NCBI RefSeq assembly: GCF_022045235.1
Contig: NW_027266343.1
Coordinates: 186,001-250,000 of the forward strand
DNA: 64,000 nt
Reading direction: 5' to 3'
Source of the DNA: Haliotis cracherodii
Taxonomy: Eukaryota
Within the stretch, counting starts at the first letter, position 1. Every line of letters starts with the position of its first letter. This document shows positions 1-64,000 of this stretch, one piece after another. The position numbers and the translations under genes were made by a program. Under the pieces are notes generated by a model, which had not been told where the DNA came from, made no database searches, and saw only the letters and a list, made by a program, of their open reading frames with translations.

Positions 1-943
1 TTTCGGTTTACCCTCGTATGACTGGTTTACTTTGGTGAATATTTACTGTTACTTCAAGCAGGGTGCGAGTGGAACAAAACTAACGGAATACGGTATTTGT
101 TTCAGCAGCTTATTACGCCAATCGATACTGTAGCTGGGTATCGATGCCAGCTATTGATACTCCACTTGACATTGTGTAGCCATCTCGCCATGGGCGATTG
201 CGATGTATATTTTTTTCGATCGACGTTACACCTCAACAATGCTGAGTATTCTACATTGAAAATGTCATGGAAATTCAGTTGTCTTTATTTGTGCCAGTGT
301 CTTTCCCGCGTAAAAACATCGCCTGGACGGGCGACGGACAACCATTGATGGCCCATGTCAAGTGTCGCCTGGTTGAACGTTTCGTGGGGATAATGGTTCC
401 TTGCAAAAATGGCCCCACATTTTAGTGAACATAGCCCCTAAGTTTGGAGTAAAGGTCCAATTTATAAATTGTTATTTGTTTAGGGGTGTTCAATTACAAT
501 AAGTGAGGCAGTAGTAACCACTGTAAGGGAGGCCTGAGACAATGACATATACAACCGAAAGGGAAAATGTCTTTGAGATGGAGAACTTGTGACCACGTGA
601 CACAAAGATCAGTGAAGAGCAGTTTCTTACTAAAAAATAAATGGATTTTGTTTTTTTTGTGTCTAGGGTCATTATCTGTAAAGGTTTTTTTGTAAGGTGT
701 CATTTTCTCTATAACCCCTTGACGTCTCTTGTTGAGTGAGTGAATACAATGCTGTTTAAACGCTGCTATCAGGACATGGCCAGCATATACCAAGGCATTT
801 AAATATTTGCGTGTTGACCAGACACTGAACATATTCCCTCCAGGGGTTCGGTGACTAGCAATCATCCATGTTTTAAGCCATTTGATTTTCGGATCTCTGA
901 GGAACAAGCGCTACTATGGATCTCTACTTCTGAATCTACAGGG

Positions 944-1040
944 TGACAGGGTTAACGTCGCGTTCCAGATTTTTGCACTTATACGTGCGTGCGTGTTTGT
1001 AAGAGACTGCTTGTACGTGTGTTCGCGTGTGTGTGTGCGC

Positions 1041-1091
<51 letters not shown>

Positions 1092-1345
1092 CTTGTACTA
1101 GACTGAACTAATGCCGATGTTATAGTGCTCGCTGAGATACCATGCCGTTGTTTAACATGAATACCCCACTCAGTATACTGATTCCGAGCCGACCAGTCCT
1201 TGGTTCAGCCCATTATGGCCGAGCGCCAGGTAGGGTAACAACAAGTGCCATCTTTTAACGTCTTTTTAGTATGACACGGTCGGGGACCGAACTCCGACCT
1301 TCCGCTCTCCGGACAGACACTCTACCACTTGACCACGGAGGCGGT
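944..1345 (-). mobile_element. tRNA-derived SINE (V-SINE-like body) with internal (CA)/(CT) microsatellite
   Basis: Minus strand reads ACCGCCTCCGTGGTCAAGTGGTAGAG (A box)...GGAGTTCGGTCCCCG (B box) then GTCATACTAAAAAGACGTTAAAAGATGG. Flanked by ATCT(A/C)CAGGG at 934-943 and 1349-1358. Same family at 15890-16299 and 60003-60384. Confidence 0.85.
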
Positions 1346-1837
1346 GGGATCTCCAGGGCATCACCTGGCTGACAGCGTATCATGATCACTGACTGGACAG
1401 GCTTACACCACTGTCAATCGCTTGTCCTCATCCATGTCCAATCACGTTTTTCACAAATGTCCTTTTTTAGTATATCGCCGATCCATCCGCGATGTTTATT
1501 GAATACCTTGATGCAATGACTACATTTATTGTGATGTACGTCATAGAAGAACTGTACGTTCTGAATCACTGTGTCTGTATTGGTCACAATACACAAGTTG
1601 CAGTCATAAAACACATACCTTCTACATGTATTGGGAATGATGTGTTTCAATGTAGATTCTTGGCCTGTATCAGGATCACTCTTAAAGTTTGACGACTCAA
1701 GGAATTCCGGCACAGCTTAAGGTGTGAATTTTTATTCTTCTGTAATCTGTATTATTTTAGAAAATATATCTAGATAATAAAAAATCTGCGAGTTTCTTTG
1801 TACAGCAGCGGCGCGAAATATGCGTATGGAGGAATGG

Positions 1838-2102
1838 TTGGTTGGTTGGTTGTTTAACGCCGCACTCAGCAATATTCCAGCTATATGACGGCTGTCTGTA
1901 AAATAAACGAGTCTGACCAGACAATCCAGTGATTGACATCATGAGCATCGATCCACGCAATTGGGATCGATGACATGTATCAACCAAGTCAGCGTGCCTG
2001 ACCACCCGATCCCGTTAGTCGCCTTTTACGACAAGCATAGTCGCCTTTTACGGCAAATATGGGTTGCTGAAGACCTCTTCTATCCCGGAATCTTCACGGG
2101 TC
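1838..2102 (-). mobile_element. Short retroposon (no tRNA head, RTE-like 5' hairpin motif), (AACC)n tail, 13-bp TSD
   Basis: TATGGAGGAATGG is duplicated at 1825-1837 and 2103-2115. The site is empty in unit B (~16774-16790). Further copies lie at 61709-61970 (+) and ~59066-59263 (-). Confidence 0.9.
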
Positions 2103-3086
2103 TATGGAGGAATGGGGATATGTGGGTCTTAATGGGAAAACAAACTCGTAATCAATGTAGGGACATAATTTATGTTTGAATAAAGATATCTTAAAAGATA
2201 TATTTGCATGACTGTGATAACTTGCATGACATTTTAATTTATCTAATTTATTTCGATTCCTTTCAAAATGAAAAACAACAGAACGTCTTTTTTTCATTTT
2301 TCGAATGTTGGCTTGAAAGACATGCATGTAGCGATAATTTCGATATTTAAAGACATTTCCGTTTAGGGATTGAACTTCAGAGCTCATGCTATGATTGGCT
2401 GAAACACCTCTTCATTGATGAGACAGGCGGAGTTATGTCCCTTGTTTGAATAAGCAAAATGGCGCCGCCACTATAGTAACGCTACAGCGGCGGCGGCGGC
2501 GGATATTTTCCTCGCCGAAAACTGGCTATTATCCATGGCTACAGAGTTCTTTTAAAGGTGTAAATGTCGACTGTGTGTTTACGTTGGAGATAACCTATTC
2601 CTGATGTCAAAAAAACTTCCTTGACGCCCAACCATGACTTAGAAGCTTAGACCTGTCTGACTGCAAGACATTTTAGCAAAATTCATTCATCATAATAAAT
2701 TTTGCTGCAAGGCATGCGACCTGACGAATGGGTGGCAGTTCTAAAATGAACATACAATAATGATGTTATTCAAAACCTAAAGAAAACTCTGCTTCACATT
2801 TTACATAATGCATAAAATGCCTTCTTGTATTACCAAGATGTGTGTAATTCATCTATGAGTACCCATCCTGCGATACATACAAGTAAGTTACGGAAAGAGG
2901 CGAGTGGTGACGGATCAAGTCGAGTCGCGTATTACGGAAAGAAACGAGAGGTTACGAATGAACTTGACAGTTATTTTATTAATTGGACTCACCCAACCTT
3001 ATACCCCATCTTATGAGGAAAGCGGACTCGCCCTTAGTTACCCACATACCGTTGCTAATCGCTTCCTCGAACGTCCGCACATCCTC

Positions 3087-3092
3087 TATAAA
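3087..3092 (+). promoter_or_regulatory. Candidate TATA box of gene copy A
   Basis: TATAAA ~130 nt upstream of the ATG (3216), with a pyrimidine-rich Inr-like TTCACT near 3122-3127. Conserved in unit B (17875-17880). Confidence 0.5.
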
Positions 3093-3215
3093 TTACGTAA
3101 CAGACGCACAACGGCTTCTTCTTCACTGTATCTCGTCAGAGAAACATCGAATAATCTCTCGAAAAATCCTACGCTGTGACCACATATTCCTGAGCTGTCT
3201 GCTGAATTCTTCCTG

Positions 3216-6200
3216 ATGTCTCGGAGACTTGTCTCAGGTAAGTTTTTTAAAGTTTTTTTTATCATCCTTTAGATCTACATTAACATATTCAATTATTCTT
3301 ATTTTCACCAGATAGAGTCTAATCTAATCACGCTAGATCTACCTGCTGGATACATATTAAACATGTTAAATACGATTTGGATGTTGGAACCAGAATCGAA
3401 CGAATGTATTTCCGTTAATCTTTGTTTTGATGACAATCGATGGAAGGAAATTGTAGACATGGTAGAGAAGTTGATTGTTCCACCACTCTTTTTTTAGCGA
3501 GTCCCGTGAGAGAGGTATTCGCTGTCCTTCTTAATATTGGATAACTGGACTGTGGTTACCCCTTATTTTACATCGGTTGGTTAACTTTCGAACAATTTAA
3601 AGGTTACCGTTAGGCCTATAATAATTTCGAGGTGCTGGTGCGTTCCAGCGAACAAATGTTAGACTAAGTTATGTCGTGTTCATTCACCACCTATTTATTA
3701 GGTCGGACGGGGAAAAACGTCATCCTTTTCCATATTTTATAAGTGAGGGTAGATTTAAGTTTTATACTTTTTGCCTATCTTGTTTGTACGATGACGGAAT
3801 GTTCAGTGGATGAACGTGTCTCATCAAGTCAAATGTACCGCATATATAAACTTATAATGAAAACCAAAGCCTGTTAGGCCTAGAAATTCCGCACGGAGAA
3901 CCTTCCAAATTAAGTATTCCTTGAGATAAAACGTAGAATTTTCTTTTAATTTGTATAAAGTTATTGTTACCCAATAACTTGTTGTAAATAATCTAAATGG
4001 TTAATAACGAGCCGTACTTTTAGTTTAAAGTCAACACTTGAATGATGCATCTTCTAGGTATGAGATATTTGAGATTTTGCGGTTGAAACTAAAGGAACCA
4101 ACTACCAATACACTGTTTGTGAATTTATCTCAATTTAGTCTGTTTATTTAACTTTGCTAATACATTGAGTATTTTGATCCATATTCTGATCGACAAATGA
4201 GGTGAATATAAAAACTAAGCAATATGTAGATATACTGACACAGTACATGCAGTACTGAACAGAATGTTGAGTATATTACGAACGGGGGATAATTACGAAA
4301 TTCGTTTTACCTACATCATAAATATTGTTCGTAGAACTCAGTGAGTCTTCTTCCCGTTATTTTTTACTGTTATTATTTCCAGCAACGTACACTTGTTTGT
4401 TTGATGCTACTAATAATGTATTTTGTATCTACTATGATAATTAAAGATTTAACAAAAGCTTTTATATTTCGCCATGAATATATATGTATAGTTGTCTTCT
4501 GAAAACTATATTTGATAGGTTCTGATTAATGTTTAATTTCATATTAAAATGAATTTAATGAAGTCACTAAGTCCGCATTGATCAACTGTTGACTGTTGGG
4601 GAAACGTGCCATTACTCACGATCTGATGTAGGCTTTATTCATTTGTGTGTTGGCGGTTTATGTATTTTTTGTTTGTTTATGTTTGATATTTCCATAGCAC
4701 CTTTATTTTTTTCATAAGATACATAGATCTATGATTAACAAATTAATCATTATTTCCTTGTGTGTTAATTTGACAGGATCGGTGATAAGTTTTACACGTT
4801 TTGCACATTTTGCATTTCTTCCAAAAACACTGGTTCATTAGTTAGGCCCTAATCCATTACTGAAGTTTACCTCCTTTAAGTATAGTTACACTGAACTTCT
4901 CTCTCATAAACTGCAACAAGGTGTATCCATAACCTGTAAGATATTGTGTGAAAATCATATTCCTTGGGAAAGTGACTAGTGAGTGAGTATGGTTCTATGC
5001 CCCGTTTAGCAATATTCCAGCAATAAGTGATGACGAAATGCATTATCTGCATGAAAAAAAGCACAGCTGGAACATGCATACCTGATATGAGGATTGGATT
5101 ATAAGTGTGATAAAATCATTATTCTTTTCCATGAAGCAAACGTCAGCCATATTGGAAAGTCGTTTGACAACGACTGCAGTCACTGAGTCAGCATCTACCA
5201 ATTTCAATCTAGTCTAAATATTAAAATAAGATTATATTTATATTATTTTCATTGCCCTCATCCCCTTCCACACTCTCCACTTGATAACTGATTTTCTACA
5301 TCTTCCCATACCTACTAACAATCCCTTCCCTCCTTCCCCAGGAACGCGTCCCTCTGGGACACCCAGATCTTACCACCACCTCCCTCCCCATGTTCAATCC
5401 TCTAACAAGCGTCAGCCTAGAGGAGGCGTCTCCCCCCTCAACCGCCCTATCCCCACGCCCCATCGTAAAATCTCCCTGAACTGCCAGAGAGATCCGCCCC
5501 AGAAACACAAGCCTAAGGCTGTGAAGGTACTGAAATTATTCTTGAAAATGATGACCCAGTATATGGCATCAGTGAAATCAGTTTTAGAGAGAAAAGATGG
5601 AATCTATCAAACTGCTGGGCTTTATCATTTGAAAACGTAATCAATCATCAGTAAAATCTATCTAAACACTCACAGTAGCGGTTCTATACCACAAGGATCC
5701 CGTTTCTTCTTGTAGTTCCGTCACGAAGATAGGGCTTAAAAAAATCCACTTGTGACCTTTATCCTTTTGACTAGAACACTGTAAATCAACTGAGCAAAAG
5801 GCCAAACTGCATTGTGTAAATAATTAAATTTAACTTTTGATATTGTCATGACCTAGAAGTGTCCCTCTGTCAAGAAATCTGCTGCCCGACCTCACCCCTT
5901 GGACTACAGCAAACCCAGCTTTAAACGTCCACAGGTAGGACCTCAGTCATGGGTGCTGTGACCTCAAAATATCGTTCCCCACAGTGTAAGATCTCCATAA
6001 ATGACACCGTGGTCTCAAAAATTAACATCAACAATAACTAATAATATTATTTTCAATATAAGTCATTGCAAAACCTTATCCTGTTGGAGGCAGTTGGCGT
6101 TTTTCTTACTTCAAGGTTTTTCTTACTTCAAGGTTATTACTGTCATTGGGTTTATTGGGGTCAATGGAATTTTGTGTTTTTCTTTCACTGTATTTTCTCA

Positions 6201-7501
6201 CAATTTTTTTAACATATTTTAGGAAAGGGGTCTCCAGGTTTGGTATGATGAAGACAAGGTTAGTACTTTCATTAATGCAAGGAATTAGCTATGGCTTTAT
6301 GAGAAGTCTTTACTTCAGTATTTCTGTATTGTAATATGAAGCCCCTCTAACTTCACAATAGCTTTGGGTAAATTGCAATTCCCCATCTACATGTTGCCCC
6401 TTATGGTTTTAATACAATACAACAGACTCGTCATGGGTTGGATACATATGCTCAGCTCTGCCCTCATCACCAGATGTTCTGCCCATTCTAGGATGACAAG
6501 GACTCACCACGCCTGCATCCCTCGAGCAGGAAGAGCCGTCCCACGGAGCACCAGGCTGAGGACAGTCTGGTTCCGGAAGATGATCACTCTCCTCGTCTGC
6601 CTCCACCCTCAAGGAGGAGCCGCCACACCAAGATGAAGACAGACCACCGCATCGAGAACCAGCTGGTTCCAGTCTTTGCCCGGATGAGTCTGGAGGATGT
6701 CTCCAGGTCTGATGCTCCTGCTTCTGCTTCTGCTTCTGCTGCTGCTGCTGTTGATGTTGCTGCTGATGTTGCTTCAGAAAATCAGGAGGCTTCTTCACAG
6801 AAAGTCAGTAGTTGTTTGATTTATATTTGAGTCTCACTTGTGTGTGTCCAAATGGAAATGTCTTACATCTAATCATCACATTAATGAATGTAATGGTACT
6901 CAAGATTTAGCAATGTGGGATATGAGCACTGAAGCTTATCTGTTATTATCGACAACAACCCGGGAATATTAATAGGATCTCTAGTGACCATCATTTACAG
7001 CAAGTTTATTGAGAGGCCAAAATTATAGAGGTGTGTGTTTGACTGCTGTCCTGTTACGATTTTTTCTGTTATATTTATTATTGCTGAATATTGAGGAGAC
7101 TGATTTGAGAGCCTGCTGTTCTGCCATGATACAAGCTATGTTGTCTGTTGTAGGCCCAGGAGTGTTCTCGCAAGAGGAAGCTCGGTGATCTGAAGCAGGA
7201 GTTGAGCAACAAGCAGCGCAAGGTGGAAGCCTCCTGTCAGGAACTCCAGGCCATCATTGACAGGAAGCTGAAGGAGCTGAGACAGGAGATGGTGGAGCTG
7301 AAGCAGGAGGTGAAGGAGAGGGAGAGGAAGGAGCGGGCAGCCTTCCAGGTTACCATGGATACACAGAGTGGCCGACGCAAGGTGTGGAGGAGAAAGCAAG
7401 GCAACTCCTCTGCACAGAAGACGTCCACCGAGCCACGCCCACTAAAGAGACTGCCTGACAACTCCCATCATTCAGGGAGCGCCGAGGCAGCCTCGCAGTG
7501 A
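3216..7501 (+). CDS. Spliced gene copy A: uncharacterised 300-aa coiled-coil/low-complexity protein, putatively nuclear. Coding exons 3216-3237, 5342-5526, 6223-6258, 6492-6803, 7154-7501
   Basis: All introns are GT-AG with compatible phases (1,0,0,0), giving a 903-nt stop-free frame: MSRRLVSGTRPSGTPRSYHHLPP...ERGLQVWYDEDK-DDKDSPRLHPSSRK...AQECSRKRKLGDLKQELSNKQRKVEASCQELQAIIDRKLKELRQEMVELKQEVKERERKE...AASQ*. Perfect TACTAAC branch point at 5313-5319. Structure is fully conserved in the paralog. Confidence 0.85.
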
Positions 7502-7669
7502 CACTTCAGTGGTAAGTTGGAGTGTGCATGTTAATTAGTTTATAGTAAGATACGTAGATAGGTAGGTCTCTGTATGTAGGTAGTTGGGAGGATGGTTCCA
7601 AAGGTTTGATACAATTGACTATGTATGCAGGGTAAGTGACTGGATCAGTGGTGTATGTAGATTGGTCTA

Positions 7670-8850
7670 AATGGGTGGATGGGGTGGTTTTATGTAGGTG
7701 AGTTAAGTTGGTGGAGTGGTGATTTTATGTGGTTTGGGTAAGTGCGTGGAGTGGTGGTTTTATGTGGTTTGGGTAAGTGGGTGAAGTGGTGGTTTTATGT
7801 GGTTTGGGTAAGTGGGTGGAGTGGTGGTTTTATGTAGGTGGGTGGATGAGTGGGCCAAGTGCATGGAGTTGTGGTTTTATGGTGGTGGGTGGATGGATGG
7901 ATTAATGTGATTTGGGTAAGTGGGTGGAGTGGTGGTTTTATGTAGGTGGGTGGATGGGTGGTTTTATGTAGGTGGGTGGAGTAGTGGTTTTATGTAGGTG
8001 GGCCAAGTGGGTGGAGTGGTGGTTTTATGTAGGTGGGTGGATGGGTGGTTTTATATGGTTTGGGTAAGTGGGTGGAGTGGTGGTTTTATGTAGATGGGTG
8101 GATGGGTGGATTAATGTGGTTTGGGTAAGTGGGTGGAGTGGTGGTTTTATGTAGGTGGGCCAAGTGGGTGGATGGTTGGTTTTATGTGGTTTGGGTAAGT
8201 GGATGGAGTGGTGGTTTTATGTAGATGGGTGGATTAATGTGGTTTGGGTAAGTGGGTGGAGTAGTGGTTTTATGTAGGTGAGGGGATGAGTGGTTTTATG
8301 TGGTTTGGGTAAGTGGGTGGAGTGGTGGTTTTATGTAGATGGGTGGATGGGTGGATTAATGTGGTTTGGGTAAGTGGGTGGAGTGGTGGTTTTATGTAGG
8401 TGGGTGGATGAGTGGGTTTAGGTGGGCGAAGTGGATGGAGTAGTGGTTTTATGTAGGTGGGTTAAGTAGGATGAGTGGTGGTTTTATGTAGGTGGGTTAA
8501 GTGGGTGGAGTGGTGGTTTTATGTAGATGGGTTAAGTGGGTGGAGTGGTGGTTTTATGTAGGTGGGTTGAGTAGTGGTTTTCTGTAGGTGGGTTACGTAG
8601 GTGGAGTGTTTGTTTTATGTAGGTGGGTTAAGTGGGTGGAGTGATGGTTTTATGTAGGTGGGTTAAGGGGTTGGAGTGGTGGTTTTATGTAGGTGGGTAA
8701 GTGGTTGGAGTGGTGGTTTTATGTAGGTTGGTCAAGTAGGTGGAGTGGTGGCTTTATGTAGGTGGGTTAAGTGGGTGGAGTGGTGGTTTTATGTAGGTGA
8801 GTTTAGTCGGTGGATGGGTGGTTTTATGTAGGTGGGTTGAATGGACGGAT
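7670..8850 (+). repeat. G-rich ~35-bp minisatellite in the predicted 3'UTR intron (copy A)
   Basis: Degenerate tandem GTGGGTGGAGTGGTGGTTTTATGTAGGTGGGTTAA. It lies after the donor G|GTAAGT at 7511/7512. Confidence 0.9.
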
Positions 8851-9616
8851 GGGTGCCATTTATTAGGTAGGTACTTTCTAGCAGTAGGACAGTTAGGGGT
8901 GTTACTCGATATAGGTAATTAGCCTATGCAAATTGATTTAGAAAGAAGAATATTGGAATGTGTGAGTGGCTTCTGAACATGCTTTCATATTGTGACAGTT
9001 GCATGTATTACTGTGTATCTCTTGCCTGCTGTCTGACCTTAATGGTACCTTAATGGTACAGTGACTACATTTAGCATTGATATTTAGGAAGTCAAAACAA
9101 AGTATTCAGATTCGTTGGAGTAGTTGATGGTTGACATATATGACAATGCTTAGATTGGTTTCCCCATGCTATAGACAGGTTGTGTTGGTTGATTCTAGAC
9201 ATATGAGAAGGTTAGTGGGTGGTTATCATTTAGGTGATTTGGTAAGATTGGATTGGATTGGAAGTTGGAAAAATGAAATATGAGTTTTGTTGTCAGTGTA
9301 AAAACTAGATGGATTCATGATTCTATATAGTTAGATTAAGGTGGTTGATGATTAAGACAAGTAAGTGAATGGAATAATTATTCAGTTGGCATTAGCAGTT
9401 GGGTTAGCAGTGCTATGTTTAGTAGTTGGGTGAATGGATCTATTTAGTGGGTTAAGCTGCGGAATGGTGTCTGTGCAGGTAACTTTCAATCGTAAGAGTT
9501 TGGATGAGCGGCTCAAGTTAGGTTGGTTTAGTGGATGGTTGTGTAGGTTTGTTGGTTCGATGGACTGATGATTGTCTCTTCATAAATGTCTTCTCCCTCT
9601 CTCCTGCCTCACTTAG

Positions 9617-9750
9617 GTTTATGAATGTCTCTAAATTGTAACCTTTGCTGTAAATATTAATGTACAATTTGAAGTAGAATGATATAAACAGTAATGTCAT
9701 CTTTTAGGATCTGAGATCTAAAACAGAATAAACGAGATTTCCTTAAAAAA
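9617..9750 (+). other. Predicted terminal non-coding exon with poly(A) signal (copy A)
   Basis: Polypyrimidine tract plus AG (TCTTCTCCCTCTCTCCTGCCTCACTTAG) ends at 9616, with AATAAA at 9727-9732. The same signals occur in unit B (acceptor ending 23043, AATAAA 23154-23159). Confidence 0.5.
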
Positions 9751-10250
9751 CACTTTTCTGTTCTGTTATGAAATCATCCAGCTCAAAGGGCTGTGATGAA
9801 TATGTGCCAACACAAGTGTAATCGGATCCGTGGTCCTTCGACGTAAATGTTGGTATCATTACTTTCACCCAATATATATATATGTCATTATTCACATATA
9901 TATGGCTCATATAATTTGCAATTGATGAAGTCATCTGATATCCTGTGAGCTGCATCTGAGACATCTTCAGTTTCTGTTAACACAGTCTCCCTCTACCATT
10001 CCTCCGGCTTGATTTATAAAACCTTACGCAGGATGCACATGTATATACCCCTCATGATACCGCGACAACAAGTTTATCTTGCTGACGTGTTTCATTCTGC
10101 CTTTGTAAAAGTATTAAATAAATTGAAAATCTACAGAAAGGAGCTGTTCAAGTGAGCTGAATTATAACTTGTGCTGTGTCACATGACTTTCATTGACTTG
10201 TAAGTTGTAGACAGCTTGCAGTTTTTTTTTTGTAACGGGGTATGAGTGAT

Positions 10251-11440
10251 GTATTCTCCCTCTCAGAAATGCATGTGCAGCCTGCTTTCCTCTTTGCTGG
10301 GTATAAGGAATTAAGTCTCCCTCTCAGATATCCATGTGCAGTCTGTTTTCCTCGTAGCTGGGTATAAGGAATTAAGTCTCCCTCTCAGAAATCCATGTGC
10401 AGTCTGTTTTCCTCGTAGCTGGGTATATGGGATCTATTCTCCCTCTCAGAAATCCATGTGCAGCCTGTTTTCCTCGTAGCTGGGTATAAGGGATTTTTTC
10501 TCCCTCTCAGAATCCATGTGCAGCCTGTTTTCCTTGTAGCTGGGTATATGGGATTTATTCTCCATCTCAGAATCCATGTGCAGCCTGTTTTCCTTGTAGC
10601 TGGGTATATGGGATTTATTCTCCCTCTCAGAATCCATGTGCAGCCTGTTTTCCTTGTAGCTGGGTATATGGGATTTATTCTCCCTCTCTGAAAACCATGT
10701 GCAGCCTGGTTTCCTTGTAGCTGGGTATATGGGATTTATTCTCCCTCTCAGAAATCCAAGTACAGCCTGTTTTCTTTGGGTGAGACATTGTACAAAAATT
10801 AAAACAGATTCAAAATTAATATATAAACAGCTATTTGATTGAGCAGAGGTTAGCTTGTACTATATCACGTGGCTTTCATTGACTCGGAAAAACGTGTTGC
10901 CTTTTGCTTAGAAACTAGGTATAAGGGATTTTTTCTCCCTCTCAGAATCCATGTGCAGCCTGTTTTCCTTGTAGCTGGGTATATGGGATTTATTCTCCAT
11001 CTCAGAATCCATGTGCAGCCTGTTTTCCTTGTAGCTGGGTATATGGGATTTATTCTCCCTCTCAGAATCCATGTGCAGCCTGTTTTCCTTGTAGCTGGGT
11101 ATATGGGATTTATTCTCCCTCTCTGAAAACCATGTGCAGCCTGGTTTCCTTGTAGCTGGGTATATGGGATTTATTCTCCCTCTCAGAAATCCAAGTACAG
11201 CCTGTTTTCTTTGGGTGAGACATTGTACAAAAATTAAAACAGATTCAAAATTAATATATAAACAGCTATTTGATTGAGCAGAGGTTAGCTTGTACTATAT
11301 CACGTGGCTTTCATTGACTCGGAAAAACGTGTTGCCTTTTGCTTAGAAACTAGGTATAAGGGATTTATTCTGAATCTCAGAAAGCCACGTGCACCATGAC
11401 TTCCTCTTTGTGAGGTAAAAAGGCATTTATTCGCCCGCTG
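10251..11440 (+). repeat. ~60-bp minisatellite including a 435-bp tandem duplication (10483-10917 / 10918-11352)
   Basis: Unit TTATTCTCCCTCTCAGAAATCCATGTGCAGCCTGTTTTCCTYGTAGCTGGGTATAWGGGA. GGTATAAGGGA anchors at 10483, 10918 and 11353. Confidence 0.92.
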
Positions 11441-11750
11441 AGAAATTTATTTCCCTCCCAAGGCGGGATACATTGTATATTATCAAGGTCACATGAACCA
11501 ATCAGATCTCGTCATTCTGACATGGATGCAAGATAAAACTCAACGAACCTTTGCATTAGTTTTCTTTTGAAGGTGTTTTTCTACTGGCTTACATATTTAA
11601 AAAACATATTCCTACCAATAGGGGTAGCTATTAGTCTGGCTGAATTTCAACAGACTGAAGCCACTTTAGTTTCACAATTCACAAATATGCATGACACTTA
11701 TTGAACATGTAACCAGTATCTAATATTTTACCTCCCATGCTGAATATTTC

Positions 11751-14700
11751 ATACCTTTACCCTCTTTCCTTCCTTTTCCCTCCACAATGCCATTTCCTTC
11801 CTTCTCCCTCTACAATGCCTGTCCCTTCTTCTTCTTCTCCCACATCCATCCCTTAACCCTCTTTTCCCCAACCCATCTCTTACTCCTCCTCGACCATACC
11901 CATCCCTTCCTCCTCTACCAAACCCATCTCTTCAACCCCCTCTACCATACCCATCCCTTCCTCCCCGTCTTCCATACCCAACCCTTCACCCTCTTCTACC
12001 ATACCCATTCCTTCCTCCTCTATCACTACCACACCCATCCCTTCCTCCTCTACTAACATACCCATCCCTTCCTCCATCTATCATACCCATCCCTTCCCTC
12101 CCATCTATCATACCCATCCCTTCCTCCTCTACTAACATACCCATCCCTTCCTCCTCCTCCTCCTCTACCATACCCATCTATTCTTCCTCCTCTTCCATAC
12201 CCATCCCTTCATCGTCCTCTACCATACCTATCCCTTCTTCGTCTCACACACCAATCCCTTAACCCTCTTTTCCCCAACCCATCTCTTACACCCTCCTCTA
12301 CAATATCCATCCCTTCCTCTTCCTCTACCAAACCCATCCCTTCCTCCTCTACCATACCTATCCCCTCCTTCTACCTCCTCCTCCTCTACCATACCTATCC
12401 CTTCCACCTCCTCCACCATACCCATTCCTTCCTCCTCCTCCACCATACCCATCCCTTTCTCCTCCTCCTTCTCCTCCTCAACCAAACGCATCCCTTCCTC
12501 CTCCTCTACCATACCCATCCCTTCCACCTCCTCTTCCATACCTATTCTTTCCTCCTCCTCTACCATACCTATCCCCTCCTTCTCCTCCTCCTCTTTCATA
12601 CCCATCCCTTCATCGTCCTCTACCATACCTATCCCTTCTTCGTCTCACACACCCATCCCTTAACCCTCTTTTCCCCAACCCATCTCTTACACCCTCCTCT
12701 ACAATATCCATCCCTTCCTCCTCCTCTACCAAACCCATCCCTTCCTCCTCTACCATACCTATCCCCTCCTTCTACCTCATCCTCCTCTACCATACCCATC
12801 CCTTCCACCTCCTCTTCCATACCCATTCCTTCCTCCACCTCCACCATACCCATCCCTTTCTCCTCCTCCTCAACCAAACGCATCCCTTCCTCCTCCTCTA
12901 CCATACCCATCCCTTCCACCTCCTCTTCCATACCCATTCTTTCCTCCTCCTCTACCATACCTATCCCCTCCTTCTCCTCCTCCTCTACCATACCCACCCT
13001 TTCTCCTCCTCCTCATCAACCAAATGCATCCCTTCCTCCTCCTCAACCATACCCATCCCTTCCACCTCCTCTTCCATACCCATTCCTTCCTCCTCCTCTA
13101 GCATACCTAGCATACCTATCCCCTCCTTCTCCTCCTCCTCTTCCCTTCATCCTCCTCTTCTATACCATCCCTTCCTCCTCCTCTACCATACCACCCCTTC
13201 ACCCTCCTCTTCCACACCCATCCCTTCCTCCTCCTCTACCATACCCATCCCTTCACCCTCCTCTTCTATACCCATCCCTTCCTCCTCTACCATACCCATC
13301 CCTTCCATACCATCCCTTCCTTCCCCTCTTCCATACCATCCCTTCACCCTCCTCTTCCGTACCCATCCGTTCCTCCTCCTCCAATGCCATACCCATACCT
13401 TGCCCCTCCTCTACCATACCCATCCCTACACCCTCCTCTTCCAAACCAATCCCTTCTTCTTCGTATTCCATACCCATCCCTTCATCCTCCTCTTCTATAC
13501 CCATCCCTTCCTCTTCCTATACCATGCCCATCCCTTCCTCCTCCTATACCACACCCATCCCTTCCTCTTCCATACTAATCCCTTTCTCCCTCCACTAACA
13601 TACCCATCCCTTTCTCCTCCTCCTCTACCACACCCACCCCTTCACCCTTTTCTACCATACCAATCCCTTTATCCTCCTCTTCCATACCCATTCATTCCTC
13701 CTCCTCTACCATACTCACCCTTCCTGCTCCTCCCCTCTACAAAACCCGACCCTTCCTCTTCCTCTTCCATACCCATCCCTTCCTCTTCCTCTGCCATTCC
13801 CATCCCTTTCTCATCTTCTACCCTAACCATCTCTTCCTCTTCCTGGACCATACCCATCCATTCCTCCTCCTCTTCCAAACCCATCCCTTCCTCCCCCTCT
13901 TCCACACCATCCCTTCATCCTCCTCTTCTATACCCATCCCTTCCTCCTCTTATACCATGCCCATTCATTCCTCCTCCTCCTCCTCCTATATTATAGCCAT
14001 CCCTTCCTCTTCCTCTTCCATACAAATCCCTTCCTCCTCCTCTACAATACAAATCCTTTTCTCCTCCACTAACATACCCATCCCTTCCTCTTCCTCCTCT
14101 ACCATTCCCATCTGTTCCTCCTCTTCCATGCCCATCCCTTCACCCTCCTCTACCATACCCACCCCTTCCTCCTCCTCCTCCTCCTCCTCTACCAAACCCA
14201 TCCCTTCCTCCTCCTCCTCCTCCTCCTCTACCATACCCACCCCTTCCTCCTCCTCCTCCTCTACTATTCCCATGCCTTCCTCCTCCTCTTCCATACCCAT
14301 CACTTCACCCCCCTCTACAATATTTACCCCTTCAACCTTTAACCTCCTCTTCCATACCCATCCCTTTATCCCCCTCTACAATATTTATCCCTTCCTCCTC
14401 CTCTACCATACCCATCCCTTCCTCCTTCTCGACCATACACATCACTTCCACCTCTTATACCATACCCATCCCTTCATCCTCCTCTTCCATACCCATTCAT
14501 TCCTCCTCCTCTACCATACTCACCCTTCCTGTCCATCCCTTCCTCCTCCTCTACCATACCCATCCCTTCCTCCTACTAAACCACACCCATCCCTTCCTCC
14601 TCCTCCTCTACCAAACCCATCCCCCCCCCCCCACTCTACCATAACCATCCCTACACCCTCCTCTTCCACACCAATCCCTTCCTCTTTTTATTCCATATTC

Positions 14701-15523
14701 ATCCCTTCATCCTCCTCTCCACACCCAAATTCCTCTACCATACCCATCCCTTCCACACCCAAATTCCTCTACCATACTCATCCCTTCCTCTTCCTCTTCG
14801 TTACCCAGCTCTTCCTCCTCCAGAACCATACCCATCCCTTCCTACCCCTCATCCATACCAAATCCCTTCACCCTCCTCTACCATGCCCATCCCTTCCCCC
14901 TCCTCTACCATACCCATCCCTTCCTCCTCTTCGACCATACCCATCACTTCCTCCTCCTCTGCCATACCCATCCCTACACCGTTTTCTTCCATACCCATCC
15001 CTTCATCATCCTCTCCACACCCAAATTCCTCTACCATACCCATCCCTTCCACACCCAAACTCCTCTACCATACTCATCCCTTCCTCTTCCTCTCCACACC
15101 CATCCCTTAACCCTCCTATACCATACCTATCCCTTCCTCCTCCTCTTCGATACTAATCCCTTCCTCCTCCTCTACCACACCCATCCCTTCCTCCTCCTAT
15201 ACAATATTCATCCCTTCCTCCTCCTCCTCCTATACCATACCCATCCCTTTCTCCTCCTCTTCGATACTAATCACTTCCTCCTCCTCTATCACACCCATCC
15301 CTTCCTCCTCCTCCTATACCACACCCATTCCTTTCTCCTCCTCTACCATGCCCATCCCTACACCGTCCTCTTCCATACCCATCCCTTCCTCCTCCTTTAC
15401 AATACCCATCCCTTCCTCCTCCTCCTCCTATACCATACCCATCCCTTTCTCCTCCTCTTCAATACTAATCCCTTCCTCCTCCTCTGTCACACCCATCCCT
15501 TGCTTCTCCATCTATCATACCCA
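11751..15523 (+). repeat. Pyrimidine-rich ~27-bp satellite, array 1 (~3.8 kb)
   Basis: Monomer CCCTT(CCT)nCTACCATACCCAT with variable CCT number and almost no G on the + strand. Confidence 0.97.
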
Positions 15524-15889
15524 TGGAGATGGAGAACTTGTGACCACGTGACACAAAGATCAGTGAAGAGCAGTTTCTTACTAAAAAAGCAAATGGATTT
15601 TGTTTTTTTTGTTTCTCCAAAATCTGGGGGTTTTTTTTGTAAGGTGTCATTTTCGCTATAACCCCTTGACGTCGCCCTCATCAATGTGATGTCTCTTGTT
15701 GAGTGATTGAATACAATGCTGTTTAACGCCGCCATCAGGACCAGCATATACCACGGCATTTACAGACACCGAACATATTCCACGCCAGGGGGTTCGGTGA
15801 CATGCAATCATCCATGTTTTATGCCATTTGATTCTCGGATCTCTGAGGAACAAGCGCTACTATGGATCTCTACTTCTGAATCTCCAGGG

Positions 15890-15980
15890 TGACAGGGTTT
15901 AACGTCGCGTTCAAGATTTTTGCACTTATACGTGCTTGCGTGTTTGTGTGAGACTGCTTGTACGTGTACGTGTGTGTGTG

Positions 15981-16012
<32 letters not shown>

Positions 16013-16299
16013 TGCGTGCGCGTGTGTGTGTGAGTGTTAGTGAGAGACTGTACTAGTCCGAACTAATGCCGATGTTATAGTGCTCGCTGAGATACCATGC
16101 CGTTGTTTAACAAGAATACCCCACTCAGTATACTGAATCCGAGCCGACCAGTCCTTGATTCAGCCCAATAAGGCCGAGCGCCAGGTAGGGTAACAACAAG
16201 TGCCATCTTTTAACGTCTTTTGGTATGACACGGTCGGGGATCGAACTCCGACCTTCCGCTCTCCGGGCAGACGCTCCACCACTCGACCACGGAGGCGGT
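15890..16299 (-). mobile_element. tRNA-derived SINE, duplicated copy of 944-1345
   Basis: A box TGGTCGAGTGG and B box GGAGTTCGATCCC on the minus strand. Perfect 10-bp TSD ATCTCCAGGG at 15880-15889 and 16303-16312. Confidence 0.87.
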
Positions 16300-18005
16300 C
16301 GGATCTCCAGGGCATTACCTGGCTGAGAGAGTTTCATGATCACTGAATGGACCGGCTTACACCACTGTCGCTTTTCCTCATCCATGTCCAATCACGTTTT
16401 TCACAAATGTCCTTTTTAGTGTATCGCCGATCCATCCGCGATGTTTATTGCATGCCATGGTGCAATGACTACATTTATTGTGATGTACGTCTTAGAAGAA
16501 CTGTAAGTTCTGAATCACTGTGTTTGTATTGGTCACAATACACAAGTTGCAGTCATAAAACACATACCTTCTACATGTATTTGGAATGCTGTGTTTCAAT
16601 GTAGATTCTTGGCCTGTATCAGGATCACTCTTAAGGTTTGACGACTCAAGGAATTCCAGCACAGCTTAAAGTGTGAATTTTTATTCTTCTGTAATCTGTA
16701 TTATTTTAGAAAATATATCTAGATAATAAAAAATCTGCGAGTTTCTTTGTACAGCAGCGGCGCGAAATATGCGTATGGAGGGATCGGGGATGTGTGGGTC
16801 TTAATGGGAAAACAAAGCTCGTAATAAAAGTAGGGACATAATGTATGTTTGAATAAAGATATCTTAAAAGGTATATTTTCAGTGCTGTGATAACTTACAT
16901 GGCATTTTAATTTATCTAATTTATTTCGATTCCTTTCAAAATGAAAAACAACAGAACGTCTTTTTTTCATTTTTCGAATGTTGACTTGAAAAACATGTGT
17001 ATGTAGAGATAGTTTCGATATTTAAAGACATTTCCGTTTAGGGATTGAACTTCAGAGCTCATGATATGAACGGCTGAAACACCTCTAATTGATGAGACAG
17101 GCAGAGTTATGTCCCTTGTTTGAATAGCAAAATGGCGCCGCCACTATAGTAACGCTACAGCGGCGACGGCGGATATTTTCCTCGCCGAAAACTGGCTATT
17201 ATCCATGGCTACATATTTCTTTTAAAGGTGAAAATGTAGGCTGTGTATTTACGTTGGAGATAACATATTCCTGATGTCAGAAGAACTTCCTTGACGCTCA
17301 ACCATGACTTAGAAGCTTAGACCTGTCTGACTGCAAGACATTTTAGCAAATTTCATTCACCATAATAAATTTTGCTGCAAGGCATGCGACCTGACGAATG
17401 GGTGGCAGTTCTAAAATGCACAAACAAAAATAATGTCATTCAAAAAAAACCTAAAGAAAACTCTGCTTCATGTATGGATCCGATTAACATTTGAAAATTT
17501 CGCATAAAACTCAAGTAAGGTGATGTTTGAACGATTTGAATCATATTTGTGCACGGATGTCCGCGGATAGAATCTGTGCTTTTCGTTTTACAAAATGCAT
17601 AAAATAGCCTCTATGTATTACCAAGATGTGTGTAAGTCATCTATGAGTACCCATCCTGCGATACATACAAGTAAGTTACGGAAAGGGGCGAGTGGATACG
17701 GATCAACTCGAATCGCGTATTACGGAAAGAAACGAGAGGTTACGAATGAACTTGACAGTTATTTTATTAATTGGACTCACCCAACCTTATACCCCATCTT
17801 ATGAGGAAAGCGGACTCGCCCTTAGTTACCAACATACCGTTGCTAATCGCTTCCTCGAACGTCCGCACATCCTCTATAAATTACGTAACAGACGCATAAC
17901 GGCTTCTTCTTCACTGTATCTCGTCAGTAAGAAACATCGAATAATCTCTCGAAAAATCCTACGCTGTGACCACATATTCCTGAGCTGTCTGCTGAATTCT
18001 TCCTG

Positions 18006-21000
18006 ATGTCTCGGAGACTGGTCTCAGGTAAGTTTTTTTTTTTTTTATCATCCTTTAGATCTACATTAACATATTCAATTATTCTTATTTTCACCAGATA
18101 GTCTAATCACGCTAGATCTACCTGCTGGATACATATTAAACATGTTGAATACGATTTAGATGTTGGAACCAGAATGTATTTCCGTTAATCTTTGTTTTGA
18201 TGACAATCGATGGAAGGAAATTGTAGACATGGTAGAGAAGTTGATTGTTCCACCACTCTTTTTTTAGCGAGTCCCGTGAGAGAGGTATTCGCTTTCTTTC
18301 TTAATATTGGATAACTGGACTGTGGTTACCCCTTATTTTACATTGGTTGGTTAACTTTCGAACAATGTGAAGGTTACCGTTAGGCCTATAATAATTTCGA
18401 GGTGCTGGTGCGTTCCAGCGAACAAATGTTAGACTATGTTATGTCGTGTTCATTCACCACCTATTTATTAGGTCGGACGGGGAAAAACGTCATCCTTTTC
18501 CATATTTTATAAGTGAGGGTAGATCTAAGATTTATACTTTTTGCCTATCTTAAAAAAATGTTTGTACGATGACGGAATATTCAGTGGATGAACGTGTCTC
18601 ATCAAGTCAAATTTACCGCATATATAAACTTATAATGAAAAACAAAGCCTGTTAGGCCTAGAAATTCCGCTCGGAGAACCTTCCAAATTAAGTATTCCTT
18701 GGGAAAGTGACCAGTGAGTGAGTATGGTTCTATGCCCCGTTTAGCAATATTCCAGCAATAAGTGATGACGAAATGCATTATCTGCATGAAAAAAAGCACA
18801 TCTGGAATATGCATACCTGATATGAGGATTGGATTATAAGTGTGATAAAATCATTATTCTTTTCCATGAAGCAAAAGTCAGCCATATTGGAAAGTCGTTT
18901 GACAACGACTGCAGTCAGCATCTACCAATTTCAATCTAGTCTAAATATTATATAAGTTTATATTTATATTATTTTCATTGCCCTCATCACCTTCCACACT
19001 CTCCACTTGATAACTGATTTTCTACACCTTCCCATACCTACTAACAATCCCTCCTTCCCCAGGATCGCGTCCCTCTGGGACACCCAGATCTTACCACCAC
19101 CTCCCTCCCCATGTTCGATCCTCCAACAAGCGTCAGCCAATAGGAGGCGTCTCCCCCCTCAACCGCCCTATCCCCACGCCCCATCGTAAAATCTCCCTGA
19201 ACTGCCAGAGAGACCCGCCCCAGAAACACAAGCCTAAGGCTGTGAAGGTACTGAAATTATTTCAAAAAATAATGACCCACTATATGGCATCAGTGAAATC
19301 AGTTTTAGAGAGAAAAGATGGAATCTATCAAACTGCTGGGCTTTATCATCTGAAAACGTAAACAATCATCAGTAGTTCCTTCACGAAAATAGGGCTTAAA
19401 AAAATCCACTTGTGACCTTTATCCTTTTGACTAGAACACTGTAAATCAACTGAGCAAAAGGCGAAACTACACTGTGTAAATAATTAAATTTAACTTTTGA
19501 TATTATCATGACCTAGAAGTGTCCCTCTGTCAAGAAATCTGCTGGCCGCCCCCACCCCTTGGACTACAGCAAACCCAGCTTTAAACATCCACAGGTAGGA
19601 CCTCAGTCATGGGTGCGGTGACCTCAGAATATCGTTCCCCATAGTGTAGGACCTCCATAAATGACACTGTGGCCTCAAAAATTAACATCAACAATAACTA
19701 ATAATATTTTTTTCAACATAAGTCATTGCAAAACCTTTTCCTGTTGGAGGCAGTTGGCGTTTTTCTTACTTCAAGGTTTTTCTTACTTCAAGGTTATTAC
19801 TGTTGGGTTCAATGGAATTTTGTGTTTTTCTTTCACTGTATACTCTCACAATTTTTAAAACATATTTTAGGAAAGGGGTCTCCGGGTTTGGTACGATGAA
19901 GACAAGGTAAGTACTGTCATTAATGCAAGGACACATTAGCTATGGCTTTATGAGAAGTCTTTGCTTCAGTATTTCTGTATTGTAAAATGAAGCCTCCTTA
20001 GCTCCACATTAGCTTTGGGTAAATTGCAATTGGCCATCCACATGTTGCCCCTTATGGTTCTAATACAATACAACAAACATGTCACGGGTGGTAGACATAT
20101 GCTCAACTCTGCCCTCATCACCAGATGTTCTGCCCATTCTAGGATGACAAGGACTCTCCACGCCTGCATCCCTCGAGCAGGACGAGCCGTCCCACGGAGC
20201 ACCAGGCTGAGGACAGTCTGGTTCCGGAAGATGATCACTCTCCTCATCTGCCTCCTCCCTCAAGGAGGAGCCGCCACACCAAGCTGAAGACAGACCACCG
20301 CATCGAGAACCAGCTGGTTCCAGTCTTTGCCCGGATGAGTCTGGAGGAGGTCTCCAGGTCTGATGTTGCTGCTGCTGCTTCTGCTTCTGCTGCTGCTGCT
20401 GATGTTGCTTCAGAGAATCAGGAGGCTTCTTCACAGAAAGTCAGTAGTTGTTTGATTTAGATTTGATTCTCACTTGCGTGTGTCCAAATGGAAATGTCTT
20501 ACATCTAGTCATTACATTAATGAATGTAATGCTACTCAAGATTTAGCATTGTGGGATATGAGCACTGATGCTTATCTGCAATTATCGACAACAATATTGA
20601 TAGAATCTCTAGTGACCATCATTTACAGCAAGTTTATTGAGAGGCCAAAATTATAGAGATGTGTGTTTGACTCTGCTGTCCTGTTACTATGAAAGCTATT
20701 TTTTGTGTAATATTGAAATTGCTGAATTTTGAGGAGACTGATTTGAGAGCCTGCTGTTCTGCCATGATACAAGCTATGTTGTCTGTTGTAGGCCCAGGAG
20801 TGTTCTCGCAAGAGGAAGCTCGGTGATCTGAAGCAGGAGTTGAGCAACAAGCAGCGCAAGGTGGAAGCCTCCTGTCAGGAACTCCAGGCCATCATTGACA
20901 GGAAGCTGAAGGAGCTGAGACAGGAGATGGTGGAGCTGAAGCAGGAGGTGAAGGAGAGGGAGAGGAAGGAGAGGGCAGCCTTCCAGGTTACCATGGATAC

Positions 21001-21139
21001 ACAGAGTGGCCGACGCAAGGTGTGGAGGAGAAAGCAAGGCAACTCCTCTGCACAGAAGACGTCCACCGAGCCACGCCCACTAAAGAGACTGCCTGACAAC
21101 TCCCATCATTCAGGGAGCACCGAGGCAGCCTCGCAGTGA
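18006..21139 (+). CDS. Spliced gene copy B: 295-aa paralog. Coding exons 18006-18027, 19063-19247, 19871-19906, 20143-20439, 20792-21139
   Basis: Same exon sizes as copy A (22, 185, 36, 348 nt) except exon 4, which is 15 nt shorter in frame within the Ala tract. All splice sites are intact and there are no stops. Confidence 0.85.
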
Positions 21140-21339
21140 CACTTCAGTGGTAAGTTGGAGTGTGCATGTTAGCATTAATATTGTTGAAAGATGGATAGGT
21201 ATATGTCGGTGTCAGTACGTAGTAGAGTGGATGGTTCTATTTATGGTTGGGTGAAATTAGAAATTGTGGGCGAGTGAGAATTTGTATGTTTCAGGTTGAG
21301 TAGATGAGATTTTTTATGGTGGTAGGCTTGGTTGGATTT

Positions 21340-22290
21340 AGAAAGTGGGTGAAGGGTGGTTTTATGTAGAAGCATTAAGTGGGTGAAGTCGTGGTTTTAT
21401 GTAGGTGGTGGTTTTATTCAGGTTGGTTAAGTGGGTGGAGCGGCGGTTTTATGTAGGTGGGAAGGTAGGTCGAGAGGTGGTTTTATGCAGGTTGGTTGAG
21501 TGGGTGGAGTGGTGGTTTTATGTAGGTGGGTTAAGTGGGTGGAGTGGTGGTTTTATGTAGGTGCATTAAGTGGGTGGAGTGGTGGTTTTATGTAGGTGGG
21601 TTGAAACGGTGGATGGATGGATTTATGTAGGTGCATTAAGTGGGTGAAGAAGTGGTTTTATGTAGGTGTCTTAAGTGGGTGGAGTGGTGGTTTTTTACAG
21701 GTGGTTTGAATTGGTGGATGGATTGATTTTTGTAGGTGGGTTAAGTGGGTGGAGTGGTGGCCTTATGTATGTCGGTTAAGTGGGCGCAATGGTGGTTTTA
21801 TGTAGGTTGATTAAGTGGGTGGAGTGGTGGTTTTATGTATGTGGGTTACGTGTGTGGATGGGTGGGTATTTTTTAGGTGGGTTAAATGGGTGTATGGGTG
21901 GTTTTATGTAGATGGGTTAAGTGGGTTGATGGGTGGTTTTTTTGTAGGTAGGTTAAGTGGGTGGAGTGGTGGTTTTATGTAAGTAGGTTAAGTGGGTGGA
22001 ATGGTGGTTTAATGTAGGTGAGTTAAGTGGGTGGAGTGGTGAAAATATGTAGGTGGGTTAAGTGGGTGGAGTGGTGAAAAGATGTAGGTGGGTTAAGTGG
22101 ATGGAGTGGTGGTTTTATGTAGGTGGGTTAAGTGGGTGGAGTGGTGAAATTACGGAGGTGGGTTAAGTGGGTGGAGTGGTGGCTTAATGAAGGTGGGTTA
22201 AGTGGGTGGAGTGCTGGTTTTATGTAGGTGTGTTTAGTCAGTGGATGGGTGGTTTTATGTAGGTGGGTTGAATGGACGGATGGGTGCCTT
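21340..22290 (+). repeat. G-rich ~35-bp minisatellite (copy B)
   Basis: Same consensus as 7670-8850, with different variant monomers. Confidence 0.9.
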
Positions 22291-23349
22291 TAATTAGGTA
22301 GGTACTTTCTGGCAGTAGGACAGTTAGAGGTGTTACTCGATATAGGTAATAAGTCTATGTGAATTGATGTAGAAGAATATTGGAATGTCTGAGTGGCTTC
22401 TGAACATGCTTTCATATTGTGACAGTTGCATGTATTACTGTGTATCTCTTGCCTGCTGTCTGACCTTAATGGTACCTTAATGGTACTGTGACTACATTTA
22501 GCATTGATATTTAGGAAGTCAAAACAAAGTATTCAGATTCGTTGGAGTAGTCGATGGTTGACATATATGACAATGCTTAGATTGGTTTCCCCATGCTATA
22601 GACAGATTGTGTTGGTTGATTCTAGACATATGAGAAGGTTAGTGGGTGGTTATCATTTAGGTGATTTGGTAAGATTGGATTGGATTGGAAGTTGGAAAAA
22701 TGAAATATGAGTTTCATTGTCAGTGTAAAAACTAGATGGATTCATGATTCTATACAGTTAGATTAAGGTGGTTGATGATTAAGACAAGTAAGTGAATGGA
22801 ATAATTATTCAGTTGGCATTAGCAGTTGGGTTAGCAGTGCTATGTTTAGTAGTTGGGTGAATGGATCTATTTAGTGGGTTAAGCTGCGGAATGGTGTCTG
22901 TGCAGGTAACTTTCAATCGTAAGAGTTTGGATGAGCGGCTCAAGTTAGGTTGGTTTAGTGGATGGTTGTGTAGGTTTGTTGGTTCGATGGACTGATGATT
23001 GTCTCTTCATAAATGTCTTCTCCCTCTCTCCTGCCTCACTTAGGTTTATGAATGTCTCTAAATTGTAACCTTTGCTGTAAATATTAATGTACAATTTGAA
23101 GTAGAATTATATAAACAGTAATGTCATCTTTTAGGATCTGAGATCTAAAACAGAATAAACAAGATTTCCTTAAAAAACACTTTTCTGTTCTGTTATGAAA
23201 TCATCCAGCTCAAAGGGCTGTGATGAATATGTGCCAACACAAGTGTAATCAGATCCGTGGTCCTTCGACGTAAATGTTGGTATCATTACGTTCACCCAAT
23301 ATATATATGTCATTATTCACATATATATATATATATGGCTCATATAATT

Positions 23350-24195
23350 ATCCCCCGCCACGAAGTCCGTCACATTTCGTTTCCGGAGCAGATCTTGAAA
23401 ACCGTACCATATTTCTTCACCAAACTTGGCACATAGATAGATCTAATGGTGAACTGGTGCCTTTTGATAGTTTGGGATTTTTATAAAAATTATTTTTGAG
23501 TTTCCATGGCAACGACTTTGATTTAGACTGAAAATGGCGGTAGACCTCGTTTCCGGAGCAGATCTTGAAAACCGTACCATATTTCTTCACCAAACTTGGC
23601 ACATAGATAGGTCTAGTGGTGAACTGGTGCCTTTTGATAGTTTGGCATTTTTAAAAAAGTTATTTTTCGAGTTTCCATGGCAACGACTTTGTTTTAGACT
23701 GAAAATGGCAGTAGTCCTCGTTTCCGGAGCAGAGCTTGAAAACCGTACCATATTTCTTCACCAAACTTGGCACATAGATAGATCTAGGGGTGAGCTGGAG
23801 CCTTTTGATAGTTTGGCATTTTTAAAAACAATATTTTTTTAGTTTCCATGGCACCGACTTTGATTTAGACTGAAAATGGCAGTAGTCCTCGTTTCCGGAG
23901 CAGATCTTGAGAACCGTACCATTTTTCTTCACCATATTTTGCACATTGATAGGTCTAGTGGTGAACTGGTGCCTTTGGATAGTTTTGGATTTTTAGAAGT
24001 TATTTTTCGAGTGTCCATGGCAATAACTTTGAGTTAGACTGAAAATGGAGGTAGTCCTCGTTTCCGGAGCAGATCTTGAAAAACGTAGTATATTTCTTTA
24101 CAAAAAGGCCCAGTGAACATAGTTCACAGGAGCTAATGCATTGCACACACCCGACATGTCATATTGGCGGGGGATGTGAGTATTTCATGCTTGTT
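23350..24195 (+). mobile_element. Helentron/HINE-like non-autonomous element carrying ~4.2 x 170-bp internal tandem repeats
   Basis: Absent from unit A (empty site ATAATTTGCAA at ~9911-9921) and inserted in a T run. Subterminal inverted repeat ATCCCCCGCCA (23350) / TGGCGGGGGAT (24165-24175), followed by a short 3' tail. GTCCGTC remnant near the 5' end. Core repeat starts at 23378, 23548, 23719, 23890 and 24059. Confidence 0.75.
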
Positions 24196-24500
24196 TGCAA
24201 TTGATGAAGTCATCTGATATCCTGTGAGCTGCATCTGAGACATCTTCAGTTTCTGTTAACACAGTCTCCCTCTACCATTCCTCCGGCTTAATTTATAAAA
24301 CATTATGCAGGATGCACATATACCCCTCAGGATACCGTGACAACAAATTTATCTTGCTGACGTGTTTCATTCTGCCTTTGTAAAAGTATTAGATAAATTG
24401 AAAATCTACAGAAAGGAGCTGTTCAAGTGAGCTGAACTTGACTTTCATTGACTTGTCAACAGCTTGCAGATTTTCCATTTGTAGCGGGGTATGAGTGATG

Positions 24501-25233
24501 TATTCTCCCTCTCAGAAATCCGTGTGCAGCCTGTTTTCCTCGTAGCTGAGTATAAGGGATTTATTCTCCCTCTCAGAAAGCCATGTGCAGCCTGTTTTCC
24601 TCGTAGCTGAGTATAAGGGATTTATTCTCCCTCTCAGAAATCCATGTGCAGCCTGTTTTCCTCGTAGCTAGGTATAGGGGATTTATTCTCCCTCTCAGAA
24701 ATCCATGTGCAGCCTGTTTTCCTTGTAGCTGAGTATAAGGGATTTATTCTCGATCCCTCTCAGAAATCCATGTGCAGGCTGGTTTCCTCGTAGCTGGGTA
24801 TGAGGGATTTATTCTCCCTCTCAGAAATCCATGTGCAGCCTGGTTTCCTCTTAGTTTGGTATAAGGGATTTATTCTCCCTCTCAGAAACCCATGTGCAGC
24901 CTGTTTTCCTTGTAGCTGGGTATAAGGGATTTATTCTCCCTCTCAGAAACCCATGTGCAGCCTGGTTTCCTCTTGGCTGGGTATAAGGGATTTTTTCTCC
25001 CTCTCAGAAATCCGTGTGCAGCCTGTTTTCCTCGTAGCTGGGTATAAGGGATTTATTCTCCCTCCCAGAAAGCCATGTGCAGCCTGTTTTCCTCGTAGCT
25101 GAGTATAAGGGATTTATTCTCCCTCTCAGAAATCAATGTGCAGCCTGTTTTCCTCGTAGTTGGGTATAAGGGATTTATTTTCCCTCTCAGAAATCCATGT
25201 GCAGGCTGGTTTCCTCGTAGCTGGGTATAAGGG
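24501..25233 (+). repeat. ~60-bp minisatellite (copy B, ~12 units)
   Basis: Same monomer as 10251-11440. Confidence 0.93.
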
Positions 25234-28200
25234 ATCCCTTCCTCCTCCTCTACCATACAATCCCTTCCTGTTCCTTTTCCATAGCAATCCTTTCATCCCC
25301 TTCTACCATACCCATCCCTTCCTCCTCCCTCTCTACAATACCAATCCCTTCCTTTTCCTCCTCCTCTTCCATACCCATCCCTTCCTCTTCCTATTACATA
25401 CCTATCCCTTCATCCTCCTCTTCAATACCAATCCCTTAATCCTCCTCATCCATACCCATCCCTTCCTCCTCCTCCTCTACCATACCCATTCCTTCCTCTT
25501 CCTCTACCATACCATCCCCACACCCTCCTCTTCAGCACCCAACCCTTCCTCTTCCTGTTACATACCAGTCCCTTCATCCTCCTCTTCAATACCCATCCCT
25601 TAATCCTCCTCTTCCATACTCATCCCTTCCTCCTCTACCATATCCATCCCTTCCTCCTCCTCTACAATATCCATCCCTTCCTCCTCCTCCTCCTCTACCA
25701 TACCCATCCCTTCCTCCTGCTCTACCATACCATCCCTACACCCTCCTCTTCCACACCCATCCCTTCCTCTTCCTGTTACATACCAATCCCTTCATCCTCC
25801 TCTTCAATACCCATCCCTTCATCCTCCTCATCCATACCCATCCCTTCCTCCTCCTCTACCATACCCATTCCTTCCTCCTCCTCTACCATACCATCCCTAC
25901 ACCCTCCTCTTCCACACCCATCCCTTCCTCTTCCTGTTACATACCAATCCCTTCATCCTCCTCTTGAATACCCATCCCTTGCTCCCTACCATACCCATCC
26001 CTTCCTGTTCCTCTTCCGTAGCAATTCATTCAACCCCTTCTACCATACCCATTCCTTCCTGCTTCCAAAACCAACCCTTCAACCTCTTCTACCATACCCA
26101 TCCCTACATCCTCCTCTACGATACCCATCCCTTCCTCCTCCCTCTCTACCATACCCATCCCTTCCTGTTCCTCTTCCATACCCATCCCTTCCTCCTCCCT
26201 GTCTACCATACCAATCCCTTCCTGTTCCTCTTCCATGCCAATCCCTTCAGCCCCTTCTACCATATCCATTCCTTCCTGCTCCATCTCCTCTACCATACCC
26301 CCTCTCATCATGCTCCTCAGCCATACCAATCCCTTCATCCCCTTCTACCATACCCATTCCTTCCTAGTCCATCTCTACCATATCCATCCCTTTCTCCTTC
26401 TCTTCCATACCCATTCCTTCCTTCTCCTTTACAATACCCACCCCTTCCTCCTCCTCTATCATACCCATCCCTTCCTCCTCCTCCTCCTCCTCCTCTACCA
26501 TACCAATCCCTTCCTCCTCCTCTACCATACCCATCCGCTCCTCCTCTTCAATACCCAATTCTTCCTACTCCTTTACCATAACCACCCCTTTCTCCTCCTC
26601 CCCCTCTACCATACCCACCCCTTCTTCCTCCAACTCAACCATACCCATCCCTTTCTTCCTGCTCCTCTACCATACCCATCCCATTCTCCTCCTCCCCCTC
26701 TACCATACCCATCCCTTCCTCCAACTCGACCATACCAATCCATTCATCCTCCTCTTCAATACCCATCCCTTCCTCCTCCTCTACCATACCAATCCCTTCC
26801 TGTTCCTCTTCCATAGCAATCCCTTCACCCCTTCTACCATACCCATCCCTTCATCCTCCTCTACCATACCCACCCCTTCCTCCTCCTCGACCATACCCAT
26901 CCCTTCCTCCTCATCCCCCTCTTCCATATGCACCCCTTCACACTTCTCTACCATACCCATCCCCTCCTCCTCTTCCATACCTGTTCCTTCCTCTTCCAAT
27001 ACCATACCCATCCCTTCCTCCTCCCTCTCTACCATACCAATCCCTTCAGCCCCTTCTACCATACACATTCCTTCCTGCTCCATCTCTTCTACCATACCCA
27101 CTCCCATCATGCCCCTCTACCATACAAATCCCTTCATCACCTTCTACAATACTCATTCCTTCCTGCTTCGATACCCACCCCTTCCTCCTCCTCGACCATA
27201 CCCATCCCTTCCTCCTCCTCCTCCTCTACCATGCCAATCCCTTCAACCCCTTCTACCATACCCATTCCCTTCTGCTCCATCTCCTCTACCATACCCCCTC
27301 CCATCATGCTCCTCTACCATACGAATCCCGTCATCCCCTACTACCATACTCATTCCTTCCTGCTTCCATACCCACCCCTTCCTCTTCCTCGACCATAACC
27401 ATCCCTTCCTCCTCCTCCTCCTCCTCGACCATACCCATCCTTTCCTCCTCCTCCTCCACCATACCAATCCCTTCCTCTTCCCTCTCTACCATACCAATCC
27501 CTTCCTGTTCCTCTTCCATGCCAATCCCTTCATCCCCTTCTACCATACCCATTCCTTCCTAGTCCATCTCTACCATATCCATCCCTTTCTCCTCTTCCCC
27601 CTCTGCCATATCCATCCCTTCCTCCTCCTCGACCATACCCATCCCTTCCTTCTGCTCCTCCTTACCATACCCATCCCTTCCTCCTCCCTCTCTACCACAC
27701 CCATCCCTGCACCCTCCTCTACCATACCCATCCCTTCCTCCTCCCTCTCTACCATATCCATCCCTTCCTCCTCCTCTACCATACCCATCCCTTCCCTCTC
27801 CTCCTCTACCATACCATCCCTACAACCTCCTCTTCCACACTCATCCTTTCCTCTTCCTATTACATACCTATACCTTCATTCTCCTCTTCAATACCCATCC
27901 CTTCATCCTCCTCTTCCATACCCATCCCTTCCTCCTCCTCTACCATACCAATCCCTTCCTGTTCCTTTTTCATAGCAATCCCTTCATCCCCTTCTACAAT
28001 ACCCATTCCTTCCTGCTTCCATACCCACTCCTTCCTCCACCTCGAACATACCCATCCCTTTCTCCTCCTCCCCCTCTACCATACATATTCCTTCCTCCTC
28101 ATCTACAATACCCATCCCTTTCTCCTCCTCCCCCTCTACCATACCCATCCCTTCATCCAGCTCGACCATACCCATCCCTTCCTTCCTCCTCATCTACCAT

Positions 28201-31200
28201 ACCCATCCCTTTCTCCTCCTCCCCCTCTACCATACCCATCCCTTCCTCCAACTCGACCATACCATTCCCTTCATCCTCCTCTTAAATACACATCCCTTCC
28301 TACTCCTCTTCCATACCCATCCCTTCCTCCCCCCTCTCTACCATATCCATCCCTTCTTCCTCTACCATACCCATCCCTTCCCTCTCCTCCTCTGCCATAC
28401 CATCCCTACACCCTCCTCTTCCACACTCATCCTTTCCTCTTCCTATTACATACCTATCCCTTCTTCTCTTCCATACCCATCCCTACACCCTCCTCTTCCA
28501 TACCCATCCCTATCACTTCATCCTTCCTCCTCATCTACCATACCCATCCCTTTCTCCTCCTCCCCCTCTACCATACCCATCCCTTCATCCCTTGACTATC
28601 AACTTCTTTCTGCATTTCTTTTAATTTTTCAGCTTCCTCTTCCATTTCTTTGACTCTGGCTTTGGAAGCCTCGAGTTCCGGATCTTCCGGATTATTCTCC
28701 TCACCCATACCAATCCCTTCATCCCCTTCTACCATACCAATTCCTTCCTAGTCCATCTCTACCATATCCATCCCTTTATCCTCCTCCTCCTCTACCATAT
28801 CCACCCGTTCCTACTCCTCGACCATACCCATCCCTTCCTCTTGCTCCTCCACTACCATACCCATCCCTTCCTCCTCCCTCTCTACCACAACCATCCCTAG
28901 ATCCCCCTCTACCATACCCATCCCTTCCTCCTCCCTCCCTACCATATCCAACCCTTCCTCCTCCTCTACCATACCCATCCCTTCCCTCTCCTCCTCTACC
29001 ATACCATCCCTTCCTGTTCCTCTTCCGTAGCAATCCCTTCACCCCCTTCTACCATACCCATTCCTTCCTGCTTCCATACCCATCCCTTCACCCTCTTCTA
29101 CCATACCCATTCCTTCCTCCTCCTCCTCTACCATACCCATCCCTTCCTCCTCCTCTTCCATACCCACCCCTTCACCCTTCTCTACCATACCCATCCGCTC
29201 CTCCTCCTCTTCCATACCCATTCCTTCCTCCTCCTCTACCATACCCATCCCCTTCTCCTCCTCCCCCTCTACCATACCCATCCCTTCCTCCAACTCGACC
29301 ATACCCATCCCTTCCTTCCTCCTCTACCATACCCATCCCTTTCTCCTCCTCCCCCTCTACCATACCCATCCTTTCCTCCAACTCGACCATACCATTCCCT
29401 TCATCCTCCTCTTCAATACCCATCCCTTCCTCCTCCTCTACCATACCAATCCCTTCCTGTTCCTCTTCCATAGCAATCCCGTCACCCCTTTCTAAAAATA
29501 CAGATTCCTTCCTGCTTCCATTCCCAACCCTTCCTCCTCCTCGACCATACCCCTCCCTTCCTCCTCCTCCTCCTCCTCCTCCTCCTCCTCCTCTACCATA
29601 CCAATCCCTTAATCTTACTCTTCCATACCCACCCCTTCACCCTCCTCTACCATACCCATCCCCTCCTCCTCTTCCATACCCATTCTTTCCTCCTCCTCTA
29701 CCATACCCATCCCTTCCTCCTCATCCTCCTCTTCCATACCCACCCCTTCACCCTTCTCTACCATACCCATCACCTCCACCTCTTCCCTACCCATTGCTTC
29801 CTCTTCTTCTACCATACCCACCCCTTCTTCCTCCTCCACCATACCCATCCCTTCCTCCTCATCCAAGTCTTCCATAGCAATCCCCTACTCCTCCTCTTCC
29901 ATACCCATTACTTCCTCTTCCTCTACCATACCCATCACTTTCTCCTCATCCCCCTCTCCCATACCCATCCCTTCCTCATCCTCTGCCATACCCATCCCTA
30001 CACCCTCCTCTTCCGTACCCATCCCTTCCTGTTCCTTTTACATACCTATCCCTTCATCCTCCTCTTCAATACCCATCCCTTCCTCCTCCTCTACCATACC
30101 ATACCCACCCCTTCTACCTCCTCCACCATACCCATCCCTTCCTCCTCATCCAAGTCTTCCATAGCCATCCCCTACTCCTCCTCTTCCATACCCATTACTT
30201 CCTCTTCCTCTACCATACCCATCACTTTCTCCTCATCCCCCTCTCCCATACCCATCCCTTCCTCATCCTCTGCCATACCCATCCCTACACCCTCCTCTTC
30301 CGTACCCATCCCTTCCTGTTCCTTTTACATACCTATCCCTTCATCCTCCTCTTCAATACCCATCCCTTCCTCCTCCTCTACCATACCCATCCCTTCATCC
30401 TCCTCTACCATATCCATCCCTTCCTCCTCCTCTACCATATCCATCCCTTCCTGTTCTTTTTCCATAGCAATCCCTTCACCCCCTTCTACCACACCCATTC
30501 CTTCCTGCCTGCTTCCATACCCATCCCTTTACCCTCTTCTACCATACCCATCCCTTCCTCCTCCTCCTCTTCCATACCCATTCCTTCCTCCTCCTCTACC
30601 ATACCCATTACTTCCTCTTCCTCTACCATACCCATCACTTTCTCCTCATCCCCCTCTCCCATACCCATCCCTTCCTCCTCATCCTCTAACATACCCATCC
30701 TGTCAACCTCCTCTGCCATACCCATCCCTTCTTCTCTTCCATACCCATCCCTTCCTCCTCCTCCTCCTCTTTCATACCCACCCCTTCACCCTTCTCTACC
30801 ATACACATCCCGTCCTCCTCCTCTTCCATACCCATTCCTTCCTCTTCTTTTACCATACCCACCCCTTCCTCTTCCTCGACCATACCATCCCTTCCTCCTC
30901 ATCCCTCTCTTCCATATGCACCCCATCACCCTTCTCTACCATACCCATCCTCTCCACCTCTTCCATACCCATTCCTTCCTCTTCCTCTACCATACCCATC
31001 CCTTCCTCCTCCTCCCTCTCTACCGTACCAATCCCTTCCTGTTCCCCTTCCATACCAATCCCTTCAGCCCCTTTTACCATACCCATTCCTTCCTGCTCCA
31101 TCTCTTCTACCATACCCCCTCCCATCATGCTCCTCTACCATACGAATCCCTTCCTCACCTTCTACCATACTCATTCCTTCCTGCTTCCATACCCACCCCT

Positions 31201-34200
31201 TCCCCCTCCTCTATCATACCCATCCCTTACTCCTCCTCTACCATACCCATCTCTTCCTCCTCCACTACCATACCATCCCTACACCCTCCTCTTCAGCACC
31301 CATCCCTTCCTCTTCCTATTATATACCAATCCCTTCCTCCTCCACCCCCTCTACTATGCCCATCCCTTCCTCCTCTTCGACCATACCCATCCTTTCCTCC
31401 TCCACCTCTACCATACCCATCCCTTCAACCTCCTCTACCATACCATCCCTACAACCTCCTCTGCTACACACATCCCTTCCTCTTCCTATTACATACCCAT
31501 CCGTTCATCTTCCTCTTCCATACCCATCCCTTCCTCCAACTCAACCATACCCATCCCTTCCTCCTCATCCTCTACCATACCAATCCCTTCAACCTCCTCT
31601 GCCATACCAATCCCTTCTTCTCTTCCATACCCATCCCTACACCCTCCTCTTTCATACCCATCCCTTCCTCTTCCTATTACATACCTATCACTTCATCCTT
31701 CCTTCCTCTACCATACCCATCCCTTTCTCCTCCCCCCCTCTACCATACATATTCCTTCCTCCTCATCTACCATACCCATCCCTTTCTCCTCCTCCCCCTC
31801 TACCATACCCATCCCTTCATCCAACTCTACCATACCCATCCCTTCCTTCCTCCTCATCTACCATACCCATCCATTTCTCCTCCTCCCCCTCGACCATACC
31901 CATCCCTTCCTCCTCCTCCTCCTCTACCATACCAATCCCTTCTTCCTCTTCTACCATACCAATCACTTCCTGTTCCTCTTCCATAGCAATCCCGTCACCC
32001 CTTTCTACTATACCCATTCCTTCCTGCTTCCATTCCCAACCCTTCCTCCTCCTCGACCATACCCATCCCTTCATCCTCCTCCTCCTCCTCCTCCTCTACC
32101 ATACCAATCCCTTAATCTTACTCTTCCATACCCACCCCTTCACCCTCCTCTACCATACCCATCCCCTCCTCCTCTTCCATACCCATTCTTTCCTTCTCCT
32201 CTACCATACCCATCCCTTCCTCCTCATCCTCCTCTTCCATACCCACCCCTTCACCCTTCTCTACCATACCCATCCCCTCCACCTCTTCCATACCCATTGC
32301 TTCCTCTTCTTCTACCATACCCAACCCTTCTTCCTCCTCCACCATACCCATCCCATTCTCTTCCTGTTACATACTAATCCCTTCATCCTCCTCTTCAATA
32401 CCCATCCCTTCCTCCTCTACCATACCCATCCCTTTCTCCTCCTCCCCTTCTACCACACCCATCCCCTCCCACTCCTCTTCCATACCCACACCTTCACCCT
32501 CCTCTACCATACCCATCCCCTCCTCCTCTTCCATACCCATTCCTTCCTCATCCTCTACCATACCCATCCCTTCCTTCTCATCCTCCTCTTCCATACCCAC
32601 CCCTTCACCCTTCTCTACCATACCCATCCCCTCCTCCTTCTCTTCCATACCCATTCCTTCCTCTTCTTCTACCATACCCATCCCTTCTTCCTCGTCGATC
32701 ATACCCATCCCTTCCTCCTCATCCCCCTCTCCCATACCCATCCCTTCACCCTTCTCTACCATACCCATCCCTTTCTTCTCCTCCCACTCGACCATACCCA
32801 TCCCTTTCTCCTCCTCTACCATACCAACCCCTTCCTCCTCCTCGACAATACCCATCCCTTCCTCCTCATCCCCCTCTTCCATATGCACCCCTTCACCCTT
32901 CTCTACCATACCCATCCCCTCCTCCTCTTCCATACCCATTCCTTCCTCTTCCTCTACCATACCCATCCCTTCCTCCTCATCCTCTACCAGACCCATCCCT
33001 TCAACATCATCTGCCATGCCAATCCCTTCTTCTATTCCCTACCCATCCCTACACCCTCCTCTTCCATACCCATCCCTTCCTCTTCCTATTACATACCTAT
33101 CCCTTCATACTCTCCTCTACCATACCCATCCCTTTCTCCTCCTCCCCCTCTACCATACCCATCCCTTCCTCCAACTCGACCATACCATTCCCTTCATCCT
33201 CCTCTTCAATACCCATCCCTTCCTCCTCCTCTACCATACCAATCCCTTCCTGTTCCTCTTCCATAGCAATCCCGTCACCCCTTTCTACCATACCGATTCC
33301 TTCCTGCTTCCATTCCCAACCCTTCCTCCTCCTCGACCATACCCCTCCCTTCCTCCTCCTCCTCCTCCTCCTCTACCATACCAATCCCTTAATCTTACTC
33401 TTCCATACCCACCCCTTCACCCTCCTCTACCATACCCATCCCCTCCTCCTCTTCCATACCCATTCTTTCCTCCTCCTCTACCATACCCATCCCTTCCTCC
33501 TCATCCTCCTCTTCCATACCCACCCCTTCACCCTTCTCTACCATACCCATCCCCTCCACCTCTTCCCTACCCATTGCTTCCTCTTCTTCTACCATACCCA
33601 CCCCTTCTTCCTCCTCCACCATACCCATCCCTTCCTCCTCATCCAACTCTTCCATACCCACCCTTTCATCCTTCTCTACCATACCCATCCCCTCCTCCTC
33701 CTCTTCCATACCCATTACTTCCTCTTCCTCTACCATACCCATCACTTTCTCCTCATCCCCCTCTCCGATACCCATCCCTTCCTCATCCTCTACCATACCC
33801 ATCCCGTCAACCTCCTCTGCCATACCCATCCCTTCTTCTCTTCCATACCCATCCCTACACCCTCCTCTTCCGTACCCATCCCTTCCTGTTAATATTACAT
33901 ACCTATCCCTTCATCCTCCTCTTCAATACCAATCCCTTCCTCCTCTACCATACCCATCCCTTCATCCTCCTCTACCATATCCATCCCTTCCTCCTCCTCT
34001 ACCATATCCATCCCTTCCTGTTCTTTTTCCATAGCAATCCCTTCACCCCCTTCTACCACACCAATTCCTTCCTGCCTGCTTCCATACCCATCCCTTTACC
34101 CTCTTCTACCATACCCATCCCTTCCTCCTCCTCCTCTTCCATACCCATTCCTTCTTCCTCCTCTACCATACCCATTACTTCCTCTTCCTCTACCATACCC

Positions 34201-37200
34201 ATCACTTTCTCCTCATCCCCCTCTCCCATACCCATCCCTTCCTCCTCATCCTCTACCATACCCATCCTGTCAACCTCCTCTGCCATACCCATCCCTTCTT
34301 CTCTTCCATACCCATCCTTTCCTCCTCCTCCTCCTCTTTCATACCCACCCCTTCACCCTTCTCTACCATACACATCCCCTCCTCTTCCTCTTCCATACCC
34401 ATTCCTTCCTCTTCTTTTACCATACCCACCCCTTCCTCTTCCTCGACCATACCATCCCTTCCTCCTCATCCCTCTCTTCCATATGCACCCCATCACCCTT
34501 CTCTACCATACCCATCCCCTCCACCTCATCCATACCCATTCCTTCCTCTTCCTCTACCATACCCATCCCTTCCTCCTCCTCCCTCTCTACCATACCAATC
34601 CCTTCCTGTTCCTCTTCCATACCAATCCCTTCAGCCCCTTCTACCATACCCATTCCTTCCTGCTCCATCTCTTCTACCATACCCCGTCCCATCATGCTCC
34701 TCTACCATACGAATCCCTTCATCACCTTCTACCATACTCATTCCTTCCTGCTTCCATACCCACCCCTTCCCCCTCCTCTATCATACCCATCCCTTCCTCC
34801 TCCTCTACCATACCCATCTCTTCCTCCTCCACTACCATACCATCCCTACACCCTCCTCTTCAGCACCCATCCCTTCCTCCAACTCAACCATACCCATCCC
34901 TTCCTCCTCATCCTCTACCATACCCATCCCTTCAACCTCCTCTGCCATACCAATCCCTTCTTCTCTTCCATACCCATCCCTACACCCTCCTCTTCCATAC
35001 CCATCCCTTCCTCTTCCTATTACATACCTATCACTTCATCCTTCCTTCCTCTACCATACCCATCCCTTTCTCCTCCTCCCCCTCTACCATACATATTCCT
35101 TCCTCCTCATCTACCATACCCATCCCTTTCTCCTCCTCCCCCTCTCCCATACCCATCCCTTCATCCAACTCGACCATACCCATCCCTTCCTTCCTCCTCA
35201 TCTTCCATACCCATCCATTTCTCCTCCTCCCCCTCTACCATACCCATCCCTTCCTCCTACTCGACCATACCATTCCCTTCATCCTCCTCTTCAATACCCA
35301 TCCCATCCTCCTCCTCTTCCATACCCATCCCTTCCTCCCCCCTCTCTACCATATCCATCCCTTCCTCCTTTACCATACCCATCTCTTCCCTCTCCTCCTC
35401 TACCATACCATCCCTACACCCTCCTCTTCCACACTCATCCTTTCCTCTTCCTATTACATACCTATCCCTTCCTCCTCCACCCCCTCTACTATGCCCATCC
35501 CTTCCTCCTCTTCGACCATACCCATCCTTTCCTCCTCCACCTCTACCATACCCATCCCTTCAACCTCCTCTACCATACCATCCCTACAACCTCCTCTGCT
35601 ACACACATCCTTCCACTTCCTATTACATACCCATCCGTTCATCTTCCTCTTCCATACCCATCCCTTCCTCCAACTCAACCATACCCATCCCTTCCTCCTC
35701 ATCCTCTACCATACCCATCCCTTCAACCTCCTCTGCCATACCAATCCCTTCTTCTCTTCCATACCCATCCCTACACCCTCCTCTTCCATACCCATCCCCT
35801 CCTCTTCCTATTACATACCTATCACTTCATCCTTCCTTCCTCTACCATACCCATCCCTTTCTCCTCCTCCCCCTCTACCATACATATTCCTTCCTCCTCA
35901 TCTGCCATACCCATCCCTTTCTCCTCCTCCCCCTCTACCATACCCATCCCTTCATCCAACTCGACCATACCCATCCCTTCCTTCCTCCTCATCTACCATA
36001 CCCATCCATTTCTCCTCCTCCCCCTCTACCATACCCATCCCTTCCTCCTACTGGACCATACCATTCCCTTCATCCTCCTCTTCAATACCCATCCCATCCT
36101 CCTCCTCTTCCATACCCATCCCTTCCTCCCCCCTCTCTACCATATCCATCCCTTCCTCCTCCTCTACCATACCCATCTCTTCCCTCTCCTCCTCTACCAT
36201 ACCATCCCTACACCCTCCTCTTCCACACTCATCCTTTCCTCTTCCTATTACATACCTATCCCTTCCTCCTCCACCCCCTCTACTATGCCCATCCCTTCCT
36301 CCTCTTCGACCATACCCATCCTTTCCTCCTCCACCTCTACCATACCCATCCCTTCAACCTCCTCTACCATACCATCCCTACAACCTCCTCTGCTACACAC
36401 ATCCCTTCCACTTCCTATTACATACCCATCCGTTCATCTTCCTCTTCCATACCCATCCCTTCCTCCAACTCAACCATACCCATCCCTTCCTCCTCATCCT
36501 CTACCATACCCATCCCTTCAACCTCCTCTGCCATACCAATCCCTTCTTCTCTTCCATACCCATCCCTACACCCTCCTCTTCCATACCCATCCCCTCCTCT
36601 TCCTATTACATACCTATCACTTCATCCTTCCTTCCTCTACCATACCCATCCCTTTCTCCTCCTCCCCCTCTACCATACATATTCCTTCCTCCTCATCTGC
36701 CATACCCATCCCTTTCTCCTCCTCCCCCTCTACCATACCCATCCCTTCATCCAACTCGACCATACCCATCCCTTCCTTCCTCCTCATCTACCATACCCAT
36801 CCATTTCTCCTCCTCCCCCTCTACCATACCCATCCCTTCCTCCTACTCGACCATACCATTCCCTTCATCCTCCTCTTCAATACCCATCCCATCCTCCTCC
36901 TCTTCCATACCCATCCCTTCCTCCCCTCTCTCTACCATATCCATCCCTTCCTCCTCCTCTACCATACCCATCTCTTCCCTCTCCTCCTCTACCATACCAT
37001 CCCTACACCCTCCTCTTCCACACTCATCCTTTCCTCTTCCTATTACATACCTATCCCTTCATCCTCCTCTTCCATAGCAATCCCTTCATCCCCTTCTACC
37101 ATACCCATTCCTTCCTGCTTCCATACCCAGCCCTTCCTCCTCCTCTACCATACCCATCTCTTCCTCCTCCACTACCATACCATCCCTACACCCTCCTCTT

Positions 37201-39994
37201 CAGCACCCATCCCTTCCTCTTCCTATTACATACCAATCCCTTCCTCCTCCACCCCCTCTACTATGCCCATCCCTTCCTCCTCTTCGACCATACCCATCCT
37301 TTCCTCCTCCACCTCTACCATACCCATCCCTTCAACCTCCTCTACCATACCATTCCTACAACCTCCTCTGCTACACACATCCCTTCCTCTTCCTATTACA
37401 TACCCATCCGTTCATCTTCCTCTTCCATACCCATCCCTTCCTCCAACTCAACCATACCCATCCCTTCCTCCTCATCCTCTACCATACCCATCCCTTCAAC
37501 CTCCTCTGCCATACCAATCCCTTCTTCTCTTCCATACCCATCCCTACACCCTCCTCTTCCATACCCATCCCTTCCTCTTCCTATTACATACCTATCACTT
37601 CATCCTTCCTTCCTCTACCATACCCATCCCTTTCTCCTCCTCCCCCTCTACCATACATATTCCTTCCTCCTCATCTACCATACCCATCCCTTTCTCCTCC
37701 TCCCCCTCTACCATACCCATCCCTTCATCCAACTCGACCATACCCATCCCTTCCTTCCTCCTCATCTACCATACCCATCCATTTCTCCTCCTCCCCCTCT
37801 ACCATACCCATCCCTTCCTCCTACTCGACCATACCATTCCCTTCATCCTCCTCTTCAATACCCATCCCATCCTCCTCCTCTTCCATACCCATCCCTCCCT
37901 CCCCCCTCTCTACCATATCCATCCCTTCCTCCTCCTCTACCATACCCATCTCTTCCCTCTCCTCCTCTACCATACCATCCCTACACCCTCCTCTTCCACA
38001 CTCATCCTTTCCTCTTCCTATTACATACCTATCCCTTCATCCTCCTCTTCCATAGCAATCCCTTAATCCCCTTCTACCATACCCATTCCTTCCTGCTTCC
38101 ATACCCAGCCCTTCCTCCACCTCGACCATACCCATCCCTTCCTCCTCCTCCTCCTCTACCATACCAATCCCTTCTTCCTCCTCTACCATACCAATCCCTT
38201 CCTGTTCCTCTTCCATAGCAATCCCGTCACCCCTTTCTACCATACCCATTCCTCCCTGCTTCCATTCCCAACCCTTCCTCCTCCTCGACCATACCCATCC
38301 CTTCCTCCTCCTCCTCCTCCTCCTCCTCCTCTACCATACCAATCCCTTAATCTTACTCTTCCATACCCACCCCTTCACCCTCCTCTACCATACCCATCCC
38401 CTCCTCCTCTTCCATACCCATTCTTTCCTTCTCCTCTACCATACCCATCCCTTCCTCCTCATCCTCCTCTTCCATACCCACCCCTTCACCCTTCTCTACC
38501 ATACCCATCCCCTCCACCTCTTCCATACCCATTGCTTCCTCTTCTTCTACCATACCCAACCCTTCTTCCTCCTCCACCATACCCATCCCTTTCTCTTCCT
38601 GTTACATACTAATCCCTTCATCCTCCTCTTCAATACCCATCCCTTCCTCCTCTACCATACCCATCCCTTTCTCCTCCTCCCCTTCTACCACACCCATCCC
38701 CTCCTCCTCCTCTTCCATACCCACACCTTCACCCTCCTCTACCATACCCATCCCCTCCTCCTCTTCCATACCCATTCCTTCCTCCTCCTTTACCATACCC
38801 ATCCCTTCCTTCTCATCCTCCTCTTCCATACCCACCCCTTCACCCTTCTCTACCATACCCATCCCCTCCTCCTTCTCTTCCATACCCATTCCTTCCTCTT
38901 CTTCTACCATACCCATCCCTACACCCTCTTCTACCATACCCATCCCTTCCTCCTCCCTTTCTACCATATCCATCCCTTCCTCCTTCTCTACCATACCCCA
39001 TCCCTTCCTCGTCCTCCTCCTCCACCAAACCTTCCCTACACCCTCCTCTTCCACACTCATCCCTTCCTCTTCCTATTACATACCCATCCCTTCACCCTCC
39101 TCGACCATACCCATCCTTTCCTCCTCATTATCCTCCTCCACCATACCAATCCCTTCCTCCTCCCTTCTACCATACCCATTCCTTCCTGCTCCATCTCCTC
39201 TACCATACCCCCTCCCATCATGCTCCTCAGCCATACCAATACTTTCATCCCCTTCTACCATACCCATTCCTTCCTAGTCCATCTCTACTATATCCATCCC
39301 TTTCTCCTCCTCCCCCTCTACCATATCCACCCCTTACTCCTCCTCGACCATACCCATCCCTTCCTCTTGCTCCTCCTCTACCATACCCATCCCTTCCTCC
39401 TCCCTCTCTACCACACCCATCCCTACACCCTCCTCTACCATACCCATCCCTTTCTCCTCCCTCTCTACCATATCCATCTCTTCCTCTTCCTCTACCATAC
39501 CCATCCCTTCCCTCTCCTCCTCTACCATACCATCCCTTCCTGTTCCTCTTCCGTAGCAATCCCTTCACCCCCTTCTACCATACCCATTCCTTCCCGCTTC
39601 CATACCCATCCCTTCACCCTCTTCTGCCATACCCATCCCTTCCTCCTCTACCATACCCATCCCTTCCTCCTCCTCTTCCATACCCACCCCTTCACCCTTC
39701 TCTACCATACCCATCCGCTCCTCCTCTTCCATACCCATTCCTTCCTCCAACTCGACCATACCCATCCCTTCCTTCCTCCTCCCCCTCTACCATACCCATC
39801 CCTTCCTCCAACTCGACCATACCCATCCCTTCCTTCCTCCTCTACCATACCCATACCTTTCTCCTCCTCCCCCTCTACCATACCCATCCTTTCCTCCAAC
39901 TCGACCATACCATTCCCTTCATCCTCCTCTTCAATACCCATCCCCTTCCTCCTCCTCTACCATACCAATCCCTTCCTGTTCCTCTTCCATAGCA
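25234..39994 (+). repeat. Pyrimidine-rich ~27-bp satellite, array 2a
   Basis: Continuous CCCTT(CCT)nCTACCATACCCAT variants with kb-scale higher-order duplications. Confidence 0.97.
28591..28708 (-). pseudogene. PABPN1: Fragment of nuclear poly(A)-binding protein (PABPN1/PABP2) coiled-coil coding sequence embedded in satellite
   Basis: Minus-strand translation (M)[38 protein letters not shown] matches the PABPN1 motif [32 protein letters not shown] (26/32 identical to the human sequence as I recall it). No RRM or other exons were seen in the window. Confidence 0.88.
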
Positions 39995-42157
39995 TGTGAA
40001 GCCCATTTCTGGTGTCCCCCGCCGTGATATTGCTGGAATATTGCTAAAAGCGGCGTAAAACTATGGTGGCCGAGAGGGGACATCGCTTTCTCGCTTTATC
40101 GCTTTCTCGCTCTATCGCTTTCTCGCTCTATCGCTTCCTCGCTCTATCGCTTTCTCGCTCTATCGGTTCCTCGCTTTATCGCTTTCTCGCCCTATTGCTT
40201 CTTCTAATGACTAACCATAGTCATATGAAGGAATCGGGTGTTCTTTAACTTCTTTTGAATAGTATGTGCTGTAAATCTTGAAATTAACGTTAATTATAAA
40301 TGCAAAAAAATTAGCGTAGACATAATTACCGTATTCGACGTAATAAGTGCCCAGGGCGCTCTCAAGAATAATATTTTGGCGAAAAAAAAAAGTTGAGTTG
40401 AAAGATAAATTTCGTGGTTTATGCTGACAGCCTGAAATGTTTATGTACGACAGATATATTTTTCCCGAATTTAATTGCCCATAATTAAGTGTGCATATAA
40501 CGCACGAGTGCGTATTATACGCGAATAAATAAGTCTGGTGTAGATTAATCAATCGCAAGGGGTGCTAATTGGGATTGTTCACTAGCCAATATTTTAGCAA
40601 ATATCGCCGTGGCTGTTGATTAGAGCGGGGTGCTTATTACTTTCAAATAAGGTAATTATACTTTGCATTTATGTCTCAGAAATGACTGTTGATAAGACGG
40701 CCTCACTGAACACTTTGAATAGCGGAAATACCAACTTGAATATAAAACCAATCAACTATTTCCACATTACGGTTACTGAGAACAATGTGTCATCCAAAAA
40801 CTAGAAATTACATAAAGGACATCCGGTAGTATTAACCATTGCTTGGGTGAGGACTTCCACTTTGATGACATCTACTCCGCAAACAGATTAAACGTTGATA
40901 TAAGCGTTGTTTTTAGGAAAACACTATTGCTTTTTAGGAAGTACGTACTACTCCGCGCTATTGAGCGGTGTTATTTGCTATTTGTTGTGATAACTTGGCC
41001 TGGGGGCGGGGGATCCAATAGCTACATAGGGTCATAAATCAATCAAATTCTTTTTTACGCAGATTGTTATAAAAGCACATATTTCTGTACTGTTAAATTA
41101 TATTTCAGTAGATAGTGAGAAAATTTCAACATTCCGTCCATATGTATAATTTGAAATGCGACTGGAAAAATCTCAGCTCTCTTTTATGATTAAAACCCAC
41201 AAGAGGGAATATTGCTATACCGCGAGAAAGCGATAGAGCGAGAAAGCGATAAAGCGATAGTGCGAGAAAGCGATATAGCGAGAAAGCGATAGAGCGAGAA
41301 AGCGATATTTCCCATAATGCCGTACATTAAAACGGTTTTTGCTGATATTTAGTGATCCTGTAATTCTCACCGCTATTTTGCCTCTTATGATTATATTTTT
41401 TAAACATCTTGCAGTAGATAAATATGTTACAAAATACACACGTAATTTTTTCTCGTTTAGCTTGCATATTTTCTTGTAGTGTAATAAATAAGCAAGATTC
41501 AAAGAATACAGATAGTCACTGTTCCCACTGTTCATATTTTCATTTTGTTCATAGTATCCCCCCCATTCCTCCATCAAACTTAAAACTGATAAAAAGGAGA
41601 TCATATATGTCAGTTTTATTAGCCAGTTTGTATTGTTGCGTCCAAAGAATTATTTTGTTCGGTAATTAGATTTGGAATTGAAGCCGAATATGTGCTCGTC
41701 CGATTTCGGGATCACAATTACGTTCATTAAGTTGCATGTACATTATGCATACATGTACACAGTTATGTTTCCCTTACAAAATACAGATGAATTAGATATA
41801 TGTCTCTACCTTAAGTCACATATACGACTTTCGAGAGCGTCATTAACCCGTAACCCCATTCCTTGGACAATAGAAATGAAATGCGTTGTAAATATTTTTT
41901 TTAAACAACTCGTTTCTTATAATGACTTTCGATCAAACTGTCTTCGGGAATTAAATTTAATGCTAAAGTGCTTGTAAAATAAAGTTTAACTTTCCCGCAA
42001 GGAGAGACTAGATATCCAATTATAGTATGGGCTCAGGCAGGAATATACATATTCATGTAGCAATTCTCTATCCATTTAAACTGTATGGTTAACAATTGTG
42101 CGTTCTGATATGAGTTATGTTGTTATCTACTACCTTTTTACACAGACAATGAGTCGG

Positions 42158-42160
<3 letters not shown>

Positions 42161-42200
<40 letters not shown>
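42161..42200 (+). repeat. (CA)n microsatellite
   Basis: About 18 CA units seen directly. Confidence 0.95.
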
Positions 42201-42394
42201 TAATTTTGACAAAACTATACTTAAGTTATACATAACATATCACAATGATAGCTGATTTAATATATGTTATAGATAATCATAGTAATGCATTTCATATTGT
42301 TATCAACCTTAACTATGTGGCCGCACTAATTATGTCTCTCCATATGTGTAGTTTACACAAGTACACATAGCAACTGTGGTAACGCCACAGCGAT

Positions 42395-42555
42395 GGGGGC
42401 AGTGGGATAGCCTAGCGGTTACAGCGTTCGATCGTCAAGCCGAAGACCCAGTTCGATTCCCCACATGGGTACAATGTGTGAAGCCCATTTCTGGTGTTAC
42501 CCGTGATACTGGATTATTGTTAAAAGCGACGTGAAACCATTCTCACTCACTCACT
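42395..42555 (+). mobile_element. Full-length tRNA-derived SINE nested in the DNA transposon
   Basis: A box TAGCCTAGCGG, B box CAGTTCGATTCCC and (ACTC)n tail. CACAGCG is duplicated at 42386-42392 and 42556-42562. Confidence 0.87.
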
Positions 42556-43180
42556 CACAGCGGTGTTTATCAAATTACTATATGTAAGTACATATATTTG
42601 TAGATTTGCACAAGACAAGAAACACAATTCAAGTTAAACATACATCAAATGTCAAAAAGAACATTTACGGACAACATTATGACACACTGTAAATCATATA
42701 CTACCGAAAACAAGTTATAGAACACCCACAATTATAAGATTGTATTTTTGCAAAACAATCAGCCATGACAAATTAACCATAGTCTTCTTAACTTCTTTTT
42801 GAAAAGTATATATTTAGATTTTAACCTGATTTATTTAAAGCGTATTGCCATGATCTGCCACGCGCTTTCGGCGTGATGGTCACATACAACTGAATAGGGC
42901 CATAAATAAATCAATTACATTTTACGCAAAAATCGGTGGATTGTTTTAAAAATCACCTACGTCTGTACAGTTAAATTATGTTTTAAGTAAATAGTGAGAA
43001 AAGTTCAACATTACCTCCCAATTGCAGCAGATTTCACATGCAGCCCCTGTAGTGGTCAAGAGGGGATACTGCTTAATCGCGATAAAGCGATAAAGCGATA
43101 GAGCGAGAAAGCGAGAAAGCGATAGAGCGAGAAAGCGATGTCCCCTCTCGGCCACCATATAAAACCATACTCACTCACTC

Positions 43181-46100
43181 TTCAATAGCAATCCCTTCAC
43201 CCCCTTCTACCATACCCATTCCTTCCTGCTTCCATTCCCAACCCTTCCTCCTCCTCGACCATACCCATCCCTTCCTCCCCCTCCTGCTCTACCATACCAA
43301 TCCCTTAATCTTCCTCTTCCATACCCATTCCTTCTTCCTCCTCTACCATACCAATCCCTTCCTGTTCCTCCTCCATAGCAATCCCGTCACCCCTTTCTAC
43401 CATACCCATTCCTTCCTGCTTCCATTCCCAACTCTTCCTCCTCCTCGACCATACCCATCCCTTCCTCCTCCTCGACCATACCCATCCCTTCCTCCTCCTC
43501 CTCCTCCTCCTCCTCTACCATACCAATCCCTTAAACTTACTTTTCCATACCCACCCCTTCACCCTCCTCTACCATACCCATCCCCTCCTCCTCTTCCATA
43601 CCGATTCTTTCCTCCTCCTCTACCATACCCATCCCTTCCTCCTCATCCTCCTCTTCCATACCCACCCCTTCACCCTTCTCTACCATACCCATCCCCTCCA
43701 CCTCTTCCATACCCATTGCTTCCTCTTCTTCTACCATACCCAAGCCTTCTTTCTCCTCCACCATACCCATCCCATTCTCTTCCTGTTACATACTAATCCC
43801 TTCATCCTCCTCTTCAATACCCATCCCTTCCTCCTCTACCATACCAATCCCTTACTCCTCCTCTTCCTTACCCATCCCTTCAACGTCCTCTACAACACCC
43901 ATCACTTCCTCTTCCTTCTGCCATACCAATCCCTTCATCCCCTTCTACCATACCCATTCCTTCCTCATCCATCTCTTCCATATCCATCCCTTCCTCCTCC
44001 TCTTCCATACCCATTCCTTCCTTCTCCTCTACAATACCCATCCCTTCCTCCTCCTCTACCATACCATCCCTACAACCTCCTCTGCTACACCCATCCCTTC
44101 CTCTTCCTCTACTATACCCATCCCTTTGATCCTCCTCTTCCATACCCATCCCTTCCTCCTCCTCCTCCTCCTCCTCTACCATACCAATCCCTAAATCTTA
44201 CTCTTCCATACCCACCCCTTCACCCTTCTCTACCATACCCATCCCCTCCTCCTTCTCTTCCATACCCATTCCTTCCTCTTCTCCTACCCATACCCATCCC
44301 TTCTTCCTCCTCGATCATACCCTTCCCTTCCTCCTCATCCCCCTCTCCCATACCCATCCCTTCACCCTTCTCTACCATACCCATCCCCTCCTCCTTGTCT
44401 TCCATACCAATTCCATCCTCTTCCTCTACCATACCCATCCCTTTCTCCTCCTCCCCCTCTACCATACCCATCCCTTCCTCCTCATCCTCTACCATACCCA
44501 TCCCTTCAACCTCATCTGCCATACCAATCCCTTCTTCTCTTCCATACCCATCCCTACACCCTCCTCTTCCATACCCATCCCTTCCTCTTCCTATTACATA
44601 CCTATCCCTTCATCCTCCTCCACTACCATACCCATCCCTCTCTCCTCCTCCCCTTCTACCATACCCATCCCTTCCTCCAACTCGACCTTACCATTCCCTT
44701 CATCATCATCTTCAATACCAATCCCTTCCTCCTCCTCTACCATACCAATCCCTTCCTGTTCCTCTTCCATAGCAATCCCTTCACCCCCTTCTACCATACC
44801 CATTCCTTCCTGCTTCCATTCCCAACCCTTCCTCCTCCTCGACCATACCCATCCCTTCCTCCTCCTCCTCCTCCTCCTCCTCCTCCTCCTCTACCATACC
44901 AATCCCTTAATCTTACTTTTCCATACCCACCCCTTCACCCTCCTCTACCATACCCATCCCCTCCTCCTCTTCCATACCGATTCTTTCCTCCTCCTCTACC
45001 ATACCCATCCCTTCCTCCTCATCCTCCTCTTCCATACCCACCCCTTCACCCTTCTCTACCATACCCATCCCCTCCACCTCTTCCATACCCATTGCTTCCT
45101 CTTCTTCTACCATACCCAACCCTTTTTTCTCCTCCACCATACCCATCCCATTCTCTTCCTGTTACATACTAATCCCTTCATCCTCCTCTTCAATACCCAT
45201 CCCTTCCTCCTCTACCATACCAATCCCTTACTCCTCCTCTTCCTTACCCATCCCTTCAACGTCCTCTACAACACCCATCACTTCCTCTTCCTTCTGCCAT
45301 ACCAATCCCTTCATCCCCTTCTACCATACCCATTCCTTCCTCATCCATCTCTTCCATATCCATCCCTTCCTCCTCCTCTTCCATACCCATTCCTTCCTTC
45401 TCCTCTACAATACCCATCCCTTCCTCCTCCTTTACCATACCATCCCTACAACCTCCTCTGCTACACCCATCCCTTCCTCTTCCTCTACTATACCCATCCC
45501 TTTCATCCTCCTCTTCCATACCCATCCCTTCCTCCTCCTCCTCCTCCTCCTCTACCATACCAATCCCTAAATCTTACTCTTCCATACCCACCCCTTCACC
45601 CTTCTCTACCATACCCATCCCCTCCTCCTTCTCTTCCATACCCATTCCTTCCTCTTCTCCTACCCATACCCATCCCTTCTTCCTCCTCGATCATACCCTT
45701 CCCTTCCTCCTCATCCCCCTCTCCCATACCCATCCCTTCACCCTTCTCTACCATACCCATCCCCTCCTCCTTGTCTTCCATACCAATTCCTTCCTCTTCC
45801 TCTAACCATACCCCATCCCTTTCTCTCCTCCTCCCCCCTCTACCATACCCATCCCTTCCTCCTCATCCTCTACCATACCCATCCCTTCAACCTCATCTGC
45901 CATACCAATCCCTTCTTCTCTTCCATACCCATCCCCTACACCCTCCTCTTCCATACCCATCCCTTCCTCTTCCTATTACATACCTATCCCTTCATCCTCC
46001 TCCACTACCATACCCATCCCTCTCTCCTCCTCCCCTTCTACCATACCCATCCCTTCCTCCAACTCGACCTTACCATTCCCTTCATCATCATCTTCAATAC

Positions 46101-49100
46101 CAATCCCTTCCTCCTCCTCTACCATACCAATCCCTTCCTGTTCCTCTTCCATAGCAATCCCTTCACCCCCTTCTACCATACCCATTCCTTCCTGCTTCCA
46201 TTCCCAACCCTTCCTCCTCCTCGACCATACCCATCCCTTCCTCCTCCTCCTCCTCCTCCTCCTCCTCCTCCCTCTACCATACCAATCCCTTAATCTTACT
46301 TTTCCATACCCACCCCTTCACCCTCCTCTACCATACCCATCCCCCTCCTCCTCTTCCATACCGATTCTTTCCTCCTCCTCTACCATACCCATCCCTACCC
46401 ACCCCTTCACCCTTCTCTACCATACCCATCCCCTCCACCTCTTCCATACCCATTGCTTCCTCTTCTTCTACCATACCCCAACCCTTCTTCCTCCTCCACC
46501 ATACCATCCCATTATCTTCCTGTTACATACTAATCCCTTCATCCTCCTCTTCAATACCCATCCCTTCCTCCTCTACCATACCAATCCCTTACTCCTCCTC
46601 TTCCTTACCCATCCCCTTCAAATACCCATCCCTTCCTCCTCCTCTACCATACCATCCCTACAACCTCCTCTGCTACACCCATCCCTTCCTCTTCCTCTAC
46701 TATACCCATCCCTTTAATCCTCCTCTTCCATACCTGTCCCTTCCTCCTCCTCCTCCTCCTCCTCCTCCTCTACCATACCAATCCATTAATCTTCCTCTTC
46801 CATACCCACCCCTTCACCCTTCTCTACCATACCCATCCCCTCCTCCTTCTCTTCCATACCCATTCCTTCCTCTTCTTCTACCATACCCACTCTTTCTTCC
46901 TCCTTGACCATATCCATCCCCTTCCTCCTCATCCCCCTCTTACATACCCGGCCCTTCACCCTTCTCTACCATACCCATCCCCTCCTCCTCCTCTTCCATA
47001 CCCATTCCTTCCTCTTCCTCTACCATACCCATCCCTTTCTCTTCCTGTTACATACTAATCCCTTCATCCTCCTCTTCAATACCCATCCCTTCCTCCTCTA
47101 CCATACCAATCCCTTACTCCTCCTCTTCCTTACCCATCAACGTCCTCTACCACACCCATCACTTCCTCTTCCTTCTGCCATACCAATCCCTTCATCCCCT
47201 TCTACCATACCCATTCCTTCCTCGTCCATCTCTTCCATATCCATCCCTTCCTCCTCCTCTTCCATACCCATTCCTTCCTTCTCCTCTACAATACCCATCC
47301 CTTCCTCCTCCTCTACCAAACCATCCCTACAACCTCCTCTGCTACACCCATCCCTTCCTCTTCCTCTACTATACCCATCCCTTTGATCCTCCTCTTCCAT
47401 ACCCATCCCTTCCTCCTCCTCCTCCTCCTCCTCTACCATACCAATCCTTAATCTTACTCTTCCATACCCAGCACCGTCCTCTACTATACCCATCCCCTCC
47501 TCCTCTTCCATACCCATTCTTCCTCCTCCTCTACCATACCCATCCCTTTGATCCTCCTCTTCCATACCCATCCTTCCTCCTCCTCCTCCTCCTCCTCTAC
47601 CATACCAATCCCTTATCTTACTCTTCCATACCCACCCCTTCACCCTTCTCTACCATACCCATCCCCTCCTCCTTGTCTTCCATACCCATTCCTTCCTCTG
47701 CCTCTACCATACCCATCCCTTTCTCCTCCTCCCCCTCTACCATACCCATCCCTTCCTCCTCATCCTCTACCATACCCATCCCTTCAACCTCATCTGCCAT
47801 ACCAATCCCTTCTTCTCTTCCATACCCATCCCTACACCCTCCTCTTCCATACCCATCCCTTCCTCTTCCTATTACATACCTATCCCTTCATCATCCTCCT
47901 CTACCATACCCATCCCTTTCTCCTCCTCCCCTTTGTACCATACCCATCCCTTCCTCCAACTCGACCTTACCATTCCCTTCATCCTCCTCGTCAATACCCA
48001 TCCCTTCCTCCTCTTCTACCATACCCATTCCTTCTTGCTTCCATTCCCAACCCTTCCTCCTCCTTGACCATTCCCATCCCTTCCTCCCCCACCTCCTCTA
48101 CCATACCAATCCCTTAATCTTCTTTTTCCATACCCACCCCTTCACCCTTCTCTACCATACCCATCCCCTCCTCCTTCTCTTCCATACCCATTCCTTCCTC
48201 TTCTTCTACCATACCCACTCTTTCTTCCTCCTTGACCATATCCATCCCTTCCTCCTCATCCCCCTCTTACATACCCACCCCTTCACCCTTCTCTACCATA
48301 CCCATCGGCTCCTCCTCCTCTTACATACCCATTCCTTCCTCATCCTCTACCAATACCGATACCTTTCTCCTCCTCCCCCTCTACCATACCCATTCTTTCC
48401 TCCAACTCGACCATACCATTCCCTTCATCCTCATCTTCAATACCCATCCCTTCCTCCTCCTCTACCATACCAATCCCTTCCTGCTCCTCTTCCATAGCAA
48501 TCCCTTCACCCCCATCTACCATACCCATTCCTTCATGCTTCCATTCCCAACCCTTCCTCCTCCTCGACCATACCCATCCCTTCCTCCCCCTCCTCCTCTA
48601 CCATACCAATCCCTTAATCTTCCTCTTCCATACCCACCCCCTTCACTCTCCTCTACCATACCCATCCCCTCCTCCTCATCCATACCCTTTCCTTCCTCTT
48701 CCTCTTCCATACCCATTCCTACCTCCTCCTCTACCATACCCATCCCTTCCTTCTCATCCTCCTCTTCCATACCCACCCCTTCAACCATCTCTACCATACC
48801 CCATCCCCTCCTCCTTCTCTTCCATACCCATTACTTCCTCTTCTTCTACCATACCCATCCCTTCTTCCTCCTCGATCATACTCATCCCCTTCCTCTTCAT
48901 CCCCCCTCTTCCATACCCATCCCTTCACCCTTCTCTACCATACCCATCCCCTCCTCCTTCTCTTCCATACCCATTCCTTCCTCTTCCTCTACCATACCTA
49001 TCCCTTTCTCCTCCTCCCCCTCTACCATACTTATCCCTTCCTCCTCATACTCTACAATACCCATCCCTTCATCCTCCTCTGCCATACCAATCCCTTCTTC

Positions 49101-52100
49101 TCTTCCATACCCATCCCTACACCCTCCTCTTCCATACCCACCCCTTCCTCTTCCTTGTATATACATGTACCTATCCCTTCATCCTCCTCCTCTACCATAC
49201 CCATCCCTTTCTCCTCCTCCCCTTCTACCACACCCATCCCCTCCTCCTCCTCTTCCATACCCATTCTTTCCTCTTCTTCTACCATACCAACCCCTTCCTC
49301 CTACTCGACCATACCCATCCTTTCCTCCTCATCCCCCTCTTCCATATGCACCCCTTCACCCTTCTCTACCATACTCACCCCCTCCTCCTCTTCCATACCC
49401 ATTCCTTCCTCTTCCTCTACCATACCCATCCCGTCCTCCTCCTCCATCTCTACCATACCCATTCCTTCCTCCTCCCTCTCTACCATACCAATCCCTTCCT
49501 GTTCCTCTTCCATACCAATCCCTTCAGCCCCTTCTACCATACCCATCCCTTCCTGCTCCATCTCCTCTACCATACCCCCTCTCATCATGCTCCTCTACCA
49601 TACGAATCCCTTCATCACCTTCTACCATACCCATTCCTTCCTGCTCCATCTCCTCTACCATACCCCCTCCCATCATGCTCCTCAGCCATACCAATCCCTT
49701 CATCCCCTTCTACCATACCCATTCCTTCCTAGTCCATCTCTACCATATCCATCCCTTTCTCCTGCTCCCCCTCTACCATATCCACCCCTTTCTTTTCCTC
49801 TACCATATCAATCCCTTCATCCCCTTCTACCATACCCATTCCTTCCTCCTTCCATACCCATCCCTTCCTCCTCCTCTACCATATCCATCCCTTCCTGTTC
49901 TTATTCCATAGCAATCCCTTCACCCCCTTCTACCATACCCATTCCTTCCTGCTTCAATACCCATCCCTTCACACTCTTCTACAATACCCATCCATTCCTC
50001 CTCCTCTTCTACCATACCCATCCCTTCCTCCTCTCTCTCTACCATATCCATCCCTACACCCTCCTCTACCATACCCATCCCTTCCTGTTCCTCTTCCATA
50101 GCAATCTTTCACCCCCTTCTACCATACCCATTCCTTCCTGCTTCCATAACCACCCCTTCCTCCTCAAACATACCCATCCCTTCCTCCTCCTCCTCCTCCT
50201 CTACCAACCCTTCTTCCTCCTCCTCCTCTACCATACCAATCCCTTCCTCCTCCTCTACCATACCCATCCTTTCCTCCTCCTCCTCCCCCTCTACCATGCC
50301 CATCCCTTCCTCCTCCTCGACCATACCCATTCCTTCCTGCTTCCATACCCATCCCTTTACCCTCTTCTACCATACCAATCCCTTCCTCTTCCTCCTCCTC
50401 TACCATACCCATACCTTCCTCCACCTCTACCATACCCATCCCTTCAACCTCCTCTACCATACCATCCCTACAACCTCCTCTGCTACACCCATCCCTTCCT
50501 CTTCCTCTACTATACCCATCCCTTTCATTCTCCTCTGCCATACCTATCCCTTCCTCCTCCCTCTCTACCATACCAATCCCTTCCTGTTCCTCTTCCTTGC
50601 CAATCCCTTCAGCCCCTTCTACCATACCCATTCCTTCCTGTTCCATCTCCTCTACCATACCCCCTCCCATCATGCTCCTCTGCCATACCAATCCCTTCAT
50701 CCCCTTCTACCATACCCATTCCTTCCTCCTTCCATACCCATCCCTTCCTCCTCCTCTACCGTATCCATCCCTTCCTCCTCCTCTACCATATCCATCCCTT
50801 CCTCCTCCCTCTCTACCATATCCATCCCTACACCCTCCTCTACCATACCCGTCCCTTCCCTCTCCTCCTCTACCTTCCTCTTCTTATTACATACCAATCC
50901 CTTCATCCTCCTCTTCAATACCCACCCCTTCCTCCTCCTCCTCCTCTTTCATACCCATCCCTTCACACTCTTCTACAATACCCATCCATTCCTCCTCCCT
51001 CTCTACCATATCCATCCCTACACCCTTCTCTGCCATACCCATCCCTTCCTGTTCCTCTTCCATAGCAATCTTTCACCCCCTTCTACCATACCCATTCCTT
51101 CCTAGTCCATCTCTACCATATCCATCCTTTATCCTCCTCTCCCTCTACCATATCCACCCCTTCCTCCTCCTCGACCATACCCATCCCTTCCTCCTGCTCC
51201 TCCTCTACCATACCCATCCCTTCCTCCTCCCTCTCTACCACACCCATCCCTACACCCTCCTCTACCATACCCATCCCTTCCTCCTCCCTCTCTACCATAT
51301 CCATCCCTTCCTCCTCCTGTACCATACCCATCCCTTCCCTCTCCTCCTCTACCATACCATCCCTTCCTGTTCCTCTTCCGTAGCAATCCCTTCACCCCCT
51401 TCTACCATACCCATTCCTTCCTGCTTCCATACCCATCCCTTCACCCTCTTCTACCATACCAATCCCTTCCTCTTCCTCCTCCTCTACCATACCCATCCCT
51501 TCCTCCTCCTCTTCCATACCCACCCCTTCAACTTTCTCTACCATACCCATCAGCTCCTCCTCCTCTTCCATACCCATTCCTTCCTCCTGGTCTACCATAA
51601 CCATCCCTTTCTCCTCCTCCCCCTCTACCATACCCATCCCTTCCTCCAACTCGACCATACCCATCCCTTCCTTCCTCCTCTACCATACCCATCCCTTTCT
51701 CCTCCTCCCCCTCTACCATACCCATCCAATCCTCCTCCTCCATACCCATCCCTTCAACCTCCTCTACCATACCATCACTACAACCTCCTCTGCTACACAC
51801 ATACCTTCCTCTTCCTATTACATACCCATCCCTTCACCCTTCTCTACCATACCCATCCCTTCCTCCTCTTCCATACCCATTCCTTCCTCTTCCTCTACCA
51901 TACCCATCCCTTCCTCCTCCTCCCTCTCCACCATATCCATCCCTTCCTGTTCCTCTTCCATGCCAATCCCTTCAGCCCCTTCTACCATACCCATTCATTC
52001 CGGCTCCATCTCCTCTACCATACCCCCTCCCATCATGCTCCTCAGCCATACCAATCCCTTCATCCCCTTCTATCATACCAATTCCTTCCTAGTCCATCTC

Positions 52101-54365
52101 TACCATATCCATCCCTTTATCCTCCTCCTCCTCTACCATATCCACCCCTTCCTACTCCTCGACCATACCCATCCCTTCCTCTTGCTCCTCCTCTACCATA
52201 CCCATCCCTTCCTCCTCCCTCTCTACCACACCCATCCCTACACCCTCCTCTACCATACCCATCCCTTCCTCCTCCCTCCCTACCATATCCATCCCTTCCT
52301 CCTCCTCGACCATACCCATCCCTTCCCTCTCCTCCTCTACCATACCATCCCTTCCTGTTCCTCTTCCGTAGCAATCCCTTCACCCCCTTCTACCATACCC
52401 ATTCCTTCCTGCTTCCATTCCCAACCCTTCCTCCTCCTCGACCATACCCATCCCTTCCTCCTCCTCCTCCTCCTCCTCCTCCTCTACCATACCAATCCCT
52501 TAATCTTACTTTTCCATACCCACCCCTTCACCCTGCTCTACCATACCCATCCCCTCCTCCTCTTCCATACCGATTCTTTCCTCCTCCTCTACCATACCCA
52601 TCCCTTCCTCCTCATCCTCCTCTTCCATACCCACCCCTTCACCCTTCTCTACCATACCCATCCCCTCCACCTCTTCCATACCCATTGCTTCCTCTTCTTC
52701 TACCATACCCAACCCTTCTTCCTCCTCCACCATACCCATCCCATTCTCTTCCTGTTACATACTAATCCCTTCATCCTCCTCTTCAATACCCATCCCTTCC
52801 TCCTCTACCATACCAATCCCTTACTCCTCCTCTTCCTTACCCATCCCTTCAACGTCCTCTACAATACCCATCCCTTCCTCCTCCTCTACCATACCATCCC
52901 TACAACCTCCTCTGCTACACCCATCCCTTCCTCTTCCTCTACTATACCCATCCCTTTCATCCTCCTCTTCCATGCCCATCCCTTCCTCCTCCTCCTCCTC
53001 CTCCTCCACCATACCAATCCATTAATCTTCCTCTTCCATACCAACCCCTTCACCCTTCTCTACCATACCCATCCCCTCCTCCTCTTCCATACCGATTCTT
53101 TCCTCCTCTTCTTCTACCATACCCATCTCTTCCTCCTCCTCCTCCTCCTCTACCATACCCATCCCTTCTTCTTTCTCTTCCATAGCAATCTCTTTACCCC
53201 CTTCTACCATACCCATCCCTTCCTGCTACTTCTTCTCTTCCATACCCATCCCTTCAACCTATTCTACCATACCCATCCCTTCCTTTTCCTCTTCCATAAC
53301 AACCCCTTCACCCCCTTCTACCATACCCATTCCTTCCTGCTCCATCTCTACCATACCCGTCACTTCCTCCTCCTCTTCCATACCCATTCCTTCCTCCTCC
53401 TCTACCATACCCATCCCTTCCTCCTCTTCCGTATCTATTCCTTCCTTCTCCTCGACCATACCCATTCCTTCCTACCCCATCTCCTCTAACATACCAATCC
53501 CTTCATCCTCCTCTACCATACCCATCACTTCTTCCACCTCATCCATACCCATCCCTTCCTCCTCTTCTCCCTCTACCGGACCCATTTCTTCCTTCTCCTC
53601 GACCATACCCATCCCTTCCTCCTCATCCCCTCTACCATACCCATCCCTTCCTCCTTCTCTACCATACCCATCCCTACACCCTCCTCTTCCACATCCATCC
53701 CTTCCTCCTCTACCATACCCATCCCTGCCTTCTCCTCTACCATACCTATCCCTTCCTCCTCTTCCCCCTCTACCATACCCATCCCTTCCTCCTTCTCTAC
53801 CATACCCATCCCTACACCCTCCTCTTCCACATCCATCCCTTCCTCCTCTACCATACCCATCCCTTCCTCCTCCTCCTCCTCTACCTATCCATCCCTTCCT
53901 CTTCCTCTTCCATACCAATCCCTTCACCTCCCATCACTTCTTCCACCTCATCCATACCCATCCCTTCAACCTCCTCTACCATACCCATCCCTTCCTCCTC
54001 TTCTCTCTCTACCGGACCCATTTCTTCCTTCTCCTCGACCATACCCATCCCTTCCTCCTCATCCCCTCTACCATACCCATCCCTTCCTCCTTCTCTACCA
54101 TACCCATCCCTACACCCTCCTCTTCCACTTCCATCCTTTCCTCCTCGACCATACCCATCCCTGCCTTCTCCTCCTCTACCATACCTATCCCTTCCTCCTC
54201 TACCATACCCATCCCTTCCTCCTTCTCTACCATACCCATCCCTACACCCTCTTCTTCCACATCCATCCCTTCCTCCTCTACCATACCCATCCCTTCCTCC
54301 TCCTCCTCCTCTACCCATCCATCCCTTCCTCTTCCTCTTCCATACCAATCCCTTCCTGCTCCATC
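43181..54365 (+). repeat. Pyrimidine-rich ~27-bp satellite, array 2b
   Basis: Continuation of array 2a after the insertion. Contains a ~1.38-kb tandem higher-order repeat. Confidence 0.97.
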
Positions 54366-54371
54366 TCCTAT

Positions 54372-55145
54372 TCCACCAAGCTTGTCTACGCCCCCACGTC
54401 CCCCTCCCCTAGCTTACCGAGGCTAATGTCCTCTCCACCACCTTTGTCTACGTCCCCACTTCTCCCTCCCCTAGCTTGCCCAGACTAATGTCCTCTCCAC
54501 CAAGCTTGTCTACGTCCCCACTTCTCCCTCCCCTAGCTTGCCCAGACTAATGTCCTCTCCACCAAGCTTGTCTACGTCCCCACTTCTCCCTCCCCTAGCT
54601 TGCCCAGACTAATGTCCTCTCCACCAAGCTTGTCTACGTCCCCACGTCCCCCTCCCCTAGCTTGCCCAGACTAATGTCCTCTCGACCACCCTTGTCCACG
54701 TCCCCACTTCTCCCTCCCCTAGCTTGCCCAGACTAATGTCCTCTCCACCAAGCTTGTCTACGTCCCCACGTCCCCCTCCCCTAGCTTGCCCAGACTAATG
54801 TCCTCTCGACCACCCTTGTCCACGTCCCCACTTACCCTTTTTCAGCTTGCCCAGACTAATGTCCTCTCCACCAAGCTTGTCTACGTCCTAACTTCCCCCT
54901 CCCCTAGCTTACCGAGGCTAATGTCCTCTCGACCACCCTTGTCTAGGTCCCCACTTCTCCCTCCCCTAGCTTGCCCAGACTAATGTCCTCTCCACCACCC
55001 TTGTCCACATCCCCACTTCTCCCTCCCCAGCTTGCCCAGGCTAATGTCCTCTCCACCAAGCTTGTCTACGTCCCCACTTCTCCCTCCCCTAGCTTGCCCA
55101 GACTAATGTCCTCTCCACCAAGCTTGTCTACGTCCCCACTTCCCC
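54372..55145 (+). repeat. 62-bp C-rich minisatellite (~12.5 units)
   Basis: CTCCCTCCCCTAGCTTGCCCAGACTAATGTCCTCTCCACCAAGCTTGTCTACGTCCCCACTT. CAGACT anchors at 54481, 54543 and 54605. Confidence 0.95.
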
Positions 55146-55407
55146 GGGTCACGGGTGGCCCAGTCGTCTGAAGCGCCATGATTCGCTGTGCAGAGTTGCG
55201 TCTCTTACACACGCCAGAAACCTATGATTGTGGGTTCGAATCCCGGTTCGCCTCATTTATGTTTCTAGGTTTGTCAGCGCCATACCGAAGTGGTAAACGT
55301 CTGAGACCTGCATCACTTCGGGCTTTCCTCCCACATTAAGCTGACAGGCCGTGATATAACTGGAATAATGTTAAAAGCTGCTTTAAACCAAACTCACTCA
55401 CTCACTC
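55146..55407 (+). mobile_element. tRNA-derived SINE with widely spaced A/B boxes and (ACTC)n tail
   Basis: GGTGGCCCAGTCGTCTGAAGCGCC...GTGGGTTCGAATCCC. The body TTTCCTCC...AAGCTGAC...CGTGATATAACTG is shared with the fragment at 58908-58993. Confidence 0.75.
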
Positions 55408-55633
55408 TACGACCCATGACATGATCTAGGTTTGGTCGCTTTCCGTCCGTCCGTCTGTCCATCCTTCCGACTTCAACTTTGCAGATATATCAGGCTAGTT
55501 CGTTCGGGTGCTTTTCGTTTTCACAGAAATAATAACTATATGTATTTATTTACAATTGTGAACATACGAGGATGGCGGGGATATGGATGACACTTCTTGA
55601 TTACGTTTTGTTTCTTACGGTGGCTGTGAGTCA

Positions 55634-55843
55634 TGAGTCATGAAAGCACAAACAGCTCATCGCGTTAACATCTGATAGGCAGATATATAAAGACACTCAC
55701 ACACTGATCCCATTCTCCAGTACGTATGTAATATATCTTTATGAGATTTATAAAGCTTTGTAAACAAACAAGGCAGTGTATATTTACGGGCGATTAAGTT
55801 TCAATCATATTCTTGTAGAATTGGGTCTCATAAATAATCCATT
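55634..55843 (+). repeat. Dispersed ~215-bp repeat, second copy at ~61490-61708
   Basis: TGAGTCATGAAAGCACAAACAGCTCATCGCGTTAACATCTGATAGGC...GGGTCTCATAAATRATCCATT is present at both sites. Confidence 0.85.
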
Positions 55844-56777
55844 GTGTGAAACGCTATCAAGCACTTCAACTTCTATAGATCACAGTTTATAGCAAATGCA
55901 ATGACATACCTGCATACTTTCTACATACAACTAGTGTCAGGTGTACAAGGAAATTCAGTTAAGTGTTTTAGAAGAAAAACACTTTCAAGAACTAGTTCTG
56001 AAAACGTAAAATATCAAACCTATTCTCTAAGCAATGCATAGAGGGAGGGAAGAATTAATTCAATAGACGCTTGATTAATAGACAATAAAATTCATTTTGT
56101 TTGTTCTTTTAAGAGATTATAGATGACGAAACTATTTATTAGTCTATTAATTATTATATCGAGTACATATATTGTTTTTTAAGACTGAAATATTTGAACA
56201 TTTTATCTTTCATATCGAATGCTTATAGCTCTAAATGACGTCTTACTTTCATCCAGCCGTTTTGATGTACTCCTTGGGTGCAGGTTTAGGCACTGGACAT
56301 TATAATGGAGCGGCTCAGATCAGGTTTCCATAAGAAATGTGCATTTAAAGATAAAAGCACCTACTTTGGTCATCATATAGAAGAACATGTATTAGAACGT
56401 TTTCCCTCAACAACTTTATCCAAACTAGGAATTTGGAAGGAAGACGTTTTACTTCAGAAAGTAATGGAATTAACCGACAGTCCACACATGGATTGTTTTA
56501 ATGAGACTATATTCCATGGTCTGTTCAGCTTTGAAACAGAATGACTTGTACTTCTGTGCAATGAACACCGCTGTTTACGATTGAAGTCACACACCTCGAT
56601 ATGTACATTACATCATACTTCACCATAACCAAGTTTGGAACTTCAGGTCTCTGTACAATTGTTACTACTGTGACGTTTTGGACAAGGCTCGGAAGCTCCG
56701 ACGTCGATAGTTTAGCTCTACCTCTGCGAAGGTTCAGACGCCAATAAACTCACAAAGTGAAGGTTAATTCTTAAATA

Positions 56778-58298
56778 CACTCTTCAATAGAAGAAACGCA
56801 TAGTTAAAAATAAGGATATTTATTAAGCGGATGTAAAAGTATCTACACAGAATATGCGTGAACACAATCAAATGAAATTAGACACTGTGATCGACATTGT
56901 CGTCATAGTCAGCATTATTTCAGTTCAGTCATTGCACATGTGTAGCCACAAGGTGGCGTCATGGTCAGTACCTGGTCACACGACCTCTTGCAGCCGTCAC
57001 TGCTCGACACCTCCTTGGCACAGATTGCACAAGTCTTCGGATTTTTTCGTGGGGAATTCTTCGCCATTCCTCCTGTAAGGCGTTGGCGAGTTGTGCCAGT
57101 GTGTGGGGACGCTGGTGACGTTGACGGACGCGTCGATCAAGTTCGTCCCACAAATGTTCAATCGGGTTGAGATCAGGCGATTTGGACGGCCATGGGAGGA
57201 CATTGATGTTCTCATTAACAAGGAAATTAACTGTTGCACGTGCTGTGAGGGGCCGAGCGTTGTCATGTTGGAACAGCTCCCTCTGGCGGTCCAAAGTTGG
57301 GAGGAGGTGAGGACGCAGAATTTGGTCTATGTATCGGTTTGCTGTAAGATTGCCCTGGACAACCACTAACTGTGATCTACCCGTGTAGGATATGGCTCCC
57401 CACACCATGACACTCCCTCCACCAAATCGGTCCACCTGTCGTAAGCAGTTCGGCGCAAAACGTTCATGTCGAAGTCGGTATACACGTTGTCTTCCATCCC
57501 GTCGTTGAAGAAGAAAACGTGACTCATCGCTGAACCAAACGCGTCGACAGTTCCTGAGATCCCATGCCTGTACTCTGTTGCACCACCGGACACGTCGTTG
57601 ACGGTGTAGACGTCGCAAGACAGGTCCAACCTTTGGTCGTCTCGCTCGAATTCCCACTTCCCTCAGACGATTTCTGATGGTTTGGTCGGAAATTCTTCGC
57701 ATACCAGGCACTTGTCCTGCAGTATCCTTTGCTGTAGCAAATCCATTCCGAAAGTGATGCAACCGGATGTACCGATCCTGAGCAGGGGAGGTCACTCTTG
57801 GTCTTCCACTGGGATATCTTGAGTCGAATTAGTACGGGTATATCGATCCTATAGTCGAGATATGGTGCATTGGTGAACGTTGAAGTGTCTTGCAACGGCA
57901 GACTTGGGACTCCCCTGCTTCCAAATGTCCAGTGGCGATATTTCAGTCAGCTGCAGTTAATCTTAGCATTTTTCGATCTCCATTCACAAACAGAAAATTC
58001 GTTATGAACTGATGAATTTTGTACTTTTATAGTCAGTGTATCTACTCTTGTTTCCAACACTTTGCACGTCCATTGTGCTGAAAACTTTTTTTCTGAAAGC
58101 AATTGCCGTGCGTCCTTTGCATTCTTGCTGATAAACGTTTACAAAAAACATTTTGAGATGTGTTTCCGCGTAATGCACAACAAACATGACATGATTAACG
58201 GGAATCAAACATAAGAATTGTCTTTATGACGATTGCTGGGGAAAATAAATCTAATTTGAATTCTCAAAACACCTATTCGTTTCTTTTTTTGAAGAGTG
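56778..58298 (-). mobile_element. Tc1/mariner transposon (DD34E), full length 1521 bp
   Basis: 26-bp TIRs CACTCTTCAATAGAAGAAACGCATAG / reverse complement CACTCTTCAAAAAAAGAAACGAATAG (23/26). TA TSD at 56776-77 and 58299-300. Minus-strand AATAAA at 56819-56824. Confidence 0.96.
56965..57969 (-). pseudogene. Tc1 transposase with disrupted N-terminal HTH
   Basis: Intact part contains GRPR, WFSDESRF, VMVWGAIS, FQHDNARP and SPDLNPIEHLW (34 residues between D and E). From ATG 57969 the N-terminus reads MLRLTAAD*NIATGHLEAGESQ / SAVARHFNVHQCTISRL*DRYTRTNSTQDIP / SGRPR, i.e. two stops and two frameshifts. Confidence 0.93.
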
Positions 58299-58907
58299 TA
58301 TTAGACACGTGTTCATTAGTGATGCTGCGGAACCAAAACCTACTCTCACTTGAAGTCCAACCTATTTCCGTGGAAACACGAAAATTAATAGCTTAAGGAA
58401 CCAGTTCAGCACTTGGTCGAAGTGTTTATTATGATTATTATACATAATCCAAATGTTCCTTGATCTAAGATTCGACCCGATTATGATCGTTGGTATGTCA
58501 GTGTGGGCAGTTGAAGCTCGTGGGAGGCACAAACAGGTAAATAACTACGGCCATCTTCACTTGTGGCTTTCCTCCTATAGTCTGCTTACTCGGGGAGAAG
58601 AGGTGTCAAACCCAGGTGACTTCAGCGACACCAGCCAGAGCGTTAACTAGCTTAAAGAGACGTTCGGGACTTCAATGTCTGTAAGAAAACCTTAAATATT
58701 GTCTAGTGTAGCATGCCCACACCCAACCACCCAAGCTACCCAACTTAATAAGCAATCAAGAAAATTGGGTAAATAAACTAATACATACATTTTATCCAAA
58801 GAACCTGTAGAGCACCATCAATGGGAACACACCAAATCGATCTTGCATTGCATCTTGTTCTACCTACGATAGTGATTCTGTTCATCTGAATAGAAAAATA
58901 TTATATT

Positions 58908-59303
58908 GCTCTCTTCCCACCTTAAGCTGACTCGTCGTGATATAACTGAAATGCTGTTCAATGCGGCGTTACGCCAAACTCACTCACTCACTCCTGAGTA
59001 TACACTTTTTGAAGCCCATTTTGTATACAGGTTGTATTCCCGCTATGTCTGGAATATTTTGTTAGATGTTTAATGCTGCACTCAGAATATTCCAGCTTCG
59101 TGACGGCGGTCTGTAAATAATCGTGTCTGGGCCAGACAATCCACTGATTGGCATCATGAGAATAAATCTACACAATTGGGATACGATGGCATGCAATCTA
59201 CCAATTCACCGAGCCTGACCACCCGATCCATTTAGCTGCCTCTTACGCCCAGCATAGGTTGCTGGAATATTGCTAAAGGCGGGGTAAACAATATTCACTC
59301 ACC
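58908..59303. mobile_element. Cluster of SINE fragments (3' fragment +, RTE-like retroposon fragment -, tail fragment +)
   Basis: AAGCTGACTCGTCGTGATATAACTG...(ACTC)n at 58908-58993. 59066-59263 aligns with 1850-2070. GAATATTGCTAAAGGCGGGGTAAAC...TCACTCAC at 59265-59303. Confidence 0.75.
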
Positions 59304-60002
59304 CTCTTGACACATGATCTCAAACAACGAACTTGTCTAAATGTTATCCCTTAACGTCTATATGTGTCAAGGAACTATCAGGCTCTGTAAATTCCGTTGT
59401 TACCATTGTCGAATGCGATAGTAAATAAGGTGTCATTCTCGCGTTGTTTAATCTTCAAGGAAAATGATAGTCATAAAACACTCGGCGTTGCTAGGCACCT
59501 GGGTCGCATGTGCTAATTTCAGACGTTTGAAATTGGCATCGAGGCAAACACCAAGTGGCCACGGCGTCTTGGCGACCATGTTTGCCCTTGTTTGCATCAA
59601 GAGGTTGGACTTGGTGCGGTGTTGGTATCGTGCGGGTCGTTCGATAGCAGACGCTCCTTTAGTAATTTATTAGCTTCGCTGATCACTCATTCCTCGTCCG
59701 CTTCCTTCGCTTGTACTTCTCATCGCTGAGTGGATGTTATCGTATAGTCAGCATATATACTTGGGAACCACGGTATCCGTCTAGACCGAGGTCTTGATAG
59801 TGAGGGAGTGTTGTTTTCTGCCGCAATCAGCAGTATTAAGCTGTTAATAATTGAATTTGGGTCAGCCTAACAAGTGGTTGTTCGCAGGTGGAACGATCCA
59901 TAATATCATGATTGTACGATGCAAATCTCATTAAAGTCAGATATTTTACCCCGATACGATACCTCTGCTTTGACATCTGAGGCCACCTCCATAGAAGGTC
60001 AG

Positions 60003-60384
60003 ACCGACACCGTCGTCTAGTGGTAGAGAGTCCCCTTTGAGAACGAAAGGTCAGGGGTTCGATCCCCGGACGCGCCATACCAAAAGATGCTACTCTGTTG
60101 TTGTTGTTGTTGTTGCTGTTGTTGCTGTTGTTCCCCTGTCCTACGCTCGGCGTTGAGGTGCTTAAACCAGGACTGCTCAGCGTGGAGTTAGTATACTGTG
60201 TCCGAGTGGGGTATTCATGTTAAATTGCGGCATGAAGTCTCAGTGGGATAGCACTATAAAATCGGCATTAGTCCGGACTAGTAATGGCAGCCACACACAC
60301 ACACACATACATGTGCATGCCCGCGCCTATATAAGTGCAATAATCTTGGACGTGACGTTAAACCCCATTTCACCTTACCTGACC
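60003..60384 (+). mobile_element. tRNA-derived SINE (same family as 944-1345) with internal (GTT)n and (CA)n
   Basis: A box TCGTCTAGTGG and B box GGGTTCGATCCCC, then GCCATACCAAAAG, GAGTGGGGTATT, AGCACTATAA and the tail TATAAGTGCAATAATCTTGGACGTGACGTTAAACCC. Confidence 0.85.
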
Positions 60385-61250
60385 TTGGAAGGTCGCGTCA
60401 GGAGCCCAGTCTAAATGAAGGTTGCGTGGGTACTTGAGGCGATCAGATGTCAGTTTTCTGAAACTGTTCGGCTTCATTTATTTACCACGAATTGCCTGTT
60501 TGAAAAGTTCACCTGACACGACGTCATTTAGAGGTGCCCTCAGGTCTTCAGACAAAGAGGTAAATTATCGTGGTAAAGGGTCTGCTTACTGTTACATTGC
60601 TTCTACGCCATAATATCGGGCACTGTATTTTCATTGTTATTGTTTTACGCCGCACTCGGCAATAATCCCGTTGTGTATTACGGCAGTGTTTATGCATTCG
60701 AGTCATTGATATTATCAAATCATTTGAGCACTCCTACAGGCTTGAGTAGTTTGGAGATAAAAATACACAATCGCAATTCGGTCGAGTTTGATAAACCTGC
60801 ATACTGTTCGCATATGCTAGATGTCCTATTTTTGCATAATGTAACACGTTGAGTGTAATTCTTTTTCACTGCTTCCGTATATCTAGAATTCACATAACCT
60901 GTGCGTTTTCTGTCAGGAATTGGCGCAACCCATAGGTATTGTTTCACTGAACTATCAATTGGCACGGAAACTAAAACTACCAAACGTATGGTCATTGACT
61001 ATTTGACAGCCGCTTTACAGACGAATGCGAAAACAGGCATACGACAGGACCTTAAGCTATACATAAATTTCCCAAAGTTTCTATATAATTTCCGATTCAA
61101 CGGCATCCTAAGAAGTTATAGTTCTAAAGAGAACTGAATCGATAAATCCAACATAATGCAGTGTCACTTGCTTCTGTCCCATTATTTACGAAACCATACT
61201 GTATGTGTCATAACTCGGGTCTTATTTTGTGGATTACTGTTCCTGTAGCA

Positions 61251-61357
61251 GGTTCATGTTCAACAAAGCAATCGTAACGCTACGACTGTCGATGTCTTTG
61301 TTAAATTGTAGGATGCAGGATAGTCGTAGCGCTACGTTCGCTTTGTGAAACTAGGCC
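61251..61357. mobile_element. Small MITE-like inverted-repeat element
   Basis: TCAACAAAGCAATCGTAACGCTACGACT pairs imperfectly with AGTCGTAGCGCTACGTTCGCTTTGTGAA. A related end TTTCACAAAGCA lies near 62009. No clear TSD. Confidence 0.55.
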
Positions 61358-61708
61358 GAGTATCAGTTAAAATCTGAAAGAAAATTCTGAAACCACTAAG
61401 TTCTCTTTGATGTGAAAGAGCAAAATTAATATAGCGTGTATGTCCCCCAAGCATCAGACTAAGGTACAACATTTCTCACTTGCGGTGACATGAGTCATGA
61501 AAGCACAAACAGCTCATCGCGTTAACATCTGATAGGCTGATATATAAAGATACTTACACATAAAACTGATCCCATTATCTAGTGTGTATGTAATATATCT
61601 TTATGAGATCTGTAAAGCTATGTAAACAAAGAGGGTGGTGTATATCATACGGGCGATTTAGTTTTAATCATACTTATAATAGAAAATGGGTCTCATAAAT
61701 GATCCATT

Positions 61709-61970
61709 CGTGAAGATCCGGGTTAGATTAGGTCTTCAGCAACCCATGCTTGCTGTAAAGGGCGACTATGCTTGTCGTAAGGGGCGACTAAAGGGATAGG
61801 GTGGTCAGGCTCGCTGACTTGGTTGATGCATGTCATGGTAGACCGATTGCGTAGATCGATGCTCATGATATTAATCACTGGATTGTCTGGTCCTGACTCG
61901 ATTATTTACAGACCGCCGTCATACAGCTGGAATAGTGCGGCGTTAAACAACAAACAAACAAACAAACAAA
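61709..61970 (+). mobile_element. Short retroposon, same family as 1838-2102, (AAAC)n tail
   Basis: CGTGAAGATCCGGGTTAGATTAGGTCTTCAGCAACCCATGCTTG...GTCGTAAGGGGCGACTAA...CGGCGTTAAACAACAAAC. Confidence 0.9.
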
Positions 61971-62704
61971 GATCCGTGCGGGTATAAGGGCTAAACGTCC
62001 AGGGACCGTTTCACAAAGCAGTCGCAAATGTATTCCAAGAGGAAGAACCACAGACTTTCTTTGTTTCTTTAAATGTTGACATTTCTCGAAGAAGGAAGTT
62101 CGTGTGAACCTTAATACCAGTTATATCAGAGTTTGATAAATTGTGTTCGTTTCAGTCTGCCCTTCGAGACCTTTCATTGATCTCTAAAATCACCAATAAT
62201 CTTCTCCTGACACGCGGCTCCGCGTTATAAATCTCCTCATACTTAATGAACTGGCGTTTCTCTAAATTCAGCGCAAGTCTATGGGAATTGTTTGTTTCTC
62301 GGCAACCCCTCGGCGTGGTCGATTCCGGGAAACCAACAAGTGCTAGGCAATTTATATTCTGAGTAGGCGCTGAATATCTCTAGTACATAAACTCTGGTGG
62401 TATCAGAGAGAATATCTGTTTACCAGCAGATTGCACCTTGGATAGAATTTATCAAACATGTCTCTCAGTTTAGATGAAAGGGAAAAAAATATATGAAAAT
62501 TATTTTTGTTGGAAATGATTCAAATAGTAATCTGAACTAATGAATCCATATATTCAGAATAAAGCTGAAAAGACTCCTACAACAAATTTCTATATACTTA
62601 CGTAACCATGCAATAAATAATTGTTTTGTAAGAGGCTTGTGAAAGTCTTACGTCGGGTGGGGTACATGGCAACCGTAGGTGTGGTGCGACTGATGGCCCA
62701 AGAC

Positions 62705-63986
62705 ACTGTTTGTGACGCTTGTCTCGTGGTTCATTCTAATGTCTGATAGTTAATCTACTGTGTGAAGCTTGTCTGTTGATTTAATCTTCTGTATGGTAGT
62801 TTAATCTACTATATGAAGCTTGTCTCTAGGTTTAATCAATTGTCTGGTAGTTCATCTACTATATGAAGCTTGTCTCCGGGTTTTTTTCTGTTGTATAGTA
62901 GCTTAACCTACTTTGTAAAGCTTGTCTCTTGGTTTAATCTTTTGTCTGGTAGTTTAATCTACTGTATGAAGCTTGTCTGTTGGTTTAATCAATTGTCTGG
63001 AAGTTTAATCTACTGTATGAAGCTTGTCTGTTGGTTTAATCAATTGTCTGGTAGTTTAACCGACTGTATGAAGCTTGTCTGTTGGTTTAATCTTTTGTCT
63101 GGTAGTTTAATCTACTGTATGAAGCTTGTCTGTTGGTTTAATCAATTGTCTGGTAGTTTAACCGACTGTATGAAGCTTGTCTGTTGGTTTAATCTTTTGT
63201 CTGGAAGTTAAATCTACTGTATGAAGCTTTTCTGTTGGTTTAATCAATTGTCTGGTAGTTTAACCGACTGTATGAAGCTTGTCTCTTGGTTTAATCTTTT
63301 GTCTGGTAGTTTAATCTACTATATGAAGCTTGTCTGTTGGTTTAATCAATTGTCTGGTAGTTTAATCTACTGTATGAAGCTTGTCTGTTGGTTTAATCAA
63401 TTGTCTGGTAGTTTAATCTACTGTATGAAGCTTGTCTGTTGGTTTAATCAATTGTGTGGTAGTTTAACCGACTGTATGAAGCTTGTCTCTTGGTTTAATC
63501 AATTGTCTGGTAGTTCAATCTACTGTATGAATCTTGTCTATTGGTTTAATCAATTGTCTGGTAGTTTAACCGACTGTATGAAGCTTGTCTCTTGGTTTAA
63601 TCAATTGTCTGGTAGTTTAATCTACTGTATGAAGCTTGTCTGTTGGTTTAATCAATTGTCTGGTAGTTTAACCGACTGTATGAAGCTTGTCTCTTGGTTT
63701 AATCAATTGTGTGGTAGTTTAATCTACTGTATGAAGCTTGTCTCTTGGTTTAATCAATTGTGTGGTAGTTTAACCGACTGTATGAAGCTTGTCTGTTGGT
63801 TTAATCATTTGTGTGGTAGTTTAATCTACTGTAAGAAGCTTGTCTGTTGGTTTAATCAATTGTCTGGTAGTTTAACCGACTGTATGAAGCTTGTCTCTTG
63901 GTTTAATCAATTGTCTGGTAGTTTAATCTACTGTATGAAGCTTGTCTGTTGGTTTAATCAATTTTGTGGTAGTTTAACCGACTGTG
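62705..63986 (+). repeat. 51-bp HindIII-containing minisatellite (~25 units)
   Basis: ATGAAGCTTGTCTGTTGGTTTAATCAATTGTCTGGTAGTTTAATCTACTGT. GAAGCT anchors at 63121 and 63172. Confidence 0.96.
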
Positions 63987-64000
63987 TGTACAGAATTACA

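Follow-up and report, generated by a model that had tools for sequence, protein, structure and literature searches.

Tandem copies of an intact, spliced abalone gene for a likely nuclear coiled-coil protein, with a possible splicing-set choice between long and short forms

The Slx, Sly and Xlr proteins of mouse, which belong with the Cor1 domain, are small, basic, lineage-restricted coiled-coil germline proteins encoded in tandem arrays with copy turnover at the species level. A precedent of another kind is C/EBP-beta, whose long and N-truncated forms (LAP and LIP) have the C-terminal basic region and coiled coil in common; a short upstream ORF contributes to the choice of start (PMC5976626).

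The window described here, by which we mean the whole 64-kb stretch of Haliotis cracherodii DNA that was analysed, contains just two copies of a gene that invites comparison with both systems. Its likeness to LAP/LIP is one of similar workings and not of membership, the abalone forms being predicted from sequence and splicing; moreover, C/EBP-beta has a single exon and switches by initiation, whereas in the abalone gene the upstream ORF is created or abolished by splicing. With Slx/Sly/Xlr it shares a small basic coiled-coil product and tandem copies, but our Pfam searches returned no row for Cor1, a domain present in Pfam, and membership in a Cor1/Xlr/SYCP3 family was accordingly rejected. 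Our main reading, to which we assign a probability of roughly 0.45, is that the window holds two tandem copies of one intact, spliced gene, with named relatives that are all abalone, and that its product is likely a nuclear coiled-coil adaptor whose long and short forms are set by splicing.

The two copies lie in tandem units of about 15 kb, one gene apiece, whose left boundary is sharp (575 = 15526) and in which segments of unit 1 match 15526-25030 at 88-97% identity by self-BLAST. An Rfam search over 500-25300 gave no matches. The features are as follows.

575..15525, plus strand: duplication unit 1 (self-BLAST), with upstream DNA, gene copy 1, minisatellites and a CT-rich satellite
15526..25234, plus strand: non-satellite part of duplication unit 2, starting right after the CT satellite, right end inside satellite
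3087..3092, plus strand: TATAAA, putative core promoter from sequence, presumed start some 25-30 nt downstream
3216..3237, plus strand: copy 1 exon 1, coding part, GT-AG frame; joints 3237>5342 (run X1) and 3237>6492 (X1, X3)
5342..5526, plus strand: copy 1 exon 2, 185 nt, Arg/Pro/Ser-rich extension, GT-AG frame; acceptor used in X1
5857..5934, plus strand: copy 1 cassette exon 2b, 78 nt; joints 3235>5856 and 5934>6223 in X3
6223..6258, plus strand: copy 1 exon 3, 36 nt, symmetric; joint 6258>6492 in X1 and X5
6492..6683, plus strand: copy 1 exon 4, 5' part, ahead of the annotated start, with an 84-nt internal repeat that has SP and SR/RS motifs
6684..6803, plus strand: copy 1 exon 4, 3' part, with ATG 6684 (Met146), the start of 8/8 RefSeq homologues, and an acidic/Ala tract
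7154..7511, plus strand: copy 1 exon 5, stop at 7499-7501, donor after 7511; joint 6803>7154 in X1, X3 and X5
9617..9750, plus strand: copy 1 predicted last exon (3' UTR), with AATAAA at 9727 and an approximate end
18006..18027, plus strand: copy 2 exon 1, coding part, GT-AG frame
19063..19247, plus strand: copy 2 exon 2, GT-AG frame
19517..19594, plus strand: copy 2 counterpart of cassette exon 2b, still open in frame and with its splice sites retained
19871..19906, plus strand: copy 2 exon 3, GT-AG frame
20143..20439, plus strand: copy 2 exon 4, GT-AG frame, ATG 20335 equivalent to Met146, Ala tract 15 nt shorter; this copy lacks Met129
20792..21149, plus strand: copy 2 exon 5, GT-AG frame, coding to 21139, stop at 21137-21139
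23044..23177, plus strand: copy 2 predicted last exon, with AATAAA at 23154

Exon structure and open frames can be read directly: as originally predicted, five exons join into stop-free frames of 300 (copy 1) and 295 (copy 2) codons, with GT/AG at 8/8 introns. In both copies the cassette exon 2b continues the main frame without a stop; like exon 3, it is symmetric and leaves the frame open. An intron in the 3' UTR after 7511 is likely on prediction; the original prediction missed it, and also overlooked the cassette exon at 5857-5934 and a skip from exon 1 to exon 4.

The two copies are both intact and, as had been claimed, constrained, with dN/dS 0.40 over all codons (9 synonymous and 12 non-synonymous changes, P 0.036) and 0.29 outside the Ala tract, where the counts of 9 and 9 made by eye proved exact (Fisher P 0.010). 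The single coding indel is 15 nt long and in frame, and the four introns carry 15 indels, 11 of them not multiples of three. Past the Ala tract only 1 replacement falls in 270-281 sites, against an intron divergence of 4.3% (P < 1e-4); the core of about 150 residues is under strong constraint. Because non-coding divergence between the copies is uneven, ranging from 0 to 9%, local gene conversion could mimic such constraint.

Within this core, exon 5 encodes a basic cluster resembling a bipartite nuclear localization signal, then a predicted long heptad helix, a predicted hairpin with GRRKVWRRK, and a tail; the AF2 model places the helix at 15-95 and strands at 97-101 and 108-112. Across the eight homologues 20/23 columns of the basic cluster and 18/23 of the hairpin are invariant, and two homologues miss exactly 7 residues within the helix. 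The motifs make it likely that the protein is nuclear. It has no hydrophobic segment (the top 19-residue hydropathy, 1.07, lies inside the Ala tract), and KEN, extended D-box, RVxF and PxVxL motifs are absent. Homodimer prediction without an alignment scored 0.01 against a mark of 0.32, a value that speaks neither for nor against pairing. Foldseek gave no match at E up to 0.001, VIA-align against 48,161 chains gave only generic long helices (best Z 6.2, none at or above 8), and the ESM Atlas search gave no usable match.

The gene had been presented as hidden and orphan-like. It is neither, because RefSeq already carries eight homologues of 142-149 aa from three abalone species: XP_046343213.2 of H. 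rufescens, which carries the name 'stress response protein NST1-like'; the uncharacterised LOC124262229 of H. rubra; and six uncharacterised proteins of H. asinina (XP_067656259/300/308/309/887 and XP_067658077), encoded on one contig. Identity over the whole short form is 94-95% with H. rufescens and 75-80% with the others, exon 5 alone finds the Haliotis family by phmmer at E 3.8e-46, and the window copies group with H. rufescens in the tree (support 100/99). These proteins share the start, motifs and end of the window gene, and in H. asinina the multi-copy state is likewise directly observed, but they are annotated only as 142-149 aa and lack the extension of 145-171 residues. All eight named relatives are from Haliotis, so that lineage restriction is apparent rather than established: short low-complexity proteins can escape searches, and one colinear relative, P0007, comes from an ENA contig at 34.5% identity. 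P0005 (E 3e-6 over 41 residues) and P0006 (E 5e-4 over 32 residues) were set aside as repeat or coiled-coil noise. Metagenome scans for relatives found nothing, and 190 viral and 560 metagenome pattern matches included no relative; there was no phage match either.

The family had been left unassigned, and searches of Pfam and of solved structures gave no family and no relative. Fungal NST1, a family present in Pfam, was rejected, as P0013 drew only three sub-threshold, unrelated Pfam matches, and the NST1-like label of the H. rufescens protein likely reflects composition. An origin from a transposon or virus was also rejected, there being spliceosomal introns and no transposase, gag, ORF1 or viral Pfam family above threshold. 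Our literature search found no paper on the family or its function: six of its accessions appeared in none, nor did Haliotis with NST1, and the accessible parts of PMC4758252 and PMC13544226 held nothing bearing on it.

Evidence for splicing comes from reads of other, related organisms aligned at 85% likeness; three runs of organism H, in which next to none of the words were present, were left out. GT-AG joints occur in 3/4 aligned runs and are absent from the fourth, a DNA-like run. The family is spliced and under purifying selection, and the joints point to its transcription, the RNA-like status of the three runs being a tool's guess, as none is recorded as RNA. Three of the four predicted junctions, 3237/5342, 6258/6492 and 6803/7154, are seen directly in these runs, and the fourth, 5526/6223, is absent among the joints listed (15 of 20). 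Inclusion and skipping are both represented: the joint from exon 1 to exon 2 occurs in one of the three RNA-like runs (X1) and that from exon 1 to exon 4 (3237>6492) in two (X1, X3). Since the reads are from other organisms and were aligned at 85% likeness, the joints may stem from different paralogues.

These alternatives have opposite effects on the reading frame. No exon but exon 2 brings ATG 3216 back into frame: spliced to exon 2, this ATG opens a frame of 300/326 codons, and spliced to exon 4, an upstream ORF of 8 codons; across the skip isoforms the upstream ORFs measure 8, 15/16 or 29 codons. The original prediction took the 300-aa protein as the product; the annotated and most conserved product is instead its C-terminal half of about 150 aa from Met146, and moderate evidence makes the 300-aa form one possible splice isoform. 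Two other routes into the core were considered and rejected: a near-cognate TTG that exon 1 offers in the frame of exon 4 reads TGG in copy 2 and meets an in-frame TGA at 3214-3216, and a +1 frameshift of the antizyme type, placed at the skip junction, is conceivable on paper but without support.

According to our main reading, inclusion of exon 2 would let ATG 3216 read through into proteins of 300/326 aa (copy 1) or 295/321 aa (copy 2), and the extension, with its S/T-P sites and SR/RS dipeptides, would likely be regulated by kinases. Without exon 2, ATG 3216 would start an upstream ORF of 8-29 codons, and leaky scanning or reinitiation would let ribosomes begin the short form at ATG 6684. 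For either form, the RK-x10-KQRK cluster would mediate nuclear entry and the helix would mediate pairing, with the hairpin motif contacting chromatin, RNA or a partner.

Two alternatives keep only one of the forms. In the first, which is unlikely, the long protein alone is functional and the skip transcripts are an unproductive off-switch acting through the upstream ORF and nonsense-mediated decay; the RefSeq proteins of about 150 aa would then be the longest ATG frame of such transcripts and no real product. The context of ATG 6684 is indeed weak (C at -3), and in the skip transcript it is preceded by 2-3 ATGs with A at -3, stronger and out of frame; neither exon 2b nor exon 3 disrupts the frame, as noted; and the 84-nt repeat upstream of Met146 bears an old coding signature, with 10/15 residues identical, 9/16 differences at third codon positions, and pS 0.63 vs pN 0.26 in this frame only. 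On the other hand, the long form is absent from annotation in three species (H. rufescens, H. rubra and H. asinina), with none among 163 candidates of 203-2000 aa and four accessions each in H. rufescens and H. rubra that all represent one short protein. The skip junction, too, is assembled in 2/3 RNA-like runs, and the M-S-L-E start is invariant in 8/8 homologues amid variable neighbouring residues, though such a start would also be favoured if annotators simply took the first in-frame ATG.

In the second alternative, which we consider rather improbable, only the short protein functions today, exons 1-4a serve as a variable 5' UTR, and what looks like an extension is the decaying remnant of an older, longer coding sequence, left open by luck in this lineage. 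All eight database proteins are short; the extension differs between copies at 14/435 nt (3.2%), near the intron mean; X5 departs from the window at 6/178 letters over 6528-6705 vs 2/156 over 7378-7533; and Met129 has been lost from copy 2. Against decay, the 145-codon extension (5 S/T-P sites, 7-9 SR/RS dipeptides) shows a synonymous excess in its main frame only, where synonymous and replacement changes number 7 each (P 0.04-0.06), or 9 each once exon 2b is counted (P 0.018-0.033), compared with synonymous/replacement counts of 1/13 and 3/10 and 3-9 stops in the other two frames. Such a frame would be open by chance in about 2% of cases and survives in both copies in only about 6% of neutral simulations, X1 has the junction from exon 1 to exon 2, and exon 2 is without an indel in those X1 and X5 records whose gaps can be placed. 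These signatures are consistent with coding, if weaker than the core's.

An extension of our main reading, which we regard as improbable in its full form, is that these are abalone-born nuclear regulators of chromatin or the germline, built on a new helix-plus-basic-hairpin module and amplified independently in the satellite-rich DNA of several species, in which an exon skip turns the start codon into that of an upstream ORF and so changes the output from a long form under phospho-regulation to a short form that opposes it, or back, a C/EBP-like switch made of non-homologous parts that possibly serves in zygotic activation or genetic conflict.

That the protein is a degenerate basic-region leucine-zipper (bZIP) factor, a dimerising inhibitor like the short C/EBP-family proteins, is very improbable. 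Its basic region may resemble those of Jun and CHOP, and the basic cluster runs straight into the heptad helix; however, the hydrophobic stripe begins within that cluster. In bZIP proteins the basic motif N-x7-R/K is followed nine residues on by the first zipper Leu, and this N-x7-R/K-x9-L pattern occurs in 0/5 proteins. Pfam searches gave no bZIP, whether with exon pieces (E up to 1) or with five homologues (E up to 0.1), none of the four PDB sequences that match with an E of 1 or below is a bZIP, and the Pap1 bZIP aligns with the one-long-helix model (Z 5.9, rmsd 2.8, 65 aligned) no better than dozens of unrelated helices that tie with it. Long and short forms with a common C-terminal helix do parallel LAP/LIP (PMC5976626).

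Finally, it is scarcely credible that the copies, adjoining and 95-97% alike as they are, represent alleles of a single gene set in tandem by assembly, given a window without any N, a sharp satellite-to-unique junction at 15525/15526, introns diverging by 4.3% with 15 indels (one of 1043 nt), and six copies on one contig in H. asinina.

As it stands, this is one among many taxonomically restricted coiled-coil genes. Nevertheless, an uncharacterised, apparently abalone-restricted multi-copy family is now defined, its sole functional label (NST1-like) is unsupported, and current annotations lack both the candidate long isoform and the frame-changing splice choice. If both forms are made, the gene would be a compact test case for how a lineage-restricted gene gains regulated isoforms. 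The multi-copy, lineage-restricted pattern leads us to guess at a role in the germline or early embryo, and copy turnover makes the family a candidate source of such factors in a genus that is farmed and partly endangered.

The window carries a direct duplication (575-11 kb against 15526-25 kb, with segments 88-97% identical by self-BLAST of the window), each unit of which holds one gene copy, and these two are the only copies in the window. The left boundary of the duplication is sharp and unit 2 follows directly on a CT-rich satellite, which makes up the junction separating the two gene units.

Genes and other elements in the window
3216-7501, gene copy 1 (exons 1, 2, 2b, 3, 4 and 5 at 3216-3237, 5342-5526, 5857-5934, 6223-6258, 6492-6803 and 7154-7511)
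18006-21139, gene copy 2
11796-15524, 25234-39991 and 43505-54362, 27-bp CT-rich satellite, ~29 kb of the window in total
39992-43504, 3.5-kb insertion in the satellite, inverted ends 40062-40142 vs 43079-43159 (90%)
56965-57828, minus strand, 287-codon frame for a transposase of Tc1/mariner type, matching Pfam DDE_3 (E 1.8e-15) and HTH_Tnp_Tc3_2 (E 7.3e-10)
7668-8829, 21405-22269, 10230-11382, 24481-25235, 23377-24105, 54372-55145 and 62713-63985, minisatellites as a whole set: a 35-bp G/T-rich array that both copies have within their predicted 3' UTR intron; further downstream, 61-bp arrays, unit 1 holding a 435-bp 99% duplication; a 171-bp array in unit 2 only; 62-bp and 51-bp arrays further right

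The inverted ends of the 3.5-kb insertion carry 8/16-bp arrays, SINE fragments flank it, and the whole resembles a non-autonomous DNA element.

The original prediction of five GT-AG exons per copy was borne out, as all eight introns are GT-AG at the proposed junctions and the joined frames are open over 300 and 295 codons. Its count of about nine synonymous and nine replacement changes between the copies outside the Ala tract was reproduced (9 and 9, dN/dS 0.29, P 0.010; over all codons 9 and 12, dN/dS 0.40, P 0.036), as was the contrast between one in-frame indel in coding sequence and many indels, here counted as 15, in introns. The copies show 0/99 differences in the 5' UTR (3116-3215) and differ by 1-2% around the predicted last exon (8860-9916), compared with 5-9% in introns 2-4; either constraint or gene conversion would account for the low divergence of both stretches.

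Evidence for splicing came from sequencing runs of related organisms. A search listed 21 runs, 18 with 11-31% of the words and none registered as RNA, and four of the 21 were aligned to 2900-7600 at 85% likeness. GT-AG joints were found in the three RNA-like runs (X1, X3 and X5, from three studies and three organisms) and none in the fourth, DNA-like X15; these joints come from other organisms' contigs, maybe from several paralogues, and are evidence of presence, not of level or tissue. Among the predicted junctions, 3237/5342 (X1), 6258/6492 (X1, X5) and 6803/7154 (X1, X3, X5) were recovered, while 5526/6223 was missing from the 15 of 20 joints listed. A joint from exon 1 to exon 4 that had not been predicted was found in X1 and X3, and X3 joints from exon 1 to ~5857 and from 5934 to exon 3 delimit a further 78-nt exon, 2b, open in the main frame of both copies. 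A putative splice donor lies 10 nt past the stop, with a predicted terminal exon at 9617 and AATAAA at 9727; X5 and X15 contigs continue beyond 7511, up to 7533. Non-canonical skips at 3807-3891, 3955-5136 and 6841-7127 occur in X15 as well as in RNA-like runs, which suggests additional paralogues, or alleles that have lost parts of introns. Over introns 1 and 2 (3528-6200), X1 contig depths of ~54-170 outside the SINE bin equal or exceed those of exon 5, for which DNA in the run, unspliced RNA and retained introns are all possible sources. The SINE fragment at 4978-5025, presumably a Haliotis repeat, reaches summed depths of 50,000-120,000 in all four runs.

Skipping changes what can be translated. 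Assuming the inferred start site just downstream of TATAAA 3087, ATG 3216 is the sole ATG in exon 1; joined to exon 2 it opens a copy 1 frame of 288, 300 or 326 codons, and without exon 2 only 8 (exons 1-4), 15 (1-3) or 29 (1-2b). In the latter transcripts main-frame starts are limited to ATG 6633 (copy 1 only) or ATG 6684 (Met146), for products of 155 and 150 aa. Joining exon 1 directly to exon 4 (3230-3237 to 6492-6500) puts the main frame at +1 relative to the 8-codon upstream ORF, whose stop overlaps the start codon of an out-of-frame ORF of 47 codons; coupled reinitiation or frameshifting at this site found no support. At -3, ATG 6684 carries C where ATGs upstream of it have A, which speaks against efficient initiation of the short form. 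This weak context argues for a gene that makes the long form only, with skipping unproductive, a reading that we regard as rather unlikely.

An exon 5 query against 1.84 billion representatives gave four matches, one of them strong (E 3.8e-46), an uncharacterised H. asinina protein from a cluster of five on a single 52.85-Mb contig. Further searching brought in three more proteins, the sixth from H. asinina and single ones from H. rufescens and H. rubra, the latter two with four accessions each. All eight homologues are 142-149 aa and start at the equivalent of Met146, and none of 163 candidates among proteins of 203-2000 aa had the long form. The short forms of the window are 94-95% identical to the H. 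rufescens protein and 75-80% to the remaining homologues, which makes an abalone origin of the window probable. A profile search (8000 scored candidates) found the four clusters again and, in addition, P0007, which comes from a 642-bp ENA contig, aligns colinearly with exon 5 (34.5% identity) and is itself best conserved in the hairpin motif. Its N-half alone beats shuffles against three of four homologues; the family therefore predates the Haliotis sequences found. The tree places the window copies with H. rufescens (100/99), pairs them with each other at weak support (83/81), and unites five H. asinina copies at 89/92. Among 26 variant rows picked from 40 listed in the run alignments, 12 fall within a deletion of copy 2, and at the rest copy 2 agrees with the other runs at seven and with copy 1 at seven (three of the latter against all four runs). 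Tree and variant rows fit, and do not prove, repeated lineage-level duplication or conversion.

Constraint differs along the protein. The core, the 128 codons after the Ala tract, has two synonymous and one replacement change between copies, a replacement rate of 0.4% against an intron mean of 4.3% (P below 1e-4). The core is constrained, with the caveat of conversion, since non-coding divergence ranges 0-9%; conservation across three species agrees. The extension, the 145-codon Arg/Pro/Ser-rich part before Met146, has seven synonymous and seven replacement changes (ratio 0.33-0.38, P 0.04-0.06), or nine and nine with exon 2b (P 0.018-0.033), compared with 1/13 and 3/10 synonymous/replacement and 3-9 stops in the other two frames. 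An open frame of this length occurs in ~2% of composition-matched sequences and survives in ~6% of neutral simulations. In an 84-nt internal repeat upstream of Met146, a 15-codon stretch picked for its similarity keeps 10/15 residues with 9/16 differences at third positions (pS 0.63, pN 0.26), a pattern reversed in other frames. These frame-specific signatures indicate that the extension was protein-coding in the past; that it still codes today is suggested by borderline statistics. That only the short form is made and the extension is a relic seems somewhat less probable again than a long-only gene.

With a pI of 9.5-9.6 the short form is basic, and it has no hydrophobic segment. An AF2 model of the homologue P0004 (8-sequence alignment; pLDDT 75, pTM 0.41) predicts a helix at 15-95, strands at 97-101 and 108-112, and disordered ends. 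The helix shows a heptad stripe with a single register shift, and two homologues lack exactly seven residues within it; an X1 contig over 7203-7410 has 21 gap letters, the size of this deletion in P0012 and P0014. Conservation is highest in the basic cluster RK-x10-KQRK (20/23 columns invariant), which matches the bipartite NLS pattern, and in the predicted hairpin with GRRKVWRRK (18/23), and the extension contains all five S/T-P sites. No family emerged from the Pfam, PDB sequence and fold searches, and a degenerate bZIP is highly improbable. Least credible is a haplotype artefact, in which the tandem copies would be alleles placed by the assembly.

Gene structure, splicing in relatives, the frame change on skipping, constraint and copy number are shown by the data. 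Our tentative reading (probability about 0.45 as a whole) is a switch in which both long and short forms would be synthesised, the protein would enter the nucleus, pair through its helix and bind through its hairpin, and kinases would control the extension. The gene is less novel than the prediction of a hidden, orphan-like pair had it, as it belongs to an uncharacterised Haliotis family already in databases, where the H. rufescens protein is labelled NST1-like; among the papers searched, none names six of the family accessions or links Haliotis with NST1. Tandem, taxonomically restricted coiled-coil families are in general already known; new here are the description of this family, its long frame, exon 2b and the skip that alters the frame.
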